Source: Raillietiella orientalis (lineage: Eukaryota). Taken from it: 64,000 bases of DNA. The DNA is taken from the NCBI GenBank assembly GCA_036172245.1, contig JAYWIR010000016.1, forward strand, positions 1,736,001-1,800,000, given 5' to 3'. Below are positions 1-64,000 of this stretch, one piece after another; the first letter of the stretch is position 1, and the number at the start of each line of letters is the position of its first letter. Under the pieces are notes generated by a model. The model saw nothing but the letters and a program-made list of their open reading frames with translations, was not told where the DNA came from and searched no databases. A program made the position numbers and the translations under genes.

Positions 1-1442
1 TGCGTGCATGCGCTCACCGGAATTCCCGGCTTCCGCCCCGTCCCTACGACTGAGCACACCCGAGCAAGGAAGTGGCGAACGGGTGCCCAGCATTCAGCCT
101 GCCTTTCTGCCCGGACCGCTTCGTTCCCTCAAGTCCCGGCCAGTTCCTTACAGCCAGGAAACGAAGCGACGGAAACGAACCGAGCGAGCGCTCCAGTCGA
201 GGCCGAAGGCAAGGGATTCGCTGGAAGCACCGACCTGGCGGGCGAGCCAAAGCAAGGCAAGGACGCGCCACTCGTCCCTTGCATTCGTCCACTCGTCGGT
301 CAGGACACCGGAGACATGCCCACGGCAACAGACGACGACGACGAGCCAACCGATCCATCCCGAGTCCGGAAGGCGCTCGCCGCGGAAGCCGGCAACGAAC
401 GAGCGCCACCGACTTGCCCGCATCCTGGAATTCCACCTGCGGTTCCGATCGCCACCGGAGCTCGCGCCCCCTTCCCCGGGAACGAGGGACGTCTTCCTGG
501 AGACTCTACGAAGCGGAAGACCACCATGCTCAGTTCCAAGCGTCCGAGCGTGATCAACGAAGCGCGGCTTCGCTCGAAGAGGACGAGAAGCCACGAAGGC
601 GAGCACGGCGGCCTCTTGTCTCCGCAGTTCCCGCGGGACAAGAGGCGCTTCCTGTTTCCTCCCGCGCACGAGGAGGCGATCGCTTCCTCATCCGGGCCGT
701 CGACCGGCCGAGAGGACCGCTTCCCGCTCCCCATTCCACGACGTCAGGACTCCCCCGGCTGCCGCCCAAGAGCCGCGCTGGCTCCCTTCCTTAATGGAAA
801 CGAGCATCTCTCTCGGAAATGCGTCTTCCCGGCATGCGCGCCGCAAGCAGCGGTCCGTCGTCAGCAGGCAGCTGACGAGGACCGCAGCCTCGCCCGGGGT
901 TCGGCACGAGCAGCTACGAAGGGGCGCTCGCACCCTTCCCCTCATCGCTGCTCGCACCCTCGTCAGCACGCTCGCGCGCAACGAAAAGGCCGGCGCGGGG
1001 CCGTTGCCGTGGATCCCGGCCCACCAGGCCGAACGGGCGCCGCGACGTCCGCTCGACCTGCTTCCGTCCAGCTGGGTGCGCTCCTCCGGCGCGGCATCCA
1101 GCTGACCGCACGCGCGACCGGCGCCCGCCTTCCCGCACCGCTCCCTCATCACCGGGTGCCGCGAGGCTCGCTGCCCCGAACGGGATGACGCATCGGGCAG
1201 GCATCAGCCACCCGCCGCGGGGGAGCGGAAGGCGAGGAAGGCCGGCTGCCCCTCCCCCATGCAGCATTGCTCTTCTCCACGGTTCGCGCTCGGCGTGCTC
1301 CGCGACGCTCGCTGAGAAAATCCCCGATTGCTCCGAAGATAATGAGGTAATCTCGTTTGATGACCGAGGTACCATTGTCTCCAGAACAAAAAGGAAAACG
1401 ACGAGGAAGGAGACAAAAAAACAAAGGGTTTGCCCATGTGGT
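1..1442. repeat. GC/CpG-rich interspersed repeat, copy 1 (truncated by window start)
   Basis: Near-identical (a handful of SNPs plus a 1-bp indel) to 16622-18064; identity stops sharply after GCCCATGTGGT. Overlapping low-complexity ORFs on both strands have no recognisable domain. Confidence 0.9.
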
Positions 1443-1599
1443 GATGCGCCTGAGATGCCTGACAAACATCCTACCTGGGAAGAGCGAGATTACCGTAATC
1501 ACTTTGGTAAAATTTCTTCATGGTATTCTCACCAAGGTGATCGCGGTTTACGCTGCCTTTGCTGAGGAGGTAGTTCATGGGATGCTGAATGACACCTGG

Positions 1600-2100
1600 A
1601 TTCCAAGTCATTTGTCCTTCCTATTGCAACATTGCTGCCTTAGTTTTTCAGATCTTCTATAGGAGTTTGTGCTGCACATCACATTGCAAACACTGCCTGC
1701 TAGTTTCGGTAGGGAGAATAAAGTTGTGCGAACCCACGGAAGGGGAGGAAGGTAATCGAGAAGGAACAGGATAGCTCGCTGTAGGATGGAATTTGTCTTG
1801 AGGAGATATGTGACTGGATCTGGAGATGGAATACCAAGTTGAGAAGAGCCTGTCAGATAAGGTGATTTGGATTTTCTTCCAGGTCAGCTCGGGACCAACT
1901 TTTGCGCAAAGGGATGATTGGGATTCCACTCATGTACACTGAGGTAAATAGTAGGTGCGATTTGGATGCAGTCGGGTGCATGGGAAGATGATTTCAGATG
2001 ATCGGAAGCTCAAAGAGAATAAGTAATGATGCAGACCATTAGAAAAAATATCTGGTGAAGCCAGTAGCGTCTTAGTCAGCAGTCTTGAGTTGCTCGTATC
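1600..2100 (-). pseudogene. Possible highly decayed LINE reverse-transcriptase remnant
   Basis: Minus-strand peptide IQITLSDRLFST..SSHISPQ weakly recalls the RT 'SFLSDR..S...GVPQG' region; many stops. Confidence 0.25.
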
Positions 2101-2999
2101 AACTCGGATTGTCGTGGAGATGGTTCCTTTCCGTTTAGCAACCAAAACTTGCATCTTGAGTACTGGCAGACCGGTCGAAAGTGGATGTCTTTCTGCTTGC
2201 AAGCACGCGGGCTGCTGGCACCAGCCTCTCAGCATGATTGGCGCCTGCGGTGGCGACTGAATCTCGCTCCCTACATTCTTGTCTGTGAAGTTTTATTGGA
2301 GCTCGGGATGAGCATTTCGTTTCCGGGACAGCATCTCCGGGGACTGAGCTGTAAAGAAAGCATGGAAACGAGATGTGTTCTCGAAGACCTGGAGATAAAA
2401 AGTATCATCTCCAGCTGCCAAAAGCACGAGTAACATCTTCAGAGCAAGAAGCAAATGGTGGCCTATTTGTCTCTGAAAGAATTTAACGTAGGAAAAACAG
2501 GCCATGGAAGCTTCTTAGAAGGCGATCTGGAAGGCAGCTAGATCACGTGGTACTTTGAGGAACAGAGTGGGTGGTAGTATGAGTAAGGCAGCAGGAGCGT
2601 GTGCTGAAGAAGATGAAAGAACGAGACTGCTGAGGAAATTTCTTTGAAAGAGTTTCACCGCTCCGCTTATTCCACACCGCAGTAGGAGGAACCGAGTGGT
2701 TGGGTCAAGGCCGAGCAGACATTGTGTGACAAGCAGACTGTCCAGAAACGCGGATTCCTCTGGTTGAAAGTAAGCTAGTTGCCCCACCAAAGGACGAGAG
2801 ATCACCAGGTAGCACCAGTAGTGCAGAGACAACCGAAGTCGAAGAAACGGCAACCTGAGGATGCACGGCATGCACAGTAGGGTTGTATTCCTGGATGCTA
2901 TGTCGGCTGTCTCCCGGCTAAGAAGCTTCGTGTAAGTGATTTCTGTGTGTGCAGCTTCTTACTCTTCGGGAAACCCTTGCTCCCGATAGGAAATCTCAG

Positions 3000-5750
3000 T
3001 CATCCTCTCTTTCTCCTGTTGAAACCATTCACCAGCCTCCCACCCACTGAACACGCGATCCAGCAAAGGAGGAATTCTTGGAAAGTGGGCCGCAACATCC
3101 CTGGTGAGTGACAGCGTGGAAACCCTGCGGCACTGAGCATGTCCGGAAGCAACTGCAGATGGGGGACAGAAAAGGGGGAGTCAGGAGGGAAAGCGAAAAC
3201 CAGATTTCCTTCTTGGAAAATCGCGAGATGTTCTGAATGCTGACAAACAGGAACTGCAACCTGAAAGTCCTGATGTCCCTGATGTCCTCGTGAGGAGCCG
3301 GAAAAGCGGAGTTCAACCGTGTCGCATCTTGGACAAGGTCCATGAAACTCCAGAGGCTCGTCGGTTTCGGGAGGTGCACCGAGCTCTTCGGAAAGGTCCG
3401 GAGAATCCTGCTTGGGGGCAGTTGAGAACAGACTGTTCCGGTGGAACTGATCGCGTATGTCCAACCCCTATTCCGACCTTCCCCGACACCACCCTACGGA
3501 CTCTTTCATACAGGAGCAGGGAAGTTCGTTTTTCTCCTCTTCCGGCTTTCCCTTTTTCGTGTGAAGACCACGGATCCATCTTCCGGAGCTCTCTTGGCCA
3601 CAGGAGCTGTTTTTCCTAAGACCAGCTCCCATCCTCGCTCCCTGTTTTCGTAGGCCGCAATTTCCTCCTCGATGTTGCCCGGGAGGCTGCGTTTCGCTTC
3701 TTTTTTTTTCCTTTTTTTTTTGTAGAGAATTTTGAGGAATCTGCCCTCTGCGGGTTGCTCCATCCTGTTCTCTGGAAGGGACGCTGGTTGCCTGGCTCCA
3801 GTTTCCCGGGAATCCCTGCGGCGGAGAGAATACCTAATGACGCTTCTGAGGTCGGACGTCCACTCGGAGAGAAGGCCCTGGGGTTCCGGGGACTTTTTCT
3901 TCGGAAGGAATCCCGTCTCGAGGAATGGCGACAGGACGAAGCGTCTGGCTGCCACTTCCAGGTGATCCGCGCATGCGCGCAGAGGAACTCGCGGGAACGC
4001 CACTCCTCGCAGGATACCCACGGGATGCTTCGGTGACTCGTGGTTTGTCCAGATCGCCTCGGATGAGGATGGCGAAGGGGAGTCCCGGAGAATTTCATCC
4101 AGGCCAACTCGGAGGAGTTCTCTCCACGTTCCACGTTCCCATCGTAGGTAGTGGACCGCACTTTTTTTCTCCTGGGCGAACGGAAAGGAGAAGAAAAAAA
4201 GGAAAGGGGGATCAGAAGTTCTGTCCATGCGTCTCTTCTTGAGCTTGCCCTTCACCCTGTTCACCAATCCGTGATGCTTCGTTTGCTGGACCAGAGAACT
4301 GTCCGGGAAACGGGAGGAATTCCGAATCCGGGCACGCTTCCGCGAAACCATCCAATCCCGAAGAAAAAGACAGCCCTCAGATGGGGCAACCGAGGAATCT
4401 CAAAGCTCCTCCCCCTCCTCGCTCTCTGACACCGCAGCCCATTTCCTCAAACGACATCCTTGCATCCCCTATCTGAAAATCCTATCTGGATAAAATAAAG
4501 GGAGGAAGGGGGGGAGCAAGAACTTTATTCTTCCGTCTTCCATCATTGCGTTTCGGGAATGGGCTCTAGCCCCTCTCTTTGAACCCAATTTCTGGAAGGC
4601 GACTTTGCATCCGGATCCAAAAACATCGCATTTCCTGCAGCAGAGAAGGTGCACAAGCTTTCACCGAGGACCGACCCCATCCCCTCCCGAAAGACGTCGT
4701 TTCCCTTCCTACTCCTACTACTCTTTTTCCCTCCCTTTCTCCTCGTTTCCCACCACCACCTTGCTCTCGTTCTTGAGCAAACAAAAGAAACGGAGGGCGT
4801 TGTCTCCGGAGGAAGCGCGAGGACCTCGATCGATCTTCCCTTCGCAGAAGGAAAAGGTCCCACCCCTTTTCGTCTGCCAGGAGGCTCTGCCACGGTCCCA
4901 CAGGGATGCCGGAGTCGACAGCCTTTCGACGATCACCCGACCTGAATGGAAGTTTCGACTGTTGCTTCAAGCGAGGATGATCATTTCCCTTCCCTCTTCC
5001 TTCGCTTTTCCAATGATGAGGTCGGCGGCGCGTTTTCTGGGAGACATTCCCGAAACCGTCCTCTCTCTTCCGGAGCCCTCGACTCCTCTCTGACACTTCG
5101 AGAACCCTCCAGTGAGTGGCTGCCAAATTTCTTCCCGAGGTGATTGTTCCACCGGAAAAAGGGAATGGGGGACTTGATGTTCTCACCCTCCTCATGCCTT
5201 CATGTCCCGGAAGAAAGGACTTCGGCAGCGCCTCCCTCCCCATGTCTTGGAAAAGCTCTCCGAAGGACTCGTTCCCTTCCCTCATCCGGTTGCGTTTATC
5301 CCGACAAAGGAACACTGGGGAGGCTCTTCAACCGCAGCTCCGCGAAGGACCACGACGGAGTCTTTCCTCCCTCCCTTGCGTTGGTGGGGAGTTCTCGTCT
5401 TCTGACGTGCTCCGCTGCGCGCTTCCCTCTCCATCATCAGGCTTTCTTCGGAGAAACTGGAGAACATGTGCCCTTCGTTCTCTGATGCCCAGGGTTCTTC
5501 TTGGCCCTCGGTGCTGCCTGCCATAGCAGGTGCTCCCCGCAGCTGTGAATCGTCGACATCGTTCCCGCTTCCCGCACCACGCTCAAGTCGATCCTTAGTG
5601 GGGCCTCTCCCAACGGCGGTAGGTGAATTCGGGAAGATCTCTGGGGAAGAGACTGACCGGTTCCTGTGCCCACCACTTTTCCGCGATGTGAGTCGGGAGT
5701 AGATCCAGCGATTAGGAAAGCTGATGATGGGATCGCACACCCCAGAAGCA
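3000..5750 (-). mobile_element. Decayed L1/Tx1-like LINE ORF2 remnant
   Basis: Degenerate motifs in ORF2 order on the minus strand: EALPKSF (cf. LPESF), HWRVL (cf. WRPI), DRRKAVDS (cf. DxxKAFDS), then C-terminal CPRCD..E near 3330. Frameshifted throughout. Confidence 0.45.
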
Positions 5751-6417
5751 GGTAATCGGTCTTGAGGGTCTCCGAGAGTGCTTAAGGGCAGGCAGCCTCG
5801 CGCAAGCTGACGTACATTAATAAAGGCCTAAGAGATCAAAAACGAGGACGCACGTGGGGCAAGGAAGTCGGACCGGGTTGCCGGCATCGCCCAACCACAT
5901 AACACACGTGCAGGACGGGGTCATGAAGATGCTCCGGATCCACACCAGTCAAGATCTGCCCCGCCCACCCACCGTCACGAGACCAGGGACGCTCGATTGG
6001 CCGACGGAGTGCCTGACCTGCAGCCAAGCGAAAAACAGATCCTAATCCGAAGGTGCCAAGCAGCAGCAGCAGCAGGTGTTTTCTTGAGATCCGATTGCAT
6101 CAGAATTGAACACCGTGGGGGATCCCGTGTTCTTCGCGGTTCCTTTGCCAGTCCTGGAGACAGGAAGCAGAATCGAATTAGGATGCGAGACTCCGCCACC
6201 GGCTCTGCAGATCTTCGATTTCGATGATCGCCCAGCTCCTCCTCTCCTGTTTCCCTCCTCCTCTGATCCTCTTCTCTTCCTCCTCCCACACCTTTTCTTG
6301 CTTATTCGCGATTTTCTTAAACCATCTCGTGTATTCGAATGATCCGATTTCACCTGCTCACTTGTGCTCTTTGATCGTCCCGGTCCGCTCCCTCGACCAA
6401 ATAGATGCTGTTTGCGT

Positions 6418-6563
6418 TGGCGGCTGCGTGGCTGCGGTTTCCGCAGGCGGTCCCAAGTGTTGTGGGTTCGAATCATCACGTGGAGGATCGACGCCGAGAA
6501 AGAGGGGGTCCCCCCCCACAGGATGACGCTGGTTGACCCACAGGCTTAAGGAGAGTCACTGGT
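6418..6563 (+). mobile_element. Family A SINE copy A1, tRNA-like head (split by LINE B1)
   Basis: B-box GGTTCGAATC at ~6465 followed by the family signature GGAGGATCGACGCCGAGAAA; homology resumes at 7481. Confidence 0.75.
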
Positions 6564-7480
6564 TGACACCCGGTCACGCCGGGACGTTTATTTATACAAA
6601 ATAAACATATATGTCCATGGCAGGACGTCTGATCTTGCCACGTTACTTATAGCTACTAGAAGGAACCTGCCGAGAACTGGCACGCAGGACAGCAGGGTTT
6701 GCCTCGGCAGCACAGAGGAAGGGGAAACAAACAAGAATAAAACAAAAAACATATTGTAGAAAAAATGGGGGAGGGGGGAGGGAAGGGATCACCGTGTGCT
6801 AGCGAGTGTGCTCTGCATCCTTGTAAGGATGCCAGAAACTTCCTGTTTCAAGACTCCCAAATGGGGTCATCTTGACGCTATCCTCATGAGGAGGGCAGCA
6901 AATTAAATGGGATCCCTCTCGTTCTGGTCTCTGGCGCTGCTCAATGCAGCCATGGTTCCGCCGCGTGGGCAGCAAAGTGCTGATGGGGATGTGGCAGGCG
7001 TGAGGGCGTCGCGCAGGAAGAGGAGCTTTACAATGTCTCTGGAGTTGCCGCCGAGGGTTCCAAGGGTCTCGGAAAAGCGTCTTAAAAAAATCGTGAGGGC
7101 AACGTAGTCCACTCGAAGGTGCGGGAGGGATTCCCGCCCCTTGTGCCTGGCACAGTTCAGGTCCCGCCTCCCCTCCTTCATGTCCAATGATGCCAGCGGA
7201 CGTTGCACGGGAGGTCCCAGTGCAGCAGCCTCAACGTCAACTCCTGCCACTTTAAGAGGACACGGGTGTTCATGAGCACCGGGGATCACTGCAAGTCTTC
7301 CTCCGGAATACTCAGTAGCACGCCCCAGCGCAAAAGTCCACGAGGTCGAGCACTTGGGGTCGCAGAGTCAGTGAGCTGGTCCGTCTTGCACTCGCCCAGT
7401 CCTTTTCTCCTTCCGGAGATTTCTACAATAACCTCCCATCTGGGCGTAAGGCTGCTGTCCAGATGCTCCCTAGGGGAGGG
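6564..7480 (-). mobile_element. Family B L1/Tx1-like 3' fragment B1, inserted in SINE A1
   Basis: Minus strand encodes the zf-RVT-like C-terminus (CARHKGRESLPHLRVDY). Sense 3' end is AATAAA-CGT-CCCGG-CGTGA-CCGGG-TGTCA. Direct repeat CACTGGT at 6557-6563 and 7481-7487. Confidence 0.8.
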
Positions 7481-8130
7481 CACTGGTGGAAGTCGGAAAC
7501 CTCCGGATGCTCCCGTTGACTGGCCAGGATTGGAAGTTGGCCCCCCAGGGTCATTCCAGGAATTGGAGAACTGGTTCCCTTCCGGTTATGATAATGGATC
7601 CTCCATTGCATACCATAAAGCTGGTTGATAGCCCCTTGGGAGTTTCCTTTTCAGAGTGTAAAGAAGCTCACTGCTCCCTTCGGGGAACGCCCTTCAGAAA
7701 AATTGGGAAGCGTCCCTTCGGGGTTCTCTTCAGAGGAGGAAGGAAGGAGCGGTTCCTTTGCGGGTTCATTCCAGAGAAGACATAATGGAATGCATTGCCC
7801 TCCGAGGGGTCCATCCGGAGAGAATAAGGGAAAGCATCTCTTCGGAGTTCCGTTCTGAGACAACCAAGGCAAGAGTTCTCTTCGGGGCTGGCACCTAAGA
7901 GTAAGAGGAACGGACTCCTTTATACGGAGCCTTCCTGGATTCATAGGGTGGTCCCCCAGGGTTTGCCCTTTAACTTGCAGAGTTACACGCACCCTCGGGT
8001 AATATGGACGGTCTCAAAGAGCTTCGTGAGCCACTGGCGAATGGTGCTTCAGCACTTGGCGAACCAAAAAAAAAAAAAATGCTGAGAGGAAATCTGCGGA
8101 AACAGAACTCGGAAGGATTTCCATCGTCCT
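7481..8130 (+). mobile_element. Family A SINE copy A1, body with hairpin array
   Basis: Homologous to 25240-25810 and 30030-30570; repeated GGGAAGCGTCCCTTCGGG-type units; 3' CAAAGAGCTTCGTG...GCACTTGGCGAACC(A)n. Confidence 0.8.
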
Positions 8131-8138
8131 TCCATTTC

Positions 8139-8666
8139 TTAACCCTTTAGGTGAGGGGCTCACCAGATTTGAAAGACGAATGTGTTGACGGCACGCGAGT
8201 CGTAGTGGCGATCCCTGTGGACGGAGTGTTTTTTCGCGTACCGCGTGCTCCATCGAGGTGCCGACTGACTTTATAAAGTGCTGATTAAAGTTACTACTGT
8301 AATTGTTTATTTACACCACATGCAATAGCATTTTTCCATTTTTTTCCTAACACATATTATTTATTTAAAAATTATAATTCGAATAAATCAACAGCACACT
8401 CACATTTTTAAGATATCACAAAGATAAAAATCAATGTGATAAATTCTATACGACACCGAGAACAACCGACAATAGCCAGCCGATATAAATAGAATTTTGT
8501 TTACTGCCGTTGCTAAGGGAATTATAGGAACGTGAGTGTATGCAACATGCGCAACATGTTGACTGATGTCGCGAGTATAAGGTTTGCCACTCATGGATAC
8601 GTCCATAGCGCACGCTGATAGCTTTCCCCGGGCACATCTTTGCATCCATGGCACTCAAAGGGTTAA
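8139..8666. mobile_element. piggyBac-like non-autonomous element (MITE)
   Basis: TTAA-CCCTTT at 8139-8148 and AAAGGG-TTAA at 8657-8666 (TTAA TSD, CCC/GGG ends); imperfect TIR CCCTTTAGGTG vs CCCTTTGAGTG; AT-rich non-coding interior. Confidence 0.55.
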
Positions 8667-8864
8667 AAAAACTAAACTAAAAGCTGCCAGTGTATTTTGG
8701 AGAACACCTCGGAGAGCACCTTTATTAACGGGACATTGGGAACTTATCCGATCTTGGCATTTCGGATGCCGCCTGTCCCGCAGCCGGAGTGCAGCACAGA
8801 ATCTTCTCAGAGACCTGGAGATGATAAGCAGAAACGAAAGAAGAAGCAGCGCTGCAAGAGCCCT

Positions 8865-8978
8865 GCTCTCCCAAAGAAGACCGACGGGATCCACTTCCTT
8901 ATTCTCTCTGGAGGGATTCCTCGGAGAGGGATGTCCTCCATTATTTCTTCTCCAGAGGACCCTCACAAGGGAATCACT
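8865..8978 (-). mobile_element. Family A SINE internal fragment (hairpin-array units)
   Basis: Reverse complement contains GGAGAAGAAATAATGGA...CCCTCCAGAGAGAATAAGG, matching the array in other copies. Confidence 0.55.
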
Positions 8979-11900
8979 TAGGTTGCGGAGCTTCACTGTT
9001 CAGAAAAGAAATGCACCGATGTAGGTACGCGACGGATGATAGGTACCCTCTATGGTTTCACAGCTTCAGCATCCCGAAAAGTTGGACCCGGTCTTCCTTC
9101 ATGCGACCAGAAATGCAATGACAAACGCAATGGATCTCCACTCTCATTGGAATGGATGGCTGGAATTTCCCTCTCTCGACAGTCTTCTCACGTTCTTTCC
9201 CCGGTTTGATGCTGTTCGTCCCCGCTCCCAACCATCCGCAAGTGAGACACGAGAGAGAGAAGCGACCTTTTCCTCGCTCGTGTCCTCCCCCCTTTTTCCA
9301 ACTTCTCAGCTCCCTTGAGCCACCCGAAGAGTCAGGGTTTTGTCACAGGAGCTTTCCGGAAGCCGAAGGACCTCGATGCGCAAGCAGCAGCTGCTCTCTT
9401 CCTTAGGAGCCCAGCCTCTTCCTGCAGCCGCTGCAAAATTCGGGACTTTCGTTTCGAATTCACTTCGAGCAGGGAGGAGGAGGGAAAGCGTCCAGTTTTA
9501 TTCCCTTTTCGGTTTCCTAAGGAACGCTGTTGAGCAGAAACGAGCTTCGCGGAGGTTCCCTGCCCGTTTCTCCTTCCGAAGCACCCGGGAGACTCGCGAC
9601 CCAACAGGGCCCTGCCCTCGAGAGTTCTTTCCAAGACGCACCTGTTCCTCACATCAGGGCCGTGGTGCCTTCTGGCGGCAGGCTGCCTACCTTGAGGGCA
9701 CAGCGGCACTCGCTGATGCGTTGCTCTCGGTTGATTCGAACGGCGGCGGCTCTCAGGACCAAGGGAATCAGGAACCTGGGTTCCGGCTGGAGAAGGGAGG
9801 CGTTACCTCGGAGACGCAAGAAAACGCCCTGAGACCCAGAGAAGACCGCCGTACCTCCCTCTTTCTTACACCGGCATGAAATTGGGGTCTTTTCCAGCTG
9901 TTCAAGCCATGTTGGTTCTCTTCCAAGGAACTCATTGTCTGCTGCACACGCTCCTTCCATGAGATGGATCTGTCGATGATCTTACCCTCTGCATTCCGGG
10001 TTTTAACGTCAGTCACAGCGGCTCTGCAGCTGGCGGTCTGCAGCGTGGGGATGAAAATTCATGGAAAAGATGACTTCTTGCAAAGTTCTGCCCCAAATCC
10101 TTTGCTGCCAATAAATGCCGTGGTGATGAACGAGCTGAGCGGATCAGTTACAGTTCACAGTACCGTCAGAAAGGGCACCACTGTCTCTGCATAGGATTAT
10201 TCCTGCGCACTTCCCATTCTGGATGCGTACAATCGGTCAGGGTCCCATTTGAAAAGAGGTAAGAATGGAGACAGAGCAGCGAGATAGCTTCACCTTTTGT
10301 TCTGCCAACCCCCCACCCACCCCAAACACATGAGTTCCTCCTTTCTGCTACCCAGCTCCTTCCTCAGATGCGTCTCTTTCTTTGCCAAAGAATGAAATCC
10401 AAGAAAGATTCTTGTTCCCTCCCCCCTCACTCTGGATCCGCAGAAAACGAGAGGGTTGAGTTCCATTCACGATTCGGGAAGATCCCGAGCCGTGCCTGGA
10501 AACAGGAAACCCTCCTGCAAGGGAAGGGAAAGGCTCTTTGCAAAAGCCTCCTCTTCCAGATTTCATGGGTGTTTCTTCATCAAGGCAGTTGGACCTTCTG
10601 AACCTGGATGGAGTTTCATCCTGTCCGCACAACCAGCGCCCGTTCTTATCCCCCTCCCCCCATCAAGGAGAACAGATAAGATAACGTACAACCAAATAAA
10701 GTGCTTCAATTAGACGAAACGATGGCTTATCTATTTTATTCTACGAATAAATAAAGATTCTATATAGATCAGTTTTCATCGATGGGAGCCTAAAGCCCTA
10801 CTTGGATGTCATAAATAACGCTGCTGCGTCGATGGCATCATAAATCTTGTTTACTTGGATTTTACGTTCAAGTTTTGAAGTTTTCCTCGCTGGATCTACC
10901 TCTTTTATCCCAAGTTCGCATCTGGAAGCACCCCTTAGTGATTCGAGTTTTTTTCCCCCATCGCTCAGGATGAACAGCGCGCATCTTCCAATATCAAACC
11001 CTCAGATTCGATGCGCGACTCCGGAAGTACGGCGGGGACTCAACAGCCGCACTCCGATCCGAAGGGATGGATGGCTGGGAGACTGCAACTTTGCGGGAGC
11101 ACGACAGCGGAGGAAGGAAGCCTGTCGTGCTAGTCATGGATACGGGAGAGCAGCACCTCCAGTGCCAGACAGCGAGATCCTCCCCGATCCAGTTCGAGGG
11201 ATAAGGATTTTTCTTCCATTTCTCTCTCTCTCCCCCTCCCTCTCTCTCTTTTGGTCTGGCTTTGCTAATGCAGTCGGTTGTTCCTCCTCCTTGGTTCTCA
11301 TGTCACGAAGAGCGCCGACATCACACCAGATATCCCATCTTCCGAAACGATCCTCCTGAAATGATGAAATTACCTGCCTCGAACTGAACTCCACAGCCAC
11401 AGCATCTCCCGTGAAACCAGGAGGCACACCTCCGAGCAAACTTCTCCGATCCGGGCGCATGCGCCGGGGTCCTCTGGAATCTCGTCTCGAAACGCCCGCG
11501 GAGTTCCATCCAGCTACCGCGGCTGCGGCGGTGAGGTGACAAAGGTTTCCTGCAGTTAATAGCATTTCCGAGAAACCATTCGCCTGTGAACACAAAGATC
11601 TCCTCCGGAACACCCGCGCGTACCTGAAGACACACACGGGAGGTATCGGAATGCGAAGTGCTCCTGCGAAAATCCGGCCTGAAGCGTCCGTCTTCGGAAA
11701 GCGTTGCGTCGGTGTCCGCACGCACTCGATGAGGACGGTTGCGCGCCTTCTGCTCGGGGGCAAGCGAGGCGGCTTCTTCGATCTGCGTCTGTCTGTGGAG
11801 GTAGCACCATGGCGACGCATTCTTCGGATCTCCCATTGAACGCTTCGACGCCTTTGTTTCGAAGCCGAAAGAGACACCGGCTGGGAAGCAAACAAACAGC

Positions 11901-13125
11901 GGACGTTTCTGGGGGGTCTTTGATGGATGCTACCGTGCTGCGAGTTCGTTTTGCTTGGGAGACGCCAACGCAACCCGGGAATCGGTTCCTCTCTCCATCC
12001 TCCCTCAAAAAAACAACAGTGTCTCCATTCCTGAGAGCCGTCCTCGGCGTCTCGCTTCCCGCCTTCGTCCCAGAGGAGGCTTCCTTCCTTCCAAGGGAGA
12101 GAGGAAGGTTACTGAGAAAAGCGGAATCTCATCAGTCGACCTTTCCGTTGCCGTCACAGGCCCGCCTGAAGCTTTTAGGATAATTGCCTTGTGCAGCAGA
12201 GCAATTATCCTGGAAAAAATGCCGAAGAAACCGTGGTGAAACGACGGTGGGCTGCTCGCACTAGACAGCACCTCGGATGTCTCAAAAACAAAAAAAAACA
12301 AAACGAAAAAAAAGGGACGGGGGAGGGACAGTCTCATCTCTTCGTTCCATGTGGTTGTTTTCTGATGCATTTGAGCTTCTCACATCAAACATTCATTCAA
12401 GCAGCCGGGAGTAAGTGCACACAGTGGGGGCCTTTATTAGCTGAGAAAACATTGATTTCTCTCTCTTGATCCCCCATCAGCCTAAGCGCCCATACTAAGC
12501 TGGAGCCCAGATTACAGGAAGCTTCCCTTACTGGAATCTGTAATGTTGCAAAATCTAGTGGCAGCATGCAAGCTCATCAAGACATCATGAGGAGAACAGA
12601 TGAACTCAAATCGGTCCTTAGGAAAATGCTGAGCTGAAATTTCCCACTCGTGAGACTCGGAAAATTTTCCCGAGCGAGGAGGAGGAGAGGATGCGATTTG
12701 CAGCTCCCTAAGAAAGGGAAAAGTCTTTCCCCGTCTTTCTGAGATGGTCGCGAAAATTGAGCCCCCATCTTGCAGAGCCTCCGGCCGCTTCTTCGAGGGA
12801 GCCTCAGTCGCATCGAAGCGCGTTCCCTAGCACCGTCCCGGATCCGTGGTTTCAAAACGGGTGCACTCTTTCCTCAAGTCAAACCCAAGTCACATCGCTT
12901 CAGGCACGATCAGCCAGCCATGAGAATTTCTGACATCCCCTCATCACATCCCGAACACGGCCGTTCTGTTTCTCAGCGCTGCTCCCCCGTCATAGGAGGC
13001 ACCGAGTCCACAGCTTCCGGGAAAGCAGAGTTTGCGACTTGCTACCTCTGCTTGCCACCCTGCGGCCGCCTTCCACAGCGCACCTGCCAGTGGGCTCGCT
13101 CTCAGCTCACGAATTCGGTAGGGAT

Positions 13126-13212
13126 TTTTTCACTCCTGTGAGATTCTTCTGGATACGGGCGTTGCCGACTTTTTCACTCCTGTGAGATTCTTCTGGATAC
13201 GGGCGTTGCCGA
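13126..13212. repeat. Perfect local tandem duplication, 43 bp x2 (period 44)
   Basis: TTTTTCACTCCTGTGAGATTCTTCTGGATACGGGCGTTGCCGA at 13126-13168 and 13170-13212. Confidence 0.95.
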
Positions 13213-14540
13213 TCATCCGACCACGTTCCAACAGCGCGCAGACTCTACCCACGGCGTAGTTTCCCGTAGCTGAAACTTCCCGAATTTGCGGGAGCAGGGC
13301 GAACCCCAGAGAAGTTGGCAGGCATCTGGGACCAAAGCCATCCAGTCCGGCTGCTGAGAGAGAGGCAGCTTCACAGAACGAACTCGTGGATGCGCAGAGC
13401 GCTTTCCGAACGATCACGGGCCGCGAGCTTTCCGGAGCAACGCCGAGGGAAGCATCTGGAGGGGAAAGTTGCAAGAAAAAAAAAAAAAAAAAAAGGAAAA
13501 CTTATTCCATATAAGCTGCGCTTCCGCCCGCATCATCTGCTTCAAAGGGTTTTCTCATCCCTGTCCGATGGAGCCTTCATCTAAGATATCAGGGTGCTTT
13601 GAAAACCTTCAGACCTGCGGAAATCTGCTCTGGGCGCCTTTCGCAGAGAATGATGGCTTCCAGGCTCGAAGACGGGAAAGGTCAAGTGCTGATAATTATA
13701 CAATGCGATGTGAATTTCTGGAGCTCATTTACCCGCTCCATTAAACGCGGAACAATGTCACCTCGGAGAAGAACGAACATGCTAACAGGTTCGTTGGTCT
13801 CTGGATCTGTTCGTCTTCAGCCTGCTTCCTTTTGTGTGTTTACTCTGCAATTATCACGAATCTACAAAAGGGGAACATTAAGCGAGTGTGTCGGCACACA
13901 CGGGGAAAAATCGTATCGGGCGCTGATGGTCCAACAGAAGAAAGGGGGAAAAGAGTGGAAGACGCGAAAGCCATGTGGGAAATGAACGGCGGTGATGCTC
14001 GGTACATATCGAAATTCCTCCACCATATAGCCGTCCAAAAATAGGGAAATCCTGATCTACAGCTTCGGCGTGCAAACCAACTTTCTGGGTCGGCGAGTGG
14101 CTGATCAAGAAGCACAGAGGAAGCATCTTTTCAGCTCCGTCTTTGCTCCAAGCATGTCAAAGAAATCCTCAGCGTCAAAGGCGCACTCCTGATGGGATGG
14201 GATCATCCTCAGGAGTTCATGGGCACCAAAAGGGATGCAGCGAAACAATAGCAGTTGAGGATTCGATCCATCTAAAAGTATGTTGGTGATGCACGTAGCC
14301 GGGACGACGCATATCTCGTTAATTGAGAGACTGGCAATGAGAGACCTCTATTCACTGTCGTTCTTTGAGCCCGCTTCGCAGGATCCAGCCAGAAAAAAAA
14401 ACAGTGCAAAGACACAGCATCCCTTTCCGCCTTCCCTAGTAGACACAACACGCTTCTCAAGCAAGCGGAGAGCAGAGAGGACACGTTCATGCCCAGGGGA
14501 AAGCGTCCTGGTCGTCTACTCCAGAGATTCATAACAGCGT

Positions 14541-16030
14541 TTTCACCCGGTTGCAACTAGGGTTCTTTTCTTTTTTTTTTTTCAAAGAACAGGTCACGTG
14601 GATTCCACCGGTCTTTGAAAAAGTTCAGGGAAAAAAAAAAAAGGCCAATTCACAGGCAGGTTGCGCAAAAGGGCAGGAAGGGTGTAGGAAAGGGGACAAT
14701 AATAGGCAAACAAAAGGGGGAAGGGACACGGGCCACCGGTCACACTCGACGAGACTTATGCAACCCGCGTGCGATGCAGGTGGAGTGTTCCTTGACTCTG
14801 ACGTCTTGACAGGCCATTTTGCCGCATCCCTCATTACTACGGAGTCGAGACGCGAGTGATTCTCCTCCCATTTTGCTGGAGAGCCTCCTCGATGTTCCGG
14901 GAAGTCGCGGTCTTCCTGACACAACGCAGGATCGGGGGCGATTGGGGAGGCAAGCGAAAGCCCGTCCCGCGAGAAGCAGAGTCGCAGAAGCCCTTCCGGG
15001 GGCGTCTTCGGATCGGAGTGGAGCAGCCGAGATGCGTTTCCGCGCGCTCCGAAGGTCACCGCATACTAGCAGCGGGTGCGCGGAAGTTTCGATTTCCCAG
15101 CAGCCAGGGCAGCTCGGGGAAGGGGATGGGAGAGGCACCGCTCCCCCTCGTCCAGAGGTGTCGTCGCTGGTTGAGCGGGAAGCCCCAGCTGCACGAGCAG
15201 CAAAGCTTCTTCGTGCTACCGCCTGAAGAGGTGTGCATGGAGCAGTTCAGATAAAAGGGAGGGCCTCACCATCCCCGACGATTCCGCCGAACGAGGCATC
15301 CCTTTCGCGCGGACACTGGGCATCGCAGCCTCAAGGCCATCTTCGACCCGCCCTCCACCGGCTCACCAACCTCGTCGCTCCCGCTACGAGATGACCCATC
15401 CTGCCAGTCGGCAACTGTTGTTTCTCTGCCGTAGGGAGGAGAGCGCTGCGACTAGTAGGGAAGGACTGACACTGGGATAAGTGGCCAGAGCCCTCTTCTT
15501 CCGGTCCATTTCCACTTTCAGTTCGTCGGCGGGTCCTGTCAACAACTCTGCGTCGGTCCTCTTGATGCAGGTCCAGGTGCTCACTGCTTCCTGATGCCAA
15601 ACGTTGTCTTTTGAGGGGTGGCAGGAGATCCAAGTATTTTCTTCTCAAAGGGCAGCGACCTTCCGTAATGGACCTTCCTTCTACCGAGCGCCTTCGTGCG
15701 GTCTCGGTAGCAGCGACGCCTTTTCCCCGCAACCGACCGTGCGTCTCACATTTCGCCTGCAGGCAGGCACCAAAGCCCCATCCATTTCTCGGCTGCCAAG
15801 GTCATCACCCTAAACTGGAGCTACACCTTCATCCCCTTAAGCATGAAGATGCCGTGTCCTGCACCCCTTCGTAGAGCGATCAGGTCTTTGAGGTCTTGAA
15901 GAGCCCCACAGCGCTTTCCGCAGGAGGCCGTTCGTGTTGAGACATGCATGACGGGAGCCAAACAAAAACTAAGGGTCCGGAAAAGGGGTAGAAAACGAAG
16001 GCGTTCCAAACGAAGGCGCCTTCTGGCTAG
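14541..16030 (-). mobile_element. Family B L1/Tx1-like 3' fragment B10 (old)
   Basis: Minus-strand EENTWISCHP (cf. EENTWIFCLP in B4) and CPGCWEIETSAHPLLVCGDLR zinc finger; terminal CCCTAGTTGCAACCGGGTGAAAA. Confidence 0.7.
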
Positions 16031-16187
16031 TACAGCTTGCCATCTTGGGGCGGTGTCAGCGCCACTTCTGCCTTCTGGAGGCTATCTAGAGAACTTCTGT
16101 AGAACGGAATTCTCCAGAGGGCACATCAAAGTATTTTATGATGCTACCCACGTTACCATGGGACCACCTAAGGTTAGATTCTGAGTT

Positions 16188-18066
16188 CGAAAAGCGAGAA
16201 ACCCATTGGCCCCGTTCCTCTTTTCCAGGAAACGGCGGCGTTCCGACAAACACCGCTCTCCTTCCTCTCCGACATCCTGCCAGCACACACCCCTCCCCCC
16301 CACGCGGAGACAAGCGCGGTGCGGAGGCGTTTCCGTAGTCACCGCGATGGCTCTCCCCTTTCTCTCTCTTCCCCCACGAGACCGAGGTCACGCAAGCGAA
16401 CGACGCGATGCCACGGGCCGACTCGCAGCTAGCGCCGTTCCCCGACCGCCGAAACGCGGCAGACGAAGGCCGACGCCATCCATGGCGAGCGACGAGCACC
16501 GCCACCGCCAGCCTCTCCAGAGGGCGGCTGCTCCTCCGATCCGAAACGGGCGCTGCGTCGACGGGAGGCAAGACGGAGGAGAACGCGAGCTCGCAGGGAG
16601 CGCACTCGCCTCACCCCCCTCTGCGTGCATGCGCTCACCGGAATTCCCGGCTTCCGCCCCGTCCCTACGACTGAGCACACCCGAGCAAGGAAGTGGCGAA
16701 CGGGTGCCCAGCATTCAGCCTGCCTTTCTGCCCGGACCGCTTCGTTCCCTCAAGTCCCGGCCAGTTCCTTACAGCCAGGAAACGAAGCGACGGAAACGAA
16801 CCGAGCGAGCGCTCCAGTCGAGGCCGAAGGCAAGGGATTCGCTGGAAGCACCGACCTGGCGGGCGAGCCAAAGCAAGGCAAGGACGCGCCACTCGTCCCT
16901 TGCATTCGTCCACTCGTCGGTCAGGACACCGGAGACATGCCCACGGCAACAGACGACGACGACGAGCCAACCGATCCATCCCGAGTCCGGAAGGCGCTCG
17001 CCGCGGAAGCCGGCAACGAACGAGCGCCACCGACTTGCCCGCGTCCTGGAATTCCACCTGCGGTTCCGATCGCCACCGGAGCTCGCGCCCCCTTCCCCGG
17101 GAACGAGGGACGTCTTCCTGGAGACTCTACGAAGCGGAAGACCACCATGCTCAGTTCCAAGCGTCCGAGCGTGATCAACGAAGCGCGGCTTCGCTCGAAG
17201 AGGACGAGAAGCCACGAAGGCGAACACGGCGGCCTCTTGTCTCCGCAGTTCCCGCGGGACAAGAGGCGCTTCCTGTTTCCTCCCGCGCACGAGGAGGCGA
17301 TCGCTTCCTCATCCGGGCCGTCGACCGGCCGAGAGGACCGCTTCCCGCTCCCCATTCCACGACGTCAGGACTCCCCCGGCTGCCGCCCAAGAGCCGCGCT
17401 GGCTCCCTTCCTTAATGGAAACGAGCATCTCTCTCGGAAATGCGTCTTCCCGGCATGCGCGCCGCAAGCAGCGGTCCGTCGTCAGCAGGCAGCTGACGAG
17501 GACCGCAGCCTCGCCCGGGGTTCGGCACGAGCAGCTACGAAGGGGCGCTCGCACCCTTCCCCTCATCGCTGCTCGCACCCTCGTCAGCACGCTCGCGCGC
17601 AACGAAAAGGCCGGCGCGGGGCCGTTGCCGTGGATCCCGGCCCACCAGGCCGAACGGGCGCCGCGACGTCCGCTCGACCTGCTTCCGTCCAGCTGGGTGA
17701 GCTCCTCCGGCGCGGCATCCAGCTGACCGCACGCGCGACCGGCGCCCGCCTTCCCGCACCGCTCCCTCATCACCGGGTGCCGCGAGACTCGCTGCCCCGA
17801 ACGGGATGACGCATCGGGCAGGCATCAGCCACCCGCCGCGGGGGAGCGGAAGGCGAGGAAGGCCGGCTGCCCCTCCCCCATGCAGCATTGCTCTTCTCCA
17901 CCGGTTCGCGCTCGGCGTGCTCCGCGACGCTCGCTGAGAAAATCCCCGATTGCTCCGAAGATAATGAGGTAATCTCGTTTGATGACCGAGGTACCATTGT
18001 CTCCAAGACAAAAAGGAAAATGACGAGGAAGGAGACAAAAAAACAAAGGGTTTGCCCATGTGGTAA
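16188..18066. repeat. GC/CpG-rich interspersed repeat, copy 2 (~1.88 kb)
   Basis: 16622-18064 matches 1-1442; GC-rich composition extends left to ~16190; candidate 6-bp TSD TGAGTT at 16182-16187 and 18067-18072. Confidence 0.8.
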
Positions 18067-18809
18067 TGAGTTTTGGGATCAGGAAAGGTGATAGTGCTAA
18101 TGGGGACGCCTGTGCGGGAAATTTTTAGCTGGCATCCTCATGGTTGCTGATAGCAGATTGACTTTCGTTTTCAGTCTTGGTATTCTGCGCTAAAGTGGAG
18201 AAAGAGAACGGGCAGTGGAAGAATAAATAATTAGTGGATGAGGAGTGATACACTTTCGACCGTTATTGAAATAGAAAGTGTCCTGGAGATGGAGAATTGA
18301 TTGTGTGTCCTGCTGCGCGTAGATAGGATACAGCTGCTGATTAAATTAGAAGAATTCAGTGGGACAGCAGGACGAAAGCCATCGGACCGAACTCTAAATG
18401 GGACACTCATCAATGCCGGAACAAATGCATGTCTTTGAGTTTTAGTTCCGGACAAATCTCATTAAAGCCTTTTGGCTTTAGTAAGGAGGAAGATCAAGCC
18501 CAGTGAGTGCTCGTCATCGTGGTTCGAATCTGCGATTAGAAGGCTCCTTGGCTAATACCTCCTTGCCTCTAGGGGTTCCCCTGTTTTTTGGTTAGCTTAG
18601 AAGCAAGATGTTAGGATATGTTAGGATGTTAGGATGGATAGGATCGCAATCTTGAACTAAGTGGTTCGAGTGCCCTTTTGGGGGAGTGGAAGGCGTGGGC
18701 GGTTTTGCAGAGGCCCAGACGTGCTTAGAGTCCCAGATTGACTACAGCAAGTAACGTGACTCCCTCAGTTTTCGTGAAGATGATTATCCCCGAAAGTCAA
18801 GTACAAATC

Positions 18810-19048
18810 AATTTTCACAACTAGAGGGGACTTGATCCCTCGAAGGACCCCGGAGGGTCAGCTTCCAACTCCAGCCAGCCAACAGGAGCATCTGGTTTCC
18901 GGCTATTTCCACCAGTGCTGCACGAGAGGCCTTCAGGCCAACCAACGTCATCCTGCGGAGGAGGGGACCCTCGAAACCCACGACGCTTACGCATTTCTCG
19001 GCACAGCTTCTTCCCCGAGAGGATTTCGAACCCACGCGCGGAGACCTC
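18810..19048 (-). mobile_element. Family A SINE copy A2 (5' part)
   Basis: Reverse complement shows GGGTTCGAAATCC, GCCGAGAAATG, GTCGTGGGTTTCGAG and GCCGGAAACCAGATGC. Confidence 0.7.
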
Positions 19049-19886
19049 TGCTGCACGGGCGCTGACGCTCCTGTATTTGGCCTTCCTCTCTTTACCACGC
19101 TCCTTCCAACGCTGTTGCCGAGTTCTCGCGAGGGGCAGGAAGCATCAGCTGGCCTTCTGGAGCACTGAGTCTAGGAAGTGACCCAAGTCGTCTTTCAGGA
19201 TTGGTGGGTTCGAGACAGTACCTCTCTCCCACTTTCTCTACTTCTCCGACTAGATTGACGGAACCGTGGTGTCTCCTGGGATGCGGAAGCTGGAGTTTTC
19301 GCGAGCAGTGATTTAAGGAATGTCAAGTACTCTTTTCATGTAAAGAGCCATCAGTGACCAGCAATGGATCCACCCACAGATGGGAGTGTAAATTCTCTGA
19401 TCGCAGGGTGTCTCTGAAACGTTTCGTTTACAACGAGCGTTGTATTCGTAGGAAAACGCTGCCCGTCGTTTTCACCAATAGTTTCAGAGTCACCACTCCG
19501 CCGTCCTTGCGTGACCCTGAAGTAGCTGTCTGCCGAGGCTGAAAGCGGAATGATGGAAATGGAGAAGTTTTAGGTCCCACCGATACTCTCTGAACTACAT
19601 TGCAGCCTTCCATCTTATACAAGACTGCGGTGCAAAGCGGAGACGATCCCCGCTGGCTACGAACAAGGTTCCCGTTGCATCTGTCGTGAACTGTCTCTTC
19701 CTAGAACGGAATTGGCGGATTTCTTTTCCTCTTGTTGGATGCAGTTTGAGGGAGGGGGAAGGGGGATTTGTCGGCAGAGGCGACCCTCGTAAATGCCAGG
19801 GAAATCTCCGGTGGGATGGAGCGAACTGATGGCAAAGAGAATCCACACGGTGGTAGGTTTGTTTTACCATCGACGAGCGACTGTGC

Positions 19887-21251
19887 CTCTGAAGGACTTT
19901 TGAGCTCCGAGTCCGGATGGCGGTCTCGGACTCCTGACGCTGGAGCGGATGGAGAATCAGCTGCGATGTCGAACATTGGCCATCGCAGCTAAGTTCTGGA
20001 GCACCCATTGGTGCGTTCCGGCCCGCCTCCTCGCCAGCCGTGTATCCAGAGCGGGAGGGCTGTCATCTTTTATTCTGTGCCGCGGCCGGAAAATAAGAAG
20101 ATGTGGCCTTCTCCTCGGACGCATGGCCACCCTGGCCAAGGAGAACGGCTGGATGGTCTGCAGCCCCGCCAACCCCAGCGCATGGCTGGAAGAAGCAGTT
20201 GTTACGTGGACGAAGCTCAACCAGTACGGAGGTGAATCCTGGAACCGCCTGCGATCCGGCATCTACGCCCGCTGCACGCTGCGGAAGATGCTTGAGTGTC
20301 CCGCCAGGAGCACGTGGGCGGAGACGACTCCACTGACCACGGCGCTGCCCTTCTTTAGGAGGGCGCTAGGCAGCAGCCGAACGCCGAGGTGGCAAGTCTC
20401 CTGCCGGATAATAGGCAGGAAGAAGACGTTAAGCGTCTGGACCATGAGGGAGCTCACCGACGCCGCGACGCCGAGCGTCCTTCCTCGAGGACTACAGAGA
20501 TAAGGCGAGCTGCTGGGCATCCCTTCGGATGACCTAAAGTGGACCTTGGTGTTTACAGACTCATCCACGCTCCCCCTCAGGTGGCAGGAGTCGCCACTCC
20601 TGCTGCTGCACTGGGGTCTCCCCTGCAACGCGCGCCGCCACCACTGGAAGCTGGGGAAGGTGAGGCCGAACTGTGCGGGGAAAAGGAATCCCTCTTCCAC
20701 CTGATAGTGGATTGCGATGCCCTCCGGCCCTTGTGGGAACGTTTTGCGACGACCCTCCGGATGTCGGTCGGCAGCCCCCCCCCCCCCCCCAGAGACGTTG
20801 TACGCCTCTTCGTGCGAGACACCCTGCAACCAGCCTCAGCCCTGGCAGCGCTCTTCTGCCTCCGAGGGATTGTGGCTGCATGGAGGGCAGCCAACAGTGG
20901 AAGCAGCGGAAGGGATGCCATCGTACACGCGTCTCGCTACCTGCGAATCGCGATTGGATGGCCCCATCTGGGAAGTACTCAGAGGGACCTCGAAGGCATC
21001 CTGCAAAGGATAGACCCTCCCAACAGCGGACTGTGATCCCTTCCCGGCCCTCCAAAGTGTTTCTTTTTTTTTGTTTCCTTTTATTTTCATTTTGTTTTTT
21101 CCCCCATCCCCCTCCGCTGTCGAAGAGAGTCGCGCCGGTCTACGTACCGGCGATCCGGCAGGTCCCGAGATGTATTAGTCGTAGGGGGCCTCGTACCACG
21201 AATGTACAGTGTTGTCAACAAATGCCCCGCCGTGACCGGCTGGCACTTTCT
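19887..21251 (+). mobile_element. Family B L1/Tx1-like 3' fragment B2
   Basis: DGGLGLL motif then zf-RVT-like LCGEKESLFHLIVDCDALRPLW; perfect 14-bp TSD ACGAGCGACTGTGC at 19873-19886 and 21252-21265; no poly(A). Confidence 0.85.
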
Positions 21252-22995
21252 ACGAGCGACTGTGCTGGGGAAGATGAAAGACGAATGTCACCTCATGCGG
21301 AGAGGTCCCGACTGGAGCGGATGATGCTAAAGGGTTCCTCAGGACGACTGGGGTGGAAATTTGGAACGAATCTCCATTAGCGAGAGCATCTCCTTTCACA
21401 CCTTTCCTGACTGGGCAGCTCTTCTGCAACCACCGGTGCTGAGATACCTGTTAGTCCTCGATCTTCTCACCTTACTTGTTTATTTATTTGGTCCTGCATC
21501 CTTTGCCACTTCTTAAGCGTCGTCTTCCGTATTATTCGCTCCTTTCGACTAGTGGCAAATTTTACTCATATTTAAATGAACGGCCCGGCATGTCCGGAAT
21601 GAAAAGGCGTTGGGTTGGTAAGCGGTGTCAGGTCTCCGGGCGCTAGATGAGAAGCCATTTTGCAGCAGTGAGATTGCTTCAGTTAAGAAGTTCCACGAGA
21701 GTGCAGTCACGGAAAATATCAGGAACCGACAGTAGTCACGTGGTCCCGGGAGCGACTTCGCCCGCCGAAATCCTCAGGGAGAACTCAACTTCATGTGAGC
21801 CAAAGCACCACAGTGGTCTGAAGGAGCTGCACGCCGATGAGATGCAAGAACTGTTTCAGAGAAGGATGATGTAACTTCTCTTGTGGACGCAGGTGGATCC
21901 AAGGGAGATGAGGTGCTATAGTGCAGGAGCTAACCGATGCTCATTCGGAAGTCGAGTGCTTGTTGAGGAGGATTCCTTTAGTTGTGATCAAGCTCTAAAG
22001 ATTGTACACATGTTTTATGTGCACAAGAACTGGTACTGCACGATGGACCGAAAGATAAACGGTGCCTTCAATTGCAGGAGTTACTCTTCATCCTGCAAAG
22101 GCAACTAGCGGAAGCATCCTTTCTGGAAATACATTGCCTCAATGGAACTTCAGGAACAATCCTTCAGCCTTCAGAAAGCGGGACACCGGCAGCCTGCTTT
22201 TCCATAGGAGAAACGATCCCCGGTCCAGAGCCAACATCCGACTGGGAGAGGATATCCTAACCCTCAGCCGACCTGCACCGGGCAGTAATCTTGCACAAAG
22301 GCTTCCAGAAGACCAGCTGAGACCAGCTCGCCTTCCTCAATCCCCTCACGGACCCTGCCTACTTTCGGACGCTCTCCAAGCCCAAGTCGAAGTCGTCCTC
22401 CCCGAGTGAGTATGGCAGGGTAGCCAGGAGCAACACCCTTGCTTCCATCAACACATAGAGGCGATTTTCCCCTATTTTTTCCCTACGACAGGACTTCTTC
22501 CTTGGATATCTCGTTATGGCGAAGGATGGGGCCAGGCGGGAGTCTTTCTATGTTTCCGGGTTCCGGCGCGTCTTCCAATCCTCACTCGCTCTCCCTGCAC
22601 ATGTTGCAGCGCGACTAAAAGAACAGGAGCAAGCGGAAAGCGGACTAATCTCTCCCAATCGCCAATTGCATCGGTAGGAAATTAGAGTACGCCAAGACAA
22701 ACGAATGACGGAATGAGCGAGGGATAAAGATCACACCTCCACTGGCTGAGGGTATGCTGAGAGTATGCTGCCAAAAGAGGAAGCACGGATGCACTTCACA
22801 ATCTGATAGAGAGGGAACTGCTCGTCTCTTGAATTGACAGTGGCAAGACAGCGGAGGAGTTCATCAACCGTCGAGGCACAATGCTCCGTGTGGACAAGAG
22901 ATGACAGAGAGAGGAAGAAAGAAGTACCATAATGGCCATGAACACTCCCTCCGGATTTAGGTCGAGAGCTTAAGGAAAAGGGGTTAAGAGTCTGG

Positions 22996-24247
22996 TTTAT
23001 CACCTGGTCACTCCAAGATGTTTATTATAAAAAATAAACATACATGTGTAGGGCCGTCAGACCTACATTCTCCGAAAATGTTCGGAACCTGTTGAATAAC
23101 CGGCACGCAGGCCGGCGAGGTTCGCCTGGCAGCGGAGGAGGAGGGGCAAACAAAAATAAAAATAAAACAAAAATATATACAGAAAAAATTGGGAGTGTTA
23201 GGGTAAGGACCTCCGGGTGCTGGAGGACGTCCTCTGCATCCTTTCCAGGATGACGGCAAATTCCAGTATGCCCCAGGTGGGACCCATCTTCCTGCCGTCC
23301 TCACGAAGAGCAGGGAGAAACAGATGGCGTCCCTATTGCGCCGTCTTCCTCTCGCGTGGTTCCAGACCTCTGCCAGAATCCCGCGTAGGCAGCAAAGAGC
23401 TGCTAGGGATGTGCTAGGCGAAAGGGCATCGCGCACGAAGAGGTGCTTCATCACGTCCCTGGAATTGTCCGTTGGTGCACCAAGGGCCCTTGCGTAACGC
23501 AACCACAGGGGCCGGAGGGCAACACAGTGTACAAGCAGATGCGGAAGGATTTTCGTTCCCCACACCTGCAATAGTTGGGGTCCACAGCCCGCTGGGTCCG
23601 GTGAGACCGACGGGCGTTTCAGGGGATACCCTAGTGCAACAGCAAAAGTGCCGACTCCTGCCAATTCAGGGGGAGGATCCGGTTGTTCTTCAGCGCTGGG
23701 GGCCACTCGAGGTCTTCCTGTAGGATTTCCAGCAACTCACCCCAGCTCAGCTGTCCCTTTGGTGGGGTATTTGGGGTCGCTGCGTCCGTAAGCTGGCCCG
23801 TGGTTCAACCACCTAATTCCTTCGTCCGAAGACCGATCTCACAACTGACCTCCCATTTGGCCTGCTGGTTAGTGCCCTGGTGCTCTCTGAGAGAGGGCAG
23901 TGCCGCTGCTAGGGATGTTCTTTGCGTCCACGCACACGTGGTGGGCTGCACGATGACGTCCTCCAGCGAGCGGTTGCTGTAGGAGTGCAGCAGTCTCCGC
24001 CGCATCTCCGGGCTCGCTTGGTTTTTCTTGGCGACCGGCTTCCTGCAACCAGGCACTACCTTTGCGGGCAGGCAGAAGATCCAGGTGTTCGTCCTGGTCA
24101 GCTTGGCCACTCTCTGAAGCTCCAGTTCGCAGTCGGACACGTGGCGTGGGCGCTGCCGCGCCAGGAACGAAACAGTCCCGTGTAGCCAGTGGTTCGCTTG
24201 ACCAGGTATCTTGCGGGCTCGCACCAGTTCGTCCTCCAATTTCGTGC
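22996..24247 (-). mobile_element. Family B L1/Tx1-like 3' fragment B3
   Basis: PHLLVHCVALRPLW zinc-finger region; nearly identical to B5; imperfect TSD TAAGAGTCTGG (22985-22995) / TAAGAGCTTGG (24248-24258). Confidence 0.85.
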
Positions 24248-25099
24248 TAAGAGCTTGGGGTGCAACCATCCGCGAAAGAAGCTGAGGATAGGATGGAACA
24301 AGATGGTAGCGAGAAAACGCACAGAATGATGGGCCGGACAGAAGGAGATAGGAGGATTGACCAGAGTGACGAAAGAGATCTTACTCAACGAGGCTGAGGA
24401 AAGCAACTTTCTTCTTTCCAGTCACCAATACCCCAACGCTGGTTGGGGTGGGTGGTGTTTGCTTCATTCTTTCTTATGCGCATTTTTTACATGCATCATT
24501 GTGAGCTGTGGAGCGTCGCATTCATTTTTAGTTCCATCCCGGAAAACAATGAATGCATCCATAAGAAAGGTGTGACTCTTCTATTTCAAACGGCTTATAA
24601 GGTGGATACAGTGTGATGCAGAGAAGACTTACTCTTTTCAGGACATCCAGAAAGCGTTCCCGATCCAGAAAAATCCCTCCAGAGTGCTGTCTCACCAGAA
24701 ATCTTCATCACACATCCTATGCAAGTAAGTTTTGTAAGCAAAGATGATGACTCCTTTGAGTGGCGATTATGATTCGTGGTTGCAACTCTGAAGTAGTCGC
24801 TGCAGGATTCATGCACGATGAGTGACTGCGAAGGGCAGCTCATGTACTTCCGGGTGCTTGCCCTCAGCATTCGGGAGTTTGTTTTATACGTTTAGGTTTG
24901 CTGAAGGTGATCCTAGGTGTTCCTCCACGCCGAAGTGCTCGGGAAGCTGTTGTTGTCTGTTCCAGCCCTCTAGGCAACCTCAAGTCCACCAAGATCAGAA
25001 GTGCATCGACCAAACATTGGAGTAAGCTGCTGTCCCGGCCGTGTCCAGAGTCCACCCCATGAGAACGCAATCAGCTCATCAATGCAGCCACACATCCTG

Positions 25100-25810
25100 C
25101 GTCGGCGGCAGGTTTGGCGCGTGGTGCCAAGCGTTGCGGGTTCGAATCTCCTAGGTGGAGGATCGACGCCGAGAAATGGGGACGCTTTGAGGGTCTCCCC
25201 TGCAGGATGACGTTGGTTGGATTGTAGGCCTCGGGTGCTGCACTGGTGTAAGCAGCCGGAAACCGGATGCCCTGCTGACTGACCGGTATTGGAAATCGAC
25301 CCTCCCGGGGTCCTTCCAGGAATCGAGGATCCCTTCCCCTCAGGTTGCGAAAATGGAACCATCCCTCTCCTCGGGGGGTTGCCTCTTCAGAGTGTAAGAA
25401 GCGCGCTGCTTCATTCGCGGAGCACCCTTCAGGGAAATTGGGGAGCGTCCCTTCGGGTTTCTCTTCAGAGGAGCAACAAGGAGCGGTTCCCTTGCGGGTT
25501 CCCTCAGGAGGAGAAATTCCAGGAGCGGATCCTTCCCGGGTTCCCTTAGGAGAAGAAATGTGGAATGGCCCTATCCAGTGGCCTCTCCCTTGTTCTCCCG
25601 AGGGAACAAGGAAGAGACGTCCTTCGGGATTTCCGAGCAGGAGTAACAGGAGCGGACTCCTTATTCCGGCACCTTCCTGGATTCATAGGCTGGTCCCTCT
25701 GACTTGAAAAGTTACTATATGCACCCTCGTGTGGTGTGGACAGCGTTAAAGAGCTTCGTGCCCTCCCCTCCCTAAGTCGGTGGACGGTTCTTCACTACTT
25801 AGCGAATCAA
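25100..25810 (+). mobile_element. Family A SINE copy A3 (near full length)
   Basis: B-box GGTTCGAATC at ~25139, GCAGCCGGAAACCGGATGC, hairpin array ~25420-25670, 3' AAAGAGCTTCGTG. Confidence 0.8.
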
Positions 25811-26949
25811 CTCAACAGAGGCAGATAGGGTGCTCCCAGTTTTGTTCCTCGGGAAGGAAATGAAAGTAATGAGGATTGGGGTTACCATGGGAGAATGGAT
25901 GCTTCCTGAAGAGGCTATCTGCCCCCAAAATCCGAATGGACTGCCTGGTTCTGCGCGCAAATACCTACAGGTGCCTAGAAAGGAAGCCTGGAGATTGGGC
26001 CTTTCTTTTTCTCCTTTCCTGTTTACTCACAGCTTTTACTCCTCCTCATTCCCAAAATGAGGAGTCAAACTTACAAAGGAATCAGTTAATCCAATCCAAC
26101 TATCGCACGGTAATTGAATTTCATCCATTGATGATGATGCTCATCAATTACTTGCCTACTGGTGATTCTGGAATACCACGAGCTCGAACGAACCAAACGT
26201 TAGCCGACGTCAACATGGCGAATGCGAGGTTCCCAAGTCGATCTGGGAGAGCCAGGTCAAGTTGCCATGGCGTGCCCCACGAGGCGATCCACCGTGGCGA
26301 GCTGGAACCACAGCTTCGCTCTGGGTGCTTTCCGCAAGGAGCAGCAGAAAGCAAGCTGCCACTTCCGGCTTTCATTGGGCAAGACTCGAAGCAAACTGAG
26401 GCAGCTAGAAAGGTGGGAAGAATATTAATCTGGGAGAATCGACAGGAGAGCAGGGAAATGCCTCGCTCCTCTGCGCTGGGATCGCGCTACATTCTGATCA
26501 TGCACGAAGCCCAATGGAAGGCCAATTGATTTGTTGTGTTATCCCCGCCGTCAGAGTCCATACGAATTGCGCGCGGGCAGACGAGATCATGGGAGCTTCG
26601 AATGGGGTTTTCGAAGCCTTAGAAATCTTCGACACATCGTGATTTTGAGAAACCTACGATACGGATACGAAACAGGACCTCGGAACACGCGAAGCGCTCC
26701 AGGTCCTGGGATTTCAGGGATCGAGTTCCAGCTCAGGACTTTTTCTTCTTCTTCTTCTCTTCAAGTGTTTTGCCTCTTGCAAAAAAAAAAGCGAATTCTT
26801 GATGCCTCTTCTGAATTTTTCGTTCTGATTGGAAGTTTTTCAGTACTCTTTTCATCTCAGCAGGATGTCTCCATCGGAAAGGCTTCATCTCTATGATAGC
26901 CGACTGTGCCGTGTGATGCTTTCACATCTGAACAACCTCGTAAATCAGC

Positions 26950-27504
26950 AGTGTGTGGGACCAAAAGGGTGTGCTTCTGGTGGACTTTATGGAGCCTGGA
27001 GGAACCACCACTTCGCAAGACTGCAGTGTAGAAACACTCTCGAAAGTGCGGCGTGCCATTCAGGACCGACGACATGGAATGCTGAGATCAGGAATCGTTC
27101 TTCTCCTTCACGACAACGCGCGCCTCGGCGACGCATGCTGTCCCCACATTCCAGACAATCCAGGAATTCAGATGGGAACTTTCTGATCACTCAGTCCTGA
27201 CCCGGCGCCTCGCCTCCTCCCACGTCTTCCTTCCAGCACCTCAAGAAGTGGCTCCACGATTCGAGGGGGGAAGTGGGGAGTGGAAAACTGCAGTGCCACC
27301 GGACTGGCTGGCCACTCCCAGACGGCGGATTTTGATGCAGACGGTTCCCAAAAAGCTATCGAGAGTGCTTGGGGAAGAAAATGGTGACTACGTGGAAAAG
27401 GGACACATGGATGGATGTGTTTCGAACCACTAATGCATCTTTGTTTCTCTTATTTGTCCTTTCTTTCTATCTGGTCGGTTCTTACTTTCGAAATACGCCT
27501 CGTA
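26950..27504 (+). mobile_element. mariner (Tc1/mariner) transposase remnant with right TIR
   Basis: WDQKGVLLVDFM...LRRAIQ-like...LLHDNAR, SPDPAP (cf. YSPDLAP) and NGDYVEK; terminus CTTACTTTCGAAATACGCCTCG-TA at 27481-27504. Confidence 0.85.
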
Positions 27505-27779
27505 TCCTTGCAAATTAACAAATCGAGTCTCTTAGTTGTGCGTCAGAAGCATTTATCCTAAGCAGGTTTGGAGCCGTTGCCGGAGGACATCAAATGACAC
27601 ACCTCATTACTACGTAGATTTCCATGGAGACAGTTTCCTATTGTTCTGACGAATTATCCTGAATTCCGTCGCTGTTGTGAATATTGCCGATTTCTTTTTC
27701 CTTAAAGGAAATTTAATTAATTGCACGTGGTTTGATTTAATTCCCGTAATAAATCTCAGGTTCCGAGTTGCACAGCGTA

Positions 27780-28980
27780 ATCAAAGCACGACTGCCCGTC
27801 CAGACGTGAAAAGCTGAGAACTGCGACCTCGGAAGAGTTGCAGCACGTCACTTGCGAAATCATCAAATCTCCTGTTTATGGGGAAAAAAAATGTTCCCCG
27901 GTAATGGCGGTTTACTCGAATGCTCTCGTTCGGGAGGAGCGGGAGATTTTGCGATGGCGTAAGAAGTCTTCGGAAGAGAAAAGGAAGAACTTCCTCGTGA
28001 CAGTTATGGATGCTAAGCTTCGCGGGATCGCGAACGGTTTGATTCCCGATCGCCTGAACAAAAATCAGCCGCCAGTGGTCCCTCCCACTCCGAAAGAGGA
28101 GCTGGTACCTTCTGGGAGCATTAGAGTTCCACGAAACAGGACGATTACGACCCAGGGGGTCCTCTTGGGCATCGCTTGACAATGATCGTGTTTCAGCGTG
28201 GCGCGAGGGTCGCAACAGCTGGAGTACTTGAGGTCCTTCTTCGTGAGAGCCTTTGCAGCTCGCAGACCACCGCAAACCGTTTGTTCCTGGAAGCACAAAG
28301 GACAGGAGCAAATTGGTGTCAGAGACACAGACACTGGGTCCTGGGACCTCGTTCCCATCATCCGATCGGATTTTTTCGCTTCCGTGGGTTCCATTTTGAT
28401 TTTACTCATTCTGTCTTCTCCACCACGGAGGAACCCGAATTCTTCACTGAAGACTCATCTTCGTTGTTGAATTGCAAGGAACAGGTCGCCTCTTGGCTGT
28501 CTCTTGCAGCAAGGTGGGTGGAAGCTGTGTTGAAGGTGACGTGAAGATACAGCGACCCTCCAGAAGGGAAGCGGAGACCCACGACAGAAATCATCATCAT
28601 TAAATCTCGCGGAACTTATCAATGACGAGGGTTAGTTGCACTTGAGAGAGAAAAGAGCAAGCGACTCGAGAATGAGCATACGTCAGGGCTTGCAGCAGCT
28701 GTCAAAGTACCCTGATTTTCAAGATTGGTATTATTCAATTATCCTGGTAGCCAGGAGACTCCTCCCCCATTCTAACTCTACAGGCAGTTGCCTTCCAACG
28801 CGTTTCTCATCCTCCTTCTCAATGAGACCCAGCAATCTGAACAGCAGCTTGCGACCTCTCGAATCTGCCGACTGCGTGAGAAAGTGGATCTTCGAAGCAT
28901 CCGAAGGCACCCAACCTGCATCAAGCAAAATGCGGGTCATGCTTACGTGGCAACAGGATAGGGGAAGCTGGAGGATTGCC
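27780..28980 (-). mobile_element. Possible decayed BEL/Pao LTR retrotransposon pol remnant
   Basis: RILLDAG...FLT resembles the Pao protease RILLDSGSQRSFIT; otherwise degenerate. Confidence 0.25.
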
Positions 28981-28984
28981 CGCG

Positions 28985-29190
28985 CTGGTGGCGGCCTCGT
29001 CGCGCAGCACCAGGCATCGCGGGTTCGAATCCCCCAGGCGGGGATCAACTCCGGGAAATGGGTGCGCGTCGTGGGTTTCGAGTCCTCCCCCTCCCCCGCA
29101 AGATGACTCTGGTTGGAAACCGGATGCCCCCCGTTAACTGGACGAATTAGATAGTCGACCATCCGGGGTCCTTTCGGAGCATCAAGGAGC
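28985..29190 (+). mobile_element. Family A SINE copy A4, 5' part
   Basis: GGTTCGAATCC at 29022-29032, GTCGTGGGTTTCGAG, GGAAACCGGATGC; homology resumes at 30029. Confidence 0.75.
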
Positions 29191-30028
29191 GCCTTGTACA
29201 ATCTAAAGTTTGGAGATTTTTATGACAGAGAACAACCATAATAACTCATTTACTAAATGTTTCACAAACAGACTCCTGGCGATACAGGAGGAGGTTTTTC
29301 CAGTAAGTATTCATCCCAAAACACCAAAGAACGTGCACTAGGAGAAAGGGAAAATTTCTCAGTTAGCAAGCAAAAAAACTGAATCCAAAGAAGCTTTTTC
29401 TGAAAGTGGAAGCATAAACAGTAAAAGCAGAACTGTCAATGAGAGATCCTTTGCTGATGCAACGAAGAAGCAGATCAGATCTCATATATTTAGTTCGTGG
29501 TAAAGATCGTGGAAGAATAGCATGGCATTATGTATTAGTTGATAAAGATAAAAGAGAGATGTTTCTTGAAAAAAGTAGGACTGTCTCTATGGATGTTGCA
29601 GATTATGGGGAAATTCTAGTACCAGATTAATTTTACTTTTTCTAGTTGCTCTATAGCTTCCTGAAAACTGTTGTGAGATTCAGTTACACCTAAAATATCC
29701 TTTTTCTTCTATTCATCTGCATTTAAACTTTGACTCTCAGCTATAAGTACACCTTCGTTTTCCCCTAACGTTAGTACTGAAGGTTTTTCACCAGCAAATC
29801 TGCTTGGTTTAATAAAAGAAATAAGGGACCTTAACGAGGAAAAAAACTTAACAAGAATAACATTGGCGAGTTATGTGAAGAGTATAAGAAGACTCATAAT
29901 ATTGGCAAGAGTTCGGATGATAAGCATGGTGACAGGCAAAAAGTAGGTAATAAGCACCGATCTTCTGGAGATGAAAGTTTCGGTGCAGGATCACAGCAAT
30001 CGCAAAGGAGTACAAGTACAAGCCTTTT
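29191..30028. other. AT-rich bacterial endosymbiont (Wolbachia-like) DNA integrated in the nuclear genome
   Basis: Abrupt drop in GC; GGAG Shine-Dalgarno-like site at 29212-29215 before ATG 29222; peptide matches a Wolbachia protein motif from memory; flanked by the two halves of a host SINE. Confidence 0.7.
29222..29618 (+). pseudogene. Frameshifted, 3'-truncated Wolbachia-type hypothetical protein
   Basis: RSFADA/RRSRSDLIYLVRGKDRGRIAWHYVLVDKDKREMFLEKSRTVSMDVADYGEIL; the continuation I recall from Wolbachia homologues (YSGWGEDPP) is missing. Confidence 0.7.
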
Positions 30029-30570
30029 GGAGCTCCCCTACGGTTGCAAAAATAGAGCCACTGATACCCCCTCGTAGAGATGCCTTTCCAGAGTCCCAGG
30101 AGTGGGCTGTTCCCTTTGGAGAGCGTCTTTCGGAGAAATTTGGAAGCGTTCCTTCGGGCTCCCTTCAGAGGAATAAATCAAGAGAGGTTTTCTTGTGGGT
30201 TCCCGAGAAGGAATGAGGAGTGGACCTTCCCAAAAGATTCCTCCGAAGACAATAAGAGGATCTCTTTGGGGTTTCCTTTGAAGGCAACCAAGGCGAGCGT
30301 TTCCTTCAGGGTTCCCTTCCAAGAGTAAGAGGAACGGGCTCCTTCCTCCGGAGGCTTCCTGGGTTCATAGGATGGTCCCCTCCCGGAGTTCCCCCTATGA
30401 CTTGAAGAGTTAACACGCACCCTCGGGTGACATGGGCAACGTCAAAGACCTTCGCGAGTTCCTCCCCTACGGAGGCGAACTGTTCTTCGGCACTTGGCGA
30501 ACTAAACAAAAGAGAAAAGCCGGAAGGAAGGCAGTGAAAGCAGAGGAACTCACAAGGATTCCCATCATCC
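30029..30570 (+). mobile_element. Family A SINE copy A4, 3' part
   Basis: Hairpin array plus GCACCCTCGGGTG and GCACTTGGCGAAC, as in A1. Confidence 0.8.
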
Positions 30571-30576
30571 TAGGCC

Positions 30577-32300
30577 TGATCTTCTGCTGCTTATCCCCGT
30601 GACCACCCCAGCTCCAGCACTCGAGGATTTCTTCGAGTTGCCAAGTCGGGGCTCAGGTCTTGAGGCGAATAGTGCGAAGCGTCCTTGGAGCCGGTCGGAG
30701 CGGCGTGGGCTGGACGGTGGGACTGGATCCGCTTGGGGAACCCCACAGACGGGTACTTCAAGAACCTTCCGTTTGGAGACTTATGCGTAACAGAAGCCTG
30801 GTCCCGCCATCTCCAAAGGGTAGACATGTAGCTCGGCCCGTTCCAAAACGACAGGTTTTGCTTGCCGGAACGGGCCGTGGAGAGGCACTCGTTTGCGACT
30901 CCCCTCCTCCGCCCCCTGCTTTTTATTTGCTCTGTCCCTCCTGACATCAAGCGAAGAACCGGGGACTTCCTGAGAAAAACCCTGTGGACCACAGGGAGCT
31001 CCAGACTTCATCTCGAAGACTTGAGCGCTCAGCGTAGGGATCGTGGACTGGGCCTCCGTACGCCGCAGAGGATAAAGCGTCAGTTCCAATTCAGAAGACT
31101 AGCCTTCGCGGCGAGATTATGGACCATGCCCTGGTGCGCACCAGCACGGCTCCTCGCGAAGAACACAACCGGCTGCAAGGGACTCACGTTCCTCCCCGCC
31201 GGGGATACCAACTTCGCCAGCTGGTTGCTCTGGTGGAGGAGAACACCTGGATCTTCTGCCTCCCCGCGAGCTGCACTTCCCGGCTTCTGGAGTCGATCTT
31301 CGCTCGGAGGAAGATCCACGGTGCGAGCGAGGCGGGGCACGCCTGCCTGCGACGAGGCATCAACGCTCGCAAGTCGCTGGAAGAGATCGTCCTCAACCCG
31401 CTCAAGATGCGGTGGACCTCGTCTGCTCCACTTGCCCCAGTGCTGCTCACCTTAGGGGACGCAAGGGGCAGCGTAATCCCGGCAAGGTGGGAAGTGACTT
31501 GCTGCATAGCAGCAAAGAAGAAATTATTGGGGTCGTGAACAACTCGATGCTGCGACCCCGAGTGTTCCACCCCAAGGACTTCTACGCTGGGGGGAGCTGC
31601 TCGACATTCCCCCGGAAAAGGTGAAGGAGGGCCCCAGAGTTCTGGAACAGTGGCACCTTCTTCCTCAAGTGGCAGGAGTTGGTGTTTCTGGTGTTGCATG
31701 GGGGAATCCCATGCAAAGCACATCTTCATCATTGGACACGGAGAGCGAGGGTGCTCTGTGGGACAGTTGCGGGAAGGAGGAAATCAACTCGCACCTGCTG
31801 ACTGTGTTGCCCTCCGTTCCCTTTGATATCGCCTCGCGACCATCCTAGGAATCGCGATGGGCGGCCCCAGGGACATTTTCAGATGCCTCTTGGCGCTCGG
31901 TGCCGTTCTGCCGCCAGCCACGTCCTTCTCTGTTCTCCGGTGTCTTCGTGGGATGGCGGTGGCCTGGGATGCCAGAAGACAAGGTCGAAATGGGAGGGAC
32001 GCCATCCACTGGGGGCGGATCTTCCTGGGGACCGCTTCGAGAAGGCCCCACCTGTGCGAGACACGGGCGGAACTCTCTGGCATCGTGAGCAGGATGTTGG
32101 CAAGTTCCCTCCCCTATTTTGTGTGTATATGTGTTTTTCTTGCTTTTGTTTTTCCTTCCCCCACGCTGCTGATGCGGACCGCACCAGTCTGCGTGCCGTT
32201 CTTCGGCAGATGCATTGCACGTGGTAGAACCCAGGGCTCCACCACACCAATGTATTTCTATTGCTTTACGTAAGAAGTGCTCCGGCATAGCCGGGTGATG
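30577..32300 (+). mobile_element. Family B L1/Tx1-like 3' fragment B4 (1.7 kb)
   Basis: Post-RT motifs GYFKNL, FLRKTLWTTGSSRLHLEDL..RGLGL and zf CGKEE..HLL; TSD ATCATCCTAGGCC (30564-30576) / ATCATCCTATGCC (32301-32313); ends CCGGC-ATA-GCCGG-GTGATG. Confidence 0.85.
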
Positions 32301-33734
32301 ATCATCCTATGCCCTTACGAGAGTCTTTGCCGCTTGCAAACCACTGGTTTTTGGAAGCACAGAAGACTACTGATCTCTCTTGCATCTCTCTCCCTCATTT
32401 TCACCCCAGTGCCTTCTAGAAAGAAATGCCTCGTTTCTCAGATCTTCGGCACGAAAAGCGACGACCACATCGCCAGAGGCTCCTTGTGGTACGTGGTGGG
32501 CAACAGAGTGGATGTCGAACAAACCAAGCACGATGTTTTGCTCACAAGCACTGGAAGGTGATCCTCTGCAGGTGAGTCAAGGAAATCCAATGAAGATTCT
32601 CACATGTGGGAAGAGAGAATTCCATCGGTCCAGAATACTCATCAGCCAGATCGTCGACTTGACCGCCGGAAATCGGAAGCGGAGAAACGAAGCCGTGGTG
32701 ACAACCTAAGCTACCGCAAAATCGGCAGTACAGAAGTCAGCGGCGCCCCCTGGCAATCAGCTGTGCTACGTGGAGATTGAACTTGTAACCGAATGTCCAG
32801 GACGAACCCATTCTACTCCGCTGCGAAAGACCGTCTATCTGAGACCAGAGGACCGAAGGGCCGGAAGAAACACCCCATGCAGCTTGCAGGGAAGGGTAAG
32901 CCTGAACCTGGCCGAATCGCGCCTCGGTCCAAGGGATGCGCTCACTCTCTGCATGTGGGAAGGAGAGCTGGTCACAAAAACCCTCGAGCGCTGTTCGAAT
33001 CAGCTTCCCTGCTCCAGACGTGCTCAGCCTATTCGAGAGAGCCTCAGCCTTTTGATGCGCGACAGCAGTATTTCCCGAGTCTGCCGCCGCCCTCCCGTAA
33101 TCCCCCTATAAATAAACGAAATGGGAGCCACATCTCATTGGAATACACGCGAGCACTCCAGAGTACTCCAAGAATCAGACGCTTCGCTGCTTCCTCCCGT
33201 GTTCAAAAGCGACCGGGACTTTCACTGACAGGAATCCCTGAACTCCCAACACTTCCACACAGAAGTCAAGCATCCGCTGGCATCCCCGAACCCCCTGCAA
33301 TCGCGGTGCGCATGAAGGAGGAATTCAAAGAAATCTTTGCGCTTCCATTGGGGGGTTTTCCTCATTCTTCAAGAGCAGAGGGGAATTCGGGAGTCCACAG
33401 GGAATAAACACTGCTCCCGCCTTCTGCGTGCTCAGCTTTACTCCTTTCTGCTTCCGAGACCGTGATCTATCTGATCTTAAATTGAATGATTCTGGATGAG
33501 ACAAAGATGGAAGAAACGATTCGAGGGGCGGGACCAGCTCAAGTCCGGAGGCCTCGTGTCTCTAGAGTGCCGAAAGACAAATGCGCGGCACTCTGGAGAC
33601 CGCGCGACACTAGGCGCTGCGGGCCCCACCTGGAGAAAGACGGCTCCAGAGAAACGGGTGCGCCGTGAGATGGAGTCCTCGCCGCAAGATAACTCCGGGT
33701 GGCCTGTGTTCGGGCGTGGCACTGGCGGAAAGAT

Positions 33735-34255
33735 GGAAACCGGATGCGGATGCCCCGATTAGTGGCCGGGATTCGAATTTCACCCTCGGGGGGTCCTTCC
33801 AGGAATCCATAACCAAGAACTCGGTTTCCTTCCGTTCGTGAAAATGGAGCCACCGCCGTCCTTCCTCGGGGAAGGGTCCCTCCGTAGAGCACCATGGAGC
33901 TGGTTGATTGATGCCTCTCCAGAGTGTTTAGAAGTGCGCTACTCCATTCGGGGAGCGACCCTTCGGAGAAATTGGGAAGCGTCCCTCTCTTCAGAGGGGT
34001 AACAAGGGGAGTGGTTGCCTTATGGGTTCCCTCCGGAGAAGAAATAATGGAACAACCCCCCCGGGGATCCATTCGGAGACAACCGGGGTGAAGGTTTCCT
34101 TCGGCGATACCTCCCAAGGAGTGATAGGAACGGACTCCTTCCCCCAAAGCCTTCCTGGATTCGGAAGCACCCTTTAACTTGAAGAGTTACTACACGCACC
34201 CCTGGGTGGCGTTAGCAGCGTCAAAGAGCTTCGTGAACGGACGGTTCTTGACCAA
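33735..34255 (+). mobile_element. Family A SINE copy A5 (5'-truncated)
   Basis: GGAAACCGGATGC, CCCTTCGGAGAAATTGGGAAGCGTCCC array and CAAAGAGCTTCGTG, followed by an A-rich tract. Confidence 0.75.
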
Positions 34256-35332
34256 CAAAAAAAAGAAAAGAAAACCCGGAAGAGCACTAACAAAAAAAAA
34301 TGAAGGATCGGTGTCACTGCAATCAGTTCATGTCACTGTTCTTTGTTTGGGAGGACGCAAACGGTTCCGTACGTAATGGTGGTCAACCGTTGTTCTTCGA
34401 GAACGGAAGACATGATTCTCGAGGTACAGTGCTTTTCCTCGAAAAGCGCGCGCATGTTTTGATGGATTGACTTTTTTGTTGTTGTTGTTCCCCTCCATTT
34501 CTCGAAGAACGTCGATGGCACGCGACCAAACACGCACTCGGATCTTTTAGGAAGGACGCTGCGCGTGATGTACACGAGCTCAGCTTCTGAGAACCTGTTC
34601 TGCACCAAGAATCTGACCCCAAATCACATCCAGTAAGCGTGCGTGCTGCAGGAAGAGGAGGTCGATAGCCTGTCAGTGGCTCTCCCCTTTTCCTTAACTT
34701 CATCGGCTCCATCCCTTGGTGTTACTCCGAGCAGCTGGGAGGGTCGCTTCACGAGAAGGAGCCAGCAAAGAAAAGCTTCCAAAGATCGGTTCTTCTCGGA
34801 AAGTCGTCCCTAAGAAGCGCCTTTCCAGTATTTTCCAGTTTCCTTCCTTTCCGGTATTCTCCGATGCCGTACTTACCACGGCTGCTGCCCACCCTCAACC
34901 TGATGTCCAGTGTCATTCTCTCTTCGGCGGAGGTCGGTTCCGATGCTGAAGGAGGCTCGTGCTGCGTGGTGCTGGAACCGGTCGTTCCACCCAAGCGTCC
35001 GTGCATGTCGTGGCGCTGAACAGCTGGTGAGCTCACGAATGAGGTCGGGTGCAGGTCTTGCTGCGGCAGGCGAATCAGCAGCCGAGAGTGCTTCAAAGAC
35101 CTACTACTAGGCAATAATGTTGTTAGTGTTTTCAATCTTGAGCTCCGCAGCTCTCTACGTCGCTCGGAGGCAGAGAACGCAGGAGTTCACTTGGAGCTAT
35201 CCTACCCTACATGGCAGGGATTTTTTATGAGCATCATCATCTTTTGGGTGGCTGTAAACGAAGGCAGGACTCCGGTGCGCTATCATGACTCAGCCGCTTC
35301 GGGGCATCTTCGATGGTGACATACATCCCGTT

Positions 35333-36010
35333 GATTTATCACCGGTAACGCCAGGGCGTTGATTATAAAACTAATAAACATACATGTATTGGGCCGTCAG
35401 ACCTACATTCTCCGAAAATGTTCGGAACCTGTTGAATAACCGGCACGCAGACCGGCGAGGTTCGCCTTGGCAGCGGAGGAGGAGGGGCAAACAAAAATAA
35501 AAATAAAACAAAAATATATACAGAAAAAATTGGGAGTGTTAGGGTAAGGACCTCCGGGTGCTGGAGGACGTCCTCTGCATCCTTTCCAATGTGACGGCAA
35601 ATTCCAGTATGATCCAGGTGGGACCCATCTTCCTGCCGTCCTCACGAAGAGCAGGGAGAAACAGATGGCGTCCCTATTGCGCCGTCTTCCTCTCGCGTGG
35701 TTCCAGACCTCTGCCAGAATCCCGCTCAGGCAGCAAAGATCTGCTAGAGATGTGGCAGGAGAAACGGCATCGCGCATGAAGAGGTGCTTCATCACGTCCC
35801 TGGAATTGTCCGTTGGTGCTCCAAGGGCCGTTGCGCAACGCAACCACAAGGGCCGAAGGGCGACACAGTGTACAAGCAGGTGCGGGAGGGATTCGAGTTC
35901 CCCGCACCTGCAATAGTTGGGTTCCACAGCCCCCCGTGTCCGTTGAAGCCGGCAGGCATTGCATGGGGTACCCCAGTGCAGCAGCAGGAAACTTGCACGG
36001 AATACCACAG
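35333..36010 (-). mobile_element. Family B L1/Tx1-like 3' fragment B5
   Basis: CRCGELESLPHLLVHCVALRPLW; near-identical to B3; TSD TACATCCCGTT (35322-35332) / TACATTCCGTT (36011-36021). Confidence 0.85.
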
Positions 36011-37339
36011 TACATTCCGTTAGGGTGTTTCCTCGCTACACCATCCTGAAAAACACTAAGGTGTTGGTGCTACTGTGAGTTACCATTGAAAAATAGAGTT
36101 CGGCTCCCTCTGTCCCGGGAGATGGAGCGTCCATCTGAAGTTAATTAAGCAATTCATAGTGGTTGCCCATGGAGCGAACGATGATGGATCGACGCGAAAG
36201 ATTCGCGCGGTGAAGCCCTAGAAGACGAACGTCATGAGCTCCATCGCGATGCAGTTCGCATCGGTTGCCAGCCAGCAAGCCGGAAGAAACAAACAGAACA
36301 CATAACTGACTGCCCTCGAAATTGTCAGCTATGCTTTTCGCTTCCAAAATTTCCGTCCCGAAAAGAATGCCCGATGATTTCTGCTCAGAGAAGTCGGGAA
36401 GATCCCTTTCTCTTGACCTTGGTAAAACCCTGGATGCGAAGAAATTCTCAAAACGAGCCCAGAAAGATGCTCGGATGGCATATTCTGGGGACCCCGTTTT
36501 TCTGGAGGCTTACGAAACCGCTGAAGCATCCCTTCTAGTCAAACTGCTATGGGCACGGAGTAGCGAGAATGTCACTGCATTGGTTCTCGAAACGGACTTC
36601 TTTACGGACCACGGAAAAGAACACGCCCCTGTCTCTTGTGGCGGGACCTTTCTAGCAGGAGAGTGTCTACCTCATCCTCTGTTCCGGATGTTCTTCGTCG
36701 ATGGTTCTGTCTCCTTCTTTCGATGTCGATGAGCAAACTAGGGAATTGGCGATTTGTATCTACGTGGTTTAGGGACACCAACACAGTGCACTAGGGACAG
36801 CGAGGACCTCTATTGGTGTTTCGAAACTTGGGTGAGTTTTCAGATTCGGAAAGGCATCCTTTCCTGTTCCCCACGGAGAGTATCTGTTGCCAGCTCAAGT
36901 TCTTGACGCTGCAGAATTGCCCATTGCAGCTCCAAGCTAGAAGAAGTCGCTTGTCCCGTGAAGAGAGGACTCCGATCACTGGTGGGTGCAGTCGAACTGA
37001 GACAATCCAATGCATCACTCACGCTTGACTTCGGAAGAGACTGTCTGCTGCAAAACCGCAAAGCCCCGCGAAAGACAGAAGATTGTCTTACGGAAACTTC
37101 GCCTTGAAAACCTCAAAGGAACAAAAAAAAAAAAAAATAGCCTAATGGCTATTTCTCGGGACACGGAAGAGTGCACTACAGCAATTCATCTGTACACGCA
37201 ACCTGATGTATGTTCACAAAGTTTTTGTAAAGGGACACTGCATTGAGATGCTCTGTGATGGTCCTCCTTCCTTGATAGAAGGACTTCGAGAACAGTAGCT
37301 GCACTCATTAGCTTTTTTCCTCTACAGACTGGTCCAGGC

Positions 37340-38000
37340 TTCAACTTCCTCTCGAAATAATTTTTCGTCCTACCTTAATTCCGACACTGAAGGACGAAAA
37401 AGTTTTAGAAACCGTGCAAACTGACCTCTGGATCTTTGGTTTTCTCGTTCCCGAGGCGAAGCTGGAGTCCGAAGAACAGCATTCGACGTCCATGTGGAGC
37501 ACCTGGATTTCGGTGAAGCTCTGGATTTCCCTGACGGAAGGGAGAGACTTTTCTGATCGCACAAGAGCACAGATTTCTCTGGAATACTGTGGAACAGGTG
37601 GATCCGGAGACCTGGAGATGTCATCATTGAGAGGCACTGGTTGTGAAAGTGGGTGCGCGGCATTGCTGCCATCCTTCCCGCCTTTTCTGCAGCGATCCGA
37701 ACTGGAACGACCGTGTGATGGCTGCACAGAAGAGATCGAAGGCACCCGGCAGCTGCAACAACCACAACAACAAAAAAAAAAGAAAAGCGGTAATTTTTCA
37801 AGAACCCCAAACGTCTCGTTCGCACTTTCTGGAAGAGTCCCAGCAGCCCACCTAGCACGGGATCAGCTCTCTCTTTCAGACGTTTATCGTGTCTCCTGCA
37901 TCTCGAACAGGTCGTTAGCGTCCTCGTGCGTGGAACCCTTGGTTTTTGCCACATGTCTAATGATCTCGAAAAATTCGGAATGTGGCAAACGTGCCTCTCC
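37340..38000 (+). pseudogene. Decayed CR1/L2-like reverse transcriptase
   Basis: Motifs in order across frames: IFRPTL (cf. YRPISL), KVLETV (KVLERI), IFGF (QHGF), DVHVEHLDFGEALD (DVIYLDFSKAFD), SGCAALLPSFP (SGVPQGSVLGP). Confidence 0.5.
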
Positions 38001-38568
38001 CACGTGATGCAGGAAGCATCTTCGGAAACTGCCGTGCTATTCGGTTGATTTCTGTCAACTTCGCAGATCCCGCAGCAGCACTGCGTCGGAGCTTTTCATC
38101 GCCAGGCATCCCACGTCCCCTGCAAGCTCTTTGATCTCCGTGCTCGCGCGGATGCTTTTCGGGAGCGTTCCGAGATGCCGAGATCCACTCTCCTGTTTCC
38201 TCCGGCTGAGGGTGAAAATGAGTCCCGTTTCCGGAAGGGAACGTCGCAGGCATCCTCTCGTCAGCTTCAACGGACATCTCTGTGGTTTGCAGACTAGGAA
38301 GGAGAAACGTGTGATCTACCGACCGAGATTTGATGACTCGGGTTATAGGGAGGGAGGCTTTGCCTGGGAGACGGCAGCACCGGCGGAGCTCGGGTGATTG
38401 CGTGTTGTGGAGTGGATGCGTCATGCCGTCCGACGGGGGACTCTCGGAAGCCTTCGAGTTGCGTCGGTCGTCTTTTTATCGGGATGGCAATCCCTCCGCA
38501 CCTTTTTTTTTTCTCGGGAAGGATCTTGAGGCTTCCGTGGATGCTCTTGGAAGGAATGCGAGCCCAGA

Positions 38569-40255
38569 GAACACGGACCAAGGAGTCCAGCATGGGCGCG
38601 ATTGGTCGGGAAGTTGGCGAAACCCGTAGGCGCAATGAAAGTTTATCACCCGGTTACGCCGGGGCGTTTATTTACATAAACCAGTCCCCAACCAAAACAA
38701 CAACAGCAGAGAGAGTCCCCCGGCACGCAGGCTGGGAAGACGGACAGTTCGGAACGGGGGAAAAAACAGGGGACAACAAAAAAAAACAAAACAAAACGGG
38801 AGAGAAGGGGTACAGGTCTTTGGTGAGGCTCCATTTTCACCGGGGAAAAAACAAAAAGCACCAAGAAAATTAAGGAGTCTAAGGGAACAAAGGTTAAGAA
38901 TAATAAATTGTTAAATAAATTAAGGGAGGGAGGGGCAAGCGTCACCGGGTTCGCCGCGGCAAGCCATCTGTAAACCGGTGGTGAATGTCGGTGATCTCTT
39001 CTTTTGCCTCTTCTGTCAGATGAGGCAATCTGATAGCTACCCCGATGTAGGGCCTGATGACCTTTCGCTGCCCGGTGGTCACCAGCGCCTGTCGGGCCGA
39101 AACAGGATCGACTCCGTCGCCCCGCACCCGCCACAGTTGGCGGGCGCAACCCCACCGGAAACACGATGCCATCGCTCGTTACACTGGAATCCCCAGTGAA
39201 TGAAGAGCAGTACAGCTTGTTTCCAAGCAAGGGGGAACATCGAACCGTCCACACAATGGGGAGGGACCACAAGTTCCTCATGGTAACACTAAGATCTCCC
39301 CACCGAAGGAGTCCCTGCACGAGGAGTGGCAGCACCCGCCAATTCACTCGTCTTCCACTCGCCGAGGAGTTTTCTTCTCCCCGCAATGGTGCAGGAAACC
39401 TCCCACCTCGCCGGTAGGCAGCTGTCGTTTTCTGCCCTGAGGGCAGACAGCGCTGCGGCGAGGGGCGTGGCGTCCAGGGTGGAAAACTTCACCTCGCCCT
39501 GCAGCACCATCTTCCAGAGATCGTAATACTAAATGTCGCAGAGGGAGAAGATCGTCAGGGCACATCCCTTGGAACGCTGCCCAGGATTCAACAGCCTACT
39601 GCCGCCAAGCGTTGAAGTTTATTGGGCAGCAGGAGATCCACGAGCACAATGAAAGTGAGTGGCGTCGACGGCGGCTCCGCTCGCCCCGCGCGTTGCCCGC
39701 TCCCGTCGCTACCGGGCGCGTCGACGGCGCATCCGGCCTTCTTTACGCCTCGCTCTTCGCGTCCCGTTTCTTCCTCGCTACCCTTTTCGGGGGGCACGGA
39801 GACCGGCGCGCGCGAGCGGCGGTCTGGGAGTACCGGCGCGTAGTCGGCACGAGAGTCTCGTGTCCGCGCGGGTGTCCGATCGCTCGCCAATCTGAGAAGA
39901 TCCTCCTGCGAGCGAGCGCTCCCTCCTCTTCGGAGGAAGAGCCTCGTTCGTCGCCCCCTCAGCGGGCACAGCGCGCAGTACTCCCGGGACGTTCCGTAAC
40001 TCTCGATCGCCGTCGGAGCGTAGCGCTCACGCTGAGACCCGAAAGATGGTGGACCCATGCTTGGCCAGGACAAAGCCGGAGGAAACTGATGGAGAACCGC
40101 AGCGATCCTAACGTGCAAATCGGTCATAGGAGCTGGGCATAGGGGCGAAAATCCAACCGTCTGGTAGCTGCTGGTTCCTTTGAAGTTTCCCTCAGGATAG
40201 CTGGCGCTTGCTGAAGCGAGAGAGTCCCAACCGGTAAGGCGAATGATTCAAGGCG
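38569..40255 (+). rRNA. 28S: 28S rRNA pseudogene fragment 1 (core after D2, through D3, to ~D4), interrupted by LINE B6
   Basis: GAACACGGACCAAGGAGTC...GGCGCAATGAAAGT, then after the insertion GACCCGAAAGATGGTG, AACGTGCAAATCGGTC, GAAGTTTCCCTCAGGATAGCTGG and GGTAAGGCGAATGATT; substitutions in conserved cores indicate a pseudogene. Confidence 0.9.
38643..39643 (-). mobile_element. Family B L1/Tx1-like 3' fragment B6, antisense inside 28S fragment 1
   Basis: LPARWEVSCTI homology to B2/B4; sense end AATAAA-CGC-CCCGG-CGTAA-CCGGG-TGATAA; TSD GCGCAATGAAAGT (38630-38642) / GCACAATGAAAGT (39644-39656). Confidence 0.85.
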
Positions 40256-41144
40256 GATGGTTGGAATGCCAGCCTCTTCATAATGGTCTTTTGCAAATCT
40301 ACTTCTCTCCTGAGGTCCTCCTTGTTCACTTCGGTGACCACCCTCTTGAGTTCCAGAAAGTTCTGCACTGAGAGAGTCGTTTCGGTTTTTTTCTTTTCGT
40401 TCGCACGTTTCCAGACTGCCGGCGACTCGTCTCGTTCCTTTCCTTGGCGGAAGGGTAGGCGGTGAGCGCCATTTGCATGCTTTCCGTGCCGTATCTTTCT
40501 CCTTTTTCGGCGGCTGCAGCAGCTTGAGGAGAGGGGGCCGTCGCAGGCCGACATCTTCCCGTTCCGGTAAGAGCGGAGCGTCATTTCCAGTCTTGGTGTG
40601 AAGATGTGTAACGTCCCTGTTCCCTCTTTTTGTACCCTCGCAATCTGGGCTTCAATTTGGGGAGTGCTTCCACACGATTGCTCTTGCCTGCTGACAGCGG
40701 GACTGCTGATCCTCTGCACTCCTAGTGAGGTCCCTGAACCCGCTCCTGGATAGGACAGATGTGCTGCATCGAAAAAGTGGGGAGATCGTTGCTGCGGAAT
40801 TCAAGGAACAGGCTGCAAGACTGGACCGAAGAGTTCGAGGAAAGCAGGCTGCCGAGGAAGATGCCCATCGGCCGAAGCTGTCCCGGCCTGCCTGCAGTTA
40901 AATGCATCCTCCGAGCCGTGTGAAGACGCACGTTGCTGTGAGACGGAGGAGGCAGGTGCGAGCATCTCCCAGATTTTTTTCTTATCGCGTCTCTCCAGCC
41001 CTGCTGCCCCCGGTGCCTTCATCACACGGTCTCCTGAGTCCGCCTCCAGAAGATCGATCCGCAAGTGGTTCCTGTTCGTCGCCCAGGACGCCGACTCCTC
41101 AGTTCCACTGCCCGCAGCTTGTGCTGGGACTTGGAAGGTTTCAG

Positions 41145-42306
41145 GAACGCGGATTGAGGAGGAGTCCAGCGGGTGCTCGCGAGTCGTCAGGAAGTTCGCC
41201 AAATCCCAAAGGCGCAATGAAAGTGCGTGCGGCCGTTGACGATGACCCCGCCCGCCCTGTGCGTCCCCGCCCCTCTCCGATCAGACACGTTGTGGTCTCC
41301 CTCCCTGCTCTCCTTTCCGCGCGCGCGCACGCGGAGGAAGTGGACGGTTGGAAAGCTCCGGCGCGTCGAGGTCCGCCGGAAGGATGAGCGGGACGCGAGT
41401 GTTCGATCTCGCGTCAAGCTGGGAAGACCCGCCTGCGGGCAGCCTCTCGGGACCGTTCGCTGCCCTCGCGGACACACGCGGAGCGCTCCCGAGACGTACC
41501 GCGAACGCTCGATCGCCCGTCGGAGTGCTCGCTGGGAGCCGAAAAATGGTGGACCCATGCCTGACCAGAGGACGAAGCCAGAGGAAACTTTGTTGTAGTT
41601 ACGCGGCGATGCCCACGTGCAGTTTGGTCCTGGAAGACTGGTCGTAGGAGCGAAAGACGAATCGAATTATCCAGTAGCTGCCTCCGAAGTTTTCCTCAGG
41701 ATAGCTAGTGCTCGCCGAAGCGTAAGGGAAGAGGGGGGAGTCTCATCCAGTGAAGCCAGTAGTTAGAGGCCTCAGGACCGACATGACCTCGACCTATTCT
41801 CAAACTTGAAACGGGTGAGTCCGGGTTGCTTGAAAGCTGAAGCCCGGACTGTCGGATCCATGAGCGCTCAGTGGGCCAATTTTGGTAAGCAGAACTGACG
41901 CTGTGGGATGAACCGGACGTTGGATTACGGCGCCCGATGCGACGCCCGTCATATCCCATGAAAGGTGTCGGTTGCTATGGACAGCAAGACGGTGGCCATG
42001 GAAGTCAGAATCCGTTAAGATGTGTGTAACAACTGACCCGCCGAAGCCATCGGCCCTGAAAATGGATGGCGTTCAAGCGAAGAGTCCGACCGCCGGGACA
42101 GCCGCTCCTGCCTCCCGGACACGTTCCAGTGGACGGCAGATTCCTCGGATTCCGGCGAGTAGAAGGGTCGCGACGGTACGCGCAAAAGGGCTTGGACGCG
42201 AGCTCGCCTGGTGGTAGTAGCAAATACTCCAGTGAGATCCTAAAGGTCTGTTATGGGGTAGGGTTCCATGCGAACAACCTTTGAGCATGGTTCAGTCGAT
42301 CCTAAG
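41145..42306 (+). rRNA. 28S: 28S rRNA pseudogene fragment 2 (about D3-D6)
   Basis: AAAGGCGCAATGAAAGT, GAAGCCAGAGGAAACT, ACCTATTCTCAAACTT, TTTTGGTAAGCAGAACTG, GGTGGCCATGGAAGTC, GCCCTGAAAATGGATGGCG, GGTGGTAGTAGCAAATA, CAGTCGATCCTAAG. Confidence 0.92.
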
Positions 42307-43759
42307 TCCCCGGTTTCCAGATTTCTGAAGAAGAATCGTCAGGAGTCTCGAAACCAGCGCACTGGAGCATGCGACTCGGTCTCTTAAGCAGTCGAATGCA
42401 GCGTGGATGAAACTCCTCAGTAACTGGGAGGATACGCTCAAACCCCGATCCAGCGCAAGGGAGAACGAGCCACAGACCCTGGGGAGTCACTCCAGGAGCC
42501 GACACTTGTAGCACACGATGACGAGTGCTGCTCTTCGCGCTTCTCCTTTCGACGTTGAGTAGGCTGCAGCGAGATCTTCAGCAAAGAAACCTCAGGGAGT
42601 GGACGCAAAGACGAGTGGCACTTTGATTGTCCGTACTGGAACATCGGTCGACATCTTTGAGGTTTTCGGGAAGGATGAGTGAAAGTGGCTACCCGGCAGA
42701 CTACCATTACAAAGACAATGAAGAACCCACCGAGAATCCAAAATCTTCGGGGAAGTCTCCTCGAGAGCTCTGGGGAGTCTCAGGATTAAACCCAAACGGA
42801 AAAGAATCCCGCTTGCTAATACCCTGGGGGTGTTCTTTTTGGTGTTGTTGGTTGCTGGGGGAGGTCATTTCTGTCAAAGTGCTGGATGTGCGCTCACTGA
42901 GCTTCAATGCCATTCTCCCCCTATGCGAAGCAAGAAGACTCGACGAAAACAGGAAGCTCCTCAGTGATCGTCAGCAGTTGCGTTCCCGAAGTCTATCTGG
43001 GAAAACGCAACGAAATGTTTCAAGAAACCATCAAGGGAGAAAGACACAGAGATGGAAAGTCAGCAGATCTGTCTCTTAGGGAACGAAAGAGTAGTTGGAA
43101 ATCTTCCTGAGATCAGCTGATTGGAATTCCTGAATGAAAAACCTTCCTGACGAAAGATCGTCTTTTCTTCCTCAAAATCAAACCATGAATGATCTTCCTT
43201 GTGGTAAACTGAGTTTCCCTCACTCTCTTAAGTTTCGTCGCGTATCAAAACATTGACCGTTGTTGAGACATTCCGGAGATACAGGAAGAACTTTCCCTGC
43301 AAAAGTTCGCCGTCGCTCTCTTCTCTGGAGATTCCTCAAGAGCTGCAAGATGCTATTTCTGTCCGAACGGAAGGATGCAGCAGAGACCTCAGGGAGCGAG
43401 TCATCAGGTGCCACAACGACTTCGTGTCTCTTGACGTGCTGAGAACGCCCAGAAAGTTGAGTGGGGATCTGGGAAGCTGCTATCCGCCCCAAAATGGCTC
43501 CTAGAGTTCTTGTGAATGACCTTGGTGGAGTCTGCCTCGAACGAGGTGCCTCTCCTCCTCTCTTCGCCTTGAAGCTGTCAAAAACTTCAGAGCTCAGAAG
43601 ATTCTTGAGGGGAGATGCTAGCCACGGTGTTCATTCCGCATACTCACCAGCCTCCTCCCGAATAATCAGTCATTCTCGGCCACAAACTTCTAAACTGCTT
43701 GAGAGCAACCGTAGTACCCACCCATTTTCTTGCATCGCGATCATCTTGCCAAGTGGTTT

Positions 43760-44170
43760 CTCCCTGGTCACTCCCGGACTTTTATTTAAAAATAAACAAA
43801 TCACAATTCAGAGGGGATGGTGTCCCCTAAATACAAAAATACAACGATAACAACAAAAGCTTACTGGGGATGGCTACGAGCTAGGAGGCAGACTTGTAAG
43901 GGAGTTTCAGGATCGGTAGGGAAGAGACAATTAATGAATAAAAAAAGACGAAAAGGTAGGGACGGAAGATCTTTGGTTTCAGTCGTTCCTTCCTTCCCAA
44001 AAGCAGCTGTGGATGGCAGCGACCTCTCCGATGGCCTCATTTTGCAGGTGAGGCCACCTTGCAGCCGTCCCCATCGAGGCGGCTGCCATGCTGGTGGCCT
44101 CCCTTCGCTACGAACGAGACGCCAACACATGGCCGGCTGTCACCATGGCGCGAATATAACAGATCGTTGC
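43760..44170 (-). mobile_element. Family B 3' fragment B7
   Basis: TAARWPHL C-terminus (cf. IGWPHL in B2); sense end AATAAA-AGT-CCGGG-AGTGA-CCAGG. Confidence 0.65.
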
Positions 44171-44179
44171 GACCACGGA

Positions 44180-44352
44180 GCCCGACGTTATCGTTTGTTT
44201 TCCTTTTGTTGGAATTTTGTTTCATCCTCTTCCCCCTGATGGACCACGCCGGCTTCCCCCCTTTTTTCCTAATGTGACAATTGGAATCGGTGAGCCTTTT
44301 GGCCCCATCGATTCCTGCAAGAGGAATAAACGCCCCGGCGCACCCGGGTGTG
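44180..44352 (+). mobile_element. Family B 3' UTR-only fragment B8
   Basis: T-rich tract, GGAATCGGTGAGCCTTTTGGCCCCATCGATTCC hairpin, AATAAA-CGC-CCCGG-CGCAC-CCGGG-TG; homologous to the B9 3' UTR. Confidence 0.7.
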
Positions 44353-44369
44353 AAATCACGCAGCCGCCT

Positions 44370-45543
44370 CCCATCTTGCGACTTCCCCCTCCGGTGCGTC
44401 GCTGCTCTGGTGAGAGCGACCACGTGGATCCGCTGCCGCCCTGCGAACACTCCGGTCTGGCGGCAGGAGAAAGTGAGGACGTGGGCCCAGCTCGCCCGTA
44501 CCCCGGCGGAAGTTACCCGCTGCCGAGAGTTTCAGAAGAACAGCGGAAGAACACTGGAGGCGGTGGGTAGTGAGCTGACCATGTTGGCCTACCCACCAGC
44601 CACCCCCTTCGCCGCAGCGGTGTCCTCCGCTGTCGAGGCACATGGCACTTGCCTACCGGCGGGCGAAGTGGGAAGGAGGTTTCCTGAGAGATCTCGACCC
44701 GCAGGAAGCCTATCGGTGGCTGCACACCGCGTGAGCTGGCTGACTCGGCAACAGCAACAACCGTCTCCAAAGGACTGGAACGTTGGGGCGAACTCTTCGC
44801 CATTCGGCCCGAAGAGTTGAAAGTTCCCCCCCGTGTTTACGGACAGGAATCTGCCTCCCCTCAAGTGGGGGCAATCACCGCGCTGATGATACTGCAGTGG
44901 AGCCTTCCGTGCAATGCCCATCGGCACCACTGGACGAGGGGAAGCGCATGCCGAACTGTGCCAGGTGTGGAGAGAAGTAGTCCTTCCCCCACCTCCTAGT
45001 GCGATGCGTCGCTTTCCGGGAACCGTGGGAACGTTTCTCCACGTCCCTTCCGCACCCCGTGGACGATCCCAGAGACTCTTTGAGGCCCCTCTTCGTGTGG
45101 GACGCCATGACGCCCGCAGCCGCGATCGCAGCGCTGCGCTGCGTGCGCGGTGTCGTCGCTGCGACGCCGAGAGAGGCCGCAGCGACCGGGGGGGGTGGGG
45201 GCTGTCCTGCACGCCATCCGCTTCCTGCAGATCGCTCTGGCGTGGCTCCACCTGAACAGGGAGAAGGAGGAGGTCGCCGACATCCTTCAACGGATGCAGT
45301 GGCCTCACCCACCACGAAATGGGATCCCTCCCCTCCCCCCCAACGAATCTTTTTTTTTGTTAGTTTTTATTGTTTGTTTCTTTTTTTAGCTTTCTATTTT
45401 TGCTTTATCCCTCTTCCCATTCGTGGAAGTGATGGACCTCGCTGGCTTCCCCTTAGTTTTAGCGTAATAATTGGAATCGGTGAGCCTTTTGGCTTCAGTG
45501 ATCCCTCTAGGAGAGAAATAAACTCCCCGGCGCACCCGGGTGC
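44370..45543 (+). mobile_element. Family B 3' fragment B9
   Basis: TWIRCRPAN..., ELCQVWRE and ALAWLHL homology; end AATAAA-CTC-CCCGG-CGCAC-CCGGG-TG; flanking repeat GAAATCACGnnGCC(C)GCCT at ~44352 and ~45544. Confidence 0.8.
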
Positions 45544-47106
45544 GAAATCACGGCGCCCGCCTTGCGTGAAGGAGCCGCCGCAGAACGTCCGCAACAGGGG
45601 GGTCCTGAGGTCGACGGAGCGCCGAAGGCCGTCGCCGCCACACGTCCTCCAGGGCCCTGCAGTCCAACGGGAGGTGCTGGAACGGTTCGGGGAGGCAGCT
45701 CTCCCGGAACCGGGTGCCTGCTCTGAAAGCCCTGCATCAAAAGCCCCAGTGCGGAGACAGCACAACATTCCGTTTCCAGCGGGGCAGGAACGCAAGGGTA
45801 TCCGCACGCAGGGAAGGGACGGCGAATCCTTTGAAGCCGCACCGAGCAAGTCGCTCCACCGAAGGGGTCCCTTCGTCCGGGAACGACGAGTAAAGCCCTC
45901 CGTCAACGCGCTCGTCTTGCAGTCGTCGGGGAGCCTCTCGACGCCCGCAATGTTGCAGGAGAACTCCCACCCCGCCGGCTGTCTGCCTGCCGTCGTTGTT
46001 TGTCCTGAAGGGTAGACAGCTCTGCGGCAAGGGATATGACGTCAATCAAGAACCACGTCGTCCAGTCCTGTAGGATATCTCCTTGCCAAGTAGTCGCTCC
46101 TTGCGGAGAGCGTTCTCATCCGCATCAGTACAATGAGAACGCTGACGTTAGTGGAAAGGGGAAGTTTTCAGGGAACGAGGCACCGAGAAGTGCTGTTTCC
46201 TTCCTGAGTGCTGTTTCCGTCCGGTCCAGTTTGTTTTTGATGATTCGGTGAATCGACCAAGGGAGGCTTCCCAGATGGAATCAAGCTGATGGCACGTTAA
46301 AACCTTCACTGGCGGGAGGAAAGGGGGCGAAGGCGCTTCGCCCATTGCAAATGATCCGGGAAACCAATCCCATTTCGGAAGTTTGGGACGGGCGCGGAGG
46401 TGAAGACCGCTCCCACAGGAAAGATGTGGCTTCCCCCTTCAACGGGAACGTCCGGCGGCTCAGCATCGGTCTTAAAGGCTACTGGTTTAGGGTTCCACGA
46501 AGTAGAACAGAATGGACGCAACTTGGGCGCTTGGGAAAAGGAGCGCTTCGCACCCTGCTCCAGCTCCGCCATCTAACCAGTTTCCAGAAATCCCGAAGCC
46601 TGCAGCTCTGACCTCTTCCACGACGTCGCGCGTCACATCCAAGCTCCTTGGACGTTTCGGAGTTTCAGATGCTCTCCTCCTTCCGTGGAGAAGATCGAAT
46701 AACATGTTTCCGTTATGTCGGCCGAAAATCATGTGCTGTCGGTCACGGGCTACAAGAAACTTAATGCTTGTTGAGATGCGCTGTACGTCTCATGGTTCCT
46801 AACCTCGGAGGAACAGCGAGTTTGAGTAGAGGATCAAGCGAGCCAGCCAGACTTTCCCCTTCCAAATCGCATTATGCGGTCTGTAATGGCGTTAAGAAAA
46901 GGCTTAAGGGTATTTCGTGAATGTCCGTCTCGCCGAGGTTCCCATTCCTCCGCAGACCAAAGAAAACAGCAGGAATGCAGTCCGTGCAGTACCCAAATGT
47001 TTGAATTTTCTTACTCCTACGTACTTTTTAATTCTCGTGGAAAAGAGAGAAAAAAAAAAATTCAACACGCTATCTAAAGGAATGAAGTGAAGAAAAACAT
47101 TGGGCA

Positions 47107-48771
47107 ATGTTGGCGAAATCGTGTGTTTCTTCCGGCGCGACTCCGATGGAAGCGGTGGAGACGACGATGGCGGTGGCGGAGGCGGCGCCCCCGGAGACGG
47201 CGGTCGCCGGAGCGACAAGAGGGCCCGTAGGCCCCACCGTTGCTAGTGACGCGACGCCATCTTGCGCGGTGGCTGCGACCGTGGAGCGGCCACCGGCAGC
47301 GGCGGCAGCTTTTTCCTATGCGGAGGTGGCGGCTGGGACGGCGACCACCCAGCCGCAGAGGAAATTCGGGAAGCCAGAGTCCGGGCCGATACGAGACATC
47401 GACGAGCCCATAATTAAACTAGAACCGAACGTGAAGACGGTCGCGTTCAAGACTGGACTTATAAAAATGAACAACATCAAAGAGGTATACCTGGCTCTCT
47501 ACAAACAACAGGTGGACTTTGACCGCCAGCAGGCGATCGTCCCGAACACCTCGGGATTCACAGTGTACACCGACTGTGAAGAAATAAGGGAATCCCTAAT
47601 TGAAAAAGGGATCAACATCCAGGGCAGGATAGTGTGTGGCGTCGGCGAAATGCCGTACACCACCCTATTCCTGAGCGGACTCGGGCCGTTCGTCACCCAA
47701 AGGGCTGTGTGGAGGAAACTGTCGCAGTACGGCGAGGTACTGGACAGCAACTTCCACAATATATCGGGAAAGATCTTTTCAGGGGAAGCGACGGTGAAGA
47801 TGAAGTTGAAGGAGGAAGCCCAGGTTCCTGGGATGATCTACTTCGACGGAGACGACATGGGAGTCTCCGTTCGACATAGGGCGCAGCCAGTTTTCTGCAA
47901 CGGCTGCAAAACCTTTGAACACCGGCAGCGAGTCTGCCCGAGGGCCAAGTGCTTCCGCTGTGGGAAGCAGGGCCACCAGGTGCGGGACTGCAGCATGCCG
48001 GAGGTGTGTTCGTTCTGCAAGTCTCCGGGGCATGCAAAGTGGTGCTGCCCGGAGTTTGCAAACTACAGAACGATGCAAGGTCAATCCCCAGTCAGGACAC
48101 GGGTGTTGGAGGAGGTAATCAAACCTCAAAGGGCGATGAAGCAGAGGAAGGCGAAGGAGGCAGCCCCAGTTTCGGCGGACGGCTTCACCACGGTGGGGAA
48201 GGGCGGCAAGAGGAGGATGCTCGTGAAGGAGCAAGAATCCTCTGCTGCGCAGGTCGAGGAGCAGGTTGGCGAGCAGGTTGGCGAGCAGGTTGGCGAGCAG
48301 GTTGGCGAGCAGGTTGGCGAGCAAGTTGGCGAGAAGGCCGAAGTAGAGCAGGTTGGCGAGAAGCAGGGTGTGCCGGAAGGCGAGGTGATGGAAATCACCG
48401 AAACCGTTCCGACATCGCAGGAGGCGGTGCAGCTCACCGAGGAGGTGGTGAAGCTTGCGGAAGAAGTGCAGGGGGAGAAAAGTGAGGTGCAGCAGGAGCA
48501 ACTCCTGACTCGCATCAATGAAACCCAACAGGGAATCAACACCCTGGTGATCCAAGAAGAGCGTGAAAAGCTAGAGAACCAGCTTTTCGAAGTGAAAGCG
48601 GCGTACTGCGCGAAGGTCTCCCTCGAGACACTTCCGCGCAAGGCGATCGCCAGGGCAGAACGCACAATGGAGACGGACCGGGAGTCCACAGACCACACCG
48701 GCACGGAGAGCGATGCCGGGAATGAGAAGTCAGCTTCCTCGACGGTGAGATGCGAAAGGTCTCCCCGTTAG
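47107..48771 (+). CDS. LINE ORF1p, gag-like nucleic-acid-binding protein (554 aa)
   Basis: SYAEVAA motif, RRM-like region (TLFLSGLGPFV..LSQYGEV), three CX2CX4HX4C knuckles (CNGCKTFEHRQRVC, CFRCGKQGHQVRDC, CSFCKSPGHAKWCC), acidic coiled-coil-like tail. Confidence 0.9.
   Translation: MLAKSCVSSGATPMEAVETTMAVAEAAPPETAVAGATRGPVGPTVASDATPSCAVAATVERPPAAAAAFSYAEVAAGTATTQPQRKFGKPESGPIRDIDEPIIKLEPNVKTVAFKTGLIKMNNIKEVYLALYKQQVDFDRQQAIVPNTSGFTVYTDCEEIRESLIEKGINIQGRIVCGVGEMPYTTLFLSGLGPFVTQRAVWRKLSQYGEVLDSNFHNISGKIFSGEATVKMKLKEEAQVPGMIYFDGDDMGVSVRHRAQPVFCNGCKTFEHRQRVCPRAKCFRCGKQGHQVRDCSMPEVCSFCKSPGHAKWCCPEFANYRTMQGQSPVRTRVLEEVIKPQRAMKQRKAKEAAPVSADGFTTVGKGGKRRMLVKEQESSAAQVEEQVGEQVGEQVGEQVGEQVGEQVGEKAEVEQVGEKQGVPEGEVMEITETVPTSQEAVQLTEEVVKLAEEVQGEKSEVQQEQLLTRINETQQGINTLVIQEEREKLENQLFEVKAAYCAKVSLETLPRKAIARAERTMETDRESTDHTGTESDAGNEKSASSTVRCERSPR
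48259..48330 (+). repeat. 12-bp coding minisatellite GAGCAGGTTGGC x6 (EQVG repeats)
   Basis: Directly visible; last unit GAGCAAGTTGGC. Confidence 0.95.
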
Positions 48772-48813
48772 AAGAAGCTGAGGAAAGCGAAGCATTAGAC
48801 TTCGAACCCTTTC

Positions 48814-51800
48814 ATGTCCTCGTCGCTAGCGAACGCCAGGAGGCTAAACATCGCCTCCTGGAACATCAATGGATTGACAGACCAAGGCAAAAGGAAGACA
48901 ATCTTGCGGACCATCGCAAGACAAGACGTAGTGTGCCTACAGGAAACCCACCATCTCGGACAACAAAACGCCCAGGAGATGGAACGCCGGTTCAACGGGC
49001 AACTGTTTGTCAGCAAGGGACAAAGGAAGACCATGGGTGTGGCGATCCTCATCAAGAACGAGCTCGTCCACACCCTTCTGGAAACCTTCTGTCCACTCGC
49101 TGGAAGGATAATCGGCGTGCGACTGTCCTGGTCCGACAACGTTCACCTGTTTCTGGTGAACGTGTACGGACCGCACAAGAACAAGCATCGGTGCGCGGAG
49201 GCTCTCCACGAGGCACTCCGCCAACGTGTAGCACCGAAGGACATGGTCATCGTTGCGGGTGACCTGAATATTCAAGACCACATCAAGTACCGTCAAGACA
49301 TCAGAGGAAGAGAGGCGTATCGACGGTTGTCCGACGACTTCGGACTCGTGTGGCGAACAGCCAGCCACAAACCGATCGATCACGTCCTTCATAGCGTGGA
49401 GATCGACAACCGAATCCAAGGTTTTTGCGACATTCCTCACCTGCTGTCCGATCACCCTTTGGTTCGGTTCTCCCTCCGCATGGAAAATCCGCGACGGCGA
49501 AAGGCCACTAGGGCGGCGCTCATCTGCATGCCCGCCTGGTTTGAGATGCTTCCCTGTCACCAGGAGGTGATCGAGGCGATTCTGCGGGACACCACCATCC
49601 GCAGAGTCGCCGACTGGGACAGGTTGAAGCATCGGATCCACCTGTTCTGCAACATGCAGTACTTTTGCAAGCGAGTGAGGCAAGAAGCGTACCAGGAGCT
49701 CAACATCCAAGACCGCTCCCTCTCCAAGTACTACGATCAGTACGAGAGTCGGTACGTCTTCAATAATGTGAAAGGGGAGGTCGGCGTGCTGGAAAAGAAG
49801 AATCTGGCGACAGACATCTTCTGCATCCAGTACGGTGGCCAGAAACGGCATACGTCGGAAGACATCGTAAGAGCATTCCATCAGCACTACGAAGAACACT
49901 TCCGACGGCAACACACGTGCAAGTCTATGCAGAGAACTTTCCTGAGCTACCTCGAGAAGAGGACAAGCGATCTCCAGAGAGACAAACTGGAGGAGGATTT
50001 CTCCGAAGATGAGGTGAAAACGGCTTTTGGGCAACTGAGGAAGGACGTGGCAGCGGGCCCTAATAGTGTACCCATCACGCACTATCAGCGGTACCTGCAC
50101 GCCTACCTGCTCTTGTTCCATCAGCTCACCCTCTGCATCCGTGAAGAAGGAAGACTACCCGAGTCCTTCTACGAGAGTCGGATGAGATTGTTGCCGAAAG
50201 GAGGCGACCTCACGCAGGTCGCCCAATGGAGGCCAATCTCCGTCCTAAACTCCGATGCCAAATGGTTGGCGAAGATCTGGTCCAACCGCTTAGGCAAGGT
50301 CATGCCGAAGCTCATCTCTCCGGTCCAAACATGTGCGGTGCCCGGACGCCACATGTTGGACAATGTCAAGTGTGCCCAGGCCACCGTGGGACTCAGCCGG
50401 TACGTCGGCGAGGATCTGGTGCTGGTGTTCACTGACATGAAGAAGGCTTTCGACTCCATCGACCATGGGATGCTGCTGAAGATTCTGGACAAGCTGGGCC
50501 TTCCGGAATACTTCAGCACCTTCGTGAGATTGGTACTCGAGAACCAGTACTGCCGAATCAAGATCAACGGCGAAGACACGACAGCAATTAGGATGGAACG
50601 AGGAGTCCGCCAGGGCGACTCGCTAAGTCCTTTGCTGTTCGTTATTTACATGGAGGCGCTATCCTCGTACATCGAGAAGAGTGGACGCCTCCAAGGCATC
50701 CAGATCGACGACCAGCGGCTCACCCACCTGGCGTACGCTGATGACCTTCTCTTCTTCATCAAAGGAGAACGAAATCAGCGTGCGTTCCTGGAAGTGGTGA
50801 CGCTCATGGAAGAAGGACTAGGATTAAAGATCAATGCAAGGAAAAGCCAACTTTTGCCCGTCTGAATCCTGGACCTCTCCTTCCTCACGGGGAGAGGATT
50901 CCGAACGGTGGACACAGCCAAATACCTGGGAGTCTACATTGGCAACGGCCCTGCGTCGAAGCTTTTGTGGGATGAAACCCTGGGGAAAACGGCGAAAGAG
51001 GCAGCGAAGTACACCCGACAGGACCTTGGAATGAAACGCAAGGCCAACCTCTGGAATGGAGTCCTCCTTCCTAAGGTGCTCTTCGGGGCGGCCTTTGCGA
51101 GAGTGAAAAGGAACACCTCGAGGGAGCTGGAAAAACTGCAAAGGAAGACATTATGGGGCAAATATCGCCCAAGAGTTCGTTTGAAACCCCTATGTCGTCC
51201 CAAAGAAGGTGGAACCGGGATGAAGTCGCTTGCACACTCCATGGCAATCATGGACACGCGACACATCCTGGATATCGCCGAACAATGGGACGACTGGCCG
51301 TACGCGGCGCATAGGGCCTACTCGATGTTGCTTAACAACTCGAAAGATCTCATGACTGCGCTGCTAGGCCGAGTAGGGGAGTGGATGACCATCGACCCGA
51401 CCTGGAGGAGGAAACAACTGCTGGTACGAAAGTACAAGATCAAGATCGTGCCAAGAAGCAGGGAACTCTGGCAACAGGAGTCCATCCTCGTGATCCCTTG
51501 GATGCTTCCGGTCCCGGACGATACCCGAGGATGGATCTACCGGCGGCACAGAGTTACCTTGCAACGAATCCAGGAATGGAGAAAAGGAGGCCACCTACAT
51601 CATGTTCGTATACTTCGGTATATCGAGAAGATGCTAGGTAGGTTCACCCACCGGACCCGCGAAGTGTGGATAAACCACGATGACTTTGCGTGGTCCAGGG
51701 TAACGAAAACAAACCTCCGAAGAATGATAAAGGATCAAGATGAAGACACCAGTACCCTCCAGGAAGCGGCCAATCGCTACGGAAGCAACAGGATCAACCT

Positions 51801-52329
51801 GTTGGTGATCGGCACGACCCTATGGAGGAGTGACCTTCCGCCGGACAGCCAGGACAACCTCCTGATGTTTTATCAAGGAGGAATCCTGAGCGGGTCCAGA
51901 CTAAAGTACTTCACAAGAAGAAGAGGAGACGAAGACTGCCCAGCATGTGGAGACACGGATACCAGACTTCACATCCTGACGTGTCCCACATTGCTCCACG
52001 ACTGACTGATCCTTAAACGGATCATTGGACGCACCACCAGTTCCACGATGGAGATCCTAGCCGGGATGTTTCAGGGAGATGGTAATGTTCCCTGTTACAA
52101 TCCCATGGTGAGGACGACCATTGCCCTCTTCATCACTGCCATTCTGGTGCGGTGGTGGAAGATGAGGAAAGCCAGGAGAGCCGCACCTCCGATGGAGATC
52201 CTGCAAGGACTCCTGAAGAAGGAAATCGGCATAAGAATTTGTGGAAGACGAGCAGCCTGGACGTACAGACTCATCCTTAAGAGGATTGAAGACGACGCCC
52301 GGGACCAAACGCCCGCATACCCACCCTAA
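48814..52329 (+). pseudogene. LINE ORF2p (APE endonuclease + RT + C-terminal CCHC), ~1171 codons with two in-frame TGA
   Basis: WNINGL, LQETH, NVYGP, GDLN, SDH; WRPIS, DMKKAFDS, GVRQGDSLSPLLF, YADDL, KYLG; CPACGDTDTRLHILTCP. Track ORFs 48814, 50908 and 52048 share one frame; stops at 50863-50865 and 52003-52005. Confidence 0.92.
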
Positions 52330-52729
52330 GTGCAGAACTTCAGTGAATCCCAAGGACTTCCAGTGAATACAGAACAAGTAGTGTATTGTATGAATGTGAC
52401 TGTAGTGTGAATGATATAAAAAAAATGAAAATAAATTTACCCCACCCCTTGTGGGACCTGGGAAAAAAAAAAAAAAATTCAATTCGAGAATCTTCCGATC
52501 CCGTCAGGCTTCCCGTGAAAGTCTCCAAGCGTGGGAATCGGGTTCCTGGGATTCCAAAGCAGAAGCATCCCCTGCCTGTGGTCTCCCTCCCGCACGTGAA
52601 CAAAGCAAGCAGACCATACCACTCGCAACCGAAGTGCGCCCCTCTCTGGCATCTCTCTAGGAACGTGGCTTTCCCATGCCAAGTGAAGCTCCAGTGATGT
52701 TGAAAACAATCCAAGATGCAGCAGTGCAA

Positions 52730-52908
52730 CTCTACCCAACCAAACCTGACACAAACTACCCAACCCAACCTACCCACCGAACGTAACACCACCGAAACTT
52801 TCCACCCAACCTACCTACCTAGACCAACCTACCCAACCAACCTAACATAATCGACCCACCTAACCTAACATGACTGACCAACCTACCTAACCTGACCTGA
52901 CCTAACCT
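52730..52908. repeat. Degenerate (CCTAA/CCAA)n telomere-like simple repeat
   Basis: Runs such as CCTAACCTAAC and CCTAACCTGACCTGACCTAACCT; CCTAA is the complement of the arthropod telomere repeat TTAGG. Confidence 0.75.
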
Positions 52909-55900
52909 GTTTTCGATAAATGGTCCAGGCTAATCTCCTCCGTAGTTTTCATCAGACCAAGACGTTTGCGAATGAAGCCGTGAGGTGGTGCGGAGCGTGA
53001 TTATCAGGAACACCCCGCGATTCCAGAATCCCCCTCTTTGAGATGACTCCAGCAGTCGGAGGTTCGCGGAAGAAGCAAGGGATTGTGATGGGTTGCACGT
53101 AGTGATCGGTGCTCAGCACGTACGCTGAGCACCGATGAGCACTGGTCACACTGAGCCCCAGTTCGGTGCGATCCATCCGGAACGAGAATACTTTGGAAGA
53201 GGAAAGCGTGAGCAAGAATCTGGATGGACGGATCAGTCAAATGACTGGCTTATTGACGCATGACAAGTTGAAGTTTCCACTCCTGTTCGAAGCCCGACGG
53301 GGATGATGCACTGATGCCGCGAGAGTCATGCGCAGCACTGCTAAGACTGTACCGATCTCGGAAATTTCCAGAAATAACTGATGTTGCAGATGTGCGGAAA
53401 CGTTCCTCCGGATGAGCCATCCAGCAGAACGGTCCCTCACCGGTGCAGCAGCCACGTCCAGTAAATGCTAAGGGACCAGGCACAGTTGCAGGTGGCTGCG
53501 TGATAGACGATGCGTTTAACCCCACTTGTTGAAAGGCGGCTTTGGAATTTCAATTTTCTACCCATCATTGCCAAGTTAACGGTTCGTAATTCTTTTCTCC
53601 ATTCTTTGCTGAACAGTAAATTAATTGGAGGAGCTTTTAGAAGTATTTCCAAATTCGCTCTTTCTGAGGGAAGTTGCGCATCTTCTTCAGCACACTTGTC
53701 ATTTGGACCACCTTCCCCCCTCTAGGCAGAAACCCCTATCTCGTTTGCTGTTGGGGTGCTTCCGAACAAGGAAAGCCTCCCTGTGAAATTTCAAGCACAT
53801 AATCCACTCGGCGGATAGAAAAGTATGATTTCTACTGCTCTCCTGAATCGAGAGGAACTGTTTTTTTTCCTCGAAGAAGAAGAAGGCAAGGATCGGAAGT
53901 TCTTCCCATTCCATTTTAATTGAGCTGCCGATGGGAACTCAGATTCCCATGGGAGGTCTCCGTTTGCTCACTTCATCTCTCACGTTATTTTGCGACTCTC
54001 AACAGGATCATAGGATCAAAAGCTGAAGTGGTCACATTGATGCGTTAAGTGTGGACGAACCGTCCCTCTTCCATCCAAGGAAGTCGCTCGTTCTAAACGC
54101 TTGGACTACCCGCCAGATTCTGGATTCCCCTTTTTTTGCGGAAGGAAGGTCCTCGTTGATGCCTTCGAAACATCACTTTCGTGAGGTAAGGCGCTTGCAA
54201 TGAGACTCTTCGCTGGTATCGCAATGGACCATGCTTCTACTGAATACCAAATAAAGCGTCGGTCGCCTCCCGGAAGTGTAAACAGAAATTTTCACTTGCT
54301 TGGAGATCCATCTCTGCAGTGTGATGGCAACTCTGTGAAGTCTCAACCATCTGCGTGGCAAAGCCAAAGGGAAATCGCAGTTCTATGGTGAAGCCCAAGA
54401 GCAGCAAGCAGATTCCTGCTATCTGATCGCGTTCTTGTTTCTTTTGCTCCTGATATTATCTAGAGCGATCAGATTAGATACCATTTTCTGTTCAGAGTGG
54501 AAGAGGTGGCTTCGTTTGCCGATTGCTGCTCATGGGATGGCCACTGCCTGAACTTGGTCGGCAAGCGCCAAAAGAAAATGAGAAGTTGTAATGTGTCCTC
54601 TGAATGGAAAGAACATTGCAGACTCCTTCGGACTCCGAATTCTCCTCGAAGTTTTGGGATGGTCTCCCCCCGTTCGAGTTGCTCGATCTCCAATTACCGA
54701 ACGTCTCCTCTCGTGTACTCGGAATTCCATTTCAGGTAATCAGAAAGCTGTGGAGAGCGAGAAATCAGAAGCATCGGCTTGGAGCCACCACGCTCGGTCG
54801 TTCTCAACCTCTCGAAGCCTGCTGACCTTATCAGCATAGCTAGAAGGTCGAACCTCCTTCCTTCGGTAGAAGAATCTCCCTATAGCGACGGTGCGATCGC
54901 AAGGTGTGGCTGTTGCCGATCCCACGGAGCTCCGCATCAAGCGAGTGTTTCAGCCTGCAGGGTGCGTTCTGTTCAGTAGGGAGCCACCCTTTGCTCACCC
55001 TTTGCCGCTTCCTGCTTTCGCTTTTATAGCACTTCATACATAATTCTTCCTCTTGTGATCGTGGTCTGTTTTGTTTCTCCTAAAGACATCCATTTTGGGG
55101 GAGGGACACGCAAGGTGCTTTGGGCGTCCACGTCACGTCTCTCCCTGTTCCCGAGTTTGTGCTAGCTGTGGCTGCGTTTCAGAACGCTCTGGTTTCCCGC
55201 TTTGCCTGCCATCAACCGGGAACACCCGAATTTCATCTCCTTCCAGCCTGTCGTAGACAAAGGGTCAGCTCTGAGCTGCCAGTTCAAGGGAGGCTGTTCT
55301 GCAACGTATTTGTCTCAAGATGTTCCTTCTGTCCAGCAGACTTCCCACCCTCATATTCCATGATCCAACTCACCCTGACGCACATCATGCCGCAAAGTGA
55401 CTTCCGACCAGTGGCATAGTGCTGTAAAACCTTAGGCAATTGTCCACACCACAAATGCTGTAAAACCTTCTCCCGCCCCCACAGAAGGTTTCACTAAGCT
55501 CGCGCTTTCTTTCCACGACAATCATCCTCCAGAGAGAAAGGTCATTTGGGACGACTTTTCGCTGAGCGACCTTTTTCCACCAAGCCGAATGGGTCTTGAG
55601 TGCGTCTTCGATCCCATTCAAAGTCCTGGCCTTGATCGACCTGGCATTGGATCACATTTTGGTGCTAACTTTACCTGGTCCTTCACCTGGGCACGAGTCC
55701 AGAAAAGTAGTCACTCCCTCTAAGTTCCCTTGAAAATATCACTTTCCTTCGGGGATGTCTTCCATGTTCAACCTGATGGATACCTGCCAAAAAGAGCATC
55801 ATCTCCTGATCGATGGAAATCCTCTTGAGTTCTCCTGCCTTCGCTCTTTCCCTTCCAGCTTTCTCCTTTTTATTTCGTTTTTTTTTTTTTGTGTGTGTTG

Positions 55901-55939
55901 TGTTCGCCTAGTGCTGAAGACCCGCTCACCCCATTAGGG

Positions 55940-56620
55940 AGGGAGGTCACAAAGCTCTGTCCACGCCACCCGAGGGTGCATGTAACTCTTCAAAGTTATG
56001 AGGTAACCCCGGAGGGACCATCCTGTGAATCCGGGAAGGAATTCGTTCCTCTTGCGCCTGTCAGGGGAAGCCCGAAGGGAACCACCTGCTTATTCTTTCC
56101 GGAGGGACTCCCGGAGGTGGCCAATCCATTATTTCTTCTCCAAAGGGAACCCGGAAAGGATGCGCTCTTGGAATTTCTCCTCCTGAGGGAACTCGCAAGG
56201 GAACCGCTCCCTGTTATTCCTCTAAAGAGAAACCCGAAGGGACTCTCCCCAATTTCTCCGAAGGGTGCTCCGTGAATGAGGCAGCGCGCTTCTTGACACT
56301 CTGGAGAGGCAACTCCTCGAGGGGGTATCAACTAGCACCATCAACAGCTCCGTTTTCGCAACCGGAGAGGAACTGCGGTGGCTCCCCGATTCCTGGAAGG
56401 ACGCCGGGAGGGTCGGCTTACAATTGCGGTCAGTCAGCGGAGCATCCGGTTTCCGGCTGCTTCCACCCGTGCAGCACTCAAAGCCCTTGAACCAGCCAGC
56501 GTCATTCTGCAGGGGAGACTCGAAACCCACGACGCGCCCCATTTCTCGGCGTCGATCCTCCATGTGAGGACTCGAACCCACAACGCTTGGCACCACGCGC
56601 GGAGAAGGTAGCCACGCGGC
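55940..56620 (-). mobile_element. Family A SINE copy A6 (near full length)
   Basis: Reverse complement: GGCCGCGTGGCTA..GGGTTCGAGTCC head, GCAGCCGGAAACCGGATGC and a six-unit hairpin array. Confidence 0.8.
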
Positions 56621-56899
56621 CATCTCCCACGTTCAACCTGATGGACGTCTGTCAAATGGAGCATCATTTTCCGATAGATGTCCAGGATGCCCATCACAGG
56701 ATCTTTACCTTATGAGAGCCATCGAAGGAACGACTCGAACGACAGCATGCTCGGATAGCAGCAGCAACAGCTACAAGTTCACTGCAAGGAAATTTTCCAG
56801 CTCGATAAGAAGGAAAACCGTTCTGCATCATATCTTCCGTGATTTGCCTCAGGTGAAGAAACACAAATCTTGCTGATCGCGTGGTCTTACATCACAAGC

Positions 56900-58650
56900 C
56901 GCATATCTCTCCCTGCGGTTTCATTTTGGATGGCCTGGGTAAAGGCGTACTCGAGCATGACTCTCTTCTTGCATGCCCTGCAAGTCATGGAGCATTCTTT
57001 TCCTACTTCTTTTCGACCACATTTCATCTCGATCTGAAGATAACTTCGGGAAAATTCGAGTGTGTCATCACCATCCTCCAGCACGTTGAGTCCCCAGAGT
57101 CTGGCGTAGATCGGAAGAGACGGGTGTGACGCGTTTCGGTTTCCGCGCCCTCGAAAACACACTCTCGGACACATCTTGCTGGCACCAAAGCCGGGGATTA
57201 GCAGCCATCGGGGCGTTTACTGACCGCTCTTTATGTTGGCGCTTTTCACGGCAATGAATGCTCGCTCTCCACGTTCCGGTTGGGGCAGAGCGCTTCTCGC
57301 TCCAGACGGACCCTAAGCTACTCAAGTGCAGCATCCCTATGCACCTCATTCAGACTAAGTCGAGGTCACGAAGGTGGTTTCATTGCCACCAGCACCTTAG
57401 TGGCAAGCTGGGGAGTGGAAATCCCAAGTGGCGAAATCAAACATCGCTGAGAGTCTTCGCCAGGAGCAAGCTGCTGAAGGACACTTACTTAATTCTGGTT
57501 TGGATCCGACATTACCGGACTGAGATGCCATGCGGCCCGGATGCTGGTTGCTCTTTTCACAGCCAAGTCGAAGAGGGTGAGGTTCGATGCGCTTCCTCTT
57601 AAAGCGGAGCGCTCATCTCCAAAAAACTAGGACCCAAATGCTGGAAGGCGGATTTCTCGGAAAGCAAGAAAAGGCAGTTTGATGTTCCGTCCTGCATCCA
57701 TATACAAAAATGGATCAATCTTTACGGTAAAGTCGATCGCTGCATCGAATAAAACTACCAACCACCGTCGTTTCCTTTATCCGATAGATGGCTCCAGGAA
57801 GTCTCATTGAGGACTAATGAGCATCATGCAGCTGAAGCTACTTCTCCATTCTCCGGCTCCTTCAAAGGCCGTTTCCATGGCGAAATTTTTTGGAGGCATC
57901 CTCCGAAATCACTTCCATTAACGGAATCTCCTCATCTTCGGCAGCCGCCTGGTTTCTTTTCCTTTCTTTTTTTGGAAAATCATGGAACCATCACGCTGGT
58001 GCTACCGCGGACGAAATTCCTTATCTTCAGATCATATCCTCCTCAAGAGAAATCAGTGGCTTATCAAATCTCAGCCCATGAGAATGGAGCGAAACGGACC
58101 CCGTATCTCTGGACTTCGTCCGTCGAGTCTTCCTACTGCATTATCCATCAGGAATCAGAATAAGGCTTTATATTTTTTTACAGCAGCAAGCAAGAGATTC
58201 GGAAGAGCATCCGCGGGCAGGAAGTGTTGCTGTATTCTTCCTGCGTTTCGCCATTTCCGCAGCTCGTAGAAAATCTGCACTTCCGAGCTCCAAAGTGCTC
58301 CTCGACGGAAGCAGGCGCACTCCGTTCTAGAATGCTTCTGCGTGAGCCCCACCCCTGGTCAGCGTGCCTCATCTTAGAACGTGGTTTTCGAACTCGCCAG
58401 GAGAGAGAGGCACCGGCGTGACGCAGCCCAGAAGGACACTACGATTTCTCCTGAAAAATCTGCCACCCATAATGAACGCGCGCGTCTCGTGTCGCCCCGA
58501 GGACTTCACGCGCTGGGTGAACATCCACCCGGTGGCATCTTGCGATCCCCAGCACAGTGGAGCGGGAAACCTTCGCACCCGACACTCGTTCAGTGCATCT
58601 TTTCCCTTGCGGAGCTTCTCTAGCTCCACAGTGGCCCAATAAGGATTACC
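56900..58650 (-). mobile_element. Possible decayed P-element/THAP9-like transposase
   Basis: Minus-strand fragments in the expected order: LERSAPASVEE (cf. ER.C.L..DEM), then QQDVSE..F / FRGRGNRNASHPS (cf. QD.LENFFS.IR..GG.N..P). Confidence 0.35.
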
Positions 58651-61079
58651 ACCACCTTCCCCTCGGCCATGGGAGTGACTGCCATTGCACTGCCGAGTTG
58701 TGACGCGCTCTTTCGATTCTCATAGCCTTAGCCCCCTCTACCACTGCCAGCCACTTCATTTAATAAAGAAACGTTAAAACACACACGCATCTCTTCATTG
58801 ACACCGTCGTTACCATGTGTCCTCGCTTCGGCCCCCGACCCTGTTTGGAACCATGGAGACGGGCTAGGAGCACACCTTGCGGTTTCTCTTGTAAATCCTT
58901 TGTTTGAGGAAAGCCGCTTCTGCCGATTCGAAGCACGAAGGCGCCGGGGCGGAATGCAAGCTGAGCGTGATGCGAGCAGATTCCAGGTCCAGTTGGGAGG
59001 GTAAGGGGGGGAGAGGGAAGGAGGAAATGTTTGTTTTTGGACCGATTGTCTTTTCGTTCTCGGGACCAGGCGATGACGCGGATAGGGAACGCGTCTGGCA
59101 CGGGGTTGGCCCGGGTGGAAGGGGCAAGGAGCCGAACACCGATTGACCGGCGCAGAGCAAGAAACCCAGCCACGTAGTCCCGTCGATTTTTCGGAGGAAT
59201 TCCCTCGCGATTTCCCCGGAAGCGACCCAAACGTCCCCGGGGCTCTTGCAGAGAGGGAAGACGCTGCCTGAGACGCGCTCGACCCCGGAACGATGTGTGT
59301 ACCGTTCGAAGCCCTCCACGGCGACGTCTTCCCTCCGTCGGCGTAGGTGTGGACCGCGAACTTGAGAATCCAATTTGTCGAATGCGAAACTTTGGACAAA
59401 TCTCCGCCCCTCCGCTCTGGAGATAATAACGGGACGCTTTTCATTTGACTTCGAATAATTGGCTGACACAGCCAGGTGAGTACTCGCGTGAAATATTCAT
59501 TAGACAAAATCGGGAACTGGAAATCTGGACGGAGGAAGAAAAAAAAAAAAAAAAGAAAAAGAAGAAGAAAAAAAAAAGGACCATGCAAATATTGAGAGGA
59601 ATCGCACAAACGGAACGGAGCGAGTGTTTGCCCCCGTCTCGAGGAGAGCTGGAATTCAATAAGATTCCGGCGGAAGAGGGGGGCTGTTTCCACGAGAGTT
59701 TAAGGGACGGAATGTCTTGTCGTGTCCACGAGCGGAAGAAAAAAGGAAATTGTAAACAGACGTACTGAAACTCGAGCATAAGCTCTTGCAGCAGCCCGCA
59801 GGGAAGGCGAAGCGTCTGCGAGATCGCAGAAAGCCTGCGGGATAGAAGGCGGCGGAGGTTTCTCTTCCGGATGCGGAAACACGGACGCCAGATGGACGAA
59901 GAACGAACTGAAAAGTTGCGGATGCTCTCGCATGGGCGAACCTCGCATGACCGACGTAAACAAACAGCTTCGTAGGGAACATCTGGAGTCTTCCGTGAAT
60001 AGAAGCGCTGCTTCGTTCCCTGAAAGACATTCCTCCCGTTTCTGGGTCGAAGTTTTGATGAGCAACCAGGAAGGTCGTAATTAAGTCAGGTTAGCACAGG
60101 CTGCAGTAGAGAGGGAATCTTCTCCGAGTGGCGGATGTTCCTGGTGCACGGGAAAGCCTTCCTCATTGGTTTGCCTTTCGCAAGGCTCAGAATCCTTCGG
60201 GTCAGAATCACTTTTTCACAGGCGGCAACGAGCTACTTCGCCTTATGACGTTATTACTGGGGCATTCATCCGTAGGGGCGGCGGCAACTTCTGGGTCGCG
60301 CGCAAATGTGCTCTTTGGGTTCAAGCAAGAATCATCCTGTCTTCCAGTTCAGCGCCTTAACCAAAGAAAAAGGCTCTTAAACTTGTCCGTCGGGTCGTGT
60401 TCCACAGCGGCCTTGTTGCATTCTGCAAAATCTCGTGGATAATCGTGCCACCATCTGCACGATTTTCACCATGAACCTTCCATTCAGTGGATGCGGAAAG
60501 AAGGTCTTGCCCTTGCCTGCAGCCAAATGGGCTCCACGGTGCCGTTTGCCTTGCTACGCTTGCTGTCTTACAGCCAGAAGGCACGACGTGAGTCCTGCAG
60601 CGTGAATGCAAAAAGTTCACGTGTGCAGAACCATCCCAAGCCAGGAGGAGGACGTTTTGGCAACCTTCAATTACTCATTTGCTTCGGCAGCTTTCAGTTG
60701 CTGCAGCAACAGACTCTCAGGAACAGAATCGTTCGAAAATTGCCCTGCTCTGTTCTTTACGGTCCAGAAGCTTCCGAAGCAGCGAGAGTTCTCCAGCTGA
60801 AAGGAGCCAACTGGGATGCTTTCGGGGTTTAAGACGGCCTCTGCTGCTGGGAACGGAGTCTGGAGCCAGCACCTTGGCGCCCTCCTCAAACAAGTGATGA
60901 TGCGCTTCCTGCAAGAAAATTTCCCTCTTTGTGGAGACCTAAGTCCACCACGTTCTCCCCCTTGCAGAAAACCGCCGTTGACCGCCAAGCGCCTTTAATG
61001 CTTAGCTTCCAGGTTTACGAGAGAGAGATTTTTCAGGCTCTTTCCTGAGAGGGTGAGAGTGGCGAAGGTGGACGTAGGT

Positions 61080-61820
61080 CAGTCGGTTCGCTAAGTGCTC
61101 AAGAACCACTCGCCTAGGGGCTCACCAAGCTCTTTGACTCTGTTTCACGTTTCCCATGGGTGCGTGTAGTAACTCTTCAAGTAAGGGATGCCCCGGGAGA
61201 GGACCACCCTATGAATCCAGGAAGGCTTCGGGGCAAGGAGTCCTTGTCTCCTACGCTTATTAGAGAACTCCGAAGAGAACCTCTTCCTTATTCTTTCCGG
61301 AGGGATCATCCGGAAGGAGTCGCTCCATTATTTCTTCTCCGAAGGGAACCCACAAGGAAATCGCTTCTTGCTTCTTCCTTTTCCTCCTCCGAAATCTGGA
61401 AGCCTCCCGAAGGGACGCTTCCAGATTTCTCTGAAGGGTGGCTCTCCGAAGGCACTTCTTGACACTCTGGAGAGGTATCAAGCCATCAGCTCCATGGTAC
61501 GACATAGAGGAGCGGTTCCATTTGCACAACCGGAAGGGGAACCCCGGCTGGCTCCTTGATGACCTGGAAAAACCCCAGAGGGTCAACTTCCAATCCCAGT
61601 CTGTCAACAGGGACATCTGGTTTCCGACTGCTTTCACCAGTACGCACCCGGAGCCTGTAGGCCAATTAGCGAGCATCATCTTGTAGGGGGGGGAGGGAAT
61701 CGATCCCCAGCACGCACCCATTTCTCGGCGTCGATCCTTCCCCTGGAGGGATTCGAACCCGTTAGTTACATCTGGTGACACGCGCGGAGACCGTAGCCAC
61801 GCGACTGCCAGCACGGGCAT
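61080..61820 (-). mobile_element. Family A SINE copy A7 (near full length)
   Basis: Reverse complement: CGCGTGGCTACGG..GGGTTCGAATCCC..GGATCGACGCCGAGAAATGGG, array, then GCACTTAGCGAACC. Confidence 0.8.
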
Positions 61821-63249
61821 GTGGCTACGGTCAGTTGGTTTCAAGATCGATTAACTGACTTCCTCTCTCGATGTCCCGCCCAAAGGGTATTCCTTTTATC
61901 GAGCCTCCTAGAGGAGCTTTCCCTGCTGCAGGACCTTTGAGCCTTTCATTGCGTGCGTGGGCAGGCAAGTGTGTCGAAAGAAAATGCACAGATCTGCGGC
62001 GCCAGCCGAGCATCACGTGATGGACACGGGAGGGAAACGGAGGCCACCTTTGAATGATAATTCAGTAAACAAAATGCAGCATTAAGAATGAAAAAAAAAG
62101 GGGGGATAAAAGGGGCCTATCTCGGAGGTTCCCTTGAGCCCAACTCATTTGGAAGCGCTGCTGGAAGTTAGGGAGAAAGGGAAAATCAGTTCAGAAACTG
62201 TTGAGGATGATTTAGTTTCCCACCCGGGATGGGTGATTTTCGACTTGGTGTCACTGGTGAACCACCGACGGGTTCATGACGTGTGCCCTCAGGGAGGATC
62301 ATGATGGGACCCTGGTGGACGAGCAGGTGCGCCTTTGCTGATCCGCAGAGCTTTTCTAAGAGTCTCTGAGACCAGCAACAGAGAATGCCGAGTTGATCCG
62401 CACTCGTGGGCAAGGGGAGGCAGATGCGAGGCTGTGGCGAGGTTTGGGCGCCTTCACGGTGACAGCAGGGATGGCGCGGTCGTCGGAAGGCCTTCGGAAG
62501 CGCTGCCGTTTCTTGCTCCAGGTGATGATGGCCTGAGGCCGAGAGGACGCCAGCGGACGACCAAAGCGAGCCACGTACGTGCGCCGGTTGCAACAGCAAA
62601 ATGAGAGGATTGCAAGCGGAATCTCTGCTTCCAGAAATAACTACAAAGAAGATGTTTGTACGAAGTTTAATGTTCCAAAAAAAAGCTGAGATGGATACCA
62701 AAATTAGAAAGAATATGTGCACACGCGCATCTTCTCGGCAGTCACGACATCTCGGCGCGAAGTAGCAACGCTGTATGAAATATGGCCTCTTCTTGCATGC
62801 GACTTGCAGTAAACAAAGGGAGGATCCGTCACAGAGGCGTTAAAAGTTGAATACGCGCGTCTTTTTAGCCTCCTCTGTGAAGTGCCTCTTTCCTGTGCTT
62901 CTTTTCCATCCAGAGGTTCTTTCGGCAGTTATGCAGAGTGTTTGGTTTCCTCGAGCCAAACATGCAAGCAGCGAGGTGAATTTCCTGGCACTTGATGCGC
63001 TTGCTGATGCTGCTGCGGGTCTCCAGATTCGCGATGGTACGTGATCTGTACGAGCAATGGAAGCAAAGTATCAGCAGCGCGTCACCAGGAAGCACGGACT
63101 TCGTTTGCTCACGCCGGGGTGCGAGTCAGAAGTGGAGAGTATCTCTGGCTGCACGTCATCTTCAGTCGGTCTACAGTCTGCTTGGATCATCAGCCGGTGG
63201 ACGCCCCCCCACAGCGAGGAAAGATTAGATGATGATCAATCACTACTCA

Positions 63250-63400
63250 GCCGCCTCTCTCGCGGATGGCGCGCAGTGAAACCGCAGCCTCCTCCTGCTC
63301 GCGCACGGTGCATTTGCCATCTCTGCATTTCCTTCCTTCTCACCCTGCGGGATGCGCGCGGAACCATCCCAGATGCACACGGAGCATCATTCCCTCAGGT
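63250..63400 (+). mobile_element. Small family B-like ORF2 remnant
   Basis: FLLTLRDARGTIP resembles VLLTLGDARGSVIP of B4. Confidence 0.35.
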
Positions 63401-64000
63401 CTTCAGTCCGCGCAGCATCTCCCTCGGTGCCATCCTCGGCATCGCACCGCGGAAGCACGAATGACCACTTCTTTTGTCGTGTGGCTGCTGTTGTCGCTGT
63501 AGGGAAGTGATGTTGAAAACACACGCTGAGTGTCATCTGCGGCAACGTGTGCCATGCCTCAAAGAGACTCCACAAGGTCGGCGTGGGCTCGAAACTAACC
63601 GCTGGAACACGGGCTGGCGTAAACTCGCGACGACACGCGCTCACTGCCTCCAAGCTCCCCGACCCTCCTTTTCAGGGTGGTACTTGTGCCAGCAGCTCCC
63701 ATCCCCCTCCTTCCTTCCATCTTGCTTGGAAGATCCGATGCAGAAATTTCGAGAAGGCAGGGGGATATGATGTCCCTTTCCCTCACTCAGAGCCACGGTA
63801 GCAGCAGCATCACTCGTCGGGACAGCAGTTGCGTCTGCTACTAATCCCTGGGTCTGAGATCAGAATCCGGGGTATTACTGGAGAATCTACCCGGAAATCT
63901 CTGGACTTGAAAGTAGCTAAGAAGCTTTAGCAGCTGACATTTGAGAATCCGTTCAAGAACTCAACAGTTAGCTACTGTTGTTTGATCTTTCTTATTCGTA

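Follow-up and report, generated by a model that had tools for sequence, protein, structure and literature searches.

Nine 5'-truncated LINE copies (B1-B9) in a 64-kb stretch of DNA, the window analyzed here throughout, share one kind of 3' end, in which a hexamer resembling AATAAA is followed by a short hairpin and a few further bases. Together with a tenth copy (B0), they are in our favored reading dead elements, truncated at the 5' end, that stem from several old subfamilies within a single deep-branching, L1-like lineage of LINEs (lineage B). Its 3' end would be of the "stringent" type, with reverse transcription starting a few bases past the stem and without poly(A). We regard the two parts jointly as probable, though by no means assured.

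Copies, age and relatives of the lineage

The nine copies range from ~170 nt to 1.7 kb and show pairwise identities of 65-70% except for two close pairs. Variable 5' truncation, the 3' end common to all, and TSDs (at B2, B4, B5, B6, B7 and a related element, A) identify them as non-LTR retrotransposons. All nine, sampled from one 64-kb window, are old and carry stops and frameshifts. The interval 19873-21265 had been predicted to be a LINE copy with a perfect 14-bp TSD, and this was borne out, both TSD copies being exact:

19873-19886, forward strand: 5' TSD of B2, ACGAGCGACTGTGC, the exact 14-mer recurring at 21252-21265
19887-21251, forward strand: B2 element, 1365 bp, 5'-truncated, with the C-terminal part of ORF2 and a 3'UTR of ~215 nt
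21217-21251, forward strand: B2 terminal module, comprising AACAAA, TGC, CCCGC-CGTGA-CCGGC and the tail TGGCACTTTCT
21252-21265, forward strand: 3' TSD of B2, second copy of ACGAGCGACTGTGC

The ORF2 part of B2 spans the GGLG motif to the CCHC domain and is disrupted by a stop and one or more frameshifts. Among 300 random control points, 2 gave such an exact 14-mer. B2 has the best TSD of all copies, yet its hexamer, stem and tail are the most deviant. The remaining copies are as follows:

6567-7620, reverse strand: B1, with AATAAA at 6587-6592 and hairpin CCCGG-CGTGA-CCGGG at 6569-6583; its 5' end is ambiguous
14541-16139, reverse strand: B0, the tenth, degenerate copy of the lineage, with the tail remnant ACCGGGTGAAAAC after a 20-nt A-rich run
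22995-24253, reverse strand: B3, with AATAAA at 23021-23026, hairpin CTTGG-AGTGA-CCAGG at 23003-23017 and tail TGATAAAC
30564-32313, forward strand: B4 with its TSDs (30564-76 and 32301-13, 12/13 match); element 30577-32300, hairpin 32281-32295, tail TGATG
35322-36021, reverse strand: B5 with its TSDs (36011-21 and 35322-32, 10/11, placed at the boundary of homology with B3); element 35333-36010, hairpin 35342-35355 with a 1-nt deletion, tail TGATAAATC
38633-39656, reverse strand: B6 with its TSDs (ACTTTCATTG at 39647-56 and 38633-42, 10/10); element 38643-39646, AATAAA 38667-72, hairpin 38649-63, tail TGATAA
43745-46094, reverse strand: B7 with its TSDs (46082-94 and 43745-57, 12/13), interrupted by B8 and B9; AATAAA 43781-86, hairpin CCGGG-AGTGA-CCAGG at 43763-77, tail GAGAA
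44185-44356, forward strand: B8, a 3' fragment of ~170 nt nested in B7; AATAAA 44325-30, hairpin 44334-48, tail TGTGAAAT
44357-45548, forward strand: B9, at the same target as B8; hairpin 45526-40, tail TGCGAAAT

The B copies show GGLG and, toward the C-terminus, a CCHC domain; CX2CX7HX4C is legible in B9, B6 and B0, whereas B3/B5 have a CX1C variant. P0041, the sole relative of the B ORF in the databases, carries RVT_1. It is 45-48% identical to B2 over P0041 residues 465-619, and a second comparison gave 48-50% with B2 and B4. In B4 the homology begins at 30578, immediately after the 5' TSD. Mapped by this homology, the B copies in the window stop short of the RT and EN regions. The nearest relatives carry PF13966; Pfam scores none of the B fragments and assigned no family to the 97 other window ORFs of at least 128 aa. 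Among solved structures, P0041 is best matched by human L1 ORF2p (E ~1e-39, versus 1e-17 for R2), which is also the best solved relative of A:

47050-52482, forward strand: LINE A, near full length, with a CCHC knuckle in ORF1 and APE and RT (Exo_endo_phos, RVT_1) in ORF2

We inferred an RT tree of 34 rows by a quick method, with no curated all-clade LINE reference set and no Tx1-labelled sequence among the rows. P0041 and A were sisters (SH-aLRT 99, 33% identity) inside a 25-row clade (96) of L1-like proteins from dog, frog, fish, tick and plant, with nine rows outside. RT phylogeny and the C-terminal CCHC domain point to membership of the L1 group (L1/Tx1 superclade). The lineage had originally been described as L1/Tx1-like; its L1-like character is supported by RVT_1, GGLG, CCHC and the tree, while Tx1 and L1 are indistinguishable here and the targets are not site-specific in the manner of Tx1.

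Further searches concerned copies elsewhere. Sequencing runs sharing words with the window comprised one DNA run (0.06 share of words), with no RNA run listed. Contigs of the DNA run were compared with positions 19800-39799, and 289 of 384 were less than 90% alike, indicating many diverged paralogues. A protein-guided scan of metagenome contigs with P0041 and B2 as query gave 151 pattern matches, none of which was confirmed. A DNA-pattern scan for the B tail returned eight metagenome and two prokaryote-genome loci, none of them a LINE tail; the ten are unrelated bacterial sequence, namely 7+1 copies of one locus and two others.

The terminal module

The block common to the 3' ends consists of an AATAAA-like hexamer, 3 nt, CCCGG-5 nt-CCGGG and a tail of 5-11 nt, the consensus of which, about UGAUAAAYC, is conserved between subfamilies. 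All hairpins quoted in the original prediction, for B1, B3, B4, B6, B8 and B9, were located by position, and degenerate versions were found in B2, B5 and B7. The hexamer placed before them holds as a type, intact AATAAA being present in only six of nine copies. A covariance model built from eight tails picked up the ninth (B7) unaided (E=0.0012). It recovers 9/9 tails, and all nine of its matches in the window are LINE 3' ends, with no SINE sharing the tail among them, in what is a very small sample of one 64-kb window. The 26-nt consensus had three matches at three or fewer mismatches in the window, versus none in 100 shuffles.

The last 30 alignment columns were 68% identical across 20 inter-subfamily pairs, compared with 34-47% in three adjacent 3'UTR windows and 48-69% in coding windows (seven of nine copies aligned, without B7 and B8, and the B3/B5 pair not counted). 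The tail is thus conserved between otherwise diverged families, as is characteristic of stringent-type LINEs, and the terminal module is the best-conserved noncoding block, always at a fixed distance from the integration junction.

The hairpin has been kept by different routes: a C-G to U-A replacement in B3, a register shift through two substitutions in B2 (GCCG-UGAC-CGGC with 4 bp more on the outside) and an extra closing pair in B4. Its loop (CGTGA, AGTGA, CGTAA, CGTTA, CGCAC, CATAG) is more variable than its stem, in which the pair G19-C27 is invariant; the hexamer is mutated in three of nine copies. The B3 replacement had been called compensatory. It is a single event, the one double change in the set, and covariation is no higher than in shuffled controls (81.7% of cells paired, a value reached in 65 of 500 shuffles). 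CpG decay as the source of the B3 change was weakened as a candidate by a window CpG o/e of 0.88. Folding energies gave z of -0.20 to -1.25, with 21-75 of 200 shuffles folding equally well. Since the stem is nearly invariant, what is conserved may be sequence and not structure.

The sister element A appears to have the same hexamer-hairpin-short-tail end, made up of AATAAA (52430-35), CCCAC-CCCTT-GTGGG (52441-55), ACCTGGG and at most four A. We make no claim that the A and B stems are homologous, the register of the tail alignment being ambiguous. A different stem sequence at the same place bears on the explanation that the palindrome CCCGG...CCGGG was kept by common descent or for a reason other than priming, for example as a protein site in the DNA, as an element acting in translation or stability or as a terminator of transcription. 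Such roles would accommodate an almost invariant stem of ordinary thermodynamic stability and without significant covariation. They account poorly for a loop that varies more than the stem, for the block being the best-conserved noncoding one at a fixed distance from the junction, and for the substitute stem in A, and we consider them improbable.

Junctions and the absence of poly(A)

Poly(A) had been predicted to be missing, and an A-run between stem and flank was found in none of the nine copies. The TSD-defined ends lie a few nucleotides past the stem, as foreseen: 11 in B2, 5 in B4, 9 in B5, 6 in B6 and 5 in B7. B8 and B9 end 8 nt past it on a reading with a CACGG.GCCCG-like target repeat, which occurs three times around them (44174-84, 44357-68 and 45549-59); with this repeat in place, GAAATCACG, once taken as the TSD of B9, is better read as part of the tail. 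The claim that TSDs fix the 3' ends stands for B2, B4, B5 and B6. It was not borne out for B3, where a TSD was looked for and not found (the 5' end lies at or beyond 24253), and the TSD of B1 is ambiguous, TCAACCAG being present twice in its 3' flank. A TSD was likewise looked for, and not found, at B0.

Matches like the B5 11-mer and the B6 10-mer were found at 138 and 41 of 300 random control points, respectively. Such matches alone are thus common by chance, and the two TSDs are backed by where they lie and, in the case of B6, by an empty paralogous site:

41180-41270, reverse strand: copy of repeat X serving as the paralogous empty site, in which ACTTTCATTG runs without interruption at 41215-41224

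The site matches both B6 flanks past the 10-mer and contains no LINE; the hairpin, whose presence in empty sites would have spoken against an element-borne module, is absent from this one. A 15-bp TSD of B6 at 41224 was rejected, as the similarity continues past 15 bp and marks a paralogous copy of the target repeat; the true 5' junction of B6 is at 39656.

The TSD sequences of B2, B4, B5, B6, B7 and B8/9 are unrelated, and only B8 and B9 share a target. Six of eight TSDs begin with A, after C, G or T, and the nick contexts (nick at the slash) are CG/AC, CC/AT, CT/AA, TC/AC and CG/AC. With A-tails in 0/9 copies and targets other than TTTT/AA, these do not fit the relaxed, poly(A)-dependent L1 of the mammalian type. 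In B4, B6 and B7 the TSD opens with the 2-3 bases (ATC, AC, ACC) that close the consensus tail AAAYC, a match that fits microhomology priming at three of five junctions.

Only A sits in an A-run target. Its 16-bp TSD, A11TTCAA, lies at 47050-65 and 52467-82, and its terminal run of 15 A is the A11 of the TSD plus at most four A; because the run is duplicated at the 5' junction, it belongs to the target. This matters for the possibility that the elements once ended in poly(A) and that the tails were eroded or deleted in old copies. All copies are indeed old, with stops and frameshifts, A terminates in 15 A, and B0 has an A-rich run near its end. The run of A is, however, target-derived, and that of B0 is placed, by preference and not with certainty, upstream of the tail remnant. 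Moreover, five copies have a tail adjoining a recognizable TSD, one of them 14/14, with no A-run, and the tail after the stem is itself conserved between subfamilies. Exact loss in every copy with the TSDs undamaged is hard to credit, and we consider erosion very unlikely indeed.

Start of reverse transcription and comparison with known systems

From hexamer to element end, the distance is 23-29 nt in the B copies and 27-31 nt in A; 23-29 nt is the textbook distance from AAUAAA to the cleavage site. The block could accordingly be only a signal for RNA 3'-end formation, AAUAAA and a downstream structure placing the cleavage site, with no protein recognizing the hairpin. Reverse transcription would then start at or near the end of a nonadenylated, deadenylated or very shortly adenylated RNA through 1-3 nt of microhomology. 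Besides the spacing, the scatter of ends over 5-11 nt resembles cleavage-site microheterogeneity, one A could derive from the tail in the six of eight TSDs that start with A, and the covariation is not significant. The explanation presumes that AAUAAA is the poly(A) signal of the host, and it meets a hexamer mutated in three of nine copies beside the invariant pair G19-C27. Polyadenylated templates, furthermore, normally give A-tails of variable length, which no copy has. We think it rather unlikely.

Under the preferred reading, a stringent-type 3' end, the ORF2 protein would, by inference alone since no B copy in the window carries EN or RT, bind the terminal module of its own RNA. The endonuclease would nick a target that is not T-rich, the nicked strand would pair with the end of the tail over 1-3 nt, and cDNA synthesis would start at the pairing point, with the hairpin fixing the distance. 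Any poly(A) tail attached 23-29 nt past AAUAAA would then escape copying. A more specific proposal, which we offer tentatively and hold to be less probable than not being so, is that a whole deep L1-group branch in this host, comprising B and its sister A, kept or evolved hairpin-anchored initiation. The ORF2 protein would use as its ruler a stem-loop lying between AAUAAA and the site of cleavage, cDNA would start from the last templated bases, and poly(A) would be skipped. If true, the branch would represent a surviving case of Ohshima's proposed "stringent ancestral L1", with poly(A) signal and recognition hairpin fused in one terminal module.

The usual explanation for template choice by L1-type elements is that they bind poly(A), a mode called "relaxed", which also explains why L1 mobilizes SINEs and mRNAs. 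A deep L1-like lineage with AAUAAA that integrates from a conserved hairpin without poly(A) would be a natural system, inside the L1 group, in which to ask if specific recognition of the 3' end is ancestral to L1, how reverse transcription gauges its starting position and whether processed pseudogenes fail to arise from such elements. For annotation, a hexamer-hairpin-tail model, and not poly(A), should guide the search for LINE 3' ends in this organism.

Luan and Eickbush reportedly found in vitro that R2 starts reverse transcription at a fixed 3'UTR position whatever lies downstream, leaving poly(A) unused. R2 has a restriction-like endonuclease, is rDNA-specific and belongs to another clade, and P0041 matches it far less than L1 ORF2p.

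The 3'-recognition mode had been thought unusual, a view that holds only in comparison with L1 of vertebrates or mammals; the majority of LINEs are described as "stringent", recognizing a stem-loop and needing no poly(A) (PMC4176376). In the L2 clade the ORF2 protein binds the 3' stem-loop of its own RNA (PMC4176376), and in elements of the UnaL2/ZfL2 type this binding is required for retrotransposition (PMC4176376; PMC3747384). Eel UnaL2 and zebrafish ZfL2-1 and ZfL2-2 resemble lineage B in lacking poly(A) and in the conserved stem-loop that lies a few bases before the 3' end (PMC4176376; PMC3747384). These L2 elements terminate with short repeats in tandem, (TGTAA)n for instance (PMC3747384), whereas no repeat unit was seen in B, which also differs in the AATAAA hexamer before the stem and in its L1-like protein.

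Published work already covers L1-clade families that lack 3' repeats as well as L1 lineages whose 3' stem-loop is conserved. The monocot LINE1-1_ZM group (Ohshima 2012) belongs to the L1 clade and, like B, has a much better conserved last ~45 nt with a hairpin, interpreted as stringent recognition within L1 (PMC3472496). It ends in poly(A) and has SINE partners that share its tail (PMC3472496); B has no poly(A), and the window no such SINE. A Repbase survey lists L1-clade families without a 3' repeat among those of flowering plants (9 of 233) and of green algae (5 of 15; PMC3472496, Table 1). They resemble B in having neither poly(A) nor another 3' repeat, and the main text of that survey does not describe the hexamer and hairpin seen in B (PMC3472496). 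Our literature search, with Repbase and subscription journals outside its scope, returned no description of an L1-group lineage with AATAAA and a hairpin and without poly(A).

The Tx1 clade (Xenopus Tx1L, Keno, Kibi, Koshi and Tx1-Mar) is part of the L1 group, and some of its members reuse one target (PMC4494074). B8 and B9 at one target and B6 inside a repeat recall such reuse; specificity for a target is common among Tx1 families, whereas each of the defined B targets is different. Vertebrate L1s of fish, frog, lizard and mammal share with the elements described here the layout of ORF2 including its C-terminal CCHC, T-rich and C-rich tracts in the 3'UTR and an AATAAA near the end (PMC5381506). 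Lineage B departs from them in what follows the hexamer, a hairpin and a short tail with the TSD directly after.

Copies of the B lineage and their 3′ junctions

Every hairpin quoted in the original prediction of a hairpin-ended LINE lineage was located in the window, and degenerate versions were additionally found in B2, B5, and B7, three of the nine 5′-truncated copies (B1–B9). The hairpin ends are real and well above chance: a 26-nt tail consensus gave three matches at up to three mismatches compared with none in 100 shuffles, and a covariance model trained on eight tails regained all eight and, independently, B7 (E = 0.0012; next match E = 1.3). Pairwise identity between the copies is 65–70%, the exceptions being B3/B5 (91%) and the B8/B9 tails (79%), and the copies therefore represent several old subfamilies rather than a single insertion burst.

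Copies and repeats discussed in this section
19887–21251, + strand: B2, 5′-truncated non-LTR retrotransposon copy of 1365 bp within the interval 19873–21265
~14541–16139, − strand: B0, degenerate tenth B copy, from tblastn with the relative P0041
43745–46094, + and − strands: B8 and B9 (+) nested inside B7 (−), whose target-site duplications (TSDs) span B8 and B9
39647–39700 and 41180–41270, − strand: GC-rich repeat X, carrying the B6 insertion in the first copy and an uninterrupted empty site in the second
41498–42205, + strand: eukaryotic LSU rRNA fragment of 708 nt (Rfam RF02543 model positions 675–1445, 334 bits), adjoining repeat X and outside any rDNA unit

The copy reported originally, B2, is flanked on both sides by a perfect ACGAGCGACTGTGC; in this repeat-rich window, 2 of 300 randomly chosen control points yielded an exact 14-mer of the kind. 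It retains the C-terminal part of ORF2, from the GGLG motif through the Cys-His domain, in a frame damaged by a single stop and one or more frameshifts. After the ORF, a 3′UTR of ~215 nt passes first through a T-rich tract, next through a C-rich one, and terminates in AACAAA-TGC-CCCGC-CGTGA-CCGGC-TGGCACTTTCT, the TSD following immediately. In B0, the CX2CX7HX4C motif is readable, and a 20-nt A-rich run appears to stand upstream of the tail remnant ACCGGGTGAAAAC, at the hexamer's position in other copies, a reading that is uncertain in so old a copy; a search for its TSD found none.

Target-site duplications and tails of the B copies
B2: TSD 14/14; tail after the stem TGGCACTTTCT (11 nt)
B4: TSD 12/13; tail after the stem TGATG (5 nt)
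B5: TSD 10/11; tail after the stem TGATAAATC (9 nt)
B6: TSD 10/10; tail after the stem TGATAA (6 nt)
B7: TSD 12/13; tail after the stem GAGAA (5 nt)
B8/B9: CACGG.GCCCG-like TSD in three copies; tail TGYGAAAT (8 nt, our reading)

At the random points, 13-mers with at most one mismatch were matched in 18 of 300 cases, exact 10-mers in 41 of 300, and 11-mers with at most one mismatch in 138 of 300. Because 10- and 11-mer matches are this frequent, the TSDs of B5 and B6 count only with positional support. The 5′ TSD copy of B5 lies at the edge of its homology with B3, and both flanks of B6 match the repeat X copy at 41180–41270, where ACTTTCATTG runs uninterrupted; this paralogous empty site has neither hairpin nor LINE. 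In B4, the 5′ TSD ends at 30577 and abuts the start of the P0041 homology at 30578. TSD-defined ends, claimed originally for most copies, were upheld for B2, B4, B5, and B6, while no TSD was found for B3 and that of B1 is ambiguous. The 9-bp TSD "GAAATCACG" proposed for B9 is probably not one. TGYGAAAT terminates both B8 and B9, and a CACGG.GCCCG-like motif stands on either side of the pair and once more between the two copies, three times in all. We read the pair as two probable insertions into one shared target.

As predicted, poly(A) is absent: none of the nine copies has an A-run between stem and flank, and the junctions with the target lie 5–11 nt beyond the stem. With the TSDs intact, loss of former poly(A) tails by erosion is very unlikely. 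The target nick contexts (CG/AC, CC/AT, CT/AA, TC/AC, and CG/AC, nick at the slash) are not T-rich, and the first base of the TSD is A in six of eight.

Conservation and predicted structure of the terminal hairpin

Among the seven of nine copies used for column comparison, the last 30 alignment columns, comprising hexamer, stem–loop, and TG, show 68% identity across 20 inter-subfamily pairs; identity is 34–47% in three adjacent 3′UTR windows and 48–69% in coding windows. RNAalifold predicted the 5-bp stem, and under an eight-pair model, 81.7% of 71 cells pair versus 28–44% with the partner columns slid. The hairpin covariation put forward originally was overstated, since 65 of 500 column shuffles equaled the 81.7% pairing and a double change occurs in one pair only. 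Single-sequence folds showed no extra stability against shuffles (z −0.20 to −1.25).

Variation is greater in the loop than in the stem. The B3 stem has a C–G to U–A change plus a U·G pair and keeps its pairing; CpG is hardly depleted in the window (o/e 0.88), and CpG decay is therefore no obvious cause of the change. The B4 stem gains an additional closing pair, and in B2 two substitutions destroy the consensus register and form GCCG-UGAC-CGGC plus an outer helix (−11.1 kcal/mol). The terminal hairpin is conserved and is a plausible structure, which these nine copies fall short of proving.

A further stem lies ~150 nt upstream, ~100–160 nt before the element end:
A1 columns 44–63, e.g., 21134–21153 in B2, + strand: second 3′UTR stem, CCGGY-CUGCGU-RCCGG

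It is a perfect 7 bp in B2 and shows a C–G/U·G/U–A series across subfamilies. Its covariation score of 0.27 compares with 0.16 ± 0.05 in shuffles (15 of 500 as high), a support that is suggestive only.

Lineage and the neighboring element A

A HMMER search of 1.84 billion representatives with the B2 ORF, its single stop read as X, returned P0041 as the sole relative, a protein of 619 aa that matches at E = 2e-26 with 48% identity along 130 residues. P0041 contains RVT_1 and shows 50% identity to the B4 ORF. Its nearest named relatives belong to ticks, a frog, fish, and plants and reach only 28–30% identity; many share a PF00078+PF03372+PF13966 architecture. Among proteins of solved structure, P0041 matches human L1 ORF2p chains best (E ~1e-39, versus 1e-17 for R2 proteins). 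Its closest relative is LINE A of the same window, to which it is 33% identical along 366 aa (E = 7e-63):
47050–52482, + strand: LINE A, near full length, with flanking 16-bp TSD A11TTCAA

A 34-row tree built with a quick method joins A to P0041 as its sister (SH-aLRT 99) and places both within a 25-row clade (96) that includes L1-like proteins of dog, frog, fish, tick, and plants, with nine rows outside. The tree and the structure matches support the label "L1-like"; of the L1/Tx1-like assignment made originally, this part stood, and Tx1 and L1 are not separable in a tree with no labeled references. B insertion sites lack Tx1-like site specificity. The B lineage is a new, deep-branching L1-like lineage, at most 34% identical to anything found.

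In element A, the ORF1 frame is 561 aa long and includes a CCHC zinc knuckle, and ORF2, which encodes APE and RT, is interrupted by one in-frame stop at 50863–50865; within ORF1 (48259–48337), the 12-bp unit GAGCAGGTTGGC recurs in 6.6 copies. It terminates in AATAAA-TTTAC-CCCAC-CCCTT-GTGGG-ACCTGGG-A15, and its junctions read A11TTCAA on the 5′ side and A15TTCAA on the 3′ side. As A11TTCAA is found at both junctions, 11 of the 15 A belong to the TSD, leaving no more than four as possible tail. The order of parts is that of B: hexamer, then a GC stem of 5 bp closing a 5-nt loop, then a tail of 7 nt. The A and B stems differ in sequence, and since the register of their alignment is ambiguous, we propose analogy rather than homology.

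Outside the LINEs, 97 ORFs yielded no Pfam domain, and the region is therefore gene-poor and repeat-rich. A ~1.5-kb GC-rich segment (61–66% GC) is present in duplicate (1–1560 and 16620–18140), with near-identical long ORFs on both strands and no Pfam family. The whole window has 54% GC and is strongly depleted in TpA (o/e 0.46).

Priming at the 3′ end and known systems

The B lineage appears to have a stringent-type, poly(A)-less 3′ end. Its ORF2 protein would recognize the terminal module of its RNA, by analogy with L2-clade LINEs, for which Hayashi et al. report experimental demonstration of 3′-end recognition by the ORF2 protein (PMC4176376). The nicked target strand may then pair with the final 1–3 tail bases, as the TSDs of B4, B6, and B7 start with ATC, AC, and ACC, matching the end of the consensus tail AAAYC. 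Synthesis of cDNA would begin at this paired end and skip any poly(A). In R2, reverse transcription has a fixed start point. Alternatively, the block may only form the RNA 3′ end, with priming at the physical end of the RNA; the B copies end 23–29 nt past the hexamer, which fits the textbook distance from poly(A) signal to cleavage site.

Our reading of a stringent-type end agrees in outline with the original interpretation, which went too far on covariation and in calling the 3′-recognition mode unusual. Hayashi et al. describe the stringent type as the majority of LINEs (PMC4176376), and Ohshima tabulates L1-clade families without a 3′ repeat, 9 of 233 among flowering plants and 5 of 15 among green algae (PMC3472496), and proposes stringent recognition as the ancestral state of L1 (PMC3472496; PMC3747384). 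A search of the open-access literature returned no description of an L1-group lineage that has AATAAA and a terminal hairpin but lacks poly(A), and excerpts of Kojima on Tx1 contain nothing on ends without poly(A) (PMC4494074). According to Boissinot and Sookdeo, L1 carries a poly-A tail after its terminal AATAAA in all vertebrate species examined, and fish, frog, and lizard L1 3′UTRs contain poly-T or poly-C tracts (PMC5381506); the B 3′UTR shares the T- and C-rich tracts but not the poly-A tail. The monocot L1 lineage in which Ohshima found a conserved hairpin at the 3′ end terminates in poly(A) (PMC3472496), whereas the B copies end without it.

Follow-up and report, generated by a model that had tools for sequence, protein, structure and literature searches.

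A three-piece Wolbachia-derived insert, probably a nuclear transfer, within a SINE-like repeat of Raillietiella orientalis

Transfer of Wolbachia DNA to hosts is described as widespread, and nuclear copies of mitochondrial DNA (numts) are described as integrating by end joining at double-strand breaks (PMC3798261). The nuclear Wolbachia transfers (nuwts) reported for Brugia malayi (PMC3849323) and for 22 filarial genomes (PMC12693587) are short non-functional fragments located in repeat-rich non-coding DNA. According to the filarial survey, the donor supergroup of such fragments can be assigned by phylogeny, and supergroup F is a frequent source (PMC12693587). The Wolbachia "genomic fossils" of Dictyocaulus viviparus are nuclear fragments that record a past infection and amount to nearly 1 Mb in total (PMC4046930); they are reported as attributable to supergroup F (PMC12693587). 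For numts, work of Hazkani-Covo and co-workers, as cited in PMC3798261, describes filler DNA at breaks and little or no homology at the joints.

The insert characterized in this study is probably an ordinary example of this known transfer of DNA from a symbiont to an animal chromosome. Like the nuwts listed above, it is short, apparently non-functional and, in the assembly, surrounded by repeat-rich non-coding DNA, and its donor can be placed by phylogeny. Like the D. viviparus fossils it appears to record an infection, and like numt filler DNA it shows no homology at its internal joints. In contrast to the nuwts of arthropods and nematodes, it is a base-resolved mosaic of three pieces, set in a SINE-like repeat and bounded by a direct repeat of 5 bases. 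It is a single insert of 0.83 kb, far less than the D. viviparus total, and its ~95% identity to a sequenced strain makes it comparatively young. Unlike numts, it derives from a bacterial rather than a mitochondrial donor, and the starts of its pieces show a sequence pattern.

The DNA analysed, referred to below as the window, is a stretch of 64 kb. The GC-content of 200-base segments between positions 29200 and 29999 was 0.33–0.38, compared with 0.50–0.65 on either side. Three Wolbachia pieces accounted for 828 of the 838 bases of this AT-rich insert. We consider it probable that the insert is a real nuwt, consisting of dead DNA captured by end joining after the SINE-like repeat had landed. 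A search of the whole 64 kb against four Wolbachia-type genomes (E ≤ 0.001) revealed Wolbachia-like DNA at 29194–30024 only, and the sequence was free of such matches for 29 kb to the left and 34 kb to the right. The DNA of the insert had no match among phage and plasmid records. The features of the locus are as follows:

about 28975–29190, plus strand: left half of the SINE-like repeat, defined by alignment with other copies (start approximate)
29186–29190: GGAGC, left copy of the 5-base direct repeat, a possible target-site duplication
29191–30028: AT-rich insert of 838 bases, with colinear halves of a multi-copy SINE-like repeat on both sides
29191–29196: GCCTTG, six letters not assigned to host or donor
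29197–29618, plus strand: piece A, 422 bases, the leader and codons 1–134 of a conserved Anaplasmataceae gene of 155 codons
29619–29773, minus strand: piece B, 155 bases, the first 51 codons and 2 upstream bases of a hypothetical Wolbachia gene of 105 codons
29774–30024, plus strand (sense): piece C, 251 bases, an internal part of an AAA+ ATPase gene of 500 codons
30025–30028: TTTT, four letters outside the host and donor matches
30029–30033: GGAGC, right copy of the direct repeat
30029–about 30520, plus strand: right half of the SINE-like repeat, with an A-rich tail at its end (end approximate; repeat families D4, D5, D7, D8 and D11)

Both flanks of the insert aligned in order with other copies of the repeat, so that the two halves are colinear. 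The window contains at least six other copies, three in plus orientation (near 7350, 25080 and 33560) and three in minus orientation (near 18900, 56400 and 61600). In blastn comparisons with these copies, identity was 72–77% for 29061–29190 and 70–78% for the right half. A preliminary description, made from the sequence alone, had reported an AT-rich block of ~840 bp that splits a repeat into colinear halves with GGAGC at both ends, and both the GC profile and the alignment confirmed this arrangement.

The same description identified the repeat as a host SINE. Of the features of a tRNA-derived SINE, the repeat shows dispersed copies (seven in 64 kb), a B-box-like motif and an A-rich tail, which in the copy near 7350 took the form of a terminal run of 14 A (family D11). 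The B-box-like motif at 29022–29032 matched exactly the B-box consensus of Pol III promoters, and it was near-exact in four other copies; the window as a whole contained 18 B-box-like matches versus 6.2 expected. The tRNA head, however, was not recognised: ARAGORN found no tRNA in the window, and Rfam found none at E ≤ 1 in 27000–32000, where its one match was to a snoRNA at chance level (E 0.35). With no recognizable tRNA, "SINE-like repeat" is the safer name. A nearly intact non-LTR retrotransposon was located at 47086–52005 (plus strand), and its presence indicates a eukaryotic nuclear setting. Its ORF1 (561 aa) contains a zinc knuckle, and its ORF2 contains endonuclease and reverse-transcriptase domains (688 aa), followed by 379 aa more after a single in-frame stop at 50863–50865.

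Removal of the insert together with one GGAGC yields ATCAAGGAGCTCCCCTACGG, which aligns with the shorter copies of the repeat, namely those near 25080 and 18900. An empty-site allele should read ATCAAGGAGCTCCCC. GGAGC is likely to be a target duplication, but the SINE copies are only 70–78% alike and some of them carry extra letters at this site, so that the comparison falls short of proof. The right copy of GGAGC also forms part of an 8-base palindrome at 30029–30036 (GGAGCTCC).

Piece A begins with a leader of 25 bases, in which GGAG is located at 29212–29215, 6 bases before the ATG at 29222. This Shine-Dalgarno-like element had been pointed out in the preliminary description, and it was kept in all 17 Wolbachia loci listed. 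The region 29194–29618 was identical at 410 of 430 positions (~95%) to locus L006 of a metagenome-assembled genome (MAG) titled Rickettsiales bacterium (genome G001). Piece A was 92–93% identical to five further loci, including those from the Wolbachia of Penenirmus auritus, Tettigetta isshikii and Mansonella ozzardi. Against all Wolbachia sequences in the comparison, it shows deletions of 1, 2 and 2 bases after 29270, 29346 and 29463, respectively. These three frameshifting deletions split the gene over three frames, which start at 29222, 29257 and 29439, and the last 21 codons of the gene are absent. The frameshifted ORF noted earlier is thus real as far as the frameshifts are concerned; the gene, however, fills 29197–29618 only, and the remainder of the insert consists of two unrelated Wolbachia pieces.

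The third frame contains a 63-aa ORF (29439–29630), the peptide which the preliminary description matched to Wolbachia proteins. A phmmer search against 1.84 billion proteins substantiated this match, with 211 matches at E ≤ 0.001, 26 of which reached E ≤ 1e-10. The best match (E 1.5e-22, 87% identity) was a hypothetical protein from the Wolbachia of Ctenocephalides. The best clusters, where named, comprised hypothetical proteins from the Wolbachia of Ctenocephalides, Menacanthus eurysternus and Pentidionis agamae, as well as from Anaplasma bovis. Screening of one genome for each prokaryote species yielded 104 pattern matches, of which 61 were confirmed as loci of this family, in records titled Wolbachia, Ehrlichia, Anaplasma, Neoehrlichia and related bacteria. 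The core of the family, LVRGKD...AWHYVL...DV..YG, is present in the window ORF, and the SGWG..PP strand and the last C-terminal helix are missing from it.

The family has no Pfam or NCBIfam model and no sequence match in the PDB at E ≤ 1. Foldseek returned nothing at E ≤ 0.001 (best VIA-align Z 3.4), and the best Atlas score, 0.78, pointed to an unnamed bacterial cluster. In an AlphaFold model built from an alignment of 51 sequences, pLDDT exceeded 90 from about residue 76–85 to residue 155, and the modelled domain would have the order helix-strand-strand-helix-strand-helix. The family core of ~55 residues was also observed inside long proteins with ankyrin, TPR, ZZ and kinase domains (P0004, P0005, P0021 and P0048); one long core-bearing protein, XP_023933241.1, belongs to the brachiopod Lingula anatina. 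Protein P0011 (119 aa, encoded on a Logan contig of 1,242 bases) represents a truncated form of the gene that contains an unusual insertion and ends in a foreign C-terminus. Its N-terminal part resembles the window copy, and it is possibly another nuclear insert in some host.

Pieces B and C were placed by a search of five whole genomes; the neighbourhood of the piece A gene had given no match. Piece B was identical at 145 of 155 positions (94%) to L067:266–420 (contig 100 of G001), within the ORF L067:101–418(−). The product of this gene had no Pfam or NCBIfam family above the cut-off. Piece C was identical at 243 of 252 positions (96%) to L062:1582–1331 (contig 47 of G001, other strand) and carries a 1-base deletion near 29839. 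The corresponding ORF, L062:942–2444(−), encodes the AAA+ ATPase (PF00004, E 3.9e-37), and piece C is located after its AAA domain. Piece C was matched in G001 and not in G002, G003 or G005. Among the nine genomes searched, G001 provided its sole match, which indicates that piece C comes from a variable gene.

All three pieces were therefore 94–96% identical to one and the same Rickettsiales MAG. A maximum-likelihood tree of piece A was built from 29 rows, namely the window and 28 Wolbachia loci. The window fell into a clade of 10 rows (support 99/97) together with the strains from M. ozzardi, a louse and a cicada and several MAGs. L006 was the row nearest to the window, with end branches of 0.034 for the window and 0.009 for L006. 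Mansonella is reported to carry supergroup F Wolbachia, and this supergroup is also reported from arthropods, e.g., bed bugs and termites (PMC12693587). Since the clade includes the M. ozzardi strain, the sequence comparison identifies the donor as a Wolbachia of the supergroup F type, close to G001. Two of the checks suggested in the preliminary description can be read from these results: the best DNA matches were to the Rickettsiales MAG (94–96%), with named Wolbachia at 92–93%, and the supergroup indicated by the piece A tree was F.

The transfer appears to be fairly recent, given that the insert keeps the base composition of Wolbachia. It differs by ~5% from living Wolbachia, while the SINE halves differ by 22–30% from other copies. 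Together with the colinearity of the halves, this difference implies that the insertion postdates the arrival of the SINE.

Pieces A and B are far apart in the Wolbachia genomes in which their positions were compared. According to record coordinates, they are separated by 656 kb in G010, 472 kb in G006 and 206 kb in G007, all single-contig genomes. We also compared the stretch with four public runs that contain related Wolbachia (X1, X2, X3 and X9). Each Wolbachia contig from these runs covered one piece and diverged from the window at 29197, 29618/29619, 29773/29774 or 30024; none joined two pieces or reached the host flanks. Metagenome contigs contained 0 exact matches to 22-base patterns spanning the A|B and B|C joints. 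Among public runs, none contained half or more of the words of the stretch (best share 0.14).

Compared with the MAG and with the runs covering each place, the window carries four deletions, the three in piece A (1, 2 and 2 bases) and the one in piece C (1 base). All four fall in repeats or short runs of purines, a context in which assemblies of noisy reads are also prone to error, and the frameshifts alone are thus weaker proof of decay. Twelve substitutions in piece A differed from all six close references. Eleven of these lie in codons, at positions 1, 2 and 3 in the ratio 3/3/5, as unconstrained drift gives. The insert is not part of a living Wolbachia genome, as its colinearity is broken and it is truncated and carries deletions.

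A non-homologous end-joining model fits the insert, by analogy with the integrations described for numts. The SINE-like repeat would first have inserted at this locus. Much later, DNA of a Wolbachia from the M. ozzardi clade (supergroup F) may have been released and fragmented in a germ-line cell. Pieces of 422, 155 and 251 bases, hundreds of kilobases apart in the donor, would then have been joined without microhomology and would have sealed a chromosome break in the SINE by non-homologous end joining. The 5-base GGAGC duplication could be explained by a staggered break whose ends were filled in prior to ligation. Since its integration, the insert would have drifted neutrally. We infer the release of DNA, the end-joining route, the single event and the germ-line setting; the compared sequences themselves show where the pieces come from and that they are not contiguous in Wolbachia, and also the blunt joints, the frameshifts, the truncation and the colinear SINE halves.

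Neither the A|B nor the B|C joint contains letters common to both partners. The joints therefore resemble blunt end joining, and microhomology-mediated joining was ruled out. In the assembly, the insert has host DNA on both sides: beyond the colinear SINE halves follow 29 kb to the left and 34 kb to the right of GC-rich sequence that includes retrotransposons. The preliminary description argued for lateral transfer later than the SINE rather than contamination. This argument gains support from the position inside a host repeat, the four deletions, the truncation and the scrambling of the pieces, all features that point to integration after the SINE and speak against contamination, with the host junctions seen in the assembly.

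Two further candidate origins were rejected. The ends of the insert are inverted-complementary at 8 of 9 positions (29191–29199 versus 30016–30024) and are flanked by the 5-base repeat, as would suit a DNA transposon carrying Wolbachia DNA. However, Wolbachia itself supplies the entire right arm and three letters of the left one, so that these are not transposon ends. Splicing was dismissed by reasoning, as the kept pieces begin with GT, whereas exon joining would have them end before it.

The patchwork could also have been built in more than one step, either as a larger insert later trimmed by deletions and inversions or as a mosaic copied from another locus. This would suit the letters GCC at 29191–29193, which are the three letters that follow piece C in the donors, as if the pieces had already been joined earlier. 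However, the joints are clean, with neither host nor leftover Wolbachia DNA between the pieces, and the flanks hold no other Wolbachia DNA within 29 kb to the left or 34 kb to the right. In addition, the gap of 206–656 kb between A and B in Wolbachia means that the original insert must have been very large if deletion was the only process. We therefore consider a multi-step history unlikely and retain capture by end joining as the preferred reading.

Simple random shattering of the donor DNA does not predict the shared starts of the pieces. In the window, GTAC begins all three of them (29196, 29619 and 29774), and pieces A and B both end in TA. The donor sites of B and C read natively AAG|GTAC. 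For piece A, all 17 donor loci and all 4 runs read C|TAC, so that the G at 29196 of the window replaces a C; the preceding TT (29194–29195) agrees with the donor. The motif TCCTCATC-N18-AAGGTAC, derived from the two donor sites themselves and searched with at most 1 mismatch, occurred at two sites in the 1.0-Mb G001, which are the breakpoints of B (L067:237–269) and C (L062:1579–1611). In other genomes it was found once in G003 (the B site) and in none of G002, G006 and G010. Chance estimates, which are post hoc and were drawn from 246 kb of Wolbachia loci, were 6.6e-4 for three starts with any one common 3-mer, 1.9e-4 for two sites with a common 7-mer across the break, and 4e-5 for the two donor sites being identical at 26 of 39 positions (GTAC and the 35 bases upstream of it).

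The left end of the insert can be read in two ways. The six unassigned letters together with TAC (29191–29199) are the reverse complement of the last nine letters of the Wolbachia-derived sequence at 8 of 9 positions; alternatively, GCC (29191–29193) continues piece C as it does in the donors. The left letters thus either mirror the right end or extend piece C in the manner of an opened A-B-C circle. Group II introns at the B and C breakpoints were considered and dropped, as none of the 3' flanks inspected, 12 from the 16 listed RF00029 matches of G001, G003 and G010, began with GTAC; one of these flanks (L075) was only 2 bases long. That the pieces arose in a sequence-directed step (through a specific nuclease, primed copying or a circular intermediate) instead of by random breakage is a tentative idea that we regard as improbable. 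Were it to apply across the inserts of the host genome, the entry of symbiont DNA into chromosomes would be sequence-directed rather than an uptake of random debris. The non-random piece starts, if general among the other inserts of this genome, would be the only new element of the locus.

The GTAC starts also bear on an artefactual origin, in which a chimeric contig or library product would have joined reads of a living Wolbachia to host sequence. The restriction enzymes RsaI and Csp6I recognise GTAC, and a start with this tetranucleotide in all three pieces recalls a restriction site; that the assembly is the sole source of the host junctions would likewise be compatible with a chimera. However, in the donors GTAC is present on one side only of each joint, and three further GTAC sites within the insert (29747, 30010 and 30016) remain uncut. 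These observations are not those of a digest-and-ligate product, and a restriction-digest artefact was rejected. An artefact in general would also have to explain pieces of 155–422 bases in a 64-kb host contig, each ~5% away from the nearest Wolbachia compared and with four deletions among them, as well as flanks which continue one and the same SINE copy. We judge it very improbable, and a real nuclear transfer remains the favoured explanation. Expression and use of the 63-aa ORF (29439–29630) by the host as a domesticated fragment is hardly credible: it keeps 14 of 15 invariant alignment columns, a match given by construction, as the window is itself a row of that alignment, but the conserved strand and helix at its C-terminus are missing, TVS stands in place of TGS, so that a nearly invariant glycine is lost, the substitutions are even over codon positions, and no RNA run contained more than 0.05 of the words of the stretch.

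As a nuclear transfer, the insert is a dated and base-resolved trace of an infection, past or current, of the host by supergroup-F-type Wolbachia. It has a practical use as a marker, as such inserts can fool PCR for Wolbachia genes in the host. It adds one data point on the capture of symbiont DNA at chromosome breaks and alone changes nothing that is known.

Several other features of the window were observed. Further AT-rich blocks are located at 8210–8574, 10622–10910 and 27373–27822, with lowest GC values of 0.22–0.34, and had no match in the four Wolbachia genomes. A direct duplication with a spacing of 16.6 kb links 1–300 to 16622–16921 (100% identity) and 1280–1446 to 17902–18068 (98%); either a segmental duplication or a duplicate created in the assembly would explain it. 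A repeat of ~0.6 kb is present in two copies (23026–23644 and 35366–35986), which are 80–96% alike and overlie long minus-strand ORFs resembling the 3' parts of LINEs.
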